NCBI GenBank assembly: GCA_035248905.1
Contig: DATFGX010000010.1
Coordinates: 55,579-119,578, forward strand
Length of the DNA stretch: 64,000 bases
Origin: Blastocatellia bacterium
GTDB lineage: Bacteria > Acidobacteriota > Blastocatellia > UBA7656
Direction of reading: 5' to 3'
Shown here: positions 1 through 64,000 of the stretch, one piece after another
Numbering within the stretch: the first letter of the stretch is position 1
Layout of the letters: every line of letters starts with the position of its first letter
Notes under the pieces: model-generated
The model's database searches: none
What the model was told of the DNA's origin: nothing
Seen by the model: only the letters and a program-made list of their open reading frames with translations
Translations under genes and position numbers: made by a program

Positions 1-887
1 TCAGCGCCGTTTCGGACGCGGTGATCCGCGCGCGGTCGGGCTTGAAAGACCCGAACCGTCCGATCGGCTCATTTATCTTCCTGGGGCCTACGGGCGTCGG
101 CAAGACGGAATTGGCGCGGGCGCTGGCGGGCTTCCTGTTCGACGACGAGCACGCGATGATCCGCATAGACATGTCCGAGTACCAGGAGAAGCACACCGTG
201 GCGCGCTTGATCGGTGCGCCGCCCGGTTATGTCGGTTATGAAGAAGGCGGGCAGTTGACCGAAGCGGTGCGCCGCCGGCCTTACTCGGTCGTGCTGTTCG
301 ACGAGATCGAAAAGGCGCACGCCGACGTGTTCAACGTGCTGTTGCAAATCCTCGACGACGGGCGGCTGACGGACGGCCAGGGGCGCGTGGTGAACTTCAA
401 GCACACGATCATCATCATGACGTCGAACATCGGCAGCCATCTGATCCTCGAATACAGCGGCAGGCTGGAGGGCGAGCAGTACGAGCAGATGAAGGACAGT
501 GTGCTCGACGCCTTGCGGCATCACTTCCGGCCTGAGTTCTTGAACCGGGTTGACGAGATCATTGTCTTCCACGCGCTGACCCGTGCCGACTTGAAGAAGA
601 TCATCGACATTCAGCTCGAACGCTTGCGCGGGCGCTTGAGCGAGCGGCGCATCAAGCTGAAGCTGACGGATCGTGCGAAAGAGTATCTCGCCGAAGCCGG
701 CTTCGACCCGGTCTACGGCGCGCGTCCGTTGAAGCGGGCGATTCAGCGCGAGATCGAAACGCCGCTCTCAAGGGCGATCTTGAAGGGCGAGGCGAAGGAC
801 AACTCGGTGGTCATCGCCGATCTGGAGAACGGCGAGATCAAGTTCCAGAGCAAGCCGCTGGCTGAATCAGTGGTCAGTGGTCAGTGA
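1..887 (+). CDS. clpB: ClpB chaperone, C-terminal AAA+ D2 domain (5'-partial; gene begins upstream of window)
   Basis: The translation (...[27 protein letters not shown]...[53 protein letters not shown]...) is near-identical to the ClpB NBD2 Walker A/sensor region. The frame continues to base 3 with no start codon. Confidence 0.9.
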
Positions 888-935
888 CCAGTGGCCAGTG
901 GTCGTCGCATCCGTGACTGGCCACTGACCACTGGC
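861..935. repeat. Palindromic hairpin element built from GTGGTCA/GTGGCCA-type heptamer repeats
   Basis: GTCAGTGGTCAGTGACCAGTGGCCAGTGG ... CCACTGACCACTGGCAACTGGCCACTGCC are inverted arms. The element overlaps the clpB stop. Confidence 0.7.
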
Positions 936-1006
936 AACTGGCCACTGCCATTGCTATGATGAAAGCACACGCGGCTGACAGTCGGAGAGCAGGAGGTCTG
1001 ACTCGC

Positions 1007-1333
1007 ATGGCTGAGATGCTTGTGATGCGACGCGCAAACGGCGACCTCTTCAGTAAAGAGATCAATGGGCAGCCGCGCATTCTCGTCTGGTCGAGCCGCG
1101 CCGCCTGCGCACGCTATCGAGAACGTAATCCTGAACTCCTGACGTACTTGCCCGCGCGCCTCGACGAAGCGTTGCTGCGACGCATCGCCGGCGACACCAA
1201 CGGCGCGCGGCACGCGACTTTCTTCCTCATCGCAGAGGACGCACCGGACGCTTCACTTGACCGGGGCCGCAGTGTCGCCCCGGACGAACTCTTGCTGACT
1301 TGCCGCGCCGCTGGGCGCGCGCGATCAGCGTAG
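1007..1333 (+). CDS. Hypothetical small protein (109 aa), apparently co-transcribed with the downstream eRF1-like gene
   Basis: A strong AGGAGG Shine-Dalgarno sits 9 nt upstream of the ATG at 1007. The ORF ends 55 nt before the next RBS+ATG. No recognisable family. Confidence 0.4.
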   Translation: MAEMLVMRRANGDLFSKEINGQPRILVWSSRAACARYRERNPELLTYLPARLDEALLRRIAGDTNGARHATFFLIAEDAPDASLDRGRSVAPDELLLTCRAAGRARSA

Positions 1334-1388
1334 CCAAGGTCGTCTGCGCCCTCGCTCGGAGCAAGGAGACCAACGCAGAACAAGGAGG

Positions 1389-2525
1389 ATGGGCATGATC
1401 TCTTACGATGACATACGCCAGTTACAGCAGTACCCGTCTGGCCCCGATTCCTGCATTCTCAGTCTGTACGTGAACATTGACCAGTCGAATGCCGCGAACC
1501 TCAACCGCGGCTTCATCACCCAGGTCGAGAACCTCTTCCGCCGCATGGCCGAAGACCCGAAGCTCGACCAGCGCGAGCGGCTCGACGCCGAGTGCAAGCG
1601 GGCGCTGGCCTTCTTAAACGATTACTCGGCGCGCGGCAAAGGGATCGTCATTTTTAGCGACTCGAAGCAGGATTTCTGGTGGCAGCGTGACCTGCAAGTC
1701 GCGGTGCCGACCGGCGGGCGCTGGTCGCAAAAGCCCTGGCTGCGCCCGCTGCTCGAACTGCTCGAAGACCATGACACGTTCGCCGTCGTCCTTGTCGATA
1801 AGCAGCGCGCCCGCGTCCTGACCGCGGACGCCAGCGGCCTCGAACAGCACGCCGAAGTCTTGTCGGACGTGCCGAACAAACACGCGACGACGGGGTCGGA
1901 CCACATCATGTCGCAAACGCAGATGCAGCGCGATCATGACGAACACGTCCGCGCCCACGTGCACCGGGTGATTGACGAGCTGACGAATGTCGTCGACCGC
2001 TTGAACCTGTCGCGCCTGGTCATCGGCGGCCCGGTCGAAGCGACTTCGACGTTGACCAATCAACTGCCGAAGCGACTCCAGCAGATGATCATCGGCACGA
2101 TTGCGGTGCCGTTGGACGCCAACTACGAGCGGCTGTCGAACGAGCTGCGCAAGGTGCAGCAGCAGAACGAGGGCGAAGACGAAGCGCGCATGGTCGAATC
2201 GATGATCACGGCGGCAATGAAGGGCGACCGTGCCGTGCTCGGCATCGGCGACACGCTGGCCGCCATTCAGGAGCAGCGCGTCTATCGCTTGATCGTCGCG
2301 CGCGATTACCGGCTCGAAGGCAAGGAGTGTAATGCTTGCCACATTCTCGTCGTAGACGGCGACTCGAAGTGCGCGTTCTGCGGCGGCGACTTGCAGGCGG
2401 CGCCCGATCTGATCAACCGCGCCTCGCACCGCGTCATCGAGCAGGCCGGCAAAGTGCAGATTGTTTCGGGCGCGGCGGCAGACAAACTTGCGGGCACAGG
2501 CGTCGGCGCCGTGCTGCGCTTTTAA
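1389..2525 (+). CDS. eRF1/Pelota-like (bacterial aeRF1-type) protein with C-terminal CxxC...CxxC zinc ribbon; function unknown
   Basis: AAGGAGGA RBS. A 378-aa soluble protein with a central region resembling the eRF1 domain-2/3 arrangement and a C-terminal CNACH...CAFCGG zinc ribbon. The gene is certain; the family assignment is tentative. Confidence 0.5.
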   Translation: MGMISYDDIRQLQQYPSGPDSCILSLYVNIDQSNAANLNRGFITQVENLFRRMAEDPKLDQRERLDAECKRALAFLNDYSARGKGIVIFSDSKQDFWWQRDLQVAVPTGGRWSQKPWLRPLLELLEDHDTFAVVLVDKQRARVLTADASGLEQHAEVLSDVPNKHATTGSDHIMSQTQMQRDHDEHVRAHVHRVIDELTNVVDRLNLSRLVIGGPVEATSTLTNQLPKRLQQMIIGTIAVPLDANYERLSNELRKVQQQNEGEDEARMVESMITAAMKGDRAVLGIGDTLAAIQEQRVYRLIVARDYRLEGKECNACHILVVDGDSKCAFCGGDLQAAPDLINRASHRVIEQAGKVQIVSGAAADKLAGTGVGAVLRF

Positions 2526-2527
2526 GG

Positions 2528-2612
2528 CGTGACAAGTGAACAGTGACAAGTGACAAGAGGGCCGCCACTTTCTTGTCACTTGTCACTTGTCACTTGTCAC
2601 TTGTCACTTGTC
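2528..2612. repeat. (GTGACAAG)n palindromic hairpin element
   Basis: GTGACAAGTGAACAGTGACAAGTGACAAG, a loop, then (CTTGTCA)x5 as a perfect inverted repeat. Lies between the eRF1-like stop and the clpP RBS. Confidence 0.8.
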
Positions 2613-2624
2613 ACGAAGGAGACT

Positions 2625-3218
2625 ATGGCACTTGTACCAACCGTCGTTGAGACATCGAGCAGAGGCGAGCGGCATTATGACATCTACTCGCGACTGCTCA
2701 AGGAAAACATCATCTTCATCGGCACGCCGATTGTCGAAGAGATCGCCAACCTGGTCGTCGCCGAGCTGTTGTTTCTGGAGTCGGAAGACCCCGACCGCGA
2801 CATCTCGATCTACATCAACAGTCCGGGCGGGTCGGTGTCGGCGGGGCTGGCGATCTATGACACGATGCGGTTTATCAAGCCGGACATTGTGACCATCTGC
2901 ATGGGGCAGGCGGCTTCGATGGCCGCCCTGCTGCTGGCGGCGGGGACGAAAGGCAAGCGGTTCGCGCTGCCGAACGCGCGCATCCTGATTCACCAGCCGT
3001 CGGTGAGTCGCATCGGCGGCCAGGCGACCGACATCCGCATACAGGCCGAAGAGATGCTGCGCATGCGCGCCCTGCTGTCACAGATTCTCGCCGACGCAAC
3101 CGGCCAGTCCTTCGCGAAGATTGACGAGGACGTCGAGCGCGATTTCATCCTCGGCCCGCAGCAGGCCATCGAGTATGGCTTGATCGATCAGGTGCTCAGC
3201 TCGCGCAACGAACGGTGA
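2625..3218 (+). CDS. clpP: ATP-dependent Clp protease proteolytic subunit ClpP
   Basis: AAGGAG RBS then ATG at 2625. Contains INSPGGSV...[14 protein letters not shown]...ILIHQPS, the ClpP catalytic Ser/His region. Confidence 0.9.
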
Positions 3219-3239
3219 TACCGTTAAGGCAAGTTCATC

Positions 3240-3605
3240 ATGGCAAAGAGCGGAAAAATTTTCATTGAGCGCATCAGGGACGAAGGCAGCTACCGCCGAC
3301 CGAGCGGGCCGCTGTGGCAGCCGGCGGTTGACATCTACAAGACTCCTGAAGGCTGGAAGATCAAATTCGATCTGGCCGGCGTCCGCCCCGAAGACGTGCA
3401 GGTGTTGCAGATCGAAAACGCCCTGGTGGTGCGCGGGGTCCGCCGCGACTCCGTGATGACCGAAGGGTGGAGCTATTACCAGCTTGAGATCACTTATAGC
3501 CGCTTCGAGCGCGTCATCAAAATTCCCTGCGACCTGTCGCAGTCCGAGATACGCAGCGAAGCCGTTGATGGCTGGATCATCCTTCACGTGGATTGCAATG
3601 GCTAG
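3240..3605 (+). CDS. Hsp20/alpha-crystallin family small heat-shock protein
   Basis: 121 aa with an alpha-crystallin domain pattern (DIYKTPEGWKIKFDLAGVRPEDVQV...YSRFERVIKIP). Located in the heat-shock cluster. Confidence 0.8.
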   Translation: MAKSGKIFIERIRDEGSYRRPSGPLWQPAVDIYKTPEGWKIKFDLAGVRPEDVQVLQIENALVVRGVRRDSVMTEGWSYYQLEITYSRFERVIKIPCDLSQSEIRSEAVDGWIILHVDCNG

Positions 3606-3700
3606 GGAGTAGGGACCAGGGGCTAGAGACTAGGGGCTGGAGAAGCGGCGGCGCGCCGTTTCCTTCTAGCCCCTAGCCCCTACTCCCTACTCCCTGTTCC
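3601..3700. repeat. (GGGACTA/GGGGCTA)n palindromic hairpin element
   Basis: GGGAGTAGGGACCAGGGGCTAGAGACTAGGGGCTGG ... CTAGCCCCTAGCCCCTACTCCCTACTCCC. Lies directly upstream of lon. Confidence 0.8.
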
Positions 3701-3713
3701 AGAGGAAAGAAGA

Positions 3714-6158
3714 ATGTCTGAGAATATTGAAAAAGTACAAGAACCGCAAACCCTCGAACTGCCGATCCTGCCGCTGCGCGGCACGGTCGTCTTCCCGTCG
3801 GGCATCTCGCCGCTGACGGTCGGGCGGCCGCTGTCGCTGCGGGCCGCCGAAGCGGCACTGGCGACCGAAGAGAAACTGCTCGGCGTCATTGCGCAGCGCG
3901 GCGACCAGGACGCGGAGCCGACTGCCGGCAATCTTTATCAAATCGGCACGCTCGTCGTCATCAATCGCATGATGCGCGCGCCCGGCCAGGAAGAAGTACT
4001 GCACCTGATCGTCCAGGGGCAGGAGCGCTTCCGCGTCATCGGCTTCACGGAACAGGAGCCATACTTCAAAGCGCGCGTCGAAATCCTGCCCGAACCCGTG
4101 CGCGAACAGACGCCCGAAGTCGAAGCCTTGCAGCGCAACATCCAGGCGCTGGTGCAGCGGGCGCTGGCACTGCTGCCGAACGTGCCGCAGGAGATTCGCA
4201 ACATCATCGTGCAGTCGGAAGACGCCGTGCGCCTGGCTTACTTCCTCGGCTCGATGCTCGACCTCGGCGTCGAGCAAGAGCAGGCGCTGCTGGAAGCCAA
4301 CAGCGAAGGCGAGCTGCTGCGGCTGATGCACACCTACCTGGCGCACGAGGTCGAAGTCCTCGAACTGCGCAGCAAGATCGCCAACCAGGCGCAGGAAGAA
4401 CTGGGCAAGGCGCAGCGCGATTACATCCTGCGCGAGCAGATGAAGCAGATTCAAAAAGAGCTGGGCGAGGCGGAGCCTGAGCAGGCCGAAGCCGCCTTGC
4501 TGCGCGAGCGCGTCGAGAAAGCCGACCTGCCCGAAGATGTGCGCAAAGAGGCCGAGCGCGAGCTGAAGCGGTTGGAGCGCTTGCCCGCCGCCGCGCCCGA
4601 TTACCACGTCATTCGCACTTATCTTGAATGGGTGCTCGACCTGCCGTGGAACAAGAGCACCGAAGACGACCTCGACCTGAACAAGGCGAAGGCGATTTTG
4701 GATGAAGACCACTACGACCTCGAAGACATCAAGGAGCGCATCCTCGAACACCTCGCGGTCATCAAGCTGAACCCGCGGACGAAAGCGCCCATTCTGTGCT
4801 TCGTCGGCCCGCCCGGCGTTGGCAAGACCAGCCTCGGCCAATCCATCGCGCGCGCCATGAGCCGCAAGTTCGAGCGCATGTCGCTGGGCGGCATGCGTGA
4901 CGAAGCCGAGCTGCGCGGCCACCGCCGCACCTACATCGGCGCGATGCCTGGGCGCATCATTCAAGCCTTGCGGCGCGCGGGCGTCAACAACCCCGTGATG
5001 ATGCTCGACGAAGTCGACAAGCTCGGCATGGACTTCCGCGGCGACCCGGCGTCGGCGCTGCTTGAGGTCTTGGACCCGGCGCAGAACAACACGTTCCGCG
5101 ATCACTACCTCGACCTGCCGTTCGACCTGTCGAAAGTGATGTTCATCGCCACGGCCAATTCGCTGGCACCGATCCCGCCGGCCTTGCGCGACCGCATGGA
5201 GATCATTCAACTGGCGGGCTACAGCGAGGAAGAAAAACTACACATCGCCAAGCGCTACCTCGCGCCGCGGCAGATCAAGGAAGCGGGACTGGCGGTCGAG
5301 CAGTTGCAGATCACCGACGAGGCGATACAGGCGATCATCGCGCAGTACACGCGCGAGGCCGGCGTGCGCCAGCTCGAACGGACGATCGGGCGGCTGGCGC
5401 GCAAGGTGGCCTTGAAGGTGGCGCAAGGACAGGGCGATGTCTTCACGATCAAGCCCGAAGACCTTGAAGAGTATCTCGGCCCTGAGCGCTTCTTCCGCGA
5501 GATGGGCCGCGAGCACTTGCCGCCGGGCGTCGCCACGGGCCTGGCCGTGACCGAGATGGGCGGCGAAGTGTTGTTCATCGAAGCGACGCTGCTGCCCGGC
5601 TCGAAAGGCTTGACGCTCACCGGGCAGCTCGGCGAAGTGATGCAGGAATCGGCGCGCGCGGCGCACAGCTACCTGTGGTCGCATGGCTTCGAGCTTGGCC
5701 TCAACGCCCGCGAGGTCTTCGACAAGAACGGCGTACACATTCACGTCCCGGCGGGCGCGATCCCGAAAGATGGCCCGTCGGCGGGCGTGGCGATTGTCTC
5801 GGCGCTGGCCTCTTTGTGCGCCAACCGTCCCGTGCGCAGCGACACGGCGATGACCGGCGAGATTACTTTGAGCGGCCTGGTCTTTCCCGTCGGCGGCATC
5901 AAGGGCAAAGTGCTGGCGGCGCGGCGCGCAGGCATGAAGCGCGTCGTCTTGCCGTCGCGCAATAAGCCCGACGTCAAGGACGTGCCCGAAGAGGCGCGGC
6001 GCGATCTCGAAATCGTCTTCGTCGAGCGCATTGACGAGGCGTTGCGGCAGACGCTCATGCCGCCCGTGGAAGGCGCGTCGCAGCCGCCGCAGAGCGAAAG
6101 CGAGCCGGTCGGAGCCGGCACCGAGGCGAGCTTCGAGAGCGGCGAAGCGCACGCGTAA
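3714..6158 (+). CDS. lon: ATP-dependent Lon protease (endopeptidase La)
   Basis: N-terminal LON substrate-binding domain, AAA+ Walker A GPPGVGKTS, and a C-terminal protease domain with DGPSAGVAIV...TGEITL. 814 aa. Confidence 0.95.
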   Translation: MSENIEKVQEPQTLELPILPLRGTVVFPSGISPLTVGRPLSLRAAEAALATEEKLLGVIAQRGDQDAEPTAGNLYQIGTLVVINRMMRAPGQEEVLHLIVQGQERFRVIGFTEQEPYFKARVEILPEPVREQTPEVEALQRNIQALVQRALALLPNVPQEIRNIIVQSEDAVRLAYFLGSMLDLGVEQEQALLEANSEGELLRLMHTYLAHEVEVLELRSKIANQAQEELGKAQRDYILREQMKQIQKELGEAEPEQAEAALLRERVEKADLPEDVRKEAERELKRLERLPAAAPDYHVIRTYLEWVLDLPWNKSTEDDLDLNKAKAILDEDHYDLEDIKERILEHLAVIKLNPRTKAPILCFVGPPGVGKTSLGQSIARAMSRKFERMSLGGMRDEAELRGHRRTYIGAMPGRIIQALRRAGVNNPVMMLDEVDKLGMDFRGDPASALLEVLDPAQNNTFRDHYLDLPFDLSKVMFIATANSLAPIPPALRDRMEIIQLAGYSEEEKLHIAKRYLAPRQIKEAGLAVEQLQITDEAIQAIIAQYTREAGVRQLERTIGRLARKVALKVAQGQGDVFTIKPEDLEEYLGPERFFREMGREHLPPGVATGLAVTEMGGEVLFIEATLLPGSKGLTLTGQLGEVMQESARAAHSYLWSHGFELGLNAREVFDKNGVHIHVPAGAIPKDGPSAGVAIVSALASLCANRPVRSDTAMTGEITLSGLVFPVGGIKGKVLAARRAGMKRVVLPSRNKPDVKDVPEEARRDLEIVFVERIDEALRQTLMPPVEGASQPPQSESEPVGAGTEASFESGEAHA

Positions 6159-6160
6159 AG

Positions 6161-6215
6161 GTGGCGCAAGCTGTTAGCTTGCGCGAGGCCATGCGCAAGC
6201 TAACAGCTTGCGCCA
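6161..6215. repeat. GCGCAAGCT-family palindromic hairpin (two nested copies) between convergent lon and acyl-CoA synthetase
   Basis: GGTGGCGCAAGCTGTTAGCTTGCGC ... GCGCAAGCTAACAGCTTGCGCCAC. Likely a bidirectional terminator. The same family recurs at 10663-10690. Confidence 0.7.
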
Positions 6216-6217
6216 CA

Positions 6218-7957
6218 TCATGCCGTGCGCTGGCGGGCGACGTCTTCGAGGCCAAGCTCTTTGATGAGCAAGGCACGCAGCTCAAACTTCTTCACCTTGC
6301 CGCTCGCGGTCAGCGGGTACTGCTCGACGAAGCGCACGTAGCGCGGCACCTTGTAGCGGCTGATGTTGGTGCGGCAGTATTCGCGAATCTCTTCTTCGTC
6401 GGCGCTCGCCTCGGCTTTCAAGCGGACGAACGCCGCCACCTCTTCGCCCATCAGCGGGTCGGGCACGCCGACAATTTGCGCCTCGACGACTTTCGGGTGG
6501 CGCATCAGCCAGGCTTCGACCTCCGCCGGGTAAACGTTCTCGCCGCCGCGAATGATCATGTCTTTCACGCGCCCGACGATATTGACGTAGCCCTGCGGGT
6601 TCATCGTCGCCAGGTCGCCCGTGTGCAGCCAGCCGTCTGCGTCTATGGTCTCCGCCGTGCGTTCGGGCATGTTGTAATAGCCCTGCATCACCAGGAAGCC
6701 GCGCTCCAGCAGCTCGCCCGGCTCGTTGAAGCCGACCGGCTCGCCGGTCTCCGGGTGAACGATCTTGACCTCGACGTGCGGCAGCGGGATGCCGACGGTT
6801 GATGACTTCAGCTCGAAGCTGTCGGTGATGACGGTCTGCGTGATCGAGCCGGACGATTCGGTCTGCCCGAAGACGATGGTGCAATCCGCGCCCATCTGTT
6901 GTTTGACCTGCTCCATCAAGGCGACCGGCACCGGCGCCGCCCCTGTGATGACGAGGCGGAGCGCCGATAGGTCGAATTCGCCGGCGATAAAGCGCGAGTG
7001 GTTGAGCATCGCGATTAACATCGTCGGCACGCTCATGGTGACCGTGCCGCGCTGCTCGGCAAACAGGGCGAGCTGTTTCGCCGGGTCGAAGCTGATGAGC
7101 GGAATCAATCTGCAACCCGAAGCGAGCCAGATAAGGACTGCGCCGACGCAGCCAGCGACATGAAAGAAAGGCATCGGCGTCACGTAACCGTCGTCGGCGC
7201 GAAACTCGGCCTGCCGGCCCACGATGAGCGCTTGATTGACCAAAGCGACGTGCGTCAGCATCACCGCCTTCGGGAATCCGGTCGTGCCGCTGGTGTAGAG
7301 CATCTGCGCCACGTCGTCGGGAGCGACGCTCGCCTGGCGCTGGTTGAGCGCCGCGTCGCTGATCGTCGCGGCCAGCGCCGCGACCTGCGAATAAAGCAGC
7401 ATCCCCTGCGGCGCTCGCTCGCCGATGAGCACGACACGTTCGAGCAAGGGCAGCCGCGCGCTGTGCAGCCGCGCGTTGAGCGGATCACTGAGGCGCGACA
7501 GTTCCGGCAAGAGGCCGTTGATGGTTTCGACGTAAGCATGATCGCGGTAGGCTGCGATCATAAAGAGCGTCGTGATGTCGCCCTGGCGGAGGACGTATTC
7601 CAGCTCGCCGGCGCGATAGTTGGTGTTGACGGTGACGAGCACCGCGCCGACCTTGGCCAGCGCCAGTTCGAGGAAGATCCATTCCGGCACGTTGGTCGCC
7701 CACACCGCGACGTGCTCGCCGCGCCGGACGCCGAGCGCCAGCAGTCCTTTGGCCAGACGATTCACTTCGTCCAGGCAGGCGCGAAAAGTCATCCGCAAAT
7801 CGAGGCCGATTTCGCGGTAGCTGTAGACCAGTGCCTCTTTGTCGGGCGACGCGGCAGCGCGGTGGTCGAGCAGCTCGCCGATGGTTTGATGAACCAGTTC
7901 GCTGCCGCGGCTTTCGGCTTGCCACACGGCGCGCTCGCCTTGAACTCCCATAAGCAC
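6218..7957 (-). CDS. AMP-dependent acyl-CoA synthetase/ligase (fatty-acid-CoA ligase family)
   Basis: AMP-binding signature [17 protein letters not shown], then ...GDLA...GRVKD and a Lys-containing C-terminal motif. 579 aa. Confidence 0.85.
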
Positions 7958-7960
7958 ACC

Positions 7961-8050
7961 TCCAGATGGGTGATGGGTGTTGGGTTATGGGTGTTAGGCA
8001 GAACGCTACGTTGTCCGGCACCCAACACCCAACACCCGACACCTATCACC
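7961..8050. repeat. (GGGTGTT)n palindromic hairpin element
   Basis: GGGTGATGGGTGTTGGGTTATGGGTGTTAGG ... ACCCAACACCCAACACCCGACACCTATCACCC. Lies between MaoC and the acyl-CoA synthetase, which run in the same direction. Confidence 0.8.
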
Positions 8051-8420
8051 CTTTGCGGATGATGCCGTGCGCGTGGCCGGTCATGACTTCTTTGTCGTGC
8101 TGGTTGCGGCAGACGAAGGTGGACGACTGGCGCGTGACGCTTTCGTCCACACGGTGCTCGGTGATGGTCACCTCGCAGGTGATGGTGTCGCCGGCGTAGA
8201 CCGGGCGCAGGAATTGAAAGCAGAGCTCGCGGGCGATGAAATTCATGTCGCCGCCGATCTTTGTCGGCAACGTCGCCGTCAGCAGTCCCTGCGCCATCAG
8301 CCGGCCCTGCGCGTCGTACTCCAGGTGGTGCACGCCTTCGTCGCCCGACATTCGCGTGAAGGCGCGAATGTCTTCTTCCGTGAATGTGCGCTGCCAAGAT
8401 AAAACGTCACCTGCTTGCAT
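8046..8420 (-). CDS. MaoC-like (R)-specific enoyl-CoA hydratase, hotdog fold
   Basis: 124 aa. MaoC dehydratase pattern (...EYDAQGRLMAQGLLTATLP...GDTITCEVTI...). Confidence 0.8.
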   Translation of the reverse strand: MQAGDVLSWQRTFTEEDIRAFTRMSGDEGVHHLEYDAQGRLMAQGLLTATLPTKIGGDMNFIARELCFQFLRPVYAGDTITCEVTITEHRVDESVTRQSSTFVCRNQHDKEVMTGHAHGIIRKG

Positions 8421-8445
8421 ACGCTGGTCTTGCCCTCCTCACGCT

Positions 8446-8847
8446 TCAATGCCACGACAACTCGCGCGCCGCGTCGTCGAGCGGTGTCACCAGGCCGGCT
8501 TTGATGTCGGCGGCCCAGGTCGCGACGTGCTGGCCGCCGGCGTCGCGGTAGCTGAACTGGACGACGATCCGGCTCGCCGGGTCAGTCGCAGGCATAGCGC
8601 GCCAGCCTTCGATCTCTACCGCTTCGCCCTGGTGCTGGCGGTAGAAGACCGTCGAGTAGAGATACTGCTGCACGGTGAAATTCTCTTTGCGCGAATTGCT
8701 CTCGCGCACGACGCGGATGGCCTTCTCTGTGTCGGGCTGGAGATGCTCGCGCACCAGCACCGCGGCGGCTACGATGATGATGAGCAGCGGCAGGTAGATG
8801 AAGACAATCTTCGGCCACCGGTCGAGCAAACGTCGGATTCTCGTCAT
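8446..8847 (-). CDS. Hypothetical membrane-anchored protein (N-terminal TM, periplasmic domain)
   Basis: 133 aa. A hydrophobic segment IVFIYLPLLIIIVAAAVLV follows the positively charged N-terminus. Tightly packed in the operon. Confidence 0.5.
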   Translation of the reverse strand: MTRIRRLLDRWPKIVFIYLPLLIIIVAAAVLVREHLQPDTEKAIRVVRESNSRKENFTVQQYLYSTVFYRQHQGEAVEIEGWRAMPATDPASRIVVQFSYRDAGGQHVATWAADIKAGLVTPLDDAARELSWH

Positions 8848-8849
8848 GG

Positions 8850-9020
8850 TTAGCGAACCGGGTTGATGAGCGCGTCACAGCGCGGGCACGGCTCGTTCGC
8901 GGCGTCGGCGGAAATCTGGAACCCGCAGACCGGACAGGCCCGCTGGCTCAGGCGCTTTTCGATCATCACATAAGCGATTAAGACCGCCGCGCCGAAGAGA
9001 ATGCCGAGCAGCAACTTCAT
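8850..9020 (-). CDS. Unannotated 56-aa mini-protein: N-terminal TM helix plus C-terminal CPVCG...CPRCD zinc ribbon
   Basis: My own translation of the minus strand gives MKLLLGILFGAAVLIAYVMIEKRLSQRACPVCGFQISADAANEPCPRCDALINPVR*. Its stop is 2 nt upstream of the start of the 8446..8847 gene. It fills the gap between two operon genes. Confidence 0.45.
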   Translation of the reverse strand: MKLLLGILFGAAVLIAYVMIEKRLSQRACPVCGFQISADAANEPCPRCDALINPVR

Positions 9021-9037
9021 CCGTGGCCCCGCCTGCG

Positions 9038-10162
9038 TCAGGCGCTCGCCTGGGCGTCGCTCATCTGCAAGTTGTCGTTCAACTGCTTGTCGCGGCGCAC
9101 GCGCCAGATCTTGCTGTCGAGGTAATAGTGCGTGAACGCGCCGCCCCAGATGAACGCCATCCAGAAGCTGTCCGGCTTGACGAGGGTGTAGTGCGGGATG
9201 TGATAGGCCGCGCCGAACAGCAGCGCAAAGGCGATGTAGCGCCAGACGTTCTTGCTGATGACGGAGGCCGCGCCGAAGTTGGCCGCGCCCTGGCGCGCGT
9301 ACTTGTTGCGGTTGTGAAACCAGATGATGCGATGATATTGCAGGTTGTGATAGATCGTCAGCGTCGCGACCGCCGCCAAGGCTCCCGCACCCGCCGGCTG
9401 CATCGGCTCAAGCAAGCGCAGCACGATCCAGTGCATCGGCATGCAGGCGGCGAGCAGCAACAGCTTCGGCACGTTGACGCGAAGGCGCGCCAGAAGCCGT
9501 TGAACCTGTCGCCCGACAAACAGCAATAGTGAAATCAGGAAAGCCGAGAAGACGAACGTTTCAATCCACCACGCCGGCCCCGATTCGACCGGCAGCCGCA
9601 TCGCTTCCAGGCGTTCTTTGGCGGCGTAGCTGTGAGTGAGGAACCTGACAAACGGATAGGTCATGCCGAGCAGGATGAAGGCACGGTCGATCAAATTATC
9701 GATCTCCGCGAGGTCGCTGTTCTTCTTCTTGTACAAAATCATGAAGCCGTAGTGCTGCTTCACCAGATGGTAGTACGCCCACAGCGAGGCGAAGAAGAAG
9801 AAGGTCGGGCCGAAGACGCTGGTCTGCAAGACGACATCGAGCAGCAGCAGCAATGGGCCGAGCAGGAACAGCGACAGCGTACCGTAGTACAGCCGCGCGC
9901 GCTTGCGGCGCTCGTCGTTGTCGGCGTAGGTGCGCGAAATGGTGCCAAAGACGTGCGGGCCGTCGAAGCCGAGCGCCCACACCCACACGACCAGCATCAC
10001 AGACATGCCTACCTTCACCAGCGCCAGGTTCGCCGCCAGGAACACGTAGCTCGCCACGACGCTGCCGATGAACCAGATGAGATCGTCTTTGCGGCTGATG
10101 ATCCAGCCCATCGCCGCCAGGCTCTGCGCTTTATCACTCGTGCGCATTGCTGTCGCTGCCAT
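9038..10162 (-). CDS. Polytopic integral membrane protein (about 9-10 TM) with His-rich motifs (HNLQYH, HYYLD); function unknown
   Basis: 374 aa, many hydrophobic helices. It is the first gene of the minus-strand operon ending in MaoC/acyl-CoA synthetase. Confidence 0.6.
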   Translation of the reverse strand: MAATAMRTSDKAQSLAAMGWIISRKDDLIWFIGSVVASYVFLAANLALVKVGMSVMLVVWVWALGFDGPHVFGTISRTYADNDERRKRARLYYGTLSLFLLGPLLLLLDVVLQTSVFGPTFFFFASLWAYYHLVKQHYGFMILYKKKNSDLAEIDNLIDRAFILLGMTYPFVRFLTHSYAAKERLEAMRLPVESGPAWWIETFVFSAFLISLLLFVGRQVQRLLARLRVNVPKLLLLAACMPMHWIVLRLLEPMQPAGAGALAAVATLTIYHNLQYHRIIWFHNRNKYARQGAANFGAASVISKNVWRYIAFALLFGAAYHIPHYTLVKPDSFWMAFIWGGAFTHYYLDSKIWRVRRDKQLNDNLQMSDAQASA

Positions 10163-10325
10163 ACCGTCATCTCCTTAATCTTCTGTCGTCTGAGTGGAGT
10201 TTATTTACCCAATGGCCCGCTAGTTTATCACAAACGGCGTTCGATTGCGCAAACCGAATCCGTCGGGTCGCTGCCGCCGCTTGCGCTATAATCGTTTGCC
10301 GACGCACAGTGAGCGGAGGGAGAAC

Positions 10326-10676
10326 ATGACGAAGACGATTGACGAGTTCAACGATTACCGCAAGCGCATGAACGAGCGTATCCTCGCTAGCGACCACCTC
10401 GGCATCAAGCGCTTCTTCGCGCTCGACCACCAGGCCTACCAGGGGAACGCGCTCGACGCGAAGACGCTTGAGCTATTGGGGCTGGCGGCGTCGCTGGTTT
10501 TGCGCTGCGACGACTGCATCACCTACCACGTCTTGCAGTGCGCCGCCGCGGGCGTGACTCAAGAAGAGTTCCTCGATACCTTCAACGTCGCGCTGGTGGT
10601 CGGCGGCTCGATCACCATCCCGCACCTGCGGCGCGCCATCGAGCGCATGGACGAGGCGCTTGGTGGCGCAAGCTAA
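10326..10676 (+). CDS. Carboxymuconolactone decarboxylase / AhpD-like family protein
   Basis: GGAGGGAG RBS, ATG at 10326. An AhpD-like core with a CxxC-containing region (LRCDDCITYHVLQCAAAG). Confidence 0.7.
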   Translation: MTKTIDEFNDYRKRMNERILASDHLGIKRFFALDHQAYQGNALDAKTLELLGLAASLVLRCDDCITYHVLQCAAAGVTQEEFLDTFNVALVVGGSITIPHLRRAIERMDEALGGAS

Positions 10677-10690
10677 CAGCTTGCGCCACA
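10663..10690. repeat. GCGCAAGCT-family hairpin (GTGGCGCAAGCT-AACA-GCTTGCGCCAC)
   Basis: A perfect 12-bp stem. Overlaps the AhpD-like stop, between convergent genes. Same family as 6161-6215. Confidence 0.75.
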
Positions 10691-10692
10691 TC

Positions 10693-11136
10693 TCACCTGC
10701 CGGCGCGCATGTGGTCAACCATGAGGCAGCGATCCTGGACGACTTGAATGCCGGCGCGGGCCAGGCGCTCGGCGACCGCGTCGTTGCGGATGCCGAGCTG
10801 GAACCACACGGCGCGCGGCGCTTTCGCGAGAATGTCTTCGACGTGCGCCGGGATGTCTTCGCTGCGCCGGAAGACGTTGACGAGATCGATCGGAGGATCG
10901 ATCTCTGTGAGCCGCCGGTAAACTTTCTGCCCGAGAATCTCTGTGACCTCGGGGTAGTAGACCGGCACGGGGATGACTTCGAAGCCGGCGCGCAGTAGGT
11001 ACTCAGGCACGTAGAAGGCGGGCTGGCTCGCCTGCCGCTCGGTCTTGATCCCCAGCACGGCGATGCGTTTGGTCTGCCGCAGTAATTCTCTGATCTGTTC
11101 GCCGCCGTCGAGGAGATGTTGTTGCCAGTTCGTCAT
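10693..11136 (-). CDS. CoA-binding domain protein (YccU-like)
   Basis: Start at MTNWQQ, with a GGAGAC RBS upstream on the minus strand. Rossmann-like GIKTERQ...IPV...VFR pattern of the CoA_binding_2 family. Confidence 0.65.
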   Translation of the reverse strand: MTNWQQHLLDGGEQIRELLRQTKRIAVLGIKTERQASQPAFYVPEYLLRAGFEVIPVPVYYPEVTEILGQKVYRRLTEIDPPIDLVNVFRRSEDIPAHVEDILAKAPRAVWFQLGIRNDAVAERLARAGIQVVQDRCLMVDHMRAGR

Positions 11137-11248
11137 GGTTTGGTCTCCGAAGATAACCCGTTGAAGCATCCACTGTGATGCTATCTCCATTATACGGCTT
11201 TCGCTTGTGTGACGCGACTCGGATGGTTGAAGGAGAAGGCAGGCGTGA

Positions 11249-13180
11249 TTACGACAGGCCGACGCGGCGCACCAGATCGCGGAAGCGCGGGTCGTCGCGC
11301 AGGCCGTCGTACAGCGGCAGCACACCCGCGAAGATCAGCAGGCTGTTGCGCTCGTCGTAAGCTTTATTGAGCCACTCGATGGCGCGGTCGCGGTCGCCGA
11401 GCAGGGCGTAGATTCTTGCCATTCGCATGCTCCCTACCGGCGCGTGTTGGGCCTCATTGTTGGCCAGCTCCAGCTCTTTCTGCCAGTAGCCCTTGATGCC
11501 CGCCGCGCCGTAAGCCTGGCGCAGCGCGGCGATGGTTTCGGGCTTTGCGCCGGAGATTGTCCGCGCGGTCAATAATTCGTTCAGCGCTTCTGCATCCATG
11601 CCTTTCAGCAGGTAAGCCATGGCCAGATCATTGTGCGCCGGCACGAAGTTGGTGTCTAACTCGATGGTCTTCTTGTCCCACTCGATGGCCTGGTCGTACC
11701 GCCGCGCGTAGTAATGCACCCATGCCACGCCGATCGTCAGCAGCGGCGACAGCGGGTCAAGCTCCTGGCCGCGCTTGCGTTCGGCGAGCGCTTCGTCGAA
11801 CCGCCCCAGCGCCAGCAGGTAAGTGCCGCGCATGCTGTGCGCGTCGGCGTCGTTCGGGTCAAGGTCGAGGGCGCGCTCGATCTCGCGCTCAAAGCCCGGC
11901 CCGTCCCAATCGTAAAAAAGCTTCACCTTCGCCAGCGACAGGTGCGCTTCGCTGAGCGCGTCATCGATTGCCAGCGCCCGCCGCGCCGCCGCTTCCGATT
12001 TCGGGAAAGCGTCGCGGGGCGGCATCAGGCCAAGGTAACCGAACAGGTTATACACATCGGCAACGCCGCAATGCGCCAGCGCGTACTGCGGGTCAGCGGC
12101 CAACGCCTGCTCAAAGTAGTCGAGCGATTTTTGCAACGCGCCGCCGTTCCATTTGGCCCAGTAATAGCGGCCCTTGAGGTATGCCTGATACGCCTCCTGG
12201 CTCTCTGTGTAGCGGCGGGTCAATCGCCGCTGCTCTTCGCCGGTTAGCCGCAGCGTCAAGGCGCTAGCCAGGCGCTGCGAGATCGAATCCTGCAAGGCGA
12301 AGATGTTGGTGAAGTGCTCGTCGAACTTCTCGGCCCACATTGCCGCGCCGTCGCTGACGCGCAGCAAGCGGACGGTGACGCGGACGCGGTCGTCAATCCG
12401 TTGAACGCTGCCATCGAGTACCGAATCAACGCCCAGCTCGCGCCCGGCGGCGAGCGCGTCCTGGGTGCCCGCGGCGTAGCGCATGATCGAGCTGGTTGGC
12501 CGCACAATGACCTGCTTGACATTGCTCAGCTTGGTAATCAGCGCGTCGGCCATGCCGAGTTCAAGATACTGGTCGCTAGCGCCCGCGGCCAGCGGCTTGA
12601 ACGGCAGCACCGCCAGGCTCTTCGGCGCAGGCGGGCGCATCAACCAGAATGTAACGAGGGCGACAACGCCGACCCCGACAGCGGCGAGCGCCACGAGCCA
12701 CCGCGGCTGCCGCAAGCGTGCGAAGCGCGCGACCGCAGGCGAAGGCGATGTTGCTTCGATTACACTTTGCGGCGGGCCTTCGTCGCTGACCTCTTCGATA
12801 ACAATGTGCGCGGTGGTCTGCTGTTCGAGCACCACCGCCGCTTCGTCGCCGCCCAGCTCGCGCACGCTGGCCGTAAAGCGGTAGCCGCGCTTCGGCACGG
12901 TTTCGATGAACTGTGTATCGCCACCGCCTTCCGCGAGCGCCTTGCGCAAGATCGAGATGTTGAATGCCAGGTTGCCTTCTTCGACAAAGCTGTCGGGCCA
13001 GAGGCGCTGCATCAGCTCGTCTTTGGCGACGATGTGGCCGCTGCGCTCGACCAGCACCAGCAGGGTGTCCAGGGCCTTCGGCGTGAGCTGAACGGGACGG
13101 CCTTCGCGCCGCAAGACGCGCTCAAGGGCGTCCAACTGAAACCCGCCGAACTCGTATAAATGCTTCACCGGCCTGCTCAT
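11249..13180 (-). CDS. CadC/OmpR-type winged-helix transcriptional regulator, membrane-anchored, with periplasmic TolB-N-like and TPR repeat domains
   Basis: The N-terminal winged-helix trans_reg_C pattern (YEFGGFQLD...RREGRPVQLTPKALDTLLVLVER...VPKRGYRF) is followed by one TM segment and multiple TPR-like repeats. 643 aa. Confidence 0.75.
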   Translation of the reverse strand: MSRPVKHLYEFGGFQLDALERVLRREGRPVQLTPKALDTLLVLVERSGHIVAKDELMQRLWPDSFVEEGNLAFNISILRKALAEGGGDTQFIETVPKRGYRFTASVRELGGDEAAVVLEQQTTAHIVIEEVSDEGPPQSVIEATSPSPAVARFARLRQPRWLVALAAVGVGVVALVTFWLMRPPAPKSLAVLPFKPLAAGASDQYLELGMADALITKLSNVKQVIVRPTSSIMRYAAGTQDALAAGRELGVDSVLDGSVQRIDDRVRVTVRLLRVSDGAAMWAEKFDEHFTNIFALQDSISQRLASALTLRLTGEEQRRLTRRYTESQEAYQAYLKGRYYWAKWNGGALQKSLDYFEQALAADPQYALAHCGVADVYNLFGYLGLMPPRDAFPKSEAAARRALAIDDALSEAHLSLAKVKLFYDWDGPGFEREIERALDLDPNDADAHSMRGTYLLALGRFDEALAERKRGQELDPLSPLLTIGVAWVHYYARRYDQAIEWDKKTIELDTNFVPAHNDLAMAYLLKGMDAEALNELLTARTISGAKPETIAALRQAYGAAGIKGYWQKELELANNEAQHAPVGSMRMARIYALLGDRDRAIEWLNKAYDERNSLLIFAGVLPLYDGLRDDPRFRDLVRRVGLS

Positions 13181-13185
13181 AACCG

Positions 13186-13227
13186 CTCTAAAGATTCTCT
13201 AAGGATTTTCTATACGGCCTCTAAAGA
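13186..13227. promoter_or_regulatory. Three direct repeats CTCTAA(A/G)GA phased at 11 and 22 bp, immediately 5' of the CadC-like gene
   Basis: Copies at 13186, 13197 and 13219. The helical phasing is typical of OmpR/CadC-family binding sites. Confidence 0.35.
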
Positions 13228-13361
13228 CATTTGGTTTGCCTCTGGCGTAGTGTCGCCCACGAGTTGAGGCGCTGCGGTTCGGCTCGTCGAACCCTGATGG
13301 CGAGCGAGTCTATCACTGCGGGGCCAGCCGAACAACCTGAAAGCGGGAGGCCGGAAGGCAC

Positions 13362-13613
13362 ATGCGAACGATCAAGAGAACCGAGATCACCGTCGAGACG
13401 CGGCAGGCAATCATCATTCGCCGCCACGGCGCGCTGATTGAAAGCTGGTGCGCGCGCTGCAACGCACTCGCAGGGTTGATCCGCCTCGAAGAAGTCGCGC
13501 TGGCCGGCGTCAGCATTCAGACGATCTGCCGGCACGCCGCCGCCGACCGCCTCCACCTCGTCGAATTGGCCGAGGGGCTGAACTACATCTGCCTCAACTC
13601 ACTGCTGAAATGA
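13362..13613 (+). CDS. Hypothetical 83-aa protein
   Basis: GGAAGG RBS-like sequence upstream. No family recognised; could be spurious. Confidence 0.3.
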   Translation: MRTIKRTEITVETRQAIIIRRHGALIESWCARCNALAGLIRLEEVALAGVSIQTICRHAAADRLHLVELAEGLNYICLNSLLK

Positions 13614-13647
13614 AATCAACTATCTTGTGACGAAAGGAGTAACTCTG

Positions 13648-14130
13648 ATGAACACCAAAAGAATGATTGCGGCCTTAATGGCCGTAGCACTGATCGCTAC
13701 CTTTGCCTTCGCCCAGCACGGCGCGGGCCGCGTCGAACCGCAAGCCAAGAAGAAAGACCTGACCGGCACCTGGCTGCTGACGATTACGCCGGACGATCCG
13801 GGCGCGCCGCCGTTTGAAGGTCTCTACGCCTTCACCTCGGATGGCATCGCGCTGTTCTCGTCGGTCGGCCCGCCGATCCCCGGACTCGGCAATCCCGGCC
13901 ACGGCGTCTGGGCGCGCACCGGCCCGAACAGCTTCGTTGTCACCTGGAAGCAATTCACCTTTGACGACATCTACACCTGCAATGGCTCGCTGATCCTCCG
14001 CTCGACGATCACCTTCACGAGCGACGACGTTTATTCGAGCGTTGACACGGGCAAGGTTCTCGACCTCTCTGGCCACACCGTCGTCAGCATCGGCGGCACG
14101 CACCAGGGCAAGCGCATGAAAGTCGAATAA
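13648..14130 (+). CDS. Secreted hypothetical protein with signal peptide
   Basis: MNTKRMIAALMAVALIATFAFAQ is a signal peptide. The mature domain is beta-rich. A terminator follows. Confidence 0.55.
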   Translation: MNTKRMIAALMAVALIATFAFAQHGAGRVEPQAKKKDLTGTWLLTITPDDPGAPPFEGLYAFTSDGIALFSSVGPPIPGLGNPGHGVWARTGPNSFVVTWKQFTFDDIYTCNGSLILRSTITFTSDDVYSSVDTGKVLDLSGHTVVSIGGTHQGKRMKVE

Positions 14131-14139
14131 TCAGTAGGA

Positions 14140-14210
14140 GGGAAGATAAACACGGAGGCACGGAGAATCACGGAGAAGAACTCCGTGCCTCCGTGTCTCC
14201 GTGTTTTTGA

Positions 14211-14212
<2 letters not shown>
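14140..14212. terminator. (CACGGAG)n palindromic hairpin followed by a T-run; bidirectional intrinsic terminator between convergent genes
   Basis: CACGGAGGCACGGAGAATCACGGAGAAGAACTCCGTGCCTCCGTGTCTCCGTG then TTTTTG. Confidence 0.65.
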
Positions 14213-16323
<2,111 letters not shown>

Positions 16324-16325
<2 letters not shown>

Positions 16326-16425
16326 AACACCTCTCGATTTTGGATTTTGGATTTTAGATTTTAGATTGGGGATGTGCGCGCCAGTTCCGGCAATCCAAAA
16401 TCCAAAATCTAAAATCCAAAATTAT
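16324..16425. repeat. (TTTTGGA/TTTTAGA)n palindromic hairpin element
   Basis: TTTTGGATTTTGGATTTTAGATTTTAGA ... CTAAAATCCAAAATCTAAAATCCAAAAT. Lies between two same-strand genes. Confidence 0.8.
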
Positions 16426-18431
16426 TTTGTTGCTGCCGACGCCGGGCGGTACTCGCTGATCTGCCCGGCGATGGCGGAAGCGGCGACCGTGTACGGTGAT
16501 GCAAGATACATTTGCCCGGGGCCGCTGCGACCGGGAAAGTTGCGGTTCTGAGCGCTGATGACGACTTGCGTCTTCAACGTGCTGACGCCCGGCCCGGCGT
16601 TGATGCAGGCGCCGCAACTCGGCTCGATGATCTGCGCGCCGACCTGATTGAAGATGTCGACGTAGCCTTGCTGCTCGGCGTAGCGGCGCACTTCCTGCGA
16701 GCCAAATTGAATGAAGCACTGCACTTCGCGATGGACACGGCGGCCTTGCGCCAGGGCTTCGCGAAAGACGCGCGCGTACATATCCATGTCTTCTTTCTTG
16801 CCCGCCGTGCACGAGCCGCCGTAAGCGATGTCGATCTTCACAGGCTCCGTGAGTTCATCAACGAATAAGCCGTTACCGGGATCGCCCGGTGTGGCGATCA
16901 TCGGGCGCAAGCGCGTCGCGTCAATGTCAATCGTTAGCGCATACTCGGCGTCGGCGTCGCTCTGCATGCCTGCGCACAAGGCTTCGGCTTCGCTGCGCGC
17001 GAGGCCGCGCTCGACTAAGAACTCGACCGCCTTTTCATCGGCGGCGACAATGCCTGTGAAGCCGCCGACCTCTGCGGCCATGTTGGTCATCGTGGCGCGC
17101 TCATCGATGCTCAGCTCGGCGACCGCTTCGCCGGTGTACTCGATGATCTTGCCGATGGCCTGGCCGTTGCGCACAAAGTCTGTGCGCAGGATTTCGAGCA
17201 TGAAATCTTTGGCCGTGACGTTGTCGGGCCGCTGACCCGTGACCCGCACGCGGACTTGCTCAGGCACGCGCACGCGCACGTCTTTGGTGATCCACGAATT
17301 GAACACGTCGGTCGTGCCGACGCCGAAAGCGACCGCGCCAATCGCGCCGGCGTGCGGCGTGTGAGAATCACTGCCGATGATGATCTGGCCGGGCAGCGCG
17401 TAATTTTGCAGGATCAAGCTGTGGCAGATGGCCTCCGAGCCTTTGCGGTCGGCGAGCGCGCCGTGCAGGCGAATGCCTTGCTTTCGGGCAAACGCGGCCT
17501 GCTTGCGGATCAGCTCGTGCGCCAGGTCGAGCAGGCCCATCGCCTTGCGCTCCGGCGGCATCACGTCGTCGAGAAACGTCAGGTGATCCTGGAAGAAGTA
17601 GATCGATGTCGGATCGTTGACCGGCTCGTCGCCGACCAGTTGCTCGTAAAAGATGGCCGCCATCGGCGTGACGTATTCGTGGCTGAAGCGTATGTCTGTG
17701 CGCACGAAGCCTGCGTCGCCCGGCTTGACCGCTTCGACGCCGGTGGCGTCTTTTGAGAGGTCGGTTACAAAATGGCGCGCGAAGATTTTTTCGGCCACCG
17801 TCATCGGTCGGCGCGCGGTGGTGACCGGCGGAATCTGTACATGGCCTTGCAGACGCGCGACGTTGAACGGGAACAGCCCGCCGTATTCGATGATCTGCCG
17901 GGTGATCTCGTCTTCACCATTCGTGAACTCTTCGAGGGCGATCTCTTCGCCATCGGCGATGCGTTGAATGAGATCGAAGTTCGTCGAGGTCAGCAGGCCG
18001 AGGTTCTGGCAGTTCTGCCGGTAGATGCGCTCGATGTTTTCGGCGATGACGCAGCGGATGCCGGCGCTGATTTCGGCGTACGGCGACTGCTCGCGGCTCG
18101 ACCCTTTGCCGCGCCGCTTGCCGGAGACCGAGGCGACGAAGCCGCCGCGTTTCACGTCGCCCTGTTTGATGGGGAATTCGTCGCCGCACTTCAAGCCGAG
18201 GTAGACGAAGTCGCCCAGGCGTTCGTCGAAATGATAGCAGATGTAAGCCGGGGTAATTTCGTCGGTCGAGATGTCGTTGCGCAGCGCTGGAATCTGTGAC
18301 GGGTCTAAATCGTTGCCTGCGAGTTGCGCGCGGACGAGGGCCGGGTCTTCGGCAAGGAAGAGGATGCGGCCTTCGAGTCGAACACGGTCGGGGCGCTTCT
18401 CGACCTTGCGGTTCAGCAAGCTTTGAATCAT
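16422..18431 (-). CDS. Aconitase-family hydro-lyase with permuted domain order (LeuD-like swivel domain N-terminal, 4Fe-4S catalytic domain C-terminal)
   Basis: N-terminal GKGSSREQSPYAEISAGIRCVIAENIERIYRQNCQNLGLL matches the LeuD/swivel signature. Downstream are GSDSHTPHAG and the Cys ligands SCTAGK / PSCGACIN. The start was chosen at MIQSLL with a GAGGTG RBS. Confidence 0.8.
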   Translation of the reverse strand: MIQSLLNRKVEKRPDRVRLEGRILFLAEDPALVRAQLAGNDLDPSQIPALRNDISTDEITPAYICYHFDERLGDFVYLGLKCGDEFPIKQGDVKRGGFVASVSGKRRGKGSSREQSPYAEISAGIRCVIAENIERIYRQNCQNLGLLTSTNFDLIQRIADGEEIALEEFTNGEDEITRQIIEYGGLFPFNVARLQGHVQIPPVTTARRPMTVAEKIFARHFVTDLSKDATGVEAVKPGDAGFVRTDIRFSHEYVTPMAAIFYEQLVGDEPVNDPTSIYFFQDHLTFLDDVMPPERKAMGLLDLAHELIRKQAAFARKQGIRLHGALADRKGSEAICHSLILQNYALPGQIIIGSDSHTPHAGAIGAVAFGVGTTDVFNSWITKDVRVRVPEQVRVRVTGQRPDNVTAKDFMLEILRTDFVRNGQAIGKIIEYTGEAVAELSIDERATMTNMAAEVGGFTGIVAADEKAVEFLVERGLARSEAEALCAGMQSDADAEYALTIDIDATRLRPMIATPGDPGNGLFVDELTEPVKIDIAYGGSCTAGKKEDMDMYARVFREALAQGRRVHREVQCFIQFGSQEVRRYAEQQGYVDIFNQVGAQIIEPSCGACINAGPGVSTLKTQVVISAQNRNFPGRSGPGQMYLASPYTVAASAIAGQISEYRPASAATK

Positions 18432-18584
18432 CCAGAACACCTCAATGGGATATGCCACCCTCGCAGCGGATGATTGAAAGGGCTTCATCTGACTGCGAAA
18501 TTTATTTTACCCTTTGCGGCGCCCTTTTGACAAAAGCGGGAACGGTTCCACCTACGATCAGGAGATCAAGAATGCGACCCTTAA

Positions 18585-18680
18585 CTCCGCAGCCCGCTGA
18601 AGCGGGCTGCGGAGCCGGCGGCATTCATTAGCGGAGCCGCTCGCTTTCATCAACCGAAGCGGGCTGCGGAGCCAGCGCAT
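18585..18680. repeat. Two copies of the short hairpin GCAGCCCGC-TGAA-GCGGGCTGC(GGAGCC), plus a partial third
   Basis: Perfect 9-bp stems, seen at 18590-18612 and 18650-18672. Intergenic, upstream of the aconitase-like gene. Confidence 0.7.
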
Positions 18681-18751
18681 TTATTCATTGCCGCGGGCCG
18701 CGGCCTACTGCCACCCATCAGATGTAGCGAGCTGCGGAGTTGTGAATCCAT

Positions 18752-20869
18752 TCACAGGTTGAGAATGAGAATGTTCGACCAGCCGTTGGTGTTGCGCACG
18801 CGGACGCGGTTGGCTCCCGGACGCAAGGCCAATTGCGTGGCGTCGCCGCTGATGATGAACTTGTTGCCAGCGCCTTTAACCTTGATCTTTTGCGGCGGCG
18901 CGACAATGCGCCCGTTGACCTCGACCGCCAAGCTTTCGGCCAGACCTTTCGCCTTCAACGTCAACTGCGCGCCGGTGAACGAGGCGCCCGTGAGGCTTAG
19001 CGCGCCGCTGTCGGCCTTGCTGAAATCAACCGTCGCTTCGGCGCTGCGCGTGCCGGCGCGGTCTATCGCAACGACGCTGGCGCGCCACGCCGTCGGCAGC
19101 CCGCCGAGGCCGCTCATCGTGAATTGAGTCTCGACCGCCGCGGCGCTTCCCGTGTTGATCGCCTGCGTCGTTGGCACGCGAACCATGCGGCCTGCTTCAT
19201 CGAGCAGCGTGACTTCTGCCATCGCCAGATCCGCATCACGATCCAGCGCCGCAAGGTCAAACTGCAAGCCGTCGCCTTCAAGCCGCGCCGTCAGATTGCA
19301 GATGGCCGGCGCATACTGTTGACTGGTTGACGCGCCGCCGGTGACGGTCGCCATCACCGTGTAGCTCGCGTCGCCCGGCCCCCAGTTCGCCACGGCGATG
19401 TAGTAAACCCCTGCGCGCAAGGGCAGGGAACTCGCCGGCGTAATCGTGATCGCTTCGATGTTCGATTCGCTGTCGGAGCGGTAATCAACTACAGGGTTGT
19501 GGCCGAGCAGCACCACCGGCTGGCCATAGCGCGCGAACAGGTCAACGTCTTGATCGCCGTGCAGATCGATCTGCAACTGTGTCGCGCCGGGCGGGACGAC
19601 GATCGCGTAGTGCGTGTGGCTGAGGACGCCGAGTTTGGGCGGCGGCGCGGTCATGCCTCCGGCCTGCGTCTGCCCGGAGGTTAGCGGGATGATGGTTGTA
19701 ACATCCGTCACACTCTGCGTCCGGTAGCCGATTGCCTCAAGCACCGCGAGGTCGTTGTCGGTGACCACTTGAGATTCGCCGGCGGCAATGGTTGGATTCA
19801 TCACGCCGAGATATTGGCCGCCGGTGTGGTCATCTTTCCAGTGCGACGGCGACTGGCCATCGCCGCCCGTGCCGTCGGGGCGACCGCTCGACAAGGCGAG
19901 CATCCCGCCGCCCGCGTAAAAGCGCTGCTCGCCGCCCGAAGTCAAGACGCGCGTGGCGGCGGCAAAGTCGTTCTGGAGTGCGTCGGGCCGCAGGCGGAAC
20001 AGATCGGCGGCGGTCGGCTGCGGGTCGGGCGCGGCACCCATCTCCTGCTGCCCGACCGCCGAGACGAAGCCGAGGATGTGACCGATGGCGTGCAACGCGA
20101 TGGCTTCAAAGTCGAGCTTGTTCGCCTCGATGCCGTCGCTGGGTTCGAAATCAAAACTGAAATTTGAATTCACGGCGATGGCCGGCGGCGGGCCGAATCG
20201 ATTCCACTCGCGCTCAGGGTCGGCAGCCGGGTCGAGCAAACCTGCGGCGCGCAGCGTCGCAGACGTGGCCGCCAGGGCTTGCGACGCGCCGCCGTCGGTC
20301 GGCACCGTTTTGGCGGGGAGCAGGTTGTACAGCGAGCGCTTTTCAGCGTCGAAGGTTTCTGTCATCAAACCGGCGCGCGTCGCCGGATAGAGCGCATTGC
20401 CGGCGATCACTTGAGCGTCGGCGCTGCTGACGACATCGGCGTCGAACGGTTTGCCGAAGCAGATCGGGCCGAAGTCCACATCGATGATGATGGTCACGCG
20501 CGTCCGCACGAGGGTTTGCCAGCGGGCAGCGGCGCGCACAAAGGCGTCACGCGCCGCGGGAAAGCTCTGCAACTGCGGCGTGCCGCGCAGGACGATCTTT
20601 AAGCCCAGCGCTGGATCTGCGTCGGGTGCGAGCACGACGAGCGGCAGGTTGGCGTCACGATCTTTCAGCAGGTGCGCTTGCTCATTGCTGGCTTCGCGGC
20701 AGACGACGCGCCCGCTGGTCATGCGCTGCACGAAGGTGCCCAGCGTGTACGGGCCGGCAAACGCTGTGCGGCTGGCGGCGCTTTGCGCCAGCGCCAGGGG
20801 CATCAACGCCAGATTGAAAATCAACCAGCAGGCCGGGACGATGGCGCGGGAGCTAGCTCGAAACTTCAT
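18752..20869 (-). CDS. Secreted zinc-metalloprotease-like protein with PPC (pre-peptidase C-terminal) and Ig-like domains; HExxH motif degenerate (HAIGH)
   Basis: Signal peptide. LHAIGHILGF occupies the position of a metzincin HExxHxxG motif. A PPC-type domain (DVDLFARYGQ...GVYYIAVANWGPGDASYTV) follows. Confidence 0.5.
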   Translation of the reverse strand: MKFRASSRAIVPACWLIFNLALMPLALAQSAASRTAFAGPYTLGTFVQRMTSGRVVCREASNEQAHLLKDRDANLPLVVLAPDADPALGLKIVLRGTPQLQSFPAARDAFVRAAARWQTLVRTRVTIIIDVDFGPICFGKPFDADVVSSADAQVIAGNALYPATRAGLMTETFDAEKRSLYNLLPAKTVPTDGGASQALAATSATLRAAGLLDPAADPEREWNRFGPPPAIAVNSNFSFDFEPSDGIEANKLDFEAIALHAIGHILGFVSAVGQQEMGAAPDPQPTAADLFRLRPDALQNDFAAATRVLTSGGEQRFYAGGGMLALSSGRPDGTGGDGQSPSHWKDDHTGGQYLGVMNPTIAAGESQVVTDNDLAVLEAIGYRTQSVTDVTTIIPLTSGQTQAGGMTAPPPKLGVLSHTHYAIVVPPGATQLQIDLHGDQDVDLFARYGQPVVLLGHNPVVDYRSDSESNIEAITITPASSLPLRAGVYYIAVANWGPGDASYTVMATVTGGASTSQQYAPAICNLTARLEGDGLQFDLAALDRDADLAMAEVTLLDEAGRMVRVPTTQAINTGSAAAVETQFTMSGLGGLPTAWRASVVAIDRAGTRSAEATVDFSKADSGALSLTGASFTGAQLTLKAKGLAESLAVEVNGRIVAPPQKIKVKGAGNKFIISGDATQLALRPGANRVRVRNTNGWSNILILNL

Positions 20870-20984
20870 GACAGAAAAGCCCTTCGCACAGATGATCGGT
20901 CACTGTTGAGATGGAACGAGGTGGTTGTTATGAACGCAGCGAAATCGAAGATGATTGTAGATCATCTCGCGCCTCAGGGCAAAG

Positions 20985-21075
20985 CAGAAAATCAACCGCC
21001 AAGACGCCAAGACCGCCAAGAGGACACGGAGAATTCTCTCTTCTCTTGGCGGTCTTGGCGGTTGATTGACAAGGC
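20985..21075. repeat. (CGCCAAGA)n palindromic hairpin element in a divergent promoter region
   Basis: CCGCCAAGACGCCAAGACCGCCAAGAGG ... CTCTTGGCGGTCTTGGCGG. Lies between divergently transcribed genes. Confidence 0.8.
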
Positions 21076-21149
21076 AAGCCGTGCCAGCTAGTCTTCACCC
21101 GCGGCGTATGTCCCTTCCCATTTGAACCTGAATTGATGCGGAGTCTGCG

Positions 21150-24100
21150 ATGAACAAGAGACAATGGCGGCGCGCCGTGTCGCCGGTTTTTCTGATTGCG
21201 GTAATCGGCCTGTTGTTGGCCGGCGACCTCTGGGCGCAACGCCAGCGCAAACCGCCGGTGCGCACGCCTGCGCCCGCGCTGCAACCGCCGAAGCCTGAGC
21301 TGGTCATTCAGAATGGCCACTTCGATAACATTCGCTCGGTCGCCTTCAGTCCCGACGGGCGGCTGATCGCGTCGGGCGGCGCTGACCAGACCATCCGCTT
21401 GTGGGAAGCCGCCACGGGCCGCCTGCGCCGCGTCCTCGACGGCCATTTCGATGATGTCGCCTGCATTACGTTTTCTCCCGATGGCCGAACGCTGGCGTCG
21501 GCGAGCCTCGACAAGAGCGTGAAGCTCTGGGAGGTCACGACCGGCAAGCTGCTGCGCACGCTCTCAGGTCACGAGGCCGAAGTCCTTGCCGTTGCCTTCA
21601 GTGCTGACGGGCGCGAGCTGGTATCGGCGGGCGGCGACGCGACGATCAACGTCTGGGACACGAAGAGCGGCGAAGTGCTGCTCACCATTGATGCGCGCGC
21701 GCCGGTGCGCGCCGTCGCCTTCAGCCCTGACGGGCAGACGATTGCCGGCAGCACAGGCAAGACCGTGAGGCTCTGGAACAGTGAGAGCGGCGCGCTCATC
21801 CGCACTCTCGAAGACCACACGGCGGAAGTCCGCGCCATCGCCTTCCGTCCGGACGGAAAGCTGATTGCTACGGCGAGCCTCGATAAAACCGTCAAGCTCT
21901 GGGAAGTCGCCAGCGGCCAGTTGCTGCACACCCTCGTTGGCCACACGAGCGGCGTGGCTGCTGTCGCTTTTCATCAAGACGGCAAGAGCCTGGCGTCCGG
22001 CGGTCAGGACAAGAGCGTCATCCTCTGGGACATTGACACAGGCACACGACTGCGTACCTTCGCAGGCCACGCCAATCCGGTCAGCTCGGTCGCCTTCAAC
22101 AATGATGGCTCGATCATCGCCGCCGCCAACTATCGCGCCGTGACGCTCTGGGAGACCGCGAGCGGCAAGCAACTGCGCGCCCTCGAAGGGCGCTCGTCGG
22201 AAGTGCGCCGCATCGCCTACAGCAGCGACGGGCGGACGTTCGCGGCGACCAGCGGCGCGACCATCAAGCTGTGGGACGCGCCGAACGTCCGCTTGATGCG
22301 CACGCTCGCAGGCCATACGTCTGAGGTCAGCGGCGTGGCATTCAGCCCTGACGGCAAGACGCTCGCGTCGGCAAGCTGGGATCGAACCGTCAGGCTGTGG
22401 GAGCCTGAGAGTGGCAAGCTCCTGCGCACGCTCACGGGGCACACGTCTGAGGTCAGCTCGGTCGCGTTCAGTCCCGATGGCAAGACGGTTGCGGCGGGCG
22501 GCGAAGACCGCACCATTCGTCTGTGGGATGCCGGCACGGGCCGTTTGCTGCGCACGCTCACAGGCCATTTCAGTCTGGTGGAGTCTGTCGCGTTTAGCCC
22601 CGACGGTCGGCGGCTGGCTTCGGGCAGCGTCGATTCGACGGTGCGGCTGTGGGACGTGGAGAGTGGTTCACTCCTGCGCACGCTCAACGGCCACGGCTCG
22701 CAGGTGCATGCGGTCGCCTTTAGTCCCGATGGCCGCGTCATCGCTTCGGGCAGCGCCGATAAAACCGTCAAGCTGTGGGACGCCGCGAGCGGCGCGCTGC
22801 TGCGCACGGCTGAAGGCCACACCTACGACGTGCTGTCGCTGGCGTTCAGCGGCGATGGGAAATGGTTAGCGTCGGGCGGCTACGACAAGACGATCAAGTT
22901 ATGGGATGCGACCAACGGCAATCTCGTGCGCACGCTCGTAGGCCACGCCAGCCCTGTGTCGTCGCTCGTCTTCAGCCCGAATCATAAATGGCTGTTGTCG
23001 GGGAGCTGGGATACGACGACGAAAATCTGGTCGCTCGATCTGGGCGTGAACCTGGTCACTTTACTTGCTTTCAAAGATGGCAACTGGATCGCCTTCACGC
23101 CCGAAGGCTACTACGACGGCTCGGACAGTGGCGGCCAGTATGTCGCCTGGCGCGTCGCCGACGCGATCTTCGACTTCGATCAATTCTTCGACCGCTTCTT
23201 CAAGCCGCAGGTCGTGCCGAAGACCTTGCAGGAGCCGACGGCCAAACCCGCCGACACCATCGCGAAAGGCTTTGCGACGCCGCCCGACGTGCGCATCACT
23301 TCGCCGCGCAAAGACGAGCGCTTCACGACCGAAGAAGTCGAGGTGACCGTCGAAGCGCGCGACACAGGCGGCGGCGCCGAAGACTTGCGGCTCTATCAAA
23401 ACGGCAAGCTCGTCAACCCCGCCAGTCGCGGCCTGAAAGCGATGGCGCGCGGCACGCTGGCGGCGACCTATCGGGTTTTGCTTGCCGAAGGCGGCAATAC
23501 GCTGCGCGCCGTCGCCTACAGCCGCGACCGCACCGAAAGCCGCGCCGACGAAATCAGCGTGCAACTGGCGGCGCCAGAAAAGCAGGCGGCGCTGCGCCTG
23601 CTGGTCGTCGGCATCAGCCGCTACCAGAACCCGACCTTGAACTTGAACTATTCGGTGCAGGATGCGGAAAGCATTGCAAATTACTTTCAGCAGACCGGCG
23701 GGCGGCTGTTCCGCGAAGTCGAGATCAACCGGCTCTACGACGCAGAGGCCAGCCGCGCCAACATCCTGAAGGCGTTTGCGCGGCTCAGTGAGACGGCGCG
23801 GCCCGAAGACGTGGTGATCATCTATTTCGCGGGCCACGGCGACAGCCGCGCCGACCAGTGGTACTTCATCCCGCACGAGATCACGCAGCCCGAACGCGAC
23901 GAGCAACTGACGGCGGGCGGCGTCTCGTCGTCGGCGATCTCTGAGGCACTGGTCAAGATTCGTTCACGGAAGGTGCTGTTGCTGCTCGACGCCTGCCGTT
24001 CGGGCGGCGCGGTGGTGTCGTTCCGCGGTTACGAAGACCGCAAATCACTCGCGCAGTTGGCGCGCTCTGCCGGCGTCCACATCATCGCGGCGTCGGGCGC

Positions 24101-24338
24101 GAGCCAGTTGGCCGCGGAGATCGATGAGCTGCGTCACGGCCTGTTCACTTACGTGTTGCTGGCGGGCTTGCAAGGCGAGGCGGTCGTCGGCGCGGCCAGC
24201 CGCAGCGTCACCGTGCGCGGGTTGTTAGCGTACATCGAAGACCGCTTGCCGGAAGTGTCGAAGAAGTACAAGGCCGAAGCGCAATACCCGGTCAGTTCGT
24301 CAAAGGGTCAGGACTTCCCCGTGGCCCTGTTGCGCTAA
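21150..24338 (+). CDS. WD40-repeat protein (about 14 blades) with C-terminal caspase-like (peptidase C14) domain; N-terminal signal/TM
   Basis: Repeated GH...WD-type units (SVAFSPDG...ASGS.D.T.KLWD). The C-terminus has IIYFAGHGD and LLLDACRSGG, a caspase His/Cys dyad. 1062 aa. Confidence 0.85.
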   Translation: MNKRQWRRAVSPVFLIAVIGLLLAGDLWAQRQRKPPVRTPAPALQPPKPELVIQNGHFDNIRSVAFSPDGRLIASGGADQTIRLWEAATGRLRRVLDGHFDDVACITFSPDGRTLASASLDKSVKLWEVTTGKLLRTLSGHEAEVLAVAFSADGRELVSAGGDATINVWDTKSGEVLLTIDARAPVRAVAFSPDGQTIAGSTGKTVRLWNSESGALIRTLEDHTAEVRAIAFRPDGKLIATASLDKTVKLWEVASGQLLHTLVGHTSGVAAVAFHQDGKSLASGGQDKSVILWDIDTGTRLRTFAGHANPVSSVAFNNDGSIIAAANYRAVTLWETASGKQLRALEGRSSEVRRIAYSSDGRTFAATSGATIKLWDAPNVRLMRTLAGHTSEVSGVAFSPDGKTLASASWDRTVRLWEPESGKLLRTLTGHTSEVSSVAFSPDGKTVAAGGEDRTIRLWDAGTGRLLRTLTGHFSLVESVAFSPDGRRLASGSVDSTVRLWDVESGSLLRTLNGHGSQVHAVAFSPDGRVIASGSADKTVKLWDAASGALLRTAEGHTYDVLSLAFSGDGKWLASGGYDKTIKLWDATNGNLVRTLVGHASPVSSLVFSPNHKWLLSGSWDTTTKIWSLDLGVNLVTLLAFKDGNWIAFTPEGYYDGSDSGGQYVAWRVADAIFDFDQFFDRFFKPQVVPKTLQEPTAKPADTIAKGFATPPDVRITSPRKDERFTTEEVEVTVEARDTGGGAEDLRLYQNGKLVNPASRGLKAMARGTLAATYRVLLAEGGNTLRAVAYSRDRTESRADEISVQLAAPEKQAALRLLVVGISRYQNPTLNLNYSVQDAESIANYFQQTGGRLFREVEINRLYDAEASRANILKAFARLSETARPEDVVIIYFAGHGDSRADQWYFIPHEITQPERDEQLTAGGVSSSAISEALVKIRSRKVLLLLDACRSGGAVVSFRGYEDRKSLAQLARSAGVHIIAASGASQLAAEIDELRHGLFTYVLLAGLQGEAVVGAASRSVTVRGLLAYIEDRLPEVSKKYKAEAQYPVSSSKGQDFPVALLR

Positions 24339-24344
24339 GTTGCG

Positions 24345-24410
24345 AACCGCCAAGACGCCAAGACCGCCAAGAGAGGATGAATTTCTTGGCGGTCTTGGCG
24401 TCTTGGCGGT
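24345..24410. repeat. (CGCCAAGA)n palindromic hairpin; likely bidirectional terminator between convergent genes
   Basis: CCGCCAAGACGCCAAGACCGCCAAGAG ... CTTGGCGGTCTTGGCGTCTTGGCGG. Same family as 20985 and 33753. Confidence 0.75.
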
Positions 24411-24435
24411 TGCTTGCTTTGCTGTATCTAAATTA

Positions 24436-25617
24436 TTACACATCGCCGAGGATCAGCTTGGCGATGGTCTGGAGCTGCATGTTCGACGTGCCTTCGTAAA
24501 TCTTGCCAATCTTGGCGTCGCGGTAATACTTCTCTGCCGGGTAGTCCTTCGTGTAGCCATAGCCGCCGTACAACTCAACTACTTGCGAAGTGACGCGCTC
24601 GGCGACCTGTGACGTAAACAGCTTGGCCATCGCCGCCTGCATCACGAAGTTCTCGCCGGCGTCCTTCATCCGCGCCGCGTTGTAGACCATCAGGCGCGCC
24701 GCTTCTAACTCCGTTGCGATCTGCGCGACCTGGAACTGCACGCCTTGAAAGGCGCCGATGCTGCGGCCGAACTGGCGGCGCTCCTTGACGTAGTTGATGC
24801 CGTAATCGAGCGCGCCTTGCGAAAGGCCGACCATCTGCGCGCCGATGCCGATGCGCCCTTCGTTCAACGTTTCGATGGCGATCTTGTAGCCGCGGCCTAC
24901 CTCACCCAGCACGTTCTCTTTCTTGACGGCGCAATCTTCTAAGATCAGCTCGCAGGTCGAGCTGGCGCGGATGCCGAGCTTGTTCTCTTTCTTGCCGACC
25001 GAAAAACCTGGGAAGTCGCGCTCGACCAGAAAAGCCGTGATGCCGCGGTAGCCTTTGTCGGGCGCGACGTTGGCAAAGACGATAAATAAGCCCGCCTCCG
25101 CGCCGTTGGTGATCCACAGCTTGCGCCCATTGAGCAGGTAATGATCGCCCTTGTCTTCAGCTTTTGTCGCCAGCGCGAAGGCGTCCGAGCCTGAGCCGGC
25201 TTCCGAAAGCGCATACGCGCCGACGGTGTCTGTGGCCAGGCGCGGCAGGTAGCGGCGCTTTTGATCTTCGTTGGCCCAGATGAGCACGGCGTTGTTGACC
25301 AGCGTGTTCTGCACGTCGACGATGACGCCCGCCGAAGCGTCGGCGCGCGACAGCTCTTCGACGGCGATGATCGAGTTGAAGAAGCTGCCGCCCTGGCCGC
25401 CGTAGGCTTCGGGGATGGCGATGCCCATCAATCCGAGGTCGAAAAACTGCTTGATGAGGTCGGCGGAGAATTTGCCCTGCTCGTCCATCTCTGCGGCCAG
25501 CGGGCGCACCTGGCTGGCGGCGAATTCGCCGACCGATTGGCGGAATAATTGCTCTTCGTCGATTAACGAAGTGAGCGCGCGCGGCGCGGTTTCGGAAGCG
25601 GTTGCCGGTTGTGACAT
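24436..25617 (-). CDS. Acyl-CoA dehydrogenase (short/branched-chain type)
   Basis: 393 aa with the ACAD N-, middle and C-terminal domains. The C-terminus has YGGYGYTKDYPAEKYYRDAKI..IYEGTSN. Confidence 0.9.
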   Translation of the reverse strand: MSQPATASETAPRALTSLIDEEQLFRQSVGEFAASQVRPLAAEMDEQGKFSADLIKQFFDLGLMGIAIPEAYGGQGGSFFNSIIAVEELSRADASAGVIVDVQNTLVNNAVLIWANEDQKRRYLPRLATDTVGAYALSEAGSGSDAFALATKAEDKGDHYLLNGRKLWITNGAEAGLFIVFANVAPDKGYRGITAFLVERDFPGFSVGKKENKLGIRASSTCELILEDCAVKKENVLGEVGRGYKIAIETLNEGRIGIGAQMVGLSQGALDYGINYVKERRQFGRSIGAFQGVQFQVAQIATELEAARLMVYNAARMKDAGENFVMQAAMAKLFTSQVAERVTSQVVELYGGYGYTKDYPAEKYYRDAKIGKIYEGTSNMQLQTIAKLILGDV

Positions 25618-25762
25618 GATGTTTCTCCCAGACGAAAGTATCGAAGTATGACAGTGACTTTCAATCTAGCACGGGCCGCCGGCGAAGGCAAAAGGTCAAA
25701 GGCGGGCCGAACCTGCCCGCGCCGCCCGTCGTAGTCAAACTGAGTTCTGCTGTAGAATCAGG

Positions 25763-25768
25763 TATAAT
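25763..25768 (+). promoter_or_regulatory. Candidate sigma70 -10 hexamer TATAAT upstream of the first zinc-ribbon paralog
   Basis: GGTATAATG lies about 70 nt upstream of the ATG at 25837. No good -35 was found. Confidence 0.2.
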
Positions 25769-25836
25769 GAAGGCGAAGGAAAATGCGCGGTTGAACTCCT
25801 GAAGCCGCCAACACCGACTGACATCACGGAGGCACT

Positions 25837-26331
25837 ATGTACTGTCCGAATTGCGCTGCGGAGCACGTCTACGGCTTGCGATACTGCAAACAGTGCGGCA
25901 CCAATCTCCTGGATGGCCCGCAGCCGGCGCCACCCGCGCCGCCGGCGCCGAAAACGATCGCTGCCGCCTGGCCGCTGGCGCTGGCGACCGTGGCGATTAC
26001 ACTCGGCGGCCTGGGGATTGTTTTTACGCATGCCTTTGATCTGATGCGGATGTTTCCCGGCGAGGTGCGCACAGGCGAGGCGACGCCCGTGGCCATCGTC
26101 ATGCTCGTCTTCGGCACGCTGACCATCTGCGGCGTCGTCGCCATGATGATGCGGCTGTTCACCCACTTGCTGGTGCCGGGGGCGCGCGCCGCTAAAGGCG
26201 ACAAGGCGATCAGCGCCGCGCCGCCGCTCATCCAGTTGCCGGGCGCGCCGTCGTCGGTCGGCAGCGTCACCGAACACACGACGCGCAACTTTGAACCGGG
26301 CGTCTACGACCGTGTGCGCGCCCGCGAATAG
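25837..26331 (+). CDS. Zinc-ribbon / 2-TM membrane protein, paralog 1 (C-terminal SVTEHTTRNFE motif)
   Basis: GGAGG RBS. N-terminal CPNC...YCKQCG zinc ribbon, a Pro-rich linker, two TM helices, and a conserved C-terminal motif. Confidence 0.6.
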   Translation: MYCPNCAAEHVYGLRYCKQCGTNLLDGPQPAPPAPPAPKTIAAAWPLALATVAITLGGLGIVFTHAFDLMRMFPGEVRTGEATPVAIVMLVFGTLTICGVVAMMMRLFTHLLVPGARAAKGDKAISAAPPLIQLPGAPSSVGSVTEHTTRNFEPGVYDRVRARE

Positions 26332-26375
26332 CCGGGCGATTGTGAAGAAGATTACCAGGTGAATCGGAGGCGGTC

Positions 26376-26897
26376 ATGAATTGTCCATTATGCGGCGCGG
26401 CCAACACGGCGGGGCTGCGCTACTGCACGCGCTGCGGCGGCAGCTTGATGCAAGCCGCGGCGGGCGCTGACTTCGAGCGCGTCCGGCAGACCGAGCACGG
26501 CTGGGATATTGAAAAGAGCGAATCGCCGGGGATGAGCGGTAAGCGATTGGCTGGAATTTTCTGGGCTATCGCTGTCTTTGGCCTGGTATCGTTCGCTGTG
26601 CTATTTGGTATCGCCGTGCCGCTGTCGATCTTCCATGCGCCGCGCGAGCTTGTGGTGCCGCTCTACATGTTCGGCCCGGCGGCGGTGGTCTTGATCGCCG
26701 GCATGCTCATCCGGCAGGTGTCGCGGCTGATCAAGATCATGGAGAACGACAGCAGCTCGCGGCGGCAGATGCAGCGCACGCCGTCGCCCGCGCCACCGCA
26801 GATCGTCGCGCCGCCGCCAGGCTTTCGCAGCGTCACCGAACACACGACGCGCAACTTCGAGGCGGCGTACCGCGACGCCGGCGAGCCGCAGAGGTGA
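26376..26897 (+). CDS. Zinc-ribbon / 2-TM membrane protein, paralog 2
   Basis: CPLCG...YCTRCG, two TM helices, and a C-terminal RSVTEHTTRNFE. Confidence 0.6.
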   Translation: MNCPLCGAANTAGLRYCTRCGGSLMQAAAGADFERVRQTEHGWDIEKSESPGMSGKRLAGIFWAIAVFGLVSFAVLFGIAVPLSIFHAPRELVVPLYMFGPAAVVLIAGMLIRQVSRLIKIMENDSSSRRQMQRTPSPAPPQIVAPPPGFRSVTEHTTRNFEAAYRDAGEPQR

Positions 26898-26899
26898 AT

Positions 26900-27394
26900 A
26901 TGTATTGTCCAAATTGTGGCGCGGAATCCGTCCAGGGGCTGCGTTATTGTAAGCAGTGCGGCGCCAACCTCAACCTGACGACCGAGATGATGCCGCCCGC
27001 CCGCTTCCCGATGGCCCTGACCATCATCTTTCTGATGTTGATCGCGCTCATCTCTATAATCGGCGGCGTCGGCGCGTTCGCGCTGGCGTCCGATATGTCC
27101 ATGCATAACCAGCCGCCGAGCAACGTGTTGGCGATTATGATTCTCGGCCCGCTGGTAACGCTCGGCGTTGATGTGCTGTTGGTCTGGCTGTTGCTGCGGC
27201 TGGTGAAGATCTATCACCAGCCCGCCGCGCCGCAGCCGCTTCCGCAGGCGGTGCCGCGCGCCTTCACGCCGCCGCAACTCGACGCGCCGCCGTCGTCGGT
27301 CGGCAGCGTCACCGAACATACGACGCGCAATTTCGAAGCGCATGAAAAACAGATACGCGCCCGCCAGGCGAGCCGCGACACCAACGAAGTATGA
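26900..27394 (+). CDS. Zinc-ribbon / 2-TM membrane protein, paralog 3
   Basis: GAGGTG RBS. CPNCG...YCKQCG, two TM helices, and a C-terminal SVGSVTEHTTRNFE. Confidence 0.6.
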   Translation: MYCPNCGAESVQGLRYCKQCGANLNLTTEMMPPARFPMALTIIFLMLIALISIIGGVGAFALASDMSMHNQPPSNVLAIMILGPLVTLGVDVLLVWLLLRLVKIYHQPAAPQPLPQAVPRAFTPPQLDAPPSSVGSVTEHTTRNFEAHEKQIRARQASRDTNEV

Positions 27395-27487
27395 GGCCGC
27401 GCCAGCGCGCCCTGCCTGTCAGATGGTCGCAGTCGTTCGCGTCTTGCGGGCCTCATTTGAACTGACCGACCACTCCCCGGAGGATGA

Positions 27488-28426
27488 TTGATGAATGTAA
27501 TTGAGCTGAGGGATGCGACCAAACGCTTCGATGAGTTTGTCGCCGTCCGTGACCTGTCGTTTGCCGTGCGCCAGGGCAGCGTCTTCGGGCTGCTCGGCCC
27601 GAACGGCGCCGGCAAGACGACATCGATCCGCATGATCGTCAATATCACCGCTCCGGACGAAGGCGAAGTCCTGGTGATGGGCCGCCACATGAATGCCGAG
27701 CTGCAAACGCACATCGGCTACCTGCCGGAAGAACGCGGCCTCTACAAGAAGATGACGGTCGGCGATCAACTGGTCTTCTTCGGCAACATCAAGGGGCTGG
27801 ACCCGCGCACCGCCGCGCGCCGCGCCGACGAATGGCTCGAACGCCTGGAGCTGTCGCAGTGGAAAGGCAAGAAGCCGCCCGACCTGTCGAAAGGCATGCA
27901 GCAGAAGGTGCAGTTCATCGCCACTGTCCTGCACGACCCCGACATCTTGATTTTGGATGAGCCGTTTTCCGGACTCGACCCGGTGAGCGTCGGCGTTCTC
28001 AAAAGCGCCATCCTCGACCTCAAGAAGCAAGGCAAGACCGTCATCTTCTCAACCCACCAGATGGAACAGGTCGAGCAGATGTGCGACGACATCTGCCTGA
28101 TCAATCACGCCACCAAGGTGTTGGGCGGCGGCCTCAAAGAAGTCAAGCGGCGTTATGGCCGCAACACCGTCATCCTCGATTACGAAGGGCCGGACGACTT
28201 CCTCACTGCCGACCTGATCAAGCGCCACAATCGTAATGCAAGCTACAGCGAGATTCTCTTGCAGGATGGCGCTGACGCGCAGGAGATTCTGCGGCGCGCG
28301 GTCGCCGCAGGTGTGGTGATTCATCGCTTCGAGCTGGTCGAGCCGTCGCTCAACGAAATCTTCATCGAGTGCGTCACCGGCACACAGGAACTCGCGGGCC
28401 GGCGCGTCGAGGCGGAGGCGCTATGA
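27488..28426 (+). CDS. ABC transporter ATP-binding protein (ABC-2 exporter type)
   Basis: GGAGGA RBS. Walker A GPNGAGKTT, signature LSKGMQQK, Walker B ILILDEP. Confidence 0.9.
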   Translation: MMNVIELRDATKRFDEFVAVRDLSFAVRQGSVFGLLGPNGAGKTTSIRMIVNITAPDEGEVLVMGRHMNAELQTHIGYLPEERGLYKKMTVGDQLVFFGNIKGLDPRTAARRADEWLERLELSQWKGKKPPDLSKGMQQKVQFIATVLHDPDILILDEPFSGLDPVSVGVLKSAILDLKKQGKTVIFSTHQMEQVEQMCDDICLINHATKVLGGGLKEVKRRYGRNTVILDYEGPDDFLTADLIKRHNRNASYSEILLQDGADAQEILRRAVAAGVVIHRFELVEPSLNEIFIECVTGTQELAGRRVEAEAL

Positions 28427-29715
28427 AAAAAGTCTGGGCCATCATCAAACGCGAATACATCGTGCGCGTGCGCACCCGCGCCTTTGTCATCAGCACCATC
28501 GCTAGCCCGCTGCTGCTGCTGGCGCTGGCGTTGCTGCCGGGCTTGCTAGCGGCGCGCGGCGGCGGCGAGCGCCACGTCACGGTGCTCGACCAGAGCGGCG
28601 ATGCGCAGTTGTACGACCTCATCAAGAGTCGCCTGGACGGCGCATCCCGCGACGACGCGGGCGGCGGCGGGCCGCGGCTGACACATTACGTGCTGGAGCG
28701 CCGCGTCGTGCAGCCGGACGAAGATGTTGAAAAGGTCATCGCGAATGATTACGCCGCGGGCGGCAAGAAGGACGAGGATAAAGCCTACTTGATTCTGCCC
28801 GCCGGCATCTTCGACAGCGCCAAGCCGGAGTATCGCTCGAAGAACACCTCGGATTTCGGCCTGCGCTCGCTGGAGTCGGCCATCAGCCAGGCGGTCACCG
28901 AACGCAAGCTCGAACGCGCCGGCATCGCCGGCGACCGCGCCAAGGGCATCACGCGGCGCGTCGAGTTGAACACCACGAAGCTGACCGCGGAAGGCGGCGC
29001 GCAAGAAGACAGCGGCGCGAGCTTCATCATCGCCTTCATCATGCTCTTCTTCATGTACATGACCGTGCTGTTCTATGGCCTGTTCGTGATGCGCGGCGTG
29101 ATTGAAGAGAAGCAATCGCGCATCGTCGAAATCGTCGTGTCGTCGGTGAAACCTGAAGAGATGATGTTGGGCAAGCTGATCGGCATTGGGCTGGTCGGCT
29201 TGACGCAGATCGGCATCTGGGTGACGAGCGTCGCGCTGCTTTCGACCGTTGGTCTCTCGATGTTCGCGTCGCGCGGCATCGCGCTGCCGCACCTGCCCTT
29301 GAGCCTGCTGGTCTACTTCGTCGTCTTCTTCGTGCTCGGCTATTTTCTCTACGCGACGCTCTACGCGCTGGTCGGCGCGACGGTCGGCAGCGAAGAAGAA
29401 GCGCAGCAGGCGCAGTTCCCTGTGACGATTATTATCGTCATCCCGATGATGATCTTCACGACGGTGGTGGCGAATCCGAATGGCCCGCTGGCGGTGACGC
29501 TATCGATGATCCCGTTCTTTGCGCCGACGCTGATGATGCTGCGCATCGCGGTCATCAACCCGCCGCTCTGGCAGATACTGCTGTCGATGGCGATCATGCT
29601 GGTGACGATTCTCGGCGCGGTGTGGCTGGCGGCGAGAATTTATCGCGTCGGCATCCTGATGTACGGCAAGCGCCCGAGCCTGGCCGAGCTGGGCCGCTGG
29701 CTGCGCTACAGTTAA
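28423..29715 (+). CDS. ABC-2 family transporter permease
   Basis: Its ATG overlaps the ATPase stop (ATGA). One N-terminal TM, a large extracytoplasmic loop, then 5 C-terminal TM helices, typical of ABC-2 permeases. Confidence 0.75.
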   Translation: MKKVWAIIKREYIVRVRTRAFVISTIASPLLLLALALLPGLLAARGGGERHVTVLDQSGDAQLYDLIKSRLDGASRDDAGGGGPRLTHYVLERRVVQPDEDVEKVIANDYAAGGKKDEDKAYLILPAGIFDSAKPEYRSKNTSDFGLRSLESAISQAVTERKLERAGIAGDRAKGITRRVELNTTKLTAEGGAQEDSGASFIIAFIMLFFMYMTVLFYGLFVMRGVIEEKQSRIVEIVVSSVKPEEMMLGKLIGIGLVGLTQIGIWVTSVALLSTVGLSMFASRGIALPHLPLSLLVYFVVFFVLGYFLYATLYALVGATVGSEEEAQQAQFPVTIIIVIPMMIFTTVVANPNGPLAVTLSMIPFFAPTLMMLRIAVINPPLWQILLSMAIMLVTILGAVWLAARIYRVGILMYGKRPSLAELGRWLRYS

Positions 29716-29896
29716 TTCACCGCGTCTGCGCTCACGCACTTGTTGCTTTGCGCCCCTTCTGATTCGCCCGGCTGGGGTGAGAATCCTCGCCGCGCTTCCT
29801 GGCTATCCAATGAAAATCCGTGTGCCGATTTGTTGATGGCCATGGCACGGGCCGTGCTGTGATGGATGTGCGGTCATTCGCAAAAGGGGAATTGAA

Positions 29897-30322
29897 GTGG
29901 TGAAGCAACAAATCCTGGTGGTTGATGACGACCGGGCGACACGCGAAATGCTCGGCCTGATTCTGAAGGGCGCCGGTTACGAGGTCTCGTTTGCCGAAGA
30001 CGGGCGCACGGCGGTCAGCAAAGCGCACGATGAGCGGCCCGATCTGGTGGTCATCGATGGCCTGCTGCCCGGCTTGCATGGCTTTCTCGCCTGCAAGGCG
30101 ATCAAGGAACAGGAGTCGCCGCCGAAAGTCATCCTGCACACGGGCGTCTACACCAAGCCGAATTACAAGTGGGAAGCCAAAAGAGAGCACGGCGCGGATG
30201 ATCTGTTGGTGAAGCCTGCGAAGCCGGACGAGTTGCTGGCCTGCATCAAAAAGCATCTCAGCGACTCATACACTTTGCCGGCGGTCAAGGCGACCGGCGA
30301 GTGTGAGGTCGAGCGTCGCTGA
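29897..30322 (+). CDS. Stand-alone response regulator receiver (CheY-like)
   Basis: ILVVDDD...DLVVIDGLLPGLHGF is a receiver domain with the phospho-acceptor Asp. It has no output domain. Confidence 0.75.
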   Translation: MVKQQILVVDDDRATREMLGLILKGAGYEVSFAEDGRTAVSKAHDERPDLVVIDGLLPGLHGFLACKAIKEQESPPKVILHTGVYTKPNYKWEAKREHGADDLLVKPAKPDELLACIKKHLSDSYTLPAVKATGECEVERR

Positions 30323-30337
30323 GCGATCAACAGCTAA

Positions 30338-31591
30338 TCAGTGAATGCGCTTGGTGCGGCGGCGCAGGAAGTCCATCAGGATGTACTGGCCGAGCGTCAT
30401 CGTCGACGTGAAGTAAGCTTTGCCCTGGCAAATCTCCGTCACCTTCTTGACGAAATCAACCAGATAGTAATCGTCCGCCAGCATGAAGGTGTTGATCATA
30501 ATGCCGCTGCGCCGGCATTGCGCCACTTCGCGGAAGGTCTCTTGCAGAATGCGCGGGTCAAGCCCCATCGGGTTCTTATAAATCCGCCCGTCCTCTAGCG
30601 TCATCGCCGAAGGCTTGCCGTCGGTGATCATAATGATCTGCCGCATGTCTTTGCGCTGCGACATCAGGATGCGGCGTGCCAGCCTTAAGCCTTCGCGGGT
30701 GTTGGTGTGGTACGGGCCGACCTGTGCCTTCGCCACCTGCGACAGCGGAATCTCTTCGGCAGAGTCGTGAAACAGCACGACGCGCAAGCTATCGCCCGGA
30801 AACTGCGTGCGCATCAAGTGTGTCAGCGCCAGCGCCACGCGCTTGGCCGGCGTGAAGCGGTCTTCGCCGTAAAGAATCATCGAATGCGAGCAGTCGAGCA
30901 GTAACACCGTCGCGCACGAGCTTTGATACTCGGTCTGATGCACCATCAGGTCGGCATATTCAAGATTGAGTGGCACGCCCAGACCTTCGCGCTGAATCGC
31001 CGACTTCAATGTCGCGTTGACGTCGAGGTTCAGCGTGTCGCCGAACTCGTAAGGCTTCGACGCCGCGCTCGCCTCAATGCCGGTCGCCAGGTGATTGGTG
31101 TCGTGCCTGCCGAACGACGACTTGCCGAGCGAAGCCAACAGGTCGCGCAGCGATTTGAAGCCGAGAAAGTCCAGCCCCTTGTCGCGCAGCTCGAACTTGA
31201 CGCTCTGCTCGACGGGCCTGCCGGTCTTGCCCGCCTGCTTGCTAAAACCTGCAGGTTGCTCGACCGGCTCTTGCCTGACGTTGATGTAGCCTTCTGCGAT
31301 CAGGCGCTCGATCAGCCGGTCAATCAGCTCGGCCATCGCCTCTGCGTTGATGCGCCCCTGTTCGTCGCTCAAGGCCTCCAGCTCTTCTTCGGAGAGCAGG
31401 CCATCCATCAGCGCCTGCATGATCGCTTCGCGCAAGGCGTCGAGCGATTCGTCACGCGCGTTGCCGTACATGAAATATGGGTCGTCGAAGCCGCTTTCGA
31501 GCAGAAAGTCGGCCAGCCGGTCGAGCAGGTCTTCAAGGCTCAACGACTGCCAGTCAACGCCCGTCCATTTGCTGTACTTCGTAAAAGGCAT
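30338..31591 (-). CDS. VWA (von Willebrand factor A) domain protein, ChlD/CoxE-like partner of an AAA+ ATPase
   Basis: [10 protein letters not shown]...ITDGKPS is a VWA MIDAS region. The start was chosen at MPFTKY. Confidence 0.8.
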
Positions 31592-31593
31592 AG

Positions 31594-31700
31594 TCAGTGA
31601 CAAGTGACGAGTGACAAGAAGAACTGCGCATGCGCAGGCTCACCGGCATGACGAATGACAACGTCTTGTCACTCGTCACTTGTCACTTGTCACGGTTTTT
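31594..31700. repeat. (GTGACAAG)n palindromic hairpin element
   Basis: AGTGACAAGTGACGAGTGACAAG ... CTTGTCACTCGTCACTTGTCACTTGTCAC. Overlaps the 3' end of the EncFtn-like gene. Confidence 0.8.
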
Positions 31701-32125
31701 TTCTGTCGCAGGCTGCCGACGGTGAAGGTGTGCGGGAACTCGTCGGCGGGCGTCGCTAACGCAGGCGCGGTGGACGCCGGCACCGCGGCGACGGTCGGCG
31801 CGGCGGCCTGCCCCGACAGTTCTTCCTTCTCGCCGCCGGCTTCGATAGCCAGCAGGTCGCCCGACGTGAAGAGGTATTCTCGCAGGTAGCGGTCGAAGGC
31901 CGAGTCGTGACGACGAATCCATTCCAGCACCATCGCCGCGTGCTCTTTCTCTTCGTCCTGGTTGTGCAGCAGCGTGGCGCGCAGCGCCTCGTCGTCGCAG
32001 ACGTCAGCGCGCTGGCCGTACCAGTCAATGGCTTCCAGCTCTTCCATCAGCGAATGCAGCGCGCGCGCCATGTCGCGCGTCTCCGGCTTCAACAACTCAT
32101 ACGGCGCATGCCATGCGATGCCCAT
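31676..32125 (-). CDS. Encapsulated ferritin-like protein (EncFtn-type encapsulin cargo) with C-terminal targeting-peptide-like TVGSLR motif
   Basis: LMEELEAIDWYGQR...HNQDEEKEHAAMVLEWIRR...YLFT matches the EncFtn E-x(n)-ExxH di-iron motif region. The C-terminal tail ...FTVGSLRQKK resembles family-1 encapsulin cargo-loading peptides. Confidence 0.65.
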   Translation of the reverse strand: MGIAWHAPYELLKPETRDMARALHSLMEELEAIDWYGQRADVCDDEALRATLLHNQDEEKEHAAMVLEWIRRHDSAFDRYLREYLFTSGDLLAIEAGGEKEELSGQAAAPTVAAVPASTAPALATPADEFPHTFTVGSLRQKKTVTSDK

Positions 32126-32139
32126 GTCACATCTGCCTC

Positions 32140-33609
32140 CTAGTTGATTTTGCGCGAGCGGCTGAAGCTCTCGTAGCCATAGCCGCGCGGCTCCGGCTTG
32201 GCCGCCGTGTAGCCGCGCTCTTCGCTGCGACTGATCTTCTTCTGCGCGTGCAGCCCTTCGAGGATCAATTCGCAGACCCCGACCAGCGCGTCCGCCTGCG
32301 CCGGCTCGGCCAGGTGCGAGTCGGCGGCGGCTGCAAGCAGGCCGTCAATCGTGCGAAAGCCTTTCAGGCAGAGCGCCGCGCTGTCACTGTCGCCGACGCG
32401 CAGCGTGCCGCCATCGTTGAACCAGGCGACGACCTCTGAACAGTCGATGTGGCCGCAGTACGCTTCAAAGACTTTGCCGACCGCCGCGCGCACCAGGTCG
32501 CGCGCCACGGCGGTCGCGCCCTTCTGCTCGCCCTCGTATTCCAGTTCGAGCTTGCCGGTGATGGCCGGCAGCGCCGCGTAGATGTCGCTGATGCGCGGCA
32601 CGGCGCGCGCTTCTTTGGTCAGCAGGCGGCGGCGCTCGGCGTTCGAGACGACGTTCTCGATGACCGAGATGGGCAAGCGCTGGCTGACGCCCGAACGCCG
32701 GTCGATGCGCTGATCGTCGCGCGCCTCGAAGGCGACCTGCTCGACGGCGCGCCGAATGAATTCGGGCACGAAGACGCGGCCGCCATCGCGCGCCGTCCAG
32801 GCTTCCTGCCCGGTGATCTGCATGCCTTCTTCGACGCTCGCGGGGTAGTGCGTGATGATCTCTGAGCCGATGCGGTCTTTGAGCGGCGTGATGATCTTGC
32901 CGCGCGCCGTGTAATCTTCGGGGTTCGCCGAAAAGACCAGCATCACGTCGAGCGGCAGCCTGATCGGGTAGCCCTTAATCTGCACGTCGCCTTCTTGCAT
33001 GATGTTGAACAAGCCGACCTGCACTTTGCTGGCGAGGTCGGGCAGCTCGTTGATGGCGAAGAGGCCGCGGTTGGCGCGCGGCAGCAAGCCGTAATGAATC
33101 GTCAGCTCGTCGGCTAACAGATGACCGCCGCGCGCCGCTTTGATGGGGTCGAGGTCGCCGATCAAATCGGCGATGGTGACGTCGGGGGTCGCCAGCTTTT
33201 CGACGTAGCGGTTGGCGCGCGGCACAAACGTCACGGGCGTCTGGTCGCCGCGTGCTTCGATCAGCAGCCGGCAAGCCTTGCACAGCGGTTGATACGGATT
33301 GTCGTTGATCTCACAGCCTTCGACGGTGGGCATCGTTTCGTCGAGCAGGCCGACCAGCTCGCGCAGGATGCGGCTCTTGGCCTGGCCGCGCAGGCCGAGC
33401 AGGATGAAGTTGTGGCGCGAAAGTATCGCGTTGACGATCTGCGGGATGACCGAATCGTCGTAGCCGACGATGCCTGGGAAGACCGTTTCATGGCGTTCGA
33501 GCCTGGCAATCAGGTTGCGGCGCATCTCGTCTTTGACCGACGAATGGCGCACGCGCGCTTCGTTGTATTCGGATGATTTCAACTCGCCGAGAGTGAGTGG
33601 CAACGGCAT
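32140..33609 (-). CDS. ChlI/BchI-like (MoxR-class) AAA+ ATPase
   Basis: [12 protein letters not shown] is a ChlI-type Walker [15 protein letters not shown]...[10 protein letters not shown] is the ChlI Walker B/sensor region. The start was chosen at MPLPLTLG. Confidence 0.8.
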
Positions 33610-33752
33610 GCAGATAACCTCAAATCTACCGGCTGACCTCTTGATCGAGCGTGTCCCTTGCTCGTCTAGACACTCTAGCGTCAGCGGCGCGCTCAGGCAA
33701 GCCAGCGGCGGGAATGAGCAGGGACTATGCATTCTCGAATAACCATCGGAAG

Positions 33753-33830
33753 ATGAACCGCCAAGACGCCAAGATCGCCAAGAGGATACAGAGCCTTTCT
33801 TGGCGATCTTGGCGTCTTGGCGGTTAAAGG
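33753..33830. repeat. (CGCCAAGA)n palindromic hairpin element
   Basis: ACCGCCAAGACGCCAAGATCGCCAAGAGG ... CTTGGCGATCTTGGCGTCTTGGCGGTT. Confidence 0.8.
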
Positions 33831-33871
33831 TCTGAGAATGAATAGACCCTGCGGGTCTGACCCGCGCGCCT

Positions 33872-34729
33872 TCAGTTGCAACTCACGGCTCGCACCTGCG
33901 GGCTGAAGACCGTCCCGGTAGTCTCCAGGCAATCGATGATCGACAGTTGCTGACTGAACAACTCTTTCCACGCGAAGACGGTGCTGTACTGGCCGATGAC
34001 TCGGATGTTCTCGGCGTCGCGCGGAATCTCACAGACCAGCTTTTGACCGACGGCCAGGCTGCCTGAGGCACATTTGAATCCCCGACCCTTGACTTGATAG
34101 GTGACAAAGAACCTGGCCACATAGCCGCCATTCTGATGGATGACCAGTTGCTGCGGCGGGTCCGGGCGGTTGCTATCGAAAACGATTGTCCCGCCTGAAT
34201 GGCCTGTGCCGGTCGGCGGCTTTGGAGCGGCGGCTTGCCGCAGCTCCCATTGCTGGTTGGCGCCGCCAAGATAATCCCACTGGTGCGCCCTCGCCCCGTC
34301 GCTCTGTGAGATCCCTTCTATGTCGAGACATCTCCCGCTGTGCGCCGCCGTGAAGGCATAGACGCCGCGCCGGATGACCTTGACGCCCCATCTCTGATTC
34401 GCTCTGCCGTGCCACTCCCACAGGATAATCGGCGCGCCGTTGGCCTGGCCCTCGCCTGCGACATCCAGCACCAGCTCGTTCAGTTTCGCGACGATGTAGT
34501 AGACGCCCTTCGTCTCGGTGGGGTCGAAACGCCACTGCTGGCGGCGGCTGCCGTCGCAGTCGGCTTGCTGCACTCTCGTCCCCTTGCCGCCTGTGACGGT
34601 GAGACACTTGCCGCTGTGCTGGGCGATCAGCTCGCCCTCGCCAACCGTCTGGGCCGCCGCGGTGGTGCACAGGGCCAGCAACAGGGTTAGCGAAGCGAAG
34701 AAATAGAATTTGTCGCTGTGAATTCTCAT
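33872..34729 (-). CDS. Secreted ricin-B-type (beta-trefoil, QxW repeat) lectin domain protein
   Basis: Signal peptide. Repeated ...QQW / NQRW / HQW / NQQW trefoil subrepeats, plus a C-terminal extra domain. Confidence 0.75.
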
Positions 34730-34932
34730 GACGTTTTCTCCTTTGCGTTCGCGGGTCGCGCCCGCCGCGTCGAAAGCTCTCATTCATTAAGGCGCGAAAG
34801 CCATGAGAAACCCGCCATGAGGTTTCTTTTGCGGTGGTAAATTTTTGGTAGCAGCGCGATGGCGTGTGTGATAGAGTTGCGCCAATTGTTGCGCCGATTC
34901 AAGCACTCATCGATTCTTATGCGGGCGCGACA

Positions 34933-35517
34933 ATGAATTCAGGCTCTCAGGAAATTACACAACTGCTGCTGGCTTGGAATGACGGCGATCAAACGGCCCT
35001 TGAGCGGCTGGCGCCGCTCGTCGAGCGCGAGCTGCACCGGCTGGCACAAGGTTACCTGAATCACGAACGGCGCGGGCACAGCTTACAAGCGACGGAACTG
35101 GTCAACGAAGCATACGTGCGGCTGATCGATTGGCAGAACGTCGCGTGGCAGAACCGCGCGCACTTCTTCGGCATGGCGGCGCAGATGATGCGGCGCATCC
35201 TGGTTGATCACGCGCGCCGCCAGCAGTTCCAGAAGCGCGGCGGCGGCGGCGCCATTCAAGTGTCGCTTGAGCGCGCCGAGAACATCGCCGGGCCATCAAG
35301 CGTAGATGTGATCGCGCTCGACGACGCGCTCGCCGCGCTGGCGCAGTTCGACGAGCGCAAGAGCCGCATCGTCGAGCTGAAATTTTTCGGCGGCCTCAGC
35401 GAGGCCGAGATTGCCGAGACCTTGCAGGTCTCTTTGCGCACCGTGCAGCGCGAGTGGAACCTGGCGCACGCATGGCTGTACCGCGAGTTGAGTAAGGAAA
35501 CTCACGATGACGCCTGA
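34933..35517 (+). CDS. ECF-subfamily RNA polymerase sigma factor (the type paired with Ser/Thr kinases)
   Basis: N-terminal QLLLAWNDGDQ..LERL, sigma-2 and sigma-4 regions. Its stop overlaps the kinase start. Confidence 0.85.
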   Translation: MNSGSQEITQLLLAWNDGDQTALERLAPLVERELHRLAQGYLNHERRGHSLQATELVNEAYVRLIDWQNVAWQNRAHFFGMAAQMMRRILVDHARRQQFQKRGGGGAIQVSLERAENIAGPSSVDVIALDDALAALAQFDERKSRIVELKFFGGLSEAEIAETLQVSLRTVQREWNLAHAWLYRELSKETHDDA

Positions 35518-38500
35518 ACGCTGGCAACGCATCGAGCAGGTTTACTTCGCGGCCCTGGCGCGCTCGCCCAATGAGCGCGCCGCCTGGCTCGACCAGGCAT
35601 GCCGGGACGACGCGGCCTTGCGCGCCGAAGTCGAATCGCTGCTCGCTGCACATCGGCAGGGGGGCGGCTTTCTGGCCGAGCCGGCGCTCGAAGTCGTCGC
35701 CAAGCAACTCGCCCTCGAACCGTCGCTGGCGCAGGCCGGACAGATCATCAATCAGTATCAGATTCTTGCGCCGCTCGGGCGGGGCGGCATGGGCGTGGTC
35801 TACAAGGCGCTCGACCTCAGGCTCGGACGCACGGTGGCGCTGAAGATGCTGTCGCCGGCGCTCGTCAGCGATCAAACGGCCCGCCTGCGCTTCCTGCGCG
35901 AAGCCCGCGCCGCGTCAATGCTGGCCCACCCGAACATCTGCACGGTCTTCGAGGTCGGCCAGAAGGACGAGCTGGTCTACATCGCTATGCAGTACGTGCA
36001 GGGCAAGACGCTCGCCGATGGTTTAGGCGAATCGCGGCTGCCGCTGCGCGTGGCGCTCGGCTACGCCCTCGACATCGCCGACGCTTTAGACGAGGCGCAC
36101 GGCCAGGGCGTCATTCACCGCGACATCAAGCCGACCAACATCATCATCAACGAGCGCGGCAGGGCGGTGGTGCTCGACTTCGGACTGGCGAAGTACGTCG
36201 GGGCGCGGCGCACACTGGATGGCGAAGCGCCGACGCTTTTGCAGATCACCGAGGAGATGAGTCCCATCGGCACGCCAGCTTACATGTCGCCGGAGCAGGC
36301 GCGTGGCGGGCGGCTCGACGAGCGCAGCGACATCTTTTCATTCGGCGTGATGCTCTACGAGATGACGACCGGCCAGCGCCCGTTCAGCGGCCATAGCCAG
36401 ATGGACACGCTGCACGCCATCCTCTACCACGACCCGCCGCCGCCGCTTGCGGTCAACCCGGCCATCCCCGCCCGCCTCGACCGGATCATCAGACAGACCA
36501 TCGCCAAAGACCCCGCTGTACGCTACCAGTCATTCGCCGACCTGAAGGCAGACCTTGCCGCCTTGCTCGCAGAGAAAAGTGGCGCCTTGCCGATGCCGAA
36601 TTCGGAACCGCTCGCCGCCGCGACGACCAGTCCGAACGACCCGACGATCACCGACGAAGCGCGTTCCTACCGCACGGCAGCGGGCGCGGCGGCGATGACC
36701 GGGCGCATCTTGCGCCCGCTGCTCAGGCCGCGAAACGTGATGATCGTTGCTGCCGCTGCGCTGGCGGTCGTCGCCGCCTATCTGGCCTGGCGCGGGCGCG
36801 GCAGCCCAAGCGATGCCGAGCTGATCGCCTCGCTGAAGCTAACAGAACTAGTCAACTGGAAGGAGCAGGGCTATTACACCGGCGCAGACATTCTTGGCAG
36901 CATCTCGCCCGACGGCAAGATGATCGCCTATTGCTCAAGGAGCGATGGCCTCGGCAACATCTGGATCAAACAGACGAGCGGCGGCGACCCAGTTCAGATC
37001 ACCAAAGACAGTTGGCATAACTGGAGTCCGATCTGGTCGCCGGATGGCCAGGAGCTGGCTTACCTCTCGCGGCGCGGGCAGCAGACCGGCATCTGGCGCG
37101 TGCCCGCCTTCGGCGGCGCGGCGAAACTCGTGGCGACGCTCGCGCCGCTCGGCGGACGGCTGAGCCGCTGGTCGAAAGATGCCAAGACGATCTACTACGA
37201 AGCCGACGGCAATTTCTTTGCCCTTGATTTGAGTTCGGGCCAGAGTCGCGCCTTGACCGAGTTCGACCCGCAGAACTTGCCCGCTTATGATTTCAGCATC
37301 TCGCCCGCCGAAGACCGTATCACTTACGTCGAATCGAAAGATGGCCAGGTTGATCTCTGGGTTACGCCGTTGGCGGGAGGCTCACCCACCCAAATCACGA
37401 ATGACTCGGCCGAAGATCGACCTGCTTTCTGGCACCCGGATGGGCGGCGGATTCTCTACAGCTCGAAACGCGATGGCGTGTTTCAAATCTTCGTGGCCTA
37501 CATGGATGGCCGCAAGCCTGTGCAGCTCACCTTTGGAGACCGTGATAGCTTTGTGTCGGGCATCTCTGAAGACGGGACAAAGCTCGCGGTCAGCTCGATC
37601 CGCCAGGACTCTGACCTGTGGGCCGTGGACGTGAACACCGGTGAAGAGACGCAAATTACCACTGATGTTCATGCAGAGATGTGGGCCGACTTTTCGCCCG
37701 ATGGCCGGCATATCGCCTACCAGTTCATGCGCCAGCACGACGACCTGATGAGCTCGCAGGTTCTGCTCCAGGCGACCGGCACCGGCGAGCAGCAGGTTGA
37801 ACTGGCGACTACCGGTATCGAGCCGCGATGGTCACCGGATGGCAGGACACTCGCCTTTCTGCGGCTCGCTGGCGGCATTCGCCAACTCTGGACGATCAAC
37901 GCCACGGGAACCGGTGAACGGCAATTGACCGCGCGCGGCATATCGGGCTTGAATTTCACCATCAACCCCTTCAACCGGGCCCACAGCAGCGAGTTTAGCT
38001 GGTCGCCGGACAGCCGCCGCATGGCATTTACGACGGCAAGCGCGGAGCCGGGCATCTGGGTCGCCGCCGCCGATGGCCAGAATGAGATACGCACCTTGCC
38101 GACTCCCGATGCAGACACGGCGTTTTACTGCCCGCTGTGGTCGCCTGACGGGAGCCGCATCGCCTACCTTTCGATAACCGAGATGCAGACGCAAGTCGTC
38201 TGGAAGGTTCTGACGCTTGCAACGGGTCAGCCCACTCCCAGAATGCTGTATCAGTCGAATTCGGTGTTGCGACTGCTTGGCTGGTCGGCGACCGGTCACG
38301 CATTGGTCGTCGCGACGGTGGCCGGGAAAGCCAAGTTTGCTTCGCAACCATCCGCTGTCGGTCTGTTTGAGCTTGCCACTGATACCGGCGGCGTACGTCC
38401 CATTGCGACTGCCGAAGCGGCTTATCTCTATAACAACCAGTTGTCGGCGGACAAGCGGGTCATTGCCATTGCGCGGCATCAAGATGGCAAAGACAACCTC

Positions 38501-38662
38501 TGGCTTTATCCGATCAGCGGCGGTGCGCCCAAAAAGATTACCTCGAACAACGACTCCCGCCTCTTCTTTTCCTCTCTGACCTGGTCGCCGGATGGCAAGG
38601 CGATCACCTTCGCCAAGCAAGCGCGCTTCGGCGTCATGTCAATGCTTGCCAACTACAGATGA
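35507..38662 (+). CDS. Ser/Thr protein kinase with TM segment and C-terminal TolB-like (PD40/WD40-like) beta-propeller repeats
   Basis: The N-terminal ERWQRIEQVYFAAL motif is typical of ECF-partner kinases. Kinase subdomains follow (GRGGMGVVYKA, HRDIKPTNI, DFGLAK), then repeated SPDG-containing propeller units. Confidence 0.9.
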   Translation: MTPERWQRIEQVYFAALARSPNERAAWLDQACRDDAALRAEVESLLAAHRQGGGFLAEPALEVVAKQLALEPSLAQAGQIINQYQILAPLGRGGMGVVYKALDLRLGRTVALKMLSPALVSDQTARLRFLREARAASMLAHPNICTVFEVGQKDELVYIAMQYVQGKTLADGLGESRLPLRVALGYALDIADALDEAHGQGVIHRDIKPTNIIINERGRAVVLDFGLAKYVGARRTLDGEAPTLLQITEEMSPIGTPAYMSPEQARGGRLDERSDIFSFGVMLYEMTTGQRPFSGHSQMDTLHAILYHDPPPPLAVNPAIPARLDRIIRQTIAKDPAVRYQSFADLKADLAALLAEKSGALPMPNSEPLAAATTSPNDPTITDEARSYRTAAGAAAMTGRILRPLLRPRNVMIVAAAALAVVAAYLAWRGRGSPSDAELIASLKLTELVNWKEQGYYTGADILGSISPDGKMIAYCSRSDGLGNIWIKQTSGGDPVQITKDSWHNWSPIWSPDGQELAYLSRRGQQTGIWRVPAFGGAAKLVATLAPLGGRLSRWSKDAKTIYYEADGNFFALDLSSGQSRALTEFDPQNLPAYDFSISPAEDRITYVESKDGQVDLWVTPLAGGSPTQITNDSAEDRPAFWHPDGRRILYSSKRDGVFQIFVAYMDGRKPVQLTFGDRDSFVSGISEDGTKLAVSSIRQDSDLWAVDVNTGEETQITTDVHAEMWADFSPDGRHIAYQFMRQHDDLMSSQVLLQATGTGEQQVELATTGIEPRWSPDGRTLAFLRLAGGIRQLWTINATGTGERQLTARGISGLNFTINPFNRAHSSEFSWSPDSRRMAFTTASAEPGIWVAAADGQNEIRTLPTPDADTAFYCPLWSPDGSRIAYLSITEMQTQVVWKVLTLATGQPTPRMLYQSNSVLRLLGWSATGHALVVATVAGKAKFASQPSAVGLFELATDTGGVRPIATAEAAYLYNNQLSADKRVIAIARHQDGKDNLWLYPISGGAPKKITSNNDSRLFFSSLTWSPDGKAITFAKQARFGVMSMLANYR

Positions 38663-38674
38663 AGGAGACTCCCC

Positions 38675-39376
38675 ATGAAAAATAGACCTGGTCTCAGGTT
38701 CCTTGCGGTCTGTGCCGCAGCGGCGGTGTTGCTGACGGCCTCGTTCGGTAGACAGGCGTCCAACGCCGGCTGCTCGGAAGACGACATACAGCGCGCCGTC
38801 TTTGCCGCGTTACCAACTGTCCGAAACGTGCTCGTGACCAGGAGTGGCAACAGTTTTACGGTGACTATTGCGGTGGCGGTGTCGAATGACGATCAAAAGA
38901 GGGAAACTATTAGAGCCGCCAGAAAGGCAGCGAGCCGGGTGGCGGGGTGCGCCGTCGATGTCGATAGCCGGGGGATCAGTATCATATGTCCGTCCGACGC
39001 CGAGGTGATCGAGGGCCGCGTCAGGAAGTACTGGGAAAAGTTTCTCCCGGCTTGCGCCACCGCGGGTATCACCAAAATTACTGTGAATGGTAATGATGTC
39101 GCACTGAAGGGAACGGTTCCTGCGGGGAAGTTAAATCCAGACTTGGATATGACTTATTTGCAAGCGGTCGTCGAGGCCGCCCAGGCGGCCATCTGCGGCA
39201 AGGTTGATTCTAACAAACTGACGGCACGCGCGCCGGGGTCGGCAGATTGCGTCGTCCGATTCAAATCCTGCCCGAAGTGTCCTGAGCCGCAATGCCCGCC
39301 GGGCTTCAGCTCGTGCATGGATAGCGACGGCAACATTATCTGCATCGAAGGCCCGCGATGTCCCATCTTCAATTAG
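38675..39376 (+). CDS. Secreted Cys-rich hypothetical protein
   Basis: Signal peptide and a C-terminal Cys cluster (CPKCPEPQCPPGFSSC...C...C). Lies 13 nt downstream of the kinase. Confidence 0.5.
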   Translation: MKNRPGLRFLAVCAAAAVLLTASFGRQASNAGCSEDDIQRAVFAALPTVRNVLVTRSGNSFTVTIAVAVSNDDQKRETIRAARKAASRVAGCAVDVDSRGISIICPSDAEVIEGRVRKYWEKFLPACATAGITKITVNGNDVALKGTVPAGKLNPDLDMTYLQAVVEAAQAAICGKVDSNKLTARAPGSADCVVRFKSCPKCPEPQCPPGFSSCMDSDGNIICIEGPRCPIFN

Positions 39377-39410
39377 GGGTTCAGGCGGTCGAAGCGCGGC
39401 GTCGTTGATC

Positions 39411-41192
39411 TCAATGCTCGCCGGCCCAGGCGGCGAAGAACTGCGGGGCCTGGCGCGGCAGCTCGCGCGTGAGCAACTGCTCGACTTCGCTGGCCGTCGT
39501 CAGCTTCAACGCCTCTTTCATCAACGCCGTGACGCGCTCCAGGCTGACCGCGCGCACGGCGTTCTTGACGAGCGGGATCGAGGCCGGTAACAGGCTCAGC
39601 ACGCGCACGCCGAGACCGACGAGGGCGATGGCTTGCAAAGGGTCGCCGGCCATCTCGCCGCAGACCTCCAAAGGCACGCGCGCCGCTGCGGCCACGCGCA
39701 CCAGATGCGACAGGGCGCGCAAGATCGCCGGGTGCAGCGGCTGATAGAGGTGCGCGACGTTTTCATTGGCGCGGTCTACGGCCAGCATATACTGCGTCAG
39801 GTCGTTGGTGCCGACGCTCAGGAAGTCTGCCTCTTTGGCAAACAGGTCGGCCATCAACGCCGCCGCCGGCACTTCGATCATCACGCCGATCGGTAGTGTC
39901 GCGTTGTGCTCTACATTGGCCTCGGCCATCTCCTGTTTGACTTCGGCGATGATGCGCTTGGCCTCGCGCAATTCTGAAATCGTGCTGATCAGCGGCAGCA
40001 CGACGCGCAGCCGCCCGTGCACGTTGGCGCGCAAAATCGCTCGCAGTTGCGTGCGGAAGATCGCTTCGACACGCAACGACAGGCGAATGGCGCGCAAGCC
40101 GAGCGCCGGGTTCATCTCTTCTTCAAAGCCTTTGAGCGTCAGCTTGTCGCCGCCGAGGTCGAAGACGCGAATGCTCGCCCCGGCCTCGCCGGCGCTGGCG
40201 GCGAGCCGGCGATAGAGCTGGTACTGCTCTTCTTCGCCCGGCAACTCGGGCAGCCCGGCCAGGAAAATAAACTCCGAGCGGTAGAGGCCGATGCCTTCGG
40301 CGCCGAAGCGCGCCAGCGCATCGATCTCGGCGGGCATCTCGACATTGGCGCGCAAGGTGATGCGCCCGCCGTCCGTCGTCTCCGCGGCTTCTGTAGGCTG
40401 GATTACACGCTCTAGTCGCGCGTCGGCTTGCTCGCGCCGGCGGGCGTATTCGCGCGCCAGCGCCTTGCTCGGACGGAGAATGACTTCGCCCGCCGCGCCA
40501 TCGATGATCAGCGGCGTGCCTGTGCGGGCGCGGCGCGTCACGTCATGCAGGCCGACGACCGCCGGAATGCCTAAGGCGCGGGCGATGATCGCCGCGTGCG
40601 ACGTGATGCCGCCGGAGTTGGTCGCAAATCCCAGCACGCGGTCGAAGTCCAGCTCGGCCACGGTCGAAGGCCAGATGTCTTTAGCGACCAGGATGACCGG
40701 CTCGTCCAGCTCTGACAACTCGAACTTGTCGCGCCCCGAAAGGATCGTCAGCAGCCGCATCGCTACGTCTTCGAGGTCTGAGGTGCGCTCGCGCAGGTAG
40801 GCATCATTGACCTGGCGGTAGGCTTCGGCGACGCGATCGATCACGGCGCGCACGGCCCACTCGGCGTTGACGCGGCGGGCGCGGATTTCGTTCTCGATTT
40901 CGGCAAGCAGGCGCGCGTCTTCGAGCATCAGCAGGTGCGCGTCGAGGATGAATGAGTGTTCGTAGCCCAGCTCGCGCGTCAGCCGGGTCTTGATCTCCAG
41001 CAGCTCGGCGCGCGCTTGATCCAAGGCTTCGTGCAGACGGCGCACTTCGCGGCGCACCTGCGTCGGCGACACATCGAGGTAGTAGAACTGCTGCCGCCCG
41101 CGCTCGTCGAGGCGCAGCGCGTTGCCGACGGCGACGCCGGGCGACGCGCCGACGCCGCGCAGCCGCACATCGCGGGCGCTAGAAGACGCCAT
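39411..41192 (-). CDS. ptsI: Phosphoenolpyruvate-protein phosphotransferase (PTS enzyme I)
   Basis: EI N-terminal domain, phosphohistidine domain (GGITSHAAIIARALGIP) and PEP-utilising C-terminal domain. An alternative start exists at 41210. Confidence 0.9.
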   Translation of the reverse strand: MASSSARDVRLRGVGASPGVAVGNALRLDERGRQQFYYLDVSPTQVRREVRRLHEALDQARAELLEIKTRLTRELGYEHSFILDAHLLMLEDARLLAEIENEIRARRVNAEWAVRAVIDRVAEAYRQVNDAYLRERTSDLEDVAMRLLTILSGRDKFELSELDEPVILVAKDIWPSTVAELDFDRVLGFATNSGGITSHAAIIARALGIPAVVGLHDVTRRARTGTPLIIDGAAGEVILRPSKALAREYARRREQADARLERVIQPTEAAETTDGGRITLRANVEMPAEIDALARFGAEGIGLYRSEFIFLAGLPELPGEEEQYQLYRRLAASAGEAGASIRVFDLGGDKLTLKGFEEEMNPALGLRAIRLSLRVEAIFRTQLRAILRANVHGRLRVVLPLISTISELREAKRIIAEVKQEMAEANVEHNATLPIGVMIEVPAAALMADLFAKEADFLSVGTNDLTQYMLAVDRANENVAHLYQPLHPAILRALSHLVRVAAAARVPLEVCGEMAGDPLQAIALVGLGVRVLSLLPASIPLVKNAVRAVSLERVTALMKEALKLTTASEVEQLLTRELPRQAPQFFAAWAGEH

Positions 41193-41469
41193 CCGAAAGC
41201 TCCTCTCCAAACTTCTGTTCTACCAACTCGGCGAGCGCGTCTGCGGCGCGCTCTTCGTCTTCGCCTTCGGCCCTGATTATAAGCCAGGTGCCGCGCGCCG
41301 CGGCAAGCAAAAGGACACTCAAGATCGATTTGCCGTCGGCGCGCTGGCCTGTGTCGGCGCGTTCTAACTCGATGCGGCTGGTGAACTGCGTGGCGCGGCG
41401 CACGAGCCGCGCCGACGCCCGCGCGTGCAGCCCGAGGCGGTTGCTGATGTTGATCCGTCGTTCTTGCAT
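41179..41469 (-). CDS. ptsH: HPr-family phosphocarrier protein
   Basis: INISNRLGLHARASARLV contains the His15-type active site. Its 3' end overlaps the ptsI start. Confidence 0.8.
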   Translation of the reverse strand: MQERRINISNRLGLHARASARLVRRATQFTSRIELERADTGQRADGKSILSVLLLAAARGTWLIIRAEGEDEERAADALAELVEQKFGEELSDGVF

Positions 41470-41879
41470 GGTGCTGGCAGGCAATGCGCGAATCTGCTGC
41501 GCTTCGGCAAACGTGTCGTTGCGTCCTCATCCGATATTATGCACATCGCGGCGGGCGTGTAAAACTTTCCGTCCACCGTGTATTGATCTTGTCTAGGAGG
41601 ATTCACTGAAAGGCCGCTTCCAGCCGCTGACGGCGCGCGGAGCGCGCGCGGCCCGGCGGGCATACAGTTTGCCTGACTGATGAACGTTCCTGCCGCGCTG
41701 TTCAGTCGCCGGCAGAAGCACAACGAGCAAGAGGGTACGGGTAATATCTCGGATTCTTTTCACTACCTGAAAGCTCAACCTGACTGCGCGCGGGCGACTG
41801 CGTCCCGATAGTTGCCCTGCGCACCTGAGCCATTTAGCAATGAACTTTAGAACCAATTTGACAGAGGAGGTAGAGTCAG

Positions 41880-43019
41880 ATGCTTAAGCGAAGCTTGTTC
41901 ATTCTTGTCCTCGCCCTGGCGATGGTATTCGCTACGCGGGCGCCGATGCCGGCGCATGTGTCAGCGCAAACCACCAACCCTTGTCAGTTCACGCTCGCAG
42001 GCGCGTTCCAGAACGCGCAAGACCCGACCAATCCTAGCAACGACGTCATCGCAATTGACACGACCAATGGCGCGACCGGCAGCGTCACCCTGACGCTCCC
42101 GGCAGGCACCAAGGCCACTCAGCTCGACAACCAGATCAGCCTCAGATACTACTTCGTCAACCGCACCTGCACGGGCGGGTCGCCGCGCGTGCAGCTCGCC
42201 ATTGACAAAGACGGCAATGGCACGTTCGATGGGAACGCCTTCGGCTACGTCGGCACCGCGGCGTTCGGCGGCGGCTGCAACCAGAACGTCTGGGAGACCA
42301 GCAACCTGACCGACAACGTGCCGCGCTGGGATCTGTCGCAGCTCGGCGGCGGGATGACCATGACCTGGAGCGAGGTGAAGACCTTCCTCGCGACCAACTT
42401 TCCGAACTATCAAATCTTGAACATCTCGCTGGCGGACGATTCGGGGGGCTTTGCAGCGGGCGCGGCGGGCAAGGCTTACTACGACGACATCACTTTCAGT
42501 AACTGCGTGCTCAACGACCGCTCCGACACGTTCTCCGACCGCGACCATGATGGCATCCCTGACAACATTGATAATTGCCCGGACACGCCGAACCCTGACC
42601 AGATGGATACCGATGGCGATGGCATCGGCGACGCCTGTGACCAGCAGATCGGTCCGCCGACCGACAAGTCACAGTGCAAGAACGGCGGCTGGCAGCGGTT
42701 CAATAATCCTTCGTTCAAGAACCAGGGCGACTGCGTCAGCTTCGTCGCGACCGGCGGGCACACTGGCGGCGGCGGTGGCGGCGGCGGTACGGACTCGGAC
42801 GGCGATGGCGTCCCCGACAACGTCGATAACTGCCCGCATGTCGCTAATCCCGACCAGATGGATAGCGATGGTGACGGCATCGGTGATGCGTGCGACCAGC
42901 AGACCGGCCCGCCGACCGACAAGTCGCAGTGCAAGAACGGTGGCTGGCAGTCCTTCAACACGCCGCGCAGCTTCGCCAATCAAGGTGATTGCATCCAGTT
43001 CGTGAAGACTGGTCACTAG
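41880..43019 (+). CDS. Secreted protein with thrombospondin type-3 calcium-binding repeats and a duplicated C-terminal Cys module
   Basis: Signal peptide. Two copies of DNCPDTPNPDQMDTDGDGIGDACDQQ (TSP3-like), each followed by GPPTDKSQCKNGGWQ.F...NQGDC. Confidence 0.65.
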   Translation: MLKRSLFILVLALAMVFATRAPMPAHVSAQTTNPCQFTLAGAFQNAQDPTNPSNDVIAIDTTNGATGSVTLTLPAGTKATQLDNQISLRYYFVNRTCTGGSPRVQLAIDKDGNGTFDGNAFGYVGTAAFGGGCNQNVWETSNLTDNVPRWDLSQLGGGMTMTWSEVKTFLATNFPNYQILNISLADDSGGFAAGAAGKAYYDDITFSNCVLNDRSDTFSDRDHDGIPDNIDNCPDTPNPDQMDTDGDGIGDACDQQIGPPTDKSQCKNGGWQRFNNPSFKNQGDCVSFVATGGHTGGGGGGGGTDSDGDGVPDNVDNCPHVANPDQMDSDGDGIGDACDQQTGPPTDKSQCKNGGWQSFNTPRSFANQGDCIQFVKTGH

Positions 43020-43029
43020 CGCGGTTTTC

Positions 43030-43140
43030 GATTGCGTTTGTCTGTAGGGGCAGGGCAAGTCCGCGGCCCGGATGGTGCGCAGCACCATGACTATTCATCG
43101 CCTATCGGCGATTCGGGCAGGGACAAGCCCTGCCCCTACA
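43030..43140. repeat. GGGCAGGG-family long palindromic hairpin between convergent genes
   Basis: TGTAGGGGCAGGGCAAGTCCGC ... GCGATTCGGGCAGGGACAAGCCCTGCCCCTACA. Confidence 0.7.
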
Positions 43141-43150
43141 ACGACACGCA

Positions 43151-44410
43151 TTAGCTCAGTGTTCTCGGATCGGTAGCGTCGCGCAGGCCGTCGCCAAGAA
43201 AATTCCACGCCATCACGGCGACGAAGATGAAGAAGCCGGGCGCGAGCATCCAGGGGAAATCCGACAGGTAACGCGGGTTCTGCGCCGCCGTCAGCATGTT
43301 GCCCCAGCTCGCCTCAGGCTCCTGGATGCCGACACCGAGGAATGACAGCGCGACTTCGCCGAGAATGTAGAACGGCACAGACAGCGTCGCCGTGACAATC
43401 ACAAACGACAGCGTGTTCGGCAGGATGTGGCGGACGATGATGCGCGCGTTGCTGAAGCCCAGGGCACGGGCCGCCAGCACGTACTCCTGCTCCTTGAGCG
43501 ACAGCACCATGCCGCGGATGACGCGCGCTTCGGTCGCCCAGCCGATGAAGGCCAGGATGATGACGATAATCAAATAGAGCTGCATGGAGCTTAGGCCGCT
43601 GCCGAACATCTGCCGCAGGATGAGTATGAAATACAAGCTCGGCACGGCGAGCAAGGCTTCAACGCCGCGCATGAGCAGGAAGTCGGCGACGCCGCCAAAG
43701 TATCCCGCGATGCCGCCGACGATCATGCCGATCAGCGTCGAGATGAGGATGCCCAGGATGCCAATCGACAGCGACACCTGCGCGCCGTAGAGGATGCGCG
43801 AGAAGATGTCCTGACCCACGAGGTCTGAGCCGAACAGAAAGAAGCGCCCAGGCTGGTCTACGCCGAACAGGTGCACGTCCGAGCGCAGCAGCCAGAGAAT
43901 GTGGTATCGATCACCTTTGACGAAAAGGCGCAACGGATACTTCTTCGTGCGGTCTTCCGTGTAAACCGCGTGTTGGCCCGCGACCGGCGCGACGGCGTAG
44001 ACGAACGGGCGCGAGAGCTTGCCCGCTTCATCGAAGAAGTGAATGCGCCCGAGCATCGGCGGGTGAAACGGCAGGTCATGGTCTGCGGTGTCGTACTTGT
44101 ACGGCGCGATGAAGCCCGCGAGCACGGCGGCCAGATAAAGCGCCGCAAGCGTGTACAGCCCGAACATCGCCGTGCGGTTGCGGCGCAGCTTCAACCAGAT
44201 GATCTCGGAAGGCGAGCGCCCGCGCGTCGTTTCAATGACAGTCGCCTCGTTGAAGGCGTCGCTGAGACCGGGCGCGGCGGGCACCGCCGGCTCGACGATG
44301 GCCTCGCCCGGCCCGCGCTCCATCACCACGGGCTGCGAATCAAGGGCGCGCTCGGCGGCCTCTTCGCGGCTGGCTTCTTCGAGTGGGTCACGGTCGGGCA
44401 TGGCAATCAT
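43151..44410 (-). CDS. Oligopeptide/dipeptide ABC transporter permease (OppC/DppC-like)
   Basis: Binding-protein-dependent transport inner-membrane component with an EAA-like loop. 419 aa, with an N-terminal extension. Confidence 0.85.
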   Translation of the reverse strand: MIAMPDRDPLEEASREEAAERALDSQPVVMERGPGEAIVEPAVPAAPGLSDAFNEATVIETTRGRSPSEIIWLKLRRNRTAMFGLYTLAALYLAAVLAGFIAPYKYDTADHDLPFHPPMLGRIHFFDEAGKLSRPFVYAVAPVAGQHAVYTEDRTKKYPLRLFVKGDRYHILWLLRSDVHLFGVDQPGRFFLFGSDLVGQDIFSRILYGAQVSLSIGILGILISTLIGMIVGGIAGYFGGVADFLLMRGVEALLAVPSLYFILILRQMFGSGLSSMQLYLIIVIILAFIGWATEARVIRGMVLSLKEQEYVLAARALGFSNARIIVRHILPNTLSFVIVTATLSVPFYILGEVALSFLGVGIQEPEASWGNMLTAAQNPRYLSDFPWMLAPGFFIFVAVMAWNFLGDGLRDATDPRTLS

Positions 44411-45378
44411 TCGACGCGGATGCGCGGGTCAATGATGGCGAGCAGCAGGTCGGCGATCAGGTTGCCGACGACCAGCATCACGACCAGCATGGTCACGGCG
44501 GCCATCACCAGCGGCTCGTCTTTGTCGCGCAAGGCTTCATACACCAGCGTGCCCAGGCCCGGCCAGGTGAAGACGTATTCCGTCAGCAGCGCGCCGGCCA
44601 GGAGGTATGCCAGCGACAGCCCGAACAGCGTCACCAGCGGGTTGATGGCGTTGCCGAGCGCGTGGCGAAAGATGATGCGCCGCTCGCTTAAGCCTTTGGC
44701 GCGCGCCGTGCGGATGTAATCTTGCGACAATGTCTCGATCATCTCGCTGCGCATCTGCCGCATGTACTGCGCCATCCCCAGCGTGCCGAGCACGACGGTC
44801 GGCAGCACCAGATGCCAGAGCGTGTCGGTGAAGCGCTGCCAGCCGCTCAGATAATCCCAGTTCACTTGATCGTGAATGCCGCCGGCAGGGAACCAGCCGG
44901 TCTTCGCCGCGAACAGAATAAGCAGCAATGAAAAGAAGACGCTCGGAATCGACAGCCCGAAAAACGAGATGAAGCTGCACAGCTTGTCCAACCAGCGGTT
45001 GCGGTAGACGCCGGCGAACACGCCGAGCGGAATGGCCAGCGCCCATGAAAAGACCAGCGCCGCCCCCGTCAGCATCAAGGTGTTGAGCATGCGCTGGCCG
45101 ATCAAGGTCGTGACCGGCGCGGAGGTCGTGAACGAATCGCCGAGGTCGCCTTTGAGCGCCGGCTTCAGCCAGTACCAGTAGCGCTCGAAGACGTTGCGGC
45201 TGTCGAGGTGGTACTTCTGCTCCATGCGCTCCAGGTACTCGCGCGAGATGTTCGGCTTGAGCCGCAGCTCGTCGAGGAAGTTGCCGGGCGACAACACCAG
45301 CATCGCCTTTGTGAAGAAAGTCACAAAGAGGATGAGCGGCACCGCCGCCAGCAAGCGCCTGATGAGAAAGGTGCGCAT
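44407..45378 (-). CDS. Oligopeptide/dipeptide ABC transporter permease (OppB/DppB-like)
   Basis: BPD_transp_1-type topology. Overlaps the downstream permease by 4 nt. Confidence 0.85.
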   Translation of the reverse strand: MRTFLIRRLLAAVPLILFVTFFTKAMLVLSPGNFLDELRLKPNISREYLERMEQKYHLDSRNVFERYWYWLKPALKGDLGDSFTTSAPVTTLIGQRMLNTLMLTGAALVFSWALAIPLGVFAGVYRNRWLDKLCSFISFFGLSIPSVFFSLLLILFAAKTGWFPAGGIHDQVNWDYLSGWQRFTDTLWHLVLPTVVLGTLGMAQYMRQMRSEMIETLSQDYIRTARAKGLSERRIIFRHALGNAINPLVTLFGLSLAYLLAGALLTEYVFTWPGLGTLVYEALRDKDEPLVMAAVTMLVVMLVVGNLIADLLLAIIDPRIRVE

Positions 45379-45387
45379 AACTCAGAG

Positions 45388-45497
45388 GTGACGAGTGACA
45401 AGTGAACAGTGACAAGATCAGGTGACAAAGCATTGCTGCCAGCGTTCAACCGGCGCAGCCGCTTGTCACTTGTCACTCGTCACTTGTCACTTCTTGA
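45388..45497. repeat. (GTGACAAG)n palindromic hairpin between the SBP gene and the permease genes
   Basis: GGTGACGAGTGACAAGTGAACAGTGACAAG ... CTTGTCACTTGTCACTCGTCACTTGTCAC. Confidence 0.8.
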
Positions 45498-47298
45498 TGT
45501 AAATCTCTTCCGCGTTCCAACTGACGCGCGGCGGCAGCGTCGACGGCAGCAGGTTGCCGAACTTTTTCTTGAAGGCGACCGCCTCTTCCTGCGCCACCAG
45601 GTTGATCTCCGGCAGTTGTTCGGACCAGATGCGCTGCACCTCTGCAAACTTCTGCTTGCGTGCCGCGGCGTCCGGCTCGCGGTCTATCTCATGCACGAGT
45701 TGATCGATGCGCGCCTCCCAGTCGGTTGAGGGTTTGGATTGACTCGGGAAGCAGGCGTGGTTGAGCGCCGACGACAGGGTGATGTTCTTCGTGTTGGTCG
45801 GGCCGGGCGGCACCGCTCCCTGCCAGCCGAGCACCATAAAGTCGAAGTTGAATGACGACTGCATCATGCCGACGAGGGCACTGAGCGTGACCGAGTCGGG
45901 GTTGAGCTTGATGCCGACATCCTGGAGGTTCTTGGCGACAAATGCCGCCGTGCGCACGCGCTGTGAATTGCTGGAGTTGGTGACGACGCCGAATTCGAGC
46001 TTGTGGCCGTCGGCGTCTTCGAGGATGCCGTCGCCGTCTGTGTCGCGCAGGCCGATGTCGGCCAGCATGCTGCGAGCACGCTCCGGGTCATAGGAATACT
46101 TCATCACGTCGTCGCTGTACCAGGCTTTATCCGCCGGCGTGACGAACGAATAGATGGGCACGGCGCGGCCCGCGTAGACCGTCTTGGCCAGGCCGTCGCG
46201 GTCAACAGCGTAAGCGACCGCCTGGCGGAAGCGCACGTCGCGGAAGAGTCGCTGCTTCCACGGCGCGACGTAAGGCTTATGGGTCTGCGGGTTGTCGAGG
46301 TTATTCTGGTTGACGACGACCCACTGCGTGTCGAGGACGACGCCGATGTCCTCGACGCCGATCTGGTCGCTTTCAAGCTTCTTGATCTGCGCGTAATCTT
46401 CGGCGCGCACCCGCGCCAGCATATCGATCTCGCCGGCCTCGAACTTCGCCTGCACAGTGGTGAAGTCTTTGGCGATGAGGAAGACCAGGCGGTCGAGGTA
46501 GGGCAACCGCTGGCCCTGCTTATCAACCTTCCAGAAATACGGGTTGCGTTCGAGCACGACGCGCTGGCCGGGCGTGTACTCTTTCAAGCGGAAAGGCCCC
46601 AGCGAGACGATGTCGTCGAGGTTGTCTGTGAGCTTCATCACTTCGTTGAAGCGGCCGGCGCGCCAGGCCGACTCCCACTTGTGCTTCGGGATGGGGAAGA
46701 AGTTGACCACCTGATCCAGGAACATCGCATTCGGCGCGTGTAATGTAAACCGCACGGTCGCGTCGTCGAGCATATCGAGCTGCGGGTAGATCGGCTTGCT
46801 GCCTTCGCTGCCTTCCTTGAAGACGTCGGCGATTGAGCTTTGCACGTTCGGGTCGCGAATGACGTCCCAGGTGAACATCACATCGTCGGCGTTAAACGGC
46901 TCGCCGTCCGACCAGCGCACGCCGCGCCGCAGGTGAAACGTCCACTGTTTGAGATCGGGCGAACTCTCCCAGCCGGTGCAGAGACCAGAGTCGAAGTCCG
47001 GCGGATTGCCGCCGTTGCGAAAATCGATCAGCCAGCGGAAGACATGGTAGTAGAGCAGGTAAGCGCTGTTCTCGTCTGTGATGTTGATGATATTAAAGGT
47101 CGCGGGATCATTCTTGAGATCGAGCACCAACTGGCCGCCGTAGACGCCCGGCTCGCCCTGAAAGACATAGGCGTCCTGGGGCACATCGCCGGCAAACGGC
47201 GGGTTCGGCGTGCCGCTCGGCCCGCCGACGCTGCCGGGCTTACATGCCGTGAGCGCGATCAAGGCTGAAAGCGCCGCACAGATTAAAGACTTTTTCAT
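45487..47298 (-). CDS. ABC transporter substrate-binding lipoprotein, family 5 (peptide/nickel, OppA/DppA-like)
   Basis: Lipoprotein signal MKKSLICAALSALIALTAC, then an SBP_bac_5 fold. 603 aa. Confidence 0.85.
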   Translation of the reverse strand: MKKSLICAALSALIALTACKPGSVGGPSGTPNPPFAGDVPQDAYVFQGEPGVYGGQLVLDLKNDPATFNIINITDENSAYLLYYHVFRWLIDFRNGGNPPDFDSGLCTGWESSPDLKQWTFHLRRGVRWSDGEPFNADDVMFTWDVIRDPNVQSSIADVFKEGSEGSKPIYPQLDMLDDATVRFTLHAPNAMFLDQVVNFFPIPKHKWESAWRAGRFNEVMKLTDNLDDIVSLGPFRLKEYTPGQRVVLERNPYFWKVDKQGQRLPYLDRLVFLIAKDFTTVQAKFEAGEIDMLARVRAEDYAQIKKLESDQIGVEDIGVVLDTQWVVVNQNNLDNPQTHKPYVAPWKQRLFRDVRFRQAVAYAVDRDGLAKTVYAGRAVPIYSFVTPADKAWYSDDVMKYSYDPERARSMLADIGLRDTDGDGILEDADGHKLEFGVVTNSSNSQRVRTAAFVAKNLQDVGIKLNPDSVTLSALVGMMQSSFNFDFMVLGWQGAVPPGPTNTKNITLSSALNHACFPSQSKPSTDWEARIDQLVHEIDREPDAAARKQKFAEVQRIWSEQLPEINLVAQEEAVAFKKKFGNLLPSTLPPRVSWNAEEIYIKK

Positions 47299-47563
47299 TC
47301 ATCCCCTCCAGATCGGGCCGCTTGCCTGCTGCCCAAAAAAGTATATTAGCCGACCCCCAGTGTCAATTTAAGAGTAATCGATGTGGCGCGATTGATTGGC
47401 ACACTCGGCACAAGGCGGCGTCCCGTGCTAACATCGTATCAGTTGATTTGCAGGGACGCTCCGAACTCACACAAGCAACGCCGGCCTCGGCGACACCATC
47501 GCACCTCAAGAAACAATAAACGCCGGGAGCAATGATGGCCGGCGACAGAACAGGAGGACAGCA

Positions 47564-48889
47564 ATGAATAAAAGACTCATCGCGCCGCTCGTTTTATCGG
47601 CGCTCGTCGCCGCGCTCGGCGCGGCGGCGGCGCAGCAGACCGTGCAATCGCGCCCGGTGCGACCCGCGGCAGTTACCGGCGACCTGCTCGACCTGACCAA
47701 CGCCCTCGACGGGCGCGTCGACACGCGAGCGACTTCGGGCCGCACAAACTATGTCGGCATGAGCTTCACGGTTGATGTCGGCAGCGAGCAGAATATCATC
47801 GGCATCGCACAAGATCACGGGCGCTGGCCAACGCACGCGCCGGGCGCTTACAAAGTCGAAGTCGCTGCCAACGCACAAGGCCCGTGGATGCCTGCATGGC
47901 AAGGCGAAGGGCAGCGCGGCGAAAGCAAGGCCAAGTTCGAAGCCATCCGCGGACGCTTCATTCGCGTCACCGCCACCGCCGTCAACGCGCTCTACAAACA
48001 GGAATGGTCAATCGCCGAACTGACCGCCGGCATCGATCCCGGTCAGAAGGCGCGCACCATCCCGACGCCGAAGCCGCAGCCGATTCCGCCGCCCGGCCCG
48101 ACGCCCGCAAGCAAAGAGCTGAAGGACACAGCGAAGGCGACCGACGGCAAGCTCGACACCTTTGCTGCGAGCAACACGGCGGACTACGCAGGGATGTATT
48201 TCGTTTATGACCTCGGCGGCGAGTACGAGCTATCGCACGTCATTCAACTGCACGGCGCGCGCGCCGACGACTTCGCTGCGGAGTACAAAGTCGAAGTCAG
48301 CCGCGAACGGGATGAGAGCCGCTTCCGCGAAGTGTGGCGCGGCGCAGGTAAGCCGGCGCGCAGCGTCGCGCGCTTCAATCCGGTGGTGACGCGCTACATT
48401 CGCATCACGGCGCTGCGCGCCCAGGGCAACGGGCGCCCGTGGTCTATTGCCGAGCTGCGCACGAACCGTGACCCCGACGCGGTCGAACGCGACACGGAAG
48501 ACGATCAGTTAACGCCGCGCCCCATTCGCAACATCACGGCGCAAGGCATCACCAACATCAACGCCGTTACGGACGACAACAACACGACGCGGGCGACGAC
48601 GGGGGCAGCCAACTATGCGGGCGCGTGGGTGCAGGCAGACCTCGGCGGCAGCTACACGGTGTCGCGCGTCGTGCAGGTTCATGAGCCGGACGCGCGCGAT
48701 TTTCCGGGCCGCTATCGCGTCGAGGTGAGCAGTGATGGCAACCGCTGGCAGACGGTCTTTGAAGGCGCGGGCGAACGCGGTCGCTCGGTGGCGACCTTCA
48801 CGCCGGTGCGCGTCCGCTTCGTGCGCATCACGGCGACGGCCAACCTCAACCGCCCGTGGTCGATCTACAAGTTGAAGGTCAGAGGCTAA
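47564..48889 (+). CDS. Secreted protein with four F5/8 type C (discoidin-like) domain repeats
   Basis: Signal peptide. Four roughly 95-aa repeats (TNYVGMSF.VD.G...RFIRITA....W.IAEL). Confidence 0.6.
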   Translation: MNKRLIAPLVLSALVAALGAAAAQQTVQSRPVRPAAVTGDLLDLTNALDGRVDTRATSGRTNYVGMSFTVDVGSEQNIIGIAQDHGRWPTHAPGAYKVEVAANAQGPWMPAWQGEGQRGESKAKFEAIRGRFIRVTATAVNALYKQEWSIAELTAGIDPGQKARTIPTPKPQPIPPPGPTPASKELKDTAKATDGKLDTFAASNTADYAGMYFVYDLGGEYELSHVIQLHGARADDFAAEYKVEVSRERDESRFREVWRGAGKPARSVARFNPVVTRYIRITALRAQGNGRPWSIAELRTNRDPDAVERDTEDDQLTPRPIRNITAQGITNINAVTDDNNTTRATTGAANYAGAWVQADLGGSYTVSRVVQVHEPDARDFPGRYRVEVSSDGNRWQTVFEGAGERGRSVATFTPVRVRFVRITATANLNRPWSIYKLKVRG

Positions 48890-48893
48890 CGGA

Positions 48894-48970
48894 GCGTGAC
48901 AAGTGATGAGTGACAAGTGACAAGAAGACGACGGTTTCTCACTTGTCACTTGTCACTCGTCACTTGTCAC
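48894..48970. repeat. (GTGACAAG)n palindromic hairpin between convergent genes
   Basis: GTGACAAGTGATGAGTGACAAGTGACAAG ... CTTGTCACTTGTCACTCGTCACTTGTCAC. Overlaps the uspA stop. Confidence 0.8.
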
Positions 48971-49440
48971 GGTTTCTTGTGGTCGCGGCGGACGACGAGC
49001 ACCGGACAGGGCGATTTGCGAATGATCACTTCGGCGACGCGACCGAGAACGGCGCTGATGAGGTTGCCGAGGACGCCTTCGCCGTGCCGCCCGATGACGA
49101 TCATGTCTGCGTGAATCCGCCTGGCGTAACCGAGCGTCTGCGCCGCCGCCTCGCCGCGCTCGGACAGGTGGGTGATGTCAACGTCCGCACAATCTGCGGC
49201 GGCGAACATCCTGGCGAAGCGCTCGGCGGTCAAGCGCTCGACCGCGGCGCGAACTGCTTCGTCCGTCTCGCACGATTCCAGCAAGCCTTCTTTGACGGCG
49301 ATGCGCAGCGCGCTTTCATCCTGGACATGCAGGACGTGCAGTCTGGCTTTGAGTAGCCGCGCCAGCTCGCAGGCTTTCTCGAACGCCACCTGCGCGTTGT
49401 CGCTGAAATCCGTAGACACCAGAATTGTGTTGATGCTCAT
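48967..49440 (-). CDS. Universal stress protein (UspA family)
   Basis: ILVSTDFS...GHADMIVIGRHG...VIRKSPCPVLVV are the Usp ATP-binding motifs. Confidence 0.85.
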   Translation of the reverse strand: MSINTILVSTDFSDNAQVAFEKACELARLLKARLHVLHVQDESALRIAVKEGLLESCETDEAVRAAVERLTAERFARMFAAADCADVDITHLSERGEAAAQTLGYARRIHADMIVIGRHGEGVLGNLISAVLGRVAEVIIRKSPCPVLVVRRDHKKP

Positions 49441-49461
49441 CGCCGAACCCTCCGGTCGTTA

Positions 49462-50823
49462 CTACCAGTGCTCGCGCATCAGCTTACGGAAGATCGAGAA
49501 CGCGGCAAAGACGTTGCGGCGCTTGAAGGCCAGCGCAATCGTGACGGCGACCCACGCAAAGTAACTCGCCGTGATGATCAGCTTGCCACGGTGCGCCAGC
49601 ATCTCGACCTGCTCGACGTTCATCGACAGCATGGCCGCCAGCCGCACCGCCATACTGTTGTGCTCGCTCATCCCCTGCATCACGACCGCCGGCGCTTCAA
49701 ATCCTGAGAGCACGAACTGCACCAGCCAGAGCGCGAACAACAGCAGCGCCTCCCACCACGAGAAACGCATGTTCGCCAGCAGCACCGCGCCGAGCAGCGA
49801 CTGGCCGATGGTCATGAGAATCTCGATCCGCTGGTGCTCGTCGAAGGTGATGACGCCCAGTTGTCCGAGCGCCAGCGCGTAAGCGATTGGCAGCATCGCC
49901 ACCAGCATCGTCCACTGGTTAATGTTCGAGCTGACCATGTTCATCAGCGCCAGCGGCGCCATCGTCACGCGCCGCGCCCAGTTGAAGGCCGAGACCTTTT
50001 CGGGAAACTCTGACAGAAACGGCGCCACCCATTGCACGAAGACAAAAGTTGACAGGCCGAGGCCGACGGCAATCGCTTTCAAGCTGTCGAGGAACGGGTG
50101 CGCCGTGAAGTAGAGGATCAAGCCGCCGCCTGCGAACAGGCCGACGATCAGCGCGTTGCGCAGCGCCGCGCGCTGCCGCAGGATGAAACGCGGGATGCGA
50201 TCCATGTCTTCGATCTTCTCTTCCTCCTGCGGCGGAATCTTGTTGAGGAAGTAGAGGTAGACGCCATAGATCAACGACAGCAGCGCCGTGTCGAGTATCG
50301 TGAGCGTGCCCTTCCACCAGACGATGACGAAGTAGGCGATGCAGATGAACAGGAAGACGACTTCGACGGCGTGCTCGCGCTCCAGGCGAATCTCGCGCAG
50401 CCGCTTGCGTGACTGCCGCCGATGAAATGTAGCGGCGGTTACATAGATCATCGGCCAGCCCAGGCCGACCAGCAGGCGCAGGCTGCCGGTGAAGTTGGCC
50501 GTCATCAGCGAGGTGGCGTGCTTAATCTCGAAGACGTTCGTGCTGCTGCGCACGGTTTCGCCGGCCTGCCAGGCGATGACCGCTTCGACGGCGAATTCGG
50601 GCAGGGTTTGCAGCCACGCCAGGATGGCCAGCGCCAGCCCCTGCGAGACGAGGAACTGCGCCGCTTCGGCGGCCCAGGCGATCAACATCGCCGAGCCGAG
50701 CACGGAAGGGAACGTCCACGCCGCCGAGGCCGCGCCGGCGCTGGTCGTCGAGGTCGGCGACACCAGGGCGATCACAGATTGGATGGGTTTCGGCAGCGCT
50801 TTCAGGAAAGTGAGTTTTAGCAA
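49462..50823 (-). CDS. Cation/Ca2+ antiporter (CaCA superfamily)-like membrane protein
   Basis: Polytopic. Two alpha-repeat-like motifs (LQTLPEFAVE and APFLSEFPEKV) resemble the GTSLPE signature. Moderate confidence. Confidence 0.5.
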   Translation of the reverse strand: MLKLTFLKALPKPIQSVIALVSPTSTTSAGAASAAWTFPSVLGSAMLIAWAAEAAQFLVSQGLALAILAWLQTLPEFAVEAVIAWQAGETVRSSTNVFEIKHATSLMTANFTGSLRLLVGLGWPMIYVTAATFHRRQSRKRLREIRLEREHAVEVVFLFICIAYFVIVWWKGTLTILDTALLSLIYGVYLYFLNKIPPQEEEKIEDMDRIPRFILRQRAALRNALIVGLFAGGGLILYFTAHPFLDSLKAIAVGLGLSTFVFVQWVAPFLSEFPEKVSAFNWARRVTMAPLALMNMVSSNINQWTMLVAMLPIAYALALGQLGVITFDEHQRIEILMTIGQSLLGAVLLANMRFSWWEALLLFALWLVQFVLSGFEAPAVVMQGMSEHNSMAVRLAAMLSMNVEQVEMLAHRGKLIITASYFAWVAVTIALAFKRRNVFAAFSIFRKLMREHW

Positions 50824-51019
50824 GCGGGGTCATTCCTTCTGCTGGTTTGTCAAACTGCGTTGCGCCACGCGTGCGTCAGAGATAATCAATAGCACACCAC
50901 CGCGCGGCTTGTCACAGCCGAGAGGCGCGGCTTGCAAACGGCGGCGGCGGGTAGCAATATAATCGGGCCGCCGGGCGCGCCGCGATTGCCGAACGGCGGC
51001 ACGCAGGAGGAAGGAAATC

Positions 51020-52177
51020 ATGATCCAGAGGCTCTTATTGATTCTGATCGCCGTGGCGGTGTGTGCCGGCCCGCTCGCCGCGCATCCCATGCCGGCTGCG
51101 CCGCAAGGCACGCCGACCGTCGTCATCGCAGAACCTTACACGGTCCCGCCCAATCAGCCGGTGCCTGAGCCGCGCTCGACCGTCGGCATCATCAATGCCG
51201 TGTGCGACGTGACGCTCGACTTCGTCGGCTGCAACGTCATCCCCGGCTCGATCAACATCGTCTGCGACACCAACGCCGACGGCGTGCCTGAGCTGATGAT
51301 CCCGCTCAAGAACGTCACCCTCATCAATCCGTTGTTGGTGCGGGCGACGGTGCCGGCGCTGGGGCCGCAGCTTCCCGGCACGCCGTTCCCGCTCGCCTGC
51401 TGCGGCGGCAAGGCGAACGCCGTGCTCAGCCAGACCGTCACCGCCGGCGATGACAATATCTTCGGCACCTACACGATCACCCAGACGGTCGAGATCGATT
51501 TAGGGCAGCGCGCCCCGGTGGTGATTTCGACTGCGCCGTCGAGCCTCGACTGCGCCGTGGCGCAGAACCTCATCGTGCCGGGCGCCTGCTTCCTGCTCGG
51601 CGATGGCAAGCCGAATGTCACCGCGGTTTTCGCCGTCGAGCGCGGCAACCCGGCGAACGTCGTCCAGTCGAAAGCTTTTGTCATCGTCAACACCAACGTC
51701 ATCGATGCGCTGTTCGACTTTGGCGCGGCGAACGCCGGCAAGACGTTTTTGATTTACGCAGCGGGGCCGAACGGCACGAGCCGCAACCTGACGGCGCTGC
51801 CCGAAGGGACGCCGACGCCCTGCCCGCTCGGCAACGAGCAAGGCGTGCAGGTGACGGTGACGTGCAGAGCGGCTGCGAGTGGCGGCGATCCCGGCAGCGT
51901 CCCGCTGGTTGACCACTGCGAACTCGAACGCGACGCCGCCGGCGCTTTCTCGCTGGTCATCACCGGCGGCAAGTACCCTGCGGATTCGACGCTCACCATC
52001 GGCGGCATTGCGCCGAAGAAGGTCAAGGTTCAAGACCTGGATTCGGCGACCGGGATGTATCTGAAGATCATCGCCAGGAAAAAAGTCTGCACCGGACTGC
52101 CGGGCAACGTCGTGATTACCAGCCCAACGGGCGGGCGTGTGACCGCATTCTTCTGTAATCAATCCTGCACTCCGTAG
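51020..52177 (+). CDS. Secreted hypothetical protein
   Basis: Signal peptide MIQRLLLILIAVAVCAGPLAA. Beta-rich and Cys-containing. No family recognised. Confidence 0.5.
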   Translation: MIQRLLLILIAVAVCAGPLAAHPMPAAPQGTPTVVIAEPYTVPPNQPVPEPRSTVGIINAVCDVTLDFVGCNVIPGSINIVCDTNADGVPELMIPLKNVTLINPLLVRATVPALGPQLPGTPFPLACCGGKANAVLSQTVTAGDDNIFGTYTITQTVEIDLGQRAPVVISTAPSSLDCAVAQNLIVPGACFLLGDGKPNVTAVFAVERGNPANVVQSKAFVIVNTNVIDALFDFGAANAGKTFLIYAAGPNGTSRNLTALPEGTPTPCPLGNEQGVQVTVTCRAAASGGDPGSVPLVDHCELERDAAGAFSLVITGGKYPADSTLTIGGIAPKKVKVQDLDSATGMYLKIIARKKVCTGLPGNVVITSPTGGRVTAFFCNQSCTP

Positions 52178-52179
52178 GG

Positions 52180-52250
52180 GCGACCCTGTGTGGTCGCCCC
52201 AGACTGCGCAGGCGTAATCAGGGGCGACCACACAGGGTCGCCCCTACATT
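52180..52250. repeat. Palindromic hairpin GTAGGGGCGACCCTGTGTGGTCGCCCC ... GGGGCGACCACACAGGGTCGCCCCTAC; likely terminator
   Basis: Near-perfect long inverted repeat immediately after the stop at 52177. Confidence 0.75.
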
Positions 52251-52445
52251 CCCGCCCAGAGGGCGCTTGCGTTGACACTCCAAGAATGGCTGCGATACAC
52301 TAAATATACGGCTTAATTGATTCGTTAATTCATTCACGCTGGAATGTTTTCATGGATGGTTCTGCCAACTGACGGTCGCGCGAATCGCATCTCAGCTTGG
52401 CGAAGACTGGCTTGTGAGCCGGCAGATTTTACGGAGGGACTCCCA

Positions 52446-53711
52446 ATGTTTAACTCATGGATGAAAAAGGTGGTGCTGCTGGTGGCGTCGGTGATGTTGC
52501 TCGCGGTCACGGCGAGCGCGCAGGCGACGCAGATCGAAGGCACCATCAAGCTCAAAGCGGCGGACGGCTCGCTCAAGCCGCTCGCGGGCGCGCAGATCGA
52601 TATTTATCGCACCGACATTAAAGGTTCATATCCCGTCAAGGCCGACAAGAATGGCCACTACATCCGCCTGGGCATTCCTGTGCAGGGGACGTACATCGTC
52701 GTCGTCTCCGGTCCCGGCGCCGCGCCGACTTACCAGACCGGCGTGCGCATCGCCCAGGTGCCGATGCTCGATTTCACGCTCGAACCCGGCGATGGCCGCG
52801 CGCTGACCTACGACGAGGTGATGGCGTCGATGAAGGGCAGCGGCGTCAACCCTTCGGCACCCACCCCGCCGCCTTCGTCTGCCGACCGCGCCAAGGCCGA
52901 CGCGGCGGCCAAAGAGCGCGCCGAGAAGAACAAAGAAATACAAGCATTGCAGGCCACGCTCGATGAAGCGATCAAGCACTTCAAGGCCGGCGCCGACTTG
53001 AAGACCGCCAACAACTACGAAGGGGCCATTGCCGAATTCGAGCAGGCGGCGCAGGTTGACCCCGGCAAGAACAAAGTCTTCGTCGAAGTGGCGCACAAGT
53101 CGAACGCCCAACTCGCCGAAACCCATTACCAGCTTGGCGCCGACCTCTTCAACAAGAAGCAGAAGGACGTTGCCAAGACGCACTTCCAGAAAGGCTACGA
53201 GTCGGCCAAGCGGGCCATCGCCTTGGGCACGCAGGTGCCGGCGACCGACGACGCCAACATCAACAACGAGCTGCTGATTTACTATGGCATTCTGGCCAAG
53301 AATGCCGGGCTGCTGGTGGAAATGTATAGCGACGCCTCGGTCATCGATGACACGGTGAAGGCCATCGATCAGGCGGAGACGCTCGACACGCCGGCCAACA
53401 AAGGCAAGTGGGAAGTGATGAAGGCCAAGATGTATTTCAACTCCGGGCGCACGGACGAGGCGATGGCCGCTTATAAAGGCATCCTTGCCGCCGACCCCAA
53501 CAACACCGATGCGCTGTTCGGGCTTGGCCTGACGCTGGTGGCGACGGGCGAGAAAGCCAAGGTGCAGGAGGGCGCCAACTACCTGGCAGACTTTGTCGCC
53601 AAAGCGCCGCCCACCGACAAGCACGTCGCCGAAGTGAAGGCGGTGCTCGATGACTTGAAGAAGCAACAGCAGGTCGAGCCGGAGAAGCCGTCGAAACGTC
53701 GCCGGCCCTGA
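52446..53711 (+). CDS. Secreted protein with N-terminal carboxypeptidase-regulatory-like beta-sandwich and TPR repeats
   Basis: Signal peptide. TQIEGTIKLKAADGSLKPLAGAQIDIYRTD is a CarbopepD_reg-like pattern, followed by TPR-like helical repeats. Confidence 0.55.
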   Translation: MFNSWMKKVVLLVASVMLLAVTASAQATQIEGTIKLKAADGSLKPLAGAQIDIYRTDIKGSYPVKADKNGHYIRLGIPVQGTYIVVVSGPGAAPTYQTGVRIAQVPMLDFTLEPGDGRALTYDEVMASMKGSGVNPSAPTPPPSSADRAKADAAAKERAEKNKEIQALQATLDEAIKHFKAGADLKTANNYEGAIAEFEQAAQVDPGKNKVFVEVAHKSNAQLAETHYQLGADLFNKKQKDVAKTHFQKGYESAKRAIALGTQVPATDDANINNELLIYYGILAKNAGLLVEMYSDASVIDDTVKAIDQAETLDTPANKGKWEVMKAKMYFNSGRTDEAMAAYKGILAADPNNTDALFGLGLTLVATGEKAKVQEGANYLADFVAKAPPTDKHVAEVKAVLDDLKKQQQVEPEKPSKRRRP

Positions 53712-53890
53712 GCCGCGCGCGCCTTCAGTCAGTCGAAAGCCACGAAGGCTTGGCCTGCGTGGCTTTTTTACTGCGCGCAGGCTGCGCCCGCACGGCGCAA
53801 ACCGGCTGGCGAGTTGTCTGTCGCATCTGCTACGCTTGAGCACGCCCCCATTGTGGAAACCGGTTCATTATCAAGTCAGAGGGAAATGCG

Positions 53891-56800
53891 TTGAAGCGTT
53901 GTGCCGCCGGTCGCCTGGCGATCCTGTCATTGATCTTCATCCTGTCGGCCTGCTTGCTCGTGAGCGCCAGTCTGCCGCCGCGCGCCGCGGCAGCCGGCGG
54001 CCAGCAATCGCGGTTCGCCCCACTCGAAGCGCGGCTCCGCTCGCCGCGCGCCGACGAGTTTCAGCGGGCGCTTGCGGAACTCAGGGCGCTGGACGAGCCG
54101 GGCGCCTACAAAGCCTGGGGCGCGGCCCTGGAGCAGCCGGACGCGCAGTTGCAGAAAGCCGCGTGGCGCGCCTTTCGTGACGTGCAAGCGCAGCTCGCGC
54201 ACAAAGAATTCGTCCCGCAGATCATCCGCGTTCGCGCCACGCCCGATGAGATTGCGCAGGTCGCCAGTCTCTACAACCTTGAATTCCACGTCTGGTCGGC
54301 GCTGCCCGCCGAGACCATCCTCGCCGCGCCGCCTTACCTGGTCGAACGACTCACGCGCCAGGGCATCGGTGCGGAAGTTCTCTTCGACTCCATCAGCGAC
54401 TGGCAGCGCGCCCGCGACCAGAACGACGCCACCGCCCGCGCCATCACCCCGGCTTATCAAAGCGGCGACGCCGAGCGCTCGACGCAGGTTCGCGTTGCGG
54501 TGATCGATCTGGCGAAATCCACCGCCGCGAAGGGCCGCGCCCAGTGGCTCGGCGACCGCGAAAACCAATTGATGCGGCGCGGCTCGCTCATCGCTTATCT
54601 CGATCTCTTTTCGTCCGACGGCTCGCCGCAGGCGATCAACGCGCACAGGGAAGCGCAGTACACGCGGCGCGGCTTTTACCTCGCAGGCTTCTACACGACC
54701 GCGGAATTCTCGGCGCTCGCGCCACGGCTGTTCGGCGAACCGTTTAATTTCGGCACGCCCGCGGGAGACTACAAAACCGCGAGCCTGCGGGCGCAAGCCA
54801 CCGACCACTATCACAGCTACGAGCAGGCGCAGAGCGAATTCAAGGCGCTGGCGGCGGCGCACCCGGAGCTGGCGGCTTACGTGCGCATCGGCCAGAGCTA
54901 CGAGGGCCGCGAAATCTTCGCGCTCAAGATCACCCGCGACGCCGCCGCCACGGACACCAGTAAGCCCGACGTATTAATCACCGGCTGTCATCACGCGCGC
55001 GAATGGATCTCCGTCGAATCGCCGGTCTACTTCGCCAACCAGCTCATCAACCAGTACGCGAGCGACAGCCTCGTCCGTCAGGCGTTAGACCACCTGCAAA
55101 TCTGGATCGTGCCCATCGTCAACCCCGACGGCCTGGCCTACAGCCAGAGCGGCTCGGCGACGGTCAGCGATGGCACGCGGATGTGGCGCAAGAACCGCCG
55201 CCCCATCACCCTCGGCGCGTGCGCCTCGTCCGTCGGCGTTGACTTGAACCGTAATTATGATTACGAGTGGCGGCTGCGCGGCGACGCGCCGTGCGACGAC
55301 TACTGCTCGCCGGACAGGAGCTGTCTGCAAGACGATGCCGGCGCCAGCGACGATCCCGCGAACATCGAAATCTACCGCGGGCCGCAGGCCGCAAGCGAGC
55401 CTGAGATCAAAGCCATGCAGTCGCTCATCCGCGACCCGAACCGTCACTTCCGCGCCGAGCTGGATTATCACAACTTCGCGCAGTTGATCCTCTACCCGTG
55501 GGGCTATCAGCATGACATCGCGCCCGACGCGACGGTGCAGGGGCAACTCGCGCAGCAGATGAGCGTCGAGATCAAGAAGGTGAGCGGCAGGCTCTATCAG
55601 CCCGAAGCATCGATCGATCTTTATCAAGTGACCGGCTCGTCAACCGACTACGCCTACGGCGCCAGTTCCATTGCGCTGCCGCTGACCATCGAGATGCGCC
55701 CGACCTGCTGCGACTTTATCCTGCCCGAAGAGCAGATCGCTGAAACCAACGCGGAGAACTGGGCGGGCCTCAGGCCGCTGCTCTACTGGGCCGCCGGGCC
55801 GCCGATCCTCGCCTCTGCGCAAGCCTACAGCACCGGCCCCGATGGCGGCTTCTCGAAGCTCATCTACGCCGCGCACTGGGTGGAGCCGGTTGAAGGCTCC
55901 GGCGGCGTCCGCCAGCTCGTCACCGACGCGCGCTTCCCAGGCATCGCGCCGGGGCCTTTGAAAGTCAAATTACAATTCTCGAAAACCATGCGCACCGCCC
56001 TGCCGCCGCGCGCCACGCTGGGGCGTGACGGGCGCCGCGACGAGCTGACGCTGGTGGCGACGGGCGATGACGAAGGCTGGCAGAAGACCGCCTACGACAA
56101 CGATACATGGATCGGCGAGGCGGTGATCACGCAGGACGACAACCTGACGAGCGCGTGGCAGCTCTACGTTGATGCGACCGACACGGCGGGCGCGAACCTC
56201 GACGCAGTGCCGGCGACGGTTGCCACCTACGCGACCGGCACAGGCGGCTGGCAGGCGTATGAAGAGACGGGCGGCGCGGGCGCGGAAGGCGGCACAGACG
56301 CCGTACACCGCATGGCGCCGACGCTGGCCGGCGACATCCCGAATCTGGTGATCGCCTCGCCGGGCGGCGGCGAGCGACTGATCGGCGGCGAAGCCTACAC
56401 CGTCACCTGGACGCTACCCAGGCAGGCAGGCTTCCAGCCGGTGCAGCAGCAACTTTATCTGTCGACCGACAGCGGCGTGAGCTTTACGCAGCTGGTCGAG
56501 AACATTCCGGGCAGCGTCGAAAAATATGTCCTGACGCTGCCGAAGGTGGCGACGACGACGGCGCGGCTGCGCGTGTTGGCGATTGAAGGCACCTTCGGCA
56601 ACGCGCTGTATGGCGACAGCCGCGCCGATTTCATCATCGGCGCGAACGTCGGCGCGAACGTCGACATCGCGCTGCTCTCTTCAGAAAAACAGAACGTCGA
56701 CTGGATGGAGAACTCTGGCGGGCAGACGACGAGCGGCGCGATGCGGCTGGTGATGAACCTGCGGATTACGAATCGCGGCGGCGTGGCGATGGCCAGTCCT

Positions 56801-57070
56801 TTCCTGCGCATCGCCGATCTCAGCCGCAGCCATGTCTTGCTGACGCGCGACCCGCAAACGCTGCCGGGGACCGGTGCGCAGCAGGCTCTCGACGTCGGCG
56901 ACGACGGACAACTCGCACCCGGCGAATCGGTCGACGTGCGGTTGATCCTCGGACTAGTGTCGAAGAAGAAGTTTGCGATGTCGGTCGAGCTGTACGGCGT
57001 CGGGGTCGGCGGCACCATCGCGCCCGCGGCGGCAACACAGGTCTGGACGGGCAAGCCGCGCAGTCAGTGA
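53891..57070 (+). CDS. Secreted M14-family zinc carboxypeptidase with large C-terminal extension domains
   Basis: GCHHAREWIS (Zn ligand HxxE) and later H and E residues. About 1059 aa. TTG/alternative start. Confidence 0.8.
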   Translation: MKRCAAGRLAILSLIFILSACLLVSASLPPRAAAAGGQQSRFAPLEARLRSPRADEFQRALAELRALDEPGAYKAWGAALEQPDAQLQKAAWRAFRDVQAQLAHKEFVPQIIRVRATPDEIAQVASLYNLEFHVWSALPAETILAAPPYLVERLTRQGIGAEVLFDSISDWQRARDQNDATARAITPAYQSGDAERSTQVRVAVIDLAKSTAAKGRAQWLGDRENQLMRRGSLIAYLDLFSSDGSPQAINAHREAQYTRRGFYLAGFYTTAEFSALAPRLFGEPFNFGTPAGDYKTASLRAQATDHYHSYEQAQSEFKALAAAHPELAAYVRIGQSYEGREIFALKITRDAAATDTSKPDVLITGCHHAREWISVESPVYFANQLINQYASDSLVRQALDHLQIWIVPIVNPDGLAYSQSGSATVSDGTRMWRKNRRPITLGACASSVGVDLNRNYDYEWRLRGDAPCDDYCSPDRSCLQDDAGASDDPANIEIYRGPQAASEPEIKAMQSLIRDPNRHFRAELDYHNFAQLILYPWGYQHDIAPDATVQGQLAQQMSVEIKKVSGRLYQPEASIDLYQVTGSSTDYAYGASSIALPLTIEMRPTCCDFILPEEQIAETNAENWAGLRPLLYWAAGPPILASAQAYSTGPDGGFSKLIYAAHWVEPVEGSGGVRQLVTDARFPGIAPGPLKVKLQFSKTMRTALPPRATLGRDGRRDELTLVATGDDEGWQKTAYDNDTWIGEAVITQDDNLTSAWQLYVDATDTAGANLDAVPATVATYATGTGGWQAYEETGGAGAEGGTDAVHRMAPTLAGDIPNLVIASPGGGERLIGGEAYTVTWTLPRQAGFQPVQQQLYLSTDSGVSFTQLVENIPGSVEKYVLTLPKVATTTARLRVLAIEGTFGNALYGDSRADFIIGANVGANVDIALLSSEKQNVDWMENSGGQTTSGAMRLVMNLRITNRGGVAMASPFLRIADLSRSHVLLTRDPQTLPGTGAQQALDVGDDGQLAPGESVDVRLILGLVSKKKFAMSVELYGVGVGGTIAPAAATQVWTGKPRSQ

Positions 57071-57172
57071 GCCACAAACGAAATCAGGAGAAGCCGACCG
57101 CCATCGCGTCAAGCGAAAGCAGTCTCTTCTCCTGACTTTTCTCGTATGCGGGCTTAATGCCCAGCGAATGGA

Positions 57173-57379
57173 TTAACGATTACCGGACGTCGTTCCACCC
57201 TGGTTGCCTTGCTGGCCACCCTGGCTGCCCTGTTGACCACCTTGCTGGCCGCCTTGCTGACCACCCTGTTGGCCACCCTGCTGGCCACCCTGCTGGCCAC
57301 CCTGCTGGCCACCTTGCTGACCGCCCTGCTGGCCGCCCTGTTGTGATCCGAGATTATCGCGATCTTTGTTTGCCGACAT
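57173..57379 (-). CDS. Small hydrophilic (GGQQ)n repeat protein (stress-protein-like)
   Basis: GGAGGA RBS. MSANKDRDNLGSQQ(GGQQ)x10...; resembles KGG/GsiB-type stress proteins. Confidence 0.6.
   Translation of the reverse strand: MSANKDRDNLGSQQGGQQGGQQGGQQGGQQGGQQGGQQGGQQGGQQGGQQGSQGGQQGNQGGTTSGNR
57200..57340. repeat. Tandem 12-nt repeat (CTGGCCACCCTG and variants, about 10 units) encoding the GGQQ repeats
   Basis: Visible directly as CTGGCCACCCTGCTGGCCACCCTG... Confidence 0.85.
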
Positions 57380-57676
57380 GGATGTCCTCCTTGCTTGGTT
57401 GTGATGTATTAGTTACGGGCACGCGGCCCGCAATGCTAGTGTCGCTATGTTTTAATGAGCAAGATGCATACCGTTACCGGGCTGCTCGCCGCCGCAAAAA
57501 CCTGCATCAGGGATATGTCTTACACGCTAAGTAGATTGGGCAAAAGCCGCGCCTGATTCATCAAGATGGCACCGGGCTTGCAGCCATGCATGGTGAGACA
57601 GGAATGCCGAGTCTTGAGACGCGGTTAGCATTTTGAAATCATCCACCGATGCACGGACATCGAACAGGAGGGAAGT

Positions 57677-57859
57677 ATGCCAAGAGGAGATAAGTCAGCT
57701 TACACGGACAAGCAGAAGCGCCAGGCCGAACACATTGAAGAGGGCTACGAGAAGCGTGGCGTCTCTGAGAATGAAGCCGAGCGCCGCGCATGGGCGACCG
57801 TCAACAAGGAGTCCGGCGGCGGCAAGAAGTCAGGCAGCGGACGCGACAAGTCCAGCTAG
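57677..57859 (+). CDS. Small conserved hydrophilic protein (60 aa), stress-associated type
   Basis: GGAGGGAAG RBS. MPRGDKSAYTDKQKRQAEHIEEGYEKRGVS..AERRAWATVNK. Divergent from the GGQQ gene. Confidence 0.55.
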   Translation: MPRGDKSAYTDKQKRQAEHIEEGYEKRGVSENEAERRAWATVNKESGGGKKSGSGRDKSS

Positions 57860-57945
57860 AAACCAGGGGCTAGGGACTGGGGACTAGGGAAAGGTTATCT
57901 TTCTTACTAGCCCCTAATTCCTAGCCCCTAGCCCCTCACTCACTG
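57856..57945. repeat. (GGGGCTA/GGGACTA)n palindromic hairpin between convergent genes
   Basis: CTAGAAACCAGGGGCTAGGGACTGGGGACTAGGG ... CTAGCCCCTAATTCCTAGCCCCTAGCCCC. Confidence 0.8.
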
Positions 57946-58869
57946 CCAGGCAATCGTCGCCAGGCCCGCGGCCCCGGCCAGGTGTTCGAAGCGGATCGCA
58001 TCACTCGGCATATCGAAGCCGAATTCGGCGGCGCGCATTGCCCGCGGCTCGCTCTCGGTGGCGTCGCTGACGGCGCGCTGCGCTTCATCGAGATCGATCT
58101 CGCCGAGCACCAGCATCGCCGTCAAAGGCGCGGCGCTCGTCGCCAAGCGGTCGCGGTAATAAAGCGCGAAGCGATGCAACTCGTCGGCGGTCGCTTCCGG
58201 CTCGCATTGATAACTGCGCACCAGTAGCGGCTCGCCATTGCGCATCACCAGTGATGTGAAGCCTTGCCGATTGGCCGACACCAGCAGTTTGTCGCCGGGC
58301 GAACGGTCCCACGTCAGCCACTGCGCCTCGCCGAGATGGCGCGGCAGCATCAGGCCCGCCGTCCAGCCGAGGTGCTCGAAAGCCGCTTCGTACTGTGCCA
58401 CGACTTCGTCGCGCGCCACCGTCACCGCATAACGCTCCTGCCCACCGAGCGGGCTGATGCGCTGGCGCGAGATGCGCAACTCGGTCGCAGGGATGGCGAC
58501 CAGGCGCTCGATCTTCCAGGCCAGAACCTCATTCAGCTCGGCGCGGCTGCCCGGCTTGCTTTCGAGCGGCACGACGAACGAGCGCGCCGTCGTGTCGGGC
58601 AGCGCCACTGACCAGTGCTTCTTGCGCATCAGCCCGGCGGCCTCGGCGGTCTGGCGAATGATTTCGATCAGCTCGCCGGCGTCCAAAATATTCAACTCGT
58701 CGAAAGATGGGTTGACGACATCGGGCGGCAGTTGCGTGACGGCGCTGGCCGAGAGGGTGAACCCATGACGGGCGCGGCGCAGGTCAACGACCGTGAACGA
58801 ATCATTAATGAAGCCGGCAGCCGTCGGCGGCGCTTGCGCCGCGAGAAAATATCGCTGTAATGATGACAT
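57940..58869 (-). CDS. Hypothetical protein in a pilus/T2SS cluster (possible PilM/GspL-like assembly component)
   Basis: 309 aa, soluble. Assignment is based mainly on position in the cluster. Confidence 0.35.
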   Translation of the reverse strand: MSSLQRYFLAAQAPPTAAGFINDSFTVVDLRRARHGFTLSASAVTQLPPDVVNPSFDELNILDAGELIEIIRQTAEAAGLMRKKHWSVALPDTTARSFVVPLESKPGSRAELNEVLAWKIERLVAIPATELRISRQRISPLGGQERYAVTVARDEVVAQYEAAFEHLGWTAGLMLPRHLGEAQWLTWDRSPGDKLLVSANRQGFTSLVMRNGEPLLVRSYQCEPEATADELHRFALYYRDRLATSAAPLTAMLVLGEIDLDEAQRAVSDATESEPRAMRAAEFGFDMPSDAIRFEHLAGAAGLATIAWQ

Positions 58870-58877
58870 GCTTGCGC

Positions 58878-58965
58878 AAGGGGCTAGGGGTCAGGGACCA
58901 GAGATTAGTAAAGAACAGATAGCCTGCTTTACTAATCCCTCGCCCCTGGCCCCTAGCCCCTGACC
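58878..58965. repeat. (GGGGCTAG)-family palindromic hairpin
   Basis: AGGGGCTAGGGGTCAGGGACCAG ... CCTCGCCCCTGGCCCCTAGCCCCTGACCCC. Confidence 0.8.
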
Positions 58966-58972
58966 CCTTTCC

Positions 58973-59383
58973 TCAGTATTCGCTGTAGGCTTTACCGTCG
59001 CTGCCCTCGCCGGCGGCGTTGCTGTGGACGTTGACGATGCCCTGCTGGGCGTCGCGCGCGATCGTCGATTCGCCGGTCTCGGTGACCCAATCCTTCTCGC
59101 CGGTGATCGGGTCTATCGGCACTTCGCGTATGTAGCCGCCGCTCACCAGGTCGTCGAGCGATTGCGGCAGTAGCTCGCGGTCGGCCTCGTATTGATCGAT
59201 CAGCTTGCGCATCTGGTGCAGGTCTTCTTTGAGCAGCGTCTCTTTGGCCTTCAGCTGCACCTGCTGGTACGACACGATGCCGATGGTCGCCAGGATGACG
59301 ATGATCGTCATCACCATCACCATCTCAAGCAGGGTGAAGCCGTGCTGATTCTCTCTGTGCTCATGACTCCTCATTGCGTTCAA
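58973..59383 (-). CDS. Type II secretion pseudopilin GspG-like / type IV pilin-like protein
   Basis: Prepilin leader ...QHG/FTLLEMVMVMTIIVILA and a GspG-like ...IDPITGE motif. Confidence 0.8.
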   Translation of the reverse strand: MNAMRSHEHRENQHGFTLLEMVMVMTIIVILATIGIVSYQQVQLKAKETLLKEDLHQMRKLIDQYEADRELLPQSLDDLVSGGYIREVPIDPITGEKDWVTETGESTIARDAQQGIVNVHSNAAGEGSDGKAYSEY

Positions 59384-59392
59384 CTACTCCAT

Positions 59393-59986
59393 CTACCAAT
59401 CCTTGTACTTCGTGCCGTTGAGCGCTGTGCCGTCGCTCTTCGAGAACACGTCGAAGACATCGTCGCCGCCCCAAGAGGTCGAAGTCGGGTCGTCTTTGTA
59501 CGAGCGCATGCCCCACTCGGTGTTGCCGGTCATCGGGTCTTCCGGCAGGCGGCGCAGGAAGCGCACCTTGTTGCCGCTGGTGCCGACCTGATTGGCCGGG
59601 ATGAAGCCATCCACGAGGATCTTCAACTCCTTCGGGTAGCCGGTCTGCGTCTTCCACTCCAGCGGGATCGCGCCGCCCTGCGTGCGGTCGCTGTACTCCT
59701 TGTAGCGGTCAATGGCCTGACGCAACTGGCGCAGCGCCAGCCGCAGGTCTTCTTCGCGCTGTCGCCGGACGCTGTTGCGCACCATCGGGATGGCCGCCGC
59801 CGTCAACACCGACAGGATGGTGATGACGATGATGATCTCAAGCAGCGTGAAACCCCGGCGATTTTGGATTTTGGATTTTGGATTTTGGATTGGCAGAGCG
59901 CGGGCAACTCGCCGCACCAGCGATCCACTTTCCGTAATCCAAAATCTAAAATCCAAAATCCAAAATCGATTCATGGCTGACTTCAT
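59393..59986 (-). CDS. Second GspG-like pseudopilin (start uncertain; 5' end of ORF overlaps hairpin repeat)
   Basis: RRG/FTLLEIIIVITILSVLTAAAIP is a prepilin cleavage/methylation domain with LPEDPMTGN. The ORF's N-terminal 40 codons are encoded by the TTTTGGA hairpin and are probably not all coding. Confidence 0.7.
   Translation of the reverse strand: MKSAMNRFWILDFRFWITESGSLVRRVARALPIQNPKSKIQNRRGFTLLEIIIVITILSVLTAAAIPMVRNSVRRQREEDLRLALRQLRQAIDRYKEYSDRTQGGAIPLEWKTQTGYPKELKILVDGFIPANQVGTSGNKVRFLRRLPEDPMTGNTEWGMRSYKDDPTSTSWGGDDVFDVFSKSDGTALNGTKYKDW
59855..59970. repeat. (TTTTGGA)n palindromic hairpin element
   Basis: GATTTTGGATTTTGGATTTTGGATTTTGGATTGG ... CCAAAATCTAAAATCCAAAATCCAAAATC. Confidence 0.8.
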
Positions 59987-59995
59987 CCAGCACCT

Positions 59996-62650
<2,655 letters not shown>

Positions 62651-62799
62651 GACCAGTACCTCGAAAATGAATTTCTCACACGGGAACAACGCAGCTTACG
62701 AATGCAAGGCGTCCGCCGCCCCTCCCCAATGGTTCGTCTTGCCGGGCGGCCACGCGTTCGGACTTCTTAGCCAGTCTGTTCAGTTAAACCACTCTACCA

Positions 62800-62840
62800 T
62801 GCCGGAAGTTCAAAATAAACAGTGGCCAGTGGCCACTGAT
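62800..62840. repeat. Short palindrome CAGTGGCCAGTGGCCACTG (GTGGCCA family) downstream of gspE
   Basis: Related to the element at 861-935. Confidence 0.6.
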
Positions 62841-62842
62841 CG

Positions 62843-64000
62843 CTACTCGACGAACGTGACGCGGTTGATCTCGTGCAGCGTCGTCACGCCCAAAAAGACT
62901 TTCGCCAGCGCCGATTCGCGCAAACTCGTCAGGCCCTCGGCGCGCGCCGCGCGGCGCACTTCGGAACCGGGCCGCCGCTCCAGGATGATCTCGCGGATGT
63001 GGTCGGTCACATCCAATAATTCATGAATCGCCGTGCGCCCGCGGTAGCCCGTGAAGTTGCAGACCTCGCAGCCGACCGCCGTGTAGAAAACCTGGTCGCG
63101 ATACTTGTCCGGGTTCAAGCCCGACTCCGAGAGTTCCTGATCGCTCGGTCGGTAATTCCGCTTGCAGTGCGTGCACAGCATGCGCACCAGGCGTTGCGCC
63201 AACACGCAGTTGAGCGACGACACGAAGTTGTACGGCTCGACGCCCATGTTCAAGAAGCGCCCGATCACGTCGATGACGTTGTTGGCGTGCACGGTCGTGA
63301 AGACCAGGTGGCCGGTGAGCGCCGATTGAATGGCGATCTGCGCCGTCTCGGAGTCGCGGATTTCGCCGACCATGATCTTGTCTGGGTCGTGGCGCAGGAT
63401 GCTGCGCAATCCGCGCGCGAACGTCAGCCCCTTCTTCTCGTTCACAGGGATCTGCGTGACGCCCACGAGTTGATACTCGACCGGGTCTTCGATCGTGATA
63501 ATCTTGTCTTCTTCGTTCTTGATCTCGTTGAGGCCGGCGTAGAGCGTCGTCGTCTTGCCCGATCCCGTCGGTCCCGTGACCAGCACCATGCCGTAAGGCT
63601 CGGCGATGAACTTGCGGAACTTCTTCAAGTCCTGCGGCGCGAAGCCGACGACGTCGAGATTCAGCTCGCGGAAGGCTTCGTTGATCTGCTCTTTGTCGAG
63701 AATACGGATGACGCAGTTCTCGCCGTGAACCGCCGGCATGATCGACACGCGGAAGTCAATCTTGCGCCCGCGCAGCATGATGCGGAAGCGCCCGTCCTGC
63801 GGCACGCGGCGCTCGGCGATGTCCAGCTCAGACATGACCTTGATGCGCTGAATGATCGTCTGGTGGTGCGAGATGTCGATGGGGTCGGCGGCGCGGTAGA
63901 GCGCGCCGTCAATGCGGTACTTGACGAGCACGTCCGAGTCGCGCGTCTCGATGTGTATGTCGGAGGCGCGCCGCTCAAGCGCGTTGAGCACGACCGTGTA
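62843..64000 (-). CDS. gspE: Type II secretion / type IV pilus assembly ATPase GspE/PilB (3' portion; gene continues beyond window)
   Basis: Walker A GPTGSGKTT, Asp/His boxes and the C-terminal tetracysteine-like motif (CTHC...C..C). The reading frame is open to the window edge. Confidence 0.9.
   Translation of the reverse strand, partial: YTVVLNALERRASDIHIETRDSDVLVKYRIDGALYRAADPIDISHHQTIIQRIKVMSELDIAERRVPQDGRFRIMLRGRKIDFRVSIMPAVHGENCVIRILDKEQINEAFRELNLDVVGFAPQDLKKFRKFIAEPYGMVLVTGPTGSGKTTTLYAGLNEIKNEEDKIITIEDPVEYQLVGVTQIPVNEKKGLTFARGLRSILRHDPDKIMVGEIRDSETAQIAIQSALTGHLVFTTVHANNVIDVIGRFLNMGVEPYNFVSSLNCVLAQRLVRMLCTHCKRNYRPSDQELSESGLNPDKYRDQVFYTAVGCEVCNFTGYRGRTAIHELLDVTDHIREIILERRPGSEVRRAARAEGLTSLRESALAKVFLGVTTLHEINRVTFVE

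Follow-up and report, generated by a model that had tools for sequence, protein, structure and literature searches.

Gene organization of the cluster

The DNA analysed here, the window, is a 64-kb stretch from a soil acidobacterium of the class Blastocatellia (Acidobacteriota). Its plus strand carries, in order, the 3′ part of clpB, a 108-aa ORF, a 376/378-aa ORF that we refer to as X, clpP, hsp20 and lon (Table 1). The clpB gene begins outside the window and is truncated by its start; in relatives, clpB is full length and has a dnaJ-like gene before it. A preliminary description had placed two genes with ribosome-binding sites between clpB and clpP, and both are present on the plus strand. 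The small ORF has an AGGAGG at 991–996, 10 nt 5′ of its ATG, and its coordinates stand, although its product has 108 rather than 109 residues. In front of X, an AAGGAGG at 1382–1388 directly abuts the first ATG (1389), from which a 378-residue protein had been read. The ORF is as described, but the NCBI model and most homologues start with MISYDD, and translation most likely begins at the second ATG, giving 376 residues. The clpP gene starts at ATG 2625 instead of GTG 2550, with GAAGGAG at 2615–2621, and the lon ribosome-binding site is GAGGA at 3702–3706. The palindrome at the cluster end lies between lon and a convergent AMP-binding (acyl-CoA synthetase-like) gene at 6218..7957(−), and looks like a bidirectional terminator.

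Table 1 Features of the chaperone/protease cluster (window coordinates)
Feature	Position	Strand	Details
clpB, 3′ part (second AAA+ module, D2-small domain)	1..887	+	Pfam AAA_2, ClpB_D2-small; TIGR03346 582–853 of 853
Hairpin 1, inverted heptamer arrays CAGTGGT/ACTGGCC	868..947	+	clpB/small-ORF gap; −64.4 kcal/mol, z −7.3
Small ORF, 108 aa	1007..1333	+	Conserved protein; MRRANGDLF...RNPEL motif; TTHA0547/Tic22-like α/β fold
X, aeRF1-fold protein, Pfam baeRF_family10 (Msmeg1130/Balon-type)	1389..2525	+	Probable start ATG 1395
Tip loop of X middle domain and start of long helix, aa 163–183	1875..1937	+	NKHATTGSDHIMSQTQMQRDH; clade alignment, eRF1 alignment, AF2
Zinc ribbon of X, C314-x2-C317 ... 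C328-x2-C331	2328..2381	+	Insert in C-terminal (Pelota/eRF1_3-like) domain
Hairpin 2, inverted heptamer arrays GTGACAA/CTTGTCA	2528..2615	+	X/clpP gap; −52.7 kcal/mol; ends just before clpP RBS
clpP (proteolytic subunit)	2625..3218	+	PF00574 269 bits; NF001368 307.9 bits (cutoff 249)
hsp20 (small heat-shock protein)	3240..3605	+	PF00011 47.3 bits (cutoff 20.8)
Hairpin 3, inverted heptamer arrays TAGGGAC/CTAGCCC	3600..3700	+	hsp20/lon gap; −73.3 kcal/mol; lon RBS just outside
lon (ATP-dependent protease La)	3714..6158	+	TIGR00763 918 bits (cutoff 608); Pfam LON_substr_bdg, AAA, Lon_lid, Lon_C
Palindrome, 39-nt arms, not heptamer-built	6146..6231	.	−72.3 kcal/mol; cluster end

X is a fixed component of this cluster in Blastocatellia. 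We compared 39 species-level loci (54–91% identity), and the order dnaJ-clpB-(small ORF)-X-clpP-hsp20-lon is found in all 37 that include the upstream flank; X kept its place within the chaperone/protease cluster in every related genome examined. The protein family was already known, and its conserved position in this cluster is not described in the literature searched.

Intergenic hairpins and control signals

Three of the gaps in the cluster hold strong hairpins built from inverted heptamer arrays (z about −7.4; 0 of 200 shuffles fold as stably). The earlier claim of a hairpin between each pair of genes was thus right about these three and overstated for the rest, as no hairpin is present in the 55-nt spacer between the small ORF and X or in the 21-nt spacer between clpP and hsp20; hairpin 1 has no T-tract. 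Such hairpins are not peculiar to the cluster. About 14 of them lie across the window next to unrelated genes, some with an identical unit: that of hairpin 2 recurs at 31596, 45388 and 48896, and a unit related to that of hairpin 3 builds the hairpin at 57865–57936. Of 40 related loci, 23 have a heptamer hairpin in the X/clpP spacer, with units that differ. The heptamer hairpins appear to be a genome-wide intergenic element, and those in the cluster probably serve as transcript punctuation, by attenuation, 3′-end protection or processing. They would split the cluster into clpB, small ORF plus X, clpP plus hsp20, and lon.

It had been proposed that the three hairpins are heat-responsive RNA structures, such as thermometers, that place the cluster under heat-shock control. 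Their location in the spacers of a chaperone/protease cluster, the recurrence of a hairpin between X and clpP among relatives and the absence of CIRCE and HAIR operators are all in keeping with this idea, but we consider it very improbable. Judged against known thermometers, stabilities of −53 to −73 kcal/mol are far beyond what a physiological temperature shift melts. None of the stems covers the Shine–Dalgarno sequence of the small ORF, clpP or lon, the hairpins occur window-wide with units that are not conserved, and a search of Rfam gave no match at the gathering threshold, with only sub-threshold miRNA-precursor-like hits (E up to 1). The earlier remark that no CIRCE element is evident was confirmed by a mismatch-tolerant search of the window. 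Among the related loci, allowing up to 4 mismatches, only L034 and L035 have a CIRCE site, one each and in neither case upstream of dnaJ, and the HAIR element is absent from window and related loci at up to 2 mismatches. A single conserved promoter-like element does lie upstream of dnaJ, once per locus, and is a better candidate for control than the hairpins.

X is a three-domain protein of the aeRF1 fold

X belongs to the same Pfam family as Msmeg1130 of M. smegmatis, a Balon-type factor whose solved structure shows it bound to the 70S ribosome, in the A site. X scores 106.4 bits against PF18854 (baeRF_family10; cutoff 27.1), compared with 124.7 bits for Msmeg1130 itself, and its top PDB sequence match is Msmeg1130 (8v9j_z, E 2.9e-6), to which it is only about 20% identical. 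Foldseek with an AF2 model of X (pLDDT 76.7) returned ribosome-bound Msmeg1130 as the best match (8v9j_z, TM 0.80/0.83, E 1e-23), followed by Balon and Rv2629 at TM 0.67–0.71. The eRF1/Pelota-type fold suggested in the preliminary description is thus borne out by Pfam, PDB sequence and structure searches alike; the prediction gave an aeRF1-type fold, and an unrelated fold was not seen. Msmeg1130, Balon and Rv2629 are A-site-binding hibernation factors (PMC10901736).

The shared overall fold also raises the reading that X is a stop-codon-dependent aRF1/eRF1 orthologue, or a Pelota/Dom34 orthologue working with an Hbs1-like GTPase. Matches to TIGR03676 (aRF1_eRF1), eRF1_2, eRF1_3 and pelota do occur, but they are weak (TIGR03676, 50.9 bits against a cutoff of 234.7; pelota, 16.4 against 177.65), and the TM scores to eRF1/aRF1 (0.5–0.57) and Pelota (0.45 or less) fall below that to Msmeg1130. 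Neither a NIKS nor a GGQ motif was found in the X sequence, a feature that X shares with Balon, Msmeg1130 and Rv2629 (PMC10901736), and bacterial RF1/RF2 have never been displaced by baeRF-1 proteins (PMC6514570). Motif absence, profile scores and lower TM already disfavour such an identity, which we regard as barely credible.

The CxxC...CxxC ribbon noted earlier in the X C-terminus is real. All 24 close homologues have C314, C317, C328 and C331, and the four cysteines are kept in 88–92% of 136 distant representatives and in at least 116 of 117 members of a second set. Msmeg1130 lacks them, and the ribbon stands where Balon carries its EF-Tu-binding β-hairpin.

A conserved glutamine in the middle-domain tip loop

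The tip loop of the X middle domain lies where eRF1 has its GGQ loop, as judged by alignment to eRF1 KHGRGGQSA. In the AF2 model, residues 166–174 of the loop have low pLDDT and a helix spans 174–205. The motif NKHxTTGTDHI[WM]SQ is invariant in the X clade (alignment of the 24 close homologues), and N163, H165, G169, D171, H172, I173, S175, Q176, M179, R181 and H183 are invariant columns, against a mean column identity of 76%. The whole loop of X is under strong purifying selection, whereas the loops of other baeRF families are poorly conserved (PMC6514570). Across the wider family the motif reads H-x-Q-G-G-W-[SA]-Q-x3-Q-R, with its GG in register with eRF1 KH-GR-GG-Q, and the loop Gln is kept in 66% of the 136 representatives and in 89 of 117 in the second set. 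Burroughs and Aravind took this glutamine as a reason to name family 10 potentially catalytic, and assigned GxxQ/GGxSQ-type motifs to predicted active VLRF-1 families (PMC6514570). The conserved Gln is compatible with a catalytic role of X.

The neighbourhood of the gene may vary with this residue. Among 86 related loci, Gln forms lie beside chaperone/protease genes in 23 of 46 informative loci and D/E/A forms in 0 of 19, the Gln-to-D/E/A variants being confined to HPF, Usp or unlinked loci. Counted by clusters of ~55% identity instead of loci, the contrast is 7 of 15 versus 0 of 7 (p=0.051), so that the tie between Gln retention and a chaperone/protease neighbourhood is suggestive and weak at the clade level. 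Family-10 genes also lie directly 3′ of the HPF gene within other chaperone/protease clusters (L047, L058 and L086), these being Gln-retaining forms, and a Blastocatellia paralogue is found in an HPF-CBS-Usp-X locus.

Proposed role of X

By analogy with Balon and Msmeg1130, the most likely reading, at about even odds, is that X occupies the ribosomal A site under proteotoxic stress. Stress operons that encode Hsp20, DnaK and DnaJ are reported to include Balon homologues, and YocB of B. subtilis is heat-induced (PMC10901736). The conserved gene order, the single promoter-like element ahead of dnaJ and the family-10 genes next to HPF also favour this reading. Proteotoxic stress would induce the cluster, as its gene content suggests for heat, and X would be made along with the chaperones and proteases. 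X would then bind the A site, probably together with EF-Tu in the manner of Balon. Its N domain would lie in the decoding centre with no codon being read, and the invariant middle-domain loop would extend toward the peptidyl-transferase centre. Bound X would block elongation and protect the ribosomes, and fewer new unfolded chains would therefore appear while ClpB/DnaJ/Hsp20 and ClpP/Lon clear the damage.

Several observations are counter-points to this picture. Besides its low identity to Msmeg1130, X has the four-Cys ribbon that Msmeg1130 lacks and the invariant S-Q at the helix start after the tip loop, which Msmeg1130 may lack; the naming of family 10 as potentially catalytic and the purifying selection on the loop also count here. 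The top NCBIfam match of X, over its full length, is the MSMEG_1130-family ribosome hibernation factor, but its 100.8 bits are far below the equivalog cutoff of 480. A pure A-site plug, moreover, should not need the loop Gln, yet the Gln is kept beside chaperone/protease genes.

The main alternative, which we hold plausible but less likely, is that X is an active release or rescue factor, whose S175-Q176 loop would hydrolyse peptidyl-tRNA or cut the tRNA 3′ end like Vms1. It would act in the A site of heat-stalled ribosomes or on dissociated 50S–peptidyl-tRNA particles, and the freed chains would pass to the co-encoded ClpP and Lon for degradation or be taken up by ClpB/DnaJ/Hsp20. X would then represent a bacterial counterpart of Vms1/ANKZF1 with Cdc48, wired to heat shock. 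The invariance of S175, Q176, R181 and the loop, the GxxQ/GGxSQ-type family motif, the family-wide retention of Gln and its association with quality-control genes all point this way, as do the protease genes directly 3′ of X and a Pfam acVLRF1 score of 25.3 bits, slightly under the 27.1 cutoff. Against it, no bacterial aeRF1 homologue is known to be catalytic, and the three studied are all hibernation binders (PMC10901736). In the X clade the GG is changed to TG and four residues (TDHI) are inserted before W-S-Q, which breaks the GxxQ spacing seen in the wider family. Msmeg1130, described as non-releasing, may itself carry an equivalent Gln under a 2-residue shift (AGQMREQR versus SQxxxQR). 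The Gln forms directly after HPF and the marginal clade-level association also speak against release. Of the suggested link to stalled-ribosome or nascent-chain rescue, the placement in a proteostasis cluster stands, but rescue itself is not established, as the closest solved relatives are hibernation factors and NIKS and GGQ are absent.

The small ORF is conserved in sequence among relatives, with fold matches to TTHA0547/Tic22. In 7 of the 37 window-type loci it has been lost or has decayed although X is retained, and it also occurs in a differently ordered clpB-htrA-small-ftsH-...-X cluster. Its product is probably not an obligate partner of X but a small accessory of the quality-control module that binds proteins.

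An aeRF1-fold factor is fixed between clpB and clpP–hsp20–lon

The first 6.2 kb of the window is occupied by six plus-strand genes, two of which, a small ORF and the gene of an aeRF1-fold protein that we call the factor, lie between clpB and clpP. Both are preceded by a Shine–Dalgarno sequence, as the preliminary description had said. In the small ORF, AGGAGG lies 10 nt 5' of the ATG at 1007; in the factor gene, AAGGAGG (1382-1388) touches the ATG at 1389 and sits 6 nt from a second ATG at 1395. Because this spacing favours the second ATG over the abutting one, the true start of the factor is probably ATG 1395, giving a protein of 376 aa, and a start there matches the NCBI model and most homologues, which begin with MISYDD.

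Genes and intergenic hairpins of the cluster in the window
Feature	Position	Strand	Description
clpB, 3' part	1..887	+	TIGR03346 positions 582-853
Small ORF	1007..1333	+	108 aa
Large ORF (factor)	1389..2525	+	378 aa from ATG 1389; Pfam baeRF_family10
clpP	2625..3218	+	NF001368, 307.9 bits (cutoff 249)
hsp20	3240..3605	+	PF00011 match
lon	3714..6158	+	TIGR00763, 918 bits (cutoff 608)
Hairpin 1	868-947		inverted tandem heptamers; -64 kcal/mol
Hairpin 2	2528-2615		inverted tandem heptamers, unit GTGACAA/CTTGTCA; -53 kcal/mol
Hairpin 3	3600-3700		inverted tandem heptamers; -73 kcal/mol

The gene order is infA (minus strand), dnaJ-like, clpB, [small ORF], baeRF10 (the factor gene), clpP, hsp20 and lon, and it is present from infA to lon in two long metagenome contigs. 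The placement of the factor, to which the preliminary description had attached significance, holds up in related genomes. A scan seeded with the factor, and therefore covering factor-bearing loci and blind to clusters without it, gave 39 species-level Blastocatellia genome loci; the cluster order is found in 37/37 of those having upstream flank, with a factor identity of 54-91%. In two loci (L016 and L032) clpP is missing from the cluster, so that hsp20 and lon come immediately after the factor gene. Balon-type genes are typically found in stress operons with Hsp20, DnaK and DnaJ among their members (PMC10901736), and the factor likewise lies in a putative stress-response operon, dnaJ-clpB-...-clpP-hsp20-lon, in all 37 flanked loci. 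PMC10901736 does not list ClpB, ClpP or Lon as neighbours of Balon homologues.

The factor shares family and fold with a ribosome-bound hibernation factor

The factor matches the Pfam model baeRF_family10 (PF18854, here family 10) at 106.4 bits over residues 116-248, against a gathering threshold of 27.1, with weaker matches to baeRF_family2, eRF1_2, acVLRF1 and eRF1_3; all of its close and distant homologues carry PF18854. On the Vms1-like acVLRF1 model (PF18859) it scores 25.3 bits, under the gathering threshold of 27.1. The top NCBIfam match, NF052288 (MSMEG_1130-family ribosome hibernation factor), runs end to end, aligning residues 20-378 with model positions 17-387 of 387. Its score of 100.8 bits does not reach the equivalog cutoff of 480 bits, and by this measure the factor is a homologue, not an equivalog, of the MSMEG_1130 family. 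The Rv2629 family (69.4 bits), aRF1/eRF1 (50.9 bits) and the P. urativorans Balon family (AOC03_06830; 36.9 bits) come next, the Rv2629 and AOC03_06830 scores being far under their respective cutoffs. The top match among PDB sequences, full-length and with E 2.9e-6, is Msmeg1130 'Balon' (8v9j chain z); eRF1 comes next. Msmeg1130 itself, its sequence rebuilt from the 8v9j_z alignment, scores 124.7 bits on PF18854. Since both proteins score on this model, the factor and the structurally characterised, ribosome-bound Msmeg1130 belong to one Pfam family.

The AlphaFold2 model of the factor (pLDDT 76.7, pTM 0.59) has its best Foldseek match in Msmeg1130 on the 70S ribosome (TM 0.80/0.83, E 1e-23), followed by Balon and Rv2629 (TM 0.67-0.71), aRF1/eRF1 (TM 0.5-0.57) and Pelota/Dom34 (TM 0.45 or less); the matches to Msmeg1130, aRF1, eRF1, Balon and Pelota span the full length. 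The predicted protein has the parts that define the aeRF1 superfamily: an N domain, an RNase-H-like middle domain in which a long helix comes after a tip loop, and a C domain resembling that of Pelota/eRF1_3. The aeRF1-type fold that had been proposed for the 378-aa protein is therefore borne out by Pfam, NCBIfam, PDB sequence matches and the structure prediction, which might instead have returned an unrelated fold. Orthology with either cellular relative was considered and rejected. For aRF1/eRF1, the TIGR03676 score is 50.9 bits against a cutoff of 234.7, and NIKS and GGQ are absent; for Pelota/Dom34, the low TM-score is accompanied by a TIGR00111 score of 16.4 bits against a cutoff of 177.65.

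Msmeg1130 (Mycobacterium smegmatis; PDB 8v9j/8v9l; PMC10901736) is a Balon-type hibernation factor of the same Pfam family, with an identical three-domain architecture over the full length at ~20% identity, and like the factor it lacks both NIKS and the GGQ tripeptide. It differs in lacking the four zinc-ribbon cysteines that the factor has, and in its reported induction by hypoxia (PMC10901736), whereas the factor gene lies within the clpB-clpP-hsp20-lon cluster. Balon (Psychrobacter urativorans; PDB 8rd8, 8rdv, 8rdw) and Rv2629 (M. tuberculosis; 8v9k) are aeRF1-fold A-site factors of other subfamilies. [quoted passage not shown]

The tip-loop glutamine and the zinc ribbon are retained

The NIKS motif is absent from the factor sequence, the N domain having a conserved DQSxAxNLNRGF motif instead. 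The GGQ tripeptide is likewise absent, with T or S at the position of eRF1 Q185, and an invariant S-Q, derived from the family's GGW[SA]Q, is found 6 residues downstream of that position. Across 24 homologues of 65-91% identity, the tip loop NKHxTTG[TS]DHI[WM]SQxxMxRDH is invariant, including its glutamine Q176, as are the cysteines C314, C317, C328 and C331, in an alignment with a mean column identity of just 76%. HMMER, run exhaustively against 1.84 billion representative proteins, gave 2,551 relatives at E <= 0.001, 242 of them at E <= 1e-30. In a sample of 136 near-full-length representatives (24-57% identity), each zinc-ribbon cysteine is kept in 88-92%, and the loop positions are kept in 85% (G169), 67% (S175), 66% (Q176), 72% (Q180) and 93% (R181); a second homologue set keeps Q176 in 89/117. 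The factor thus has the conserved loop glutamine expected of family 10 (Burroughs and Aravind 2019).

Fold and domain order are those of aRF1/eRF1, and more distant family-10 members allow the two loops to be compared. These members read RH-DQ-GG-W-[SA]-Q-xxx-QR-HH, and their H-xx-GG is in register with KH-GR-GG-Q of eRF1, a KH-xx-GG register common to aRF1/eRF1 and the wider family. Given this register, the family-10 glutamine falls 2 residues past the catalytic glutamine of eRF1, in a GxxQ/GGxSQ-type motif. The window clade departs further: its loop reads TTG-TDHI-[WM]-SQ as against GGW[SA]Q, with TG instead of GG and a four-residue insert, TDHI, that breaks the GxxQ spacing. A C-domain insert stands at the zinc-ribbon position in both aRF1/eRF1 and the factor (PMC6514570), where the factor has its four-Cys ribbon. 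Many baeRF families carry a two-strand insert in place of the ribbon, possibly a degenerate form of it (PMC6514570), and Msmeg1130 has none of the four cysteines. The loop alignment of Msmeg1130 is ambiguous: HMM and L-INS-i alignments set AGQ opposite GGW, and a two-residue shift matches its GQMREQR to the family SQxxxQR (Q, R, Q, R), so that the alignment cannot tell whether the solved hibernation factor has an equivalent glutamine.

These features bear on the main rival account of the factor, in which it would either hydrolyse peptidyl-tRNA or act as a Vms1-like nuclease, handing nascent chains on to ClpP and Lon. Vms1/ANKZF1 and the VLRF-1 clade (PMC6514570; PMC5989216) have an aeRF1-superfamily middle domain, and their GxxQ/GGxSQ-type loop is found in the wider family 10 too; they are associated with an AAA+ machine and proteolysis, an association that for the factor is one of gene neighbourhood. 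The factor departs from them in the broken GxxQ spacing of the window clade and in retaining both flanking domains, altered or lost in VLRF-1 families (PMC6514570). An invariant loop with its glutamine, a retained zinc ribbon, the 2019 prediction by Burroughs and Aravind that family 10 may be catalytic, and the association of the glutamine with gene neighbourhood described below all argue for hydrolysis, but the GG/GxxQ geometry is broken in the window clade and no catalytic precedent is known in bacteria, and we consider an active hydrolase or nuclease rather unlikely.

Glutamine retention and gene neighbourhood across family 10

We compared the neighbourhoods of 86 loci of the wider family 10 (L043-L128), 80 of which were brought by a metagenome scan. 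Another acidobacterial lineage has the order clpB-htrA-small ORF-ftsH-LigB/AMMECR1-baeRF10, and one lineage has Hsp20-BON-HPF-baeRF10-rhomboid-NfeD-Hsp20-HtrA-x-ClpB. In two loci baeRF10 is followed by Usp, and in one (L048) it has no stress-gene neighbours. A second Blastocatellia paralogue of family 10 (L046:3996-8143) lies in the order HPF-CBS/DUF2267-Usp-baeRF10; its loop glutamine is replaced by Asp (SD) and QR by QH, and its zinc ribbon is retained.

Of the 86 loci, 59 have Gln at position 176 and 27 have D, E or A there. Counting same-strand ClpB, ClpP, Lon, HtrA, FtsH and Hsp20 genes, chaperone or protease neighbours are present in 23/46 informative Gln loci and in 0/19 informative non-Gln loci (p=4e-5, the loci not being independent); by clusters of ~55% identity, the counts are 7/15 and 0/7 (p=0.051). 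The link between glutamine retention and a chaperone/protease neighbourhood is therefore suggestive. Non-Gln forms accompany HPF and/or an upstream Usp, and Usp tends to lie downstream in Gln forms and is placed immediately upstream in SD forms. HPF adjoins the factor gene in several family-10 loci, and three Gln forms lie directly 3' of HPF within chaperone clusters (L047, L058 and L086).

The small ORF is conserved but repeatedly lost

Attempts to identify the small ORF by sequence failed: Pfam, NCBIfam, PDB phmmer, PDB profile and per-member Pfam scans gave nothing significant. It is conserved nonetheless, with 60 homologues sharing invariant RANGDLF and RNPxL motifs. Fold comparison alone gave a lead, to the fold of Tic22 and of TTHA0547 (PDB 2z0r), an uncharacterised Thermus thermophilus protein, with which the small ORF has no detectable sequence similarity; Tic22 proteins are about twice its length. 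The 97-aa ORF of the clpB-htrA-small ORF-ftsH cluster is a homologue (40% identity, E 2e-21), and across the 86 family-10 loci homologues occur only in loci of the chaperone/protease type.

Among Blastocatellia loci with upstream flank the small ORF is detected in 30/37. It is missing in L002 (L002:7812-7979), L006 (L006:4589-4678), L010, L015, L024, L030 and L042, where the spacer between clpB and the factor gene is 164-493 nt long, highly structured and repeat-rich. A C-terminal remnant is found in L006 by tblastn (E 1e-6); a second, in L002, was recognised only by eye against the family consensus. Repeated loss of the small ORF has thus left the factor in place. From this loss without the factor, from its place beside htrA and ftsH in another type of cluster and from its resemblance to Tic22, we suggest, at low confidence, that the small ORF serves the quality-control module as a small protein-binding accessory and is not an obligate partner of the ribosome factor.

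Proposed role of the factor

The most parsimonious account, to which we give about an even chance, is that the factor is a Balon/Msmeg1130-like occupant of the ribosomal A site that is made together with chaperones and proteases. Such an occupant would stop elongation and protect ribosomes under proteotoxic stress. The A site is bound by all three of the bacterial aeRF1 homologues studied, and inhibition of translation has been shown for the two mycobacterial ones (PMC10901736). We infer this activity from that binding by the studied homologues, from the stress operons, from the adjacent HPF and from the lack of NIKS and GGQ. A-site occupancy and hydrolysis are not mutually exclusive.

A more elaborate possibility, and a rather unlikely one, is that the branch of family 10 retaining both the glutamine and the zinc ribbon is a catalytic bacterial counterpart of Vms1/eRF1 within a heat-shock proteostasis regulon. 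Peptidyl-tRNA would be released or cleaved on heat-stalled ribosomes or 50S subunits, co-encoded ClpP, Lon, HtrA or FtsH, together with ClpB, would next receive the nascent chains, and the Tic22-like small protein would serve as holdase or adaptor. The Gln-to-D/E/A branches beside HPF and Usp would be non-catalytic hibernation derivatives, and the split between Gln and non-Gln forms would parallel that between eRF1 and Dom34. The factor branch keeps the glutamine and zinc ribbon, and the HPF/Usp sister branches have replaced the glutamine. The locus offers a clean test of what was asked in 2019, namely whether peptidyl-tRNA hydrolysis survives in any aeRF1 homologue of bacteria. Should the factor prove catalytic, bacteria would have an analogue of the nascent-chain release step of the eukaryotic Vms1–Cdc48 system; if the factor is another Balon, it is an ordinary extension of a known family to a new operon context.

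It was only in 2024 that aeRF1 homologues of bacteria came to be recognised as ribosome hibernation factors, and we know of none studied outside Psychrobacter and mycobacteria. The family itself is already catalogued, as PF18854, baeRF-1 family 10 or 'Balon homologues', with one member solved on the ribosome, and the zinc ribbon and conserved glutamine were described in 2019 as typical of family 10. Relative to the literature searched, the fixation of the factor throughout the class between clpB and clpP-hsp20-lon and its recurrent linkage to a small TTHA0547/Tic22-like protein appear to be new, as does the tentative link between glutamine retention and chaperone/protease neighbourhoods. Fixed across the class within the core disaggregase/protease cluster, the factor would tie ribosome control directly to the protein-quality-control response of the Acidobacteria, a soil phylum both dominant and little studied. 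ClpB is not mentioned in the Balon paper (PMC10901736), in Burroughs and Aravind (PMC6514570) or in the other Balon papers searched for it, the supplementary files of PMC10901736 that were searched gave no Acidobacteria entries, and we found no mention of TTHA0547 in the literature searched.

Regulatory elements of the cluster

We infer heat induction of the cluster only from its gene content. Two operators were sought, CIRCE (TTAGCACTC-N9-GAGTGCTAA, bound by HrcA) and HAIR (CTTGAGT-N7-ACTCAAG, bound by HspR). CIRCE is absent from the window, which confirms an earlier remark, and from the regions upstream of chaperone genes in 42 related loci; the only near-matches at <= 4 mismatches are single sites in L034 and L035, neither site preceding dnaJ. 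HAIR is found at <= 2 mismatches neither in the window nor in the 42 related loci. A strongly conserved element that is neither of these, AAA[CT]TTGACA-N8-[AG]CTCATATTTTATGCT, occurs once per locus, 57-140 nt upstream of dnaJ, in 31 loci. It is laid out as TTGACA, a 17-nt spacer with an invariant segment, and TATGCT, and it is the best candidate for the promoter and operator of the cluster. A conserved TCGCAGATTT follows it (for example L001:3530-3600 and L004:3525-3600, and 29 other loci). The motif, as TTGACA-N8-CTCATATTTTAT, is absent from the window, which begins inside clpB. A sigma-70-like CTGGCA-18-TATGAT with an upstream TG lies at 931-960 (+), by consensus match only, upstream of the small ORF, and overlaps the 3' arm of hairpin 1; were it a real promoter, the small ORF and the factor could be transcribed from a promoter of their own.

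The intergenic hairpins are probably generic palindromes

Folded as RNA, hairpins 1-3 are far more stable than expected (z about -7.4; 0/200 shuffles equally stable), and none is followed by a T-tract intrinsic terminator. The preliminary description had proposed that they act as heat-responsive RNA structures. RNA thermometers such as ROSE and FourU are recognised by an Rfam model match and a marginally stable stem that hides the Shine–Dalgarno sequence. The hairpins have stems of -53 to -73 kcal/mol, leave the Shine–Dalgarno sequences uncovered and have no Rfam match at the gathering threshold (a permissive scan gave sub-threshold miRNA-precursor-like matches, E up to 1); similar arrays occur genome-wide, and their unit sequences are not conserved. 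We therefore reject the thermosensor proposal.

The intergenic DNA of the 64-kb window contains about 14 inverted arrays with units of 7-9 nt. The unit of hairpin 2 recurs in three further arrays, making four in all, ACCGCCAAG is the unit of three arrays, GATTTTG occurs twice and CTAGCCC-like units two to three times. Hairpins of this kind (-36 to -64 kcal/mol) lie at 7965-8051, 16336-16422, 31596-31693, 45388-45492, 48896-48970, 57865-57936 and 59860-59967, and at 14159-14204, 20995-21062, 24346-24410 and 33759-33822. In relatives, the spacer between the factor gene and clpP holds a heptamer hairpin in 23/40 loci, with unrelated unit sequences, and the spacers between the small ORF and the factor gene (median 60 nt) and between clpP and hsp20 (median 35 nt) are short and unstructured. 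We read the hairpins as generic, fast-evolving intergenic palindromes that punctuate the cluster into clpB, small ORF with factor, clpP with hsp20, and lon, and that may terminate, attenuate or stabilise transcripts; slippage, a mobile element or a terminator are possible origins. Abundant intergenic heptanucleotide arrays and REP-like palindromes are known from other bacteria (PMC4679880, and the Mrazek 2007 survey cited there) and are likewise short, tandem, intergenic and genome-wide. The arrays of the window differ from them in being inverted pairs that form 30-40-bp stems, in the presence of several unit families side by side in one genome, and in units that differ between related genomes at the equivalent position.

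Other features of the window

A near-perfect palindrome at 6146-6231 (39-nt arms, -72 kcal/mol), made of a 29-nt unit and not of heptamers, lies between lon and a convergent AMP-binding (acyl-CoA synthetase-like) gene. Two hydrophilic ORFs may encode stress- or desiccation-type proteins: one of 68 aa at 57173-57379 (-), nearly all (QQGG)n, which is the coding reading of a 12/36-nt DNA repeat at 57195-57343, and one of 60 aa at 57677-57859 (+), MPRGDKSAYTDKQKRQAEHIEEGYEKRGVSENEAERRAWATVNKESGGGKK... A 1,062-aa multi-WD40 beta-propeller protein (21150-24338, +), whose DNA carries 126-nt tandem repeats at 22297-22820, and a 1,051-aa Ser/Thr kinase fused to PD40/WD40-like repeats (35507-38662, +) both have a eukaryote-like architecture.
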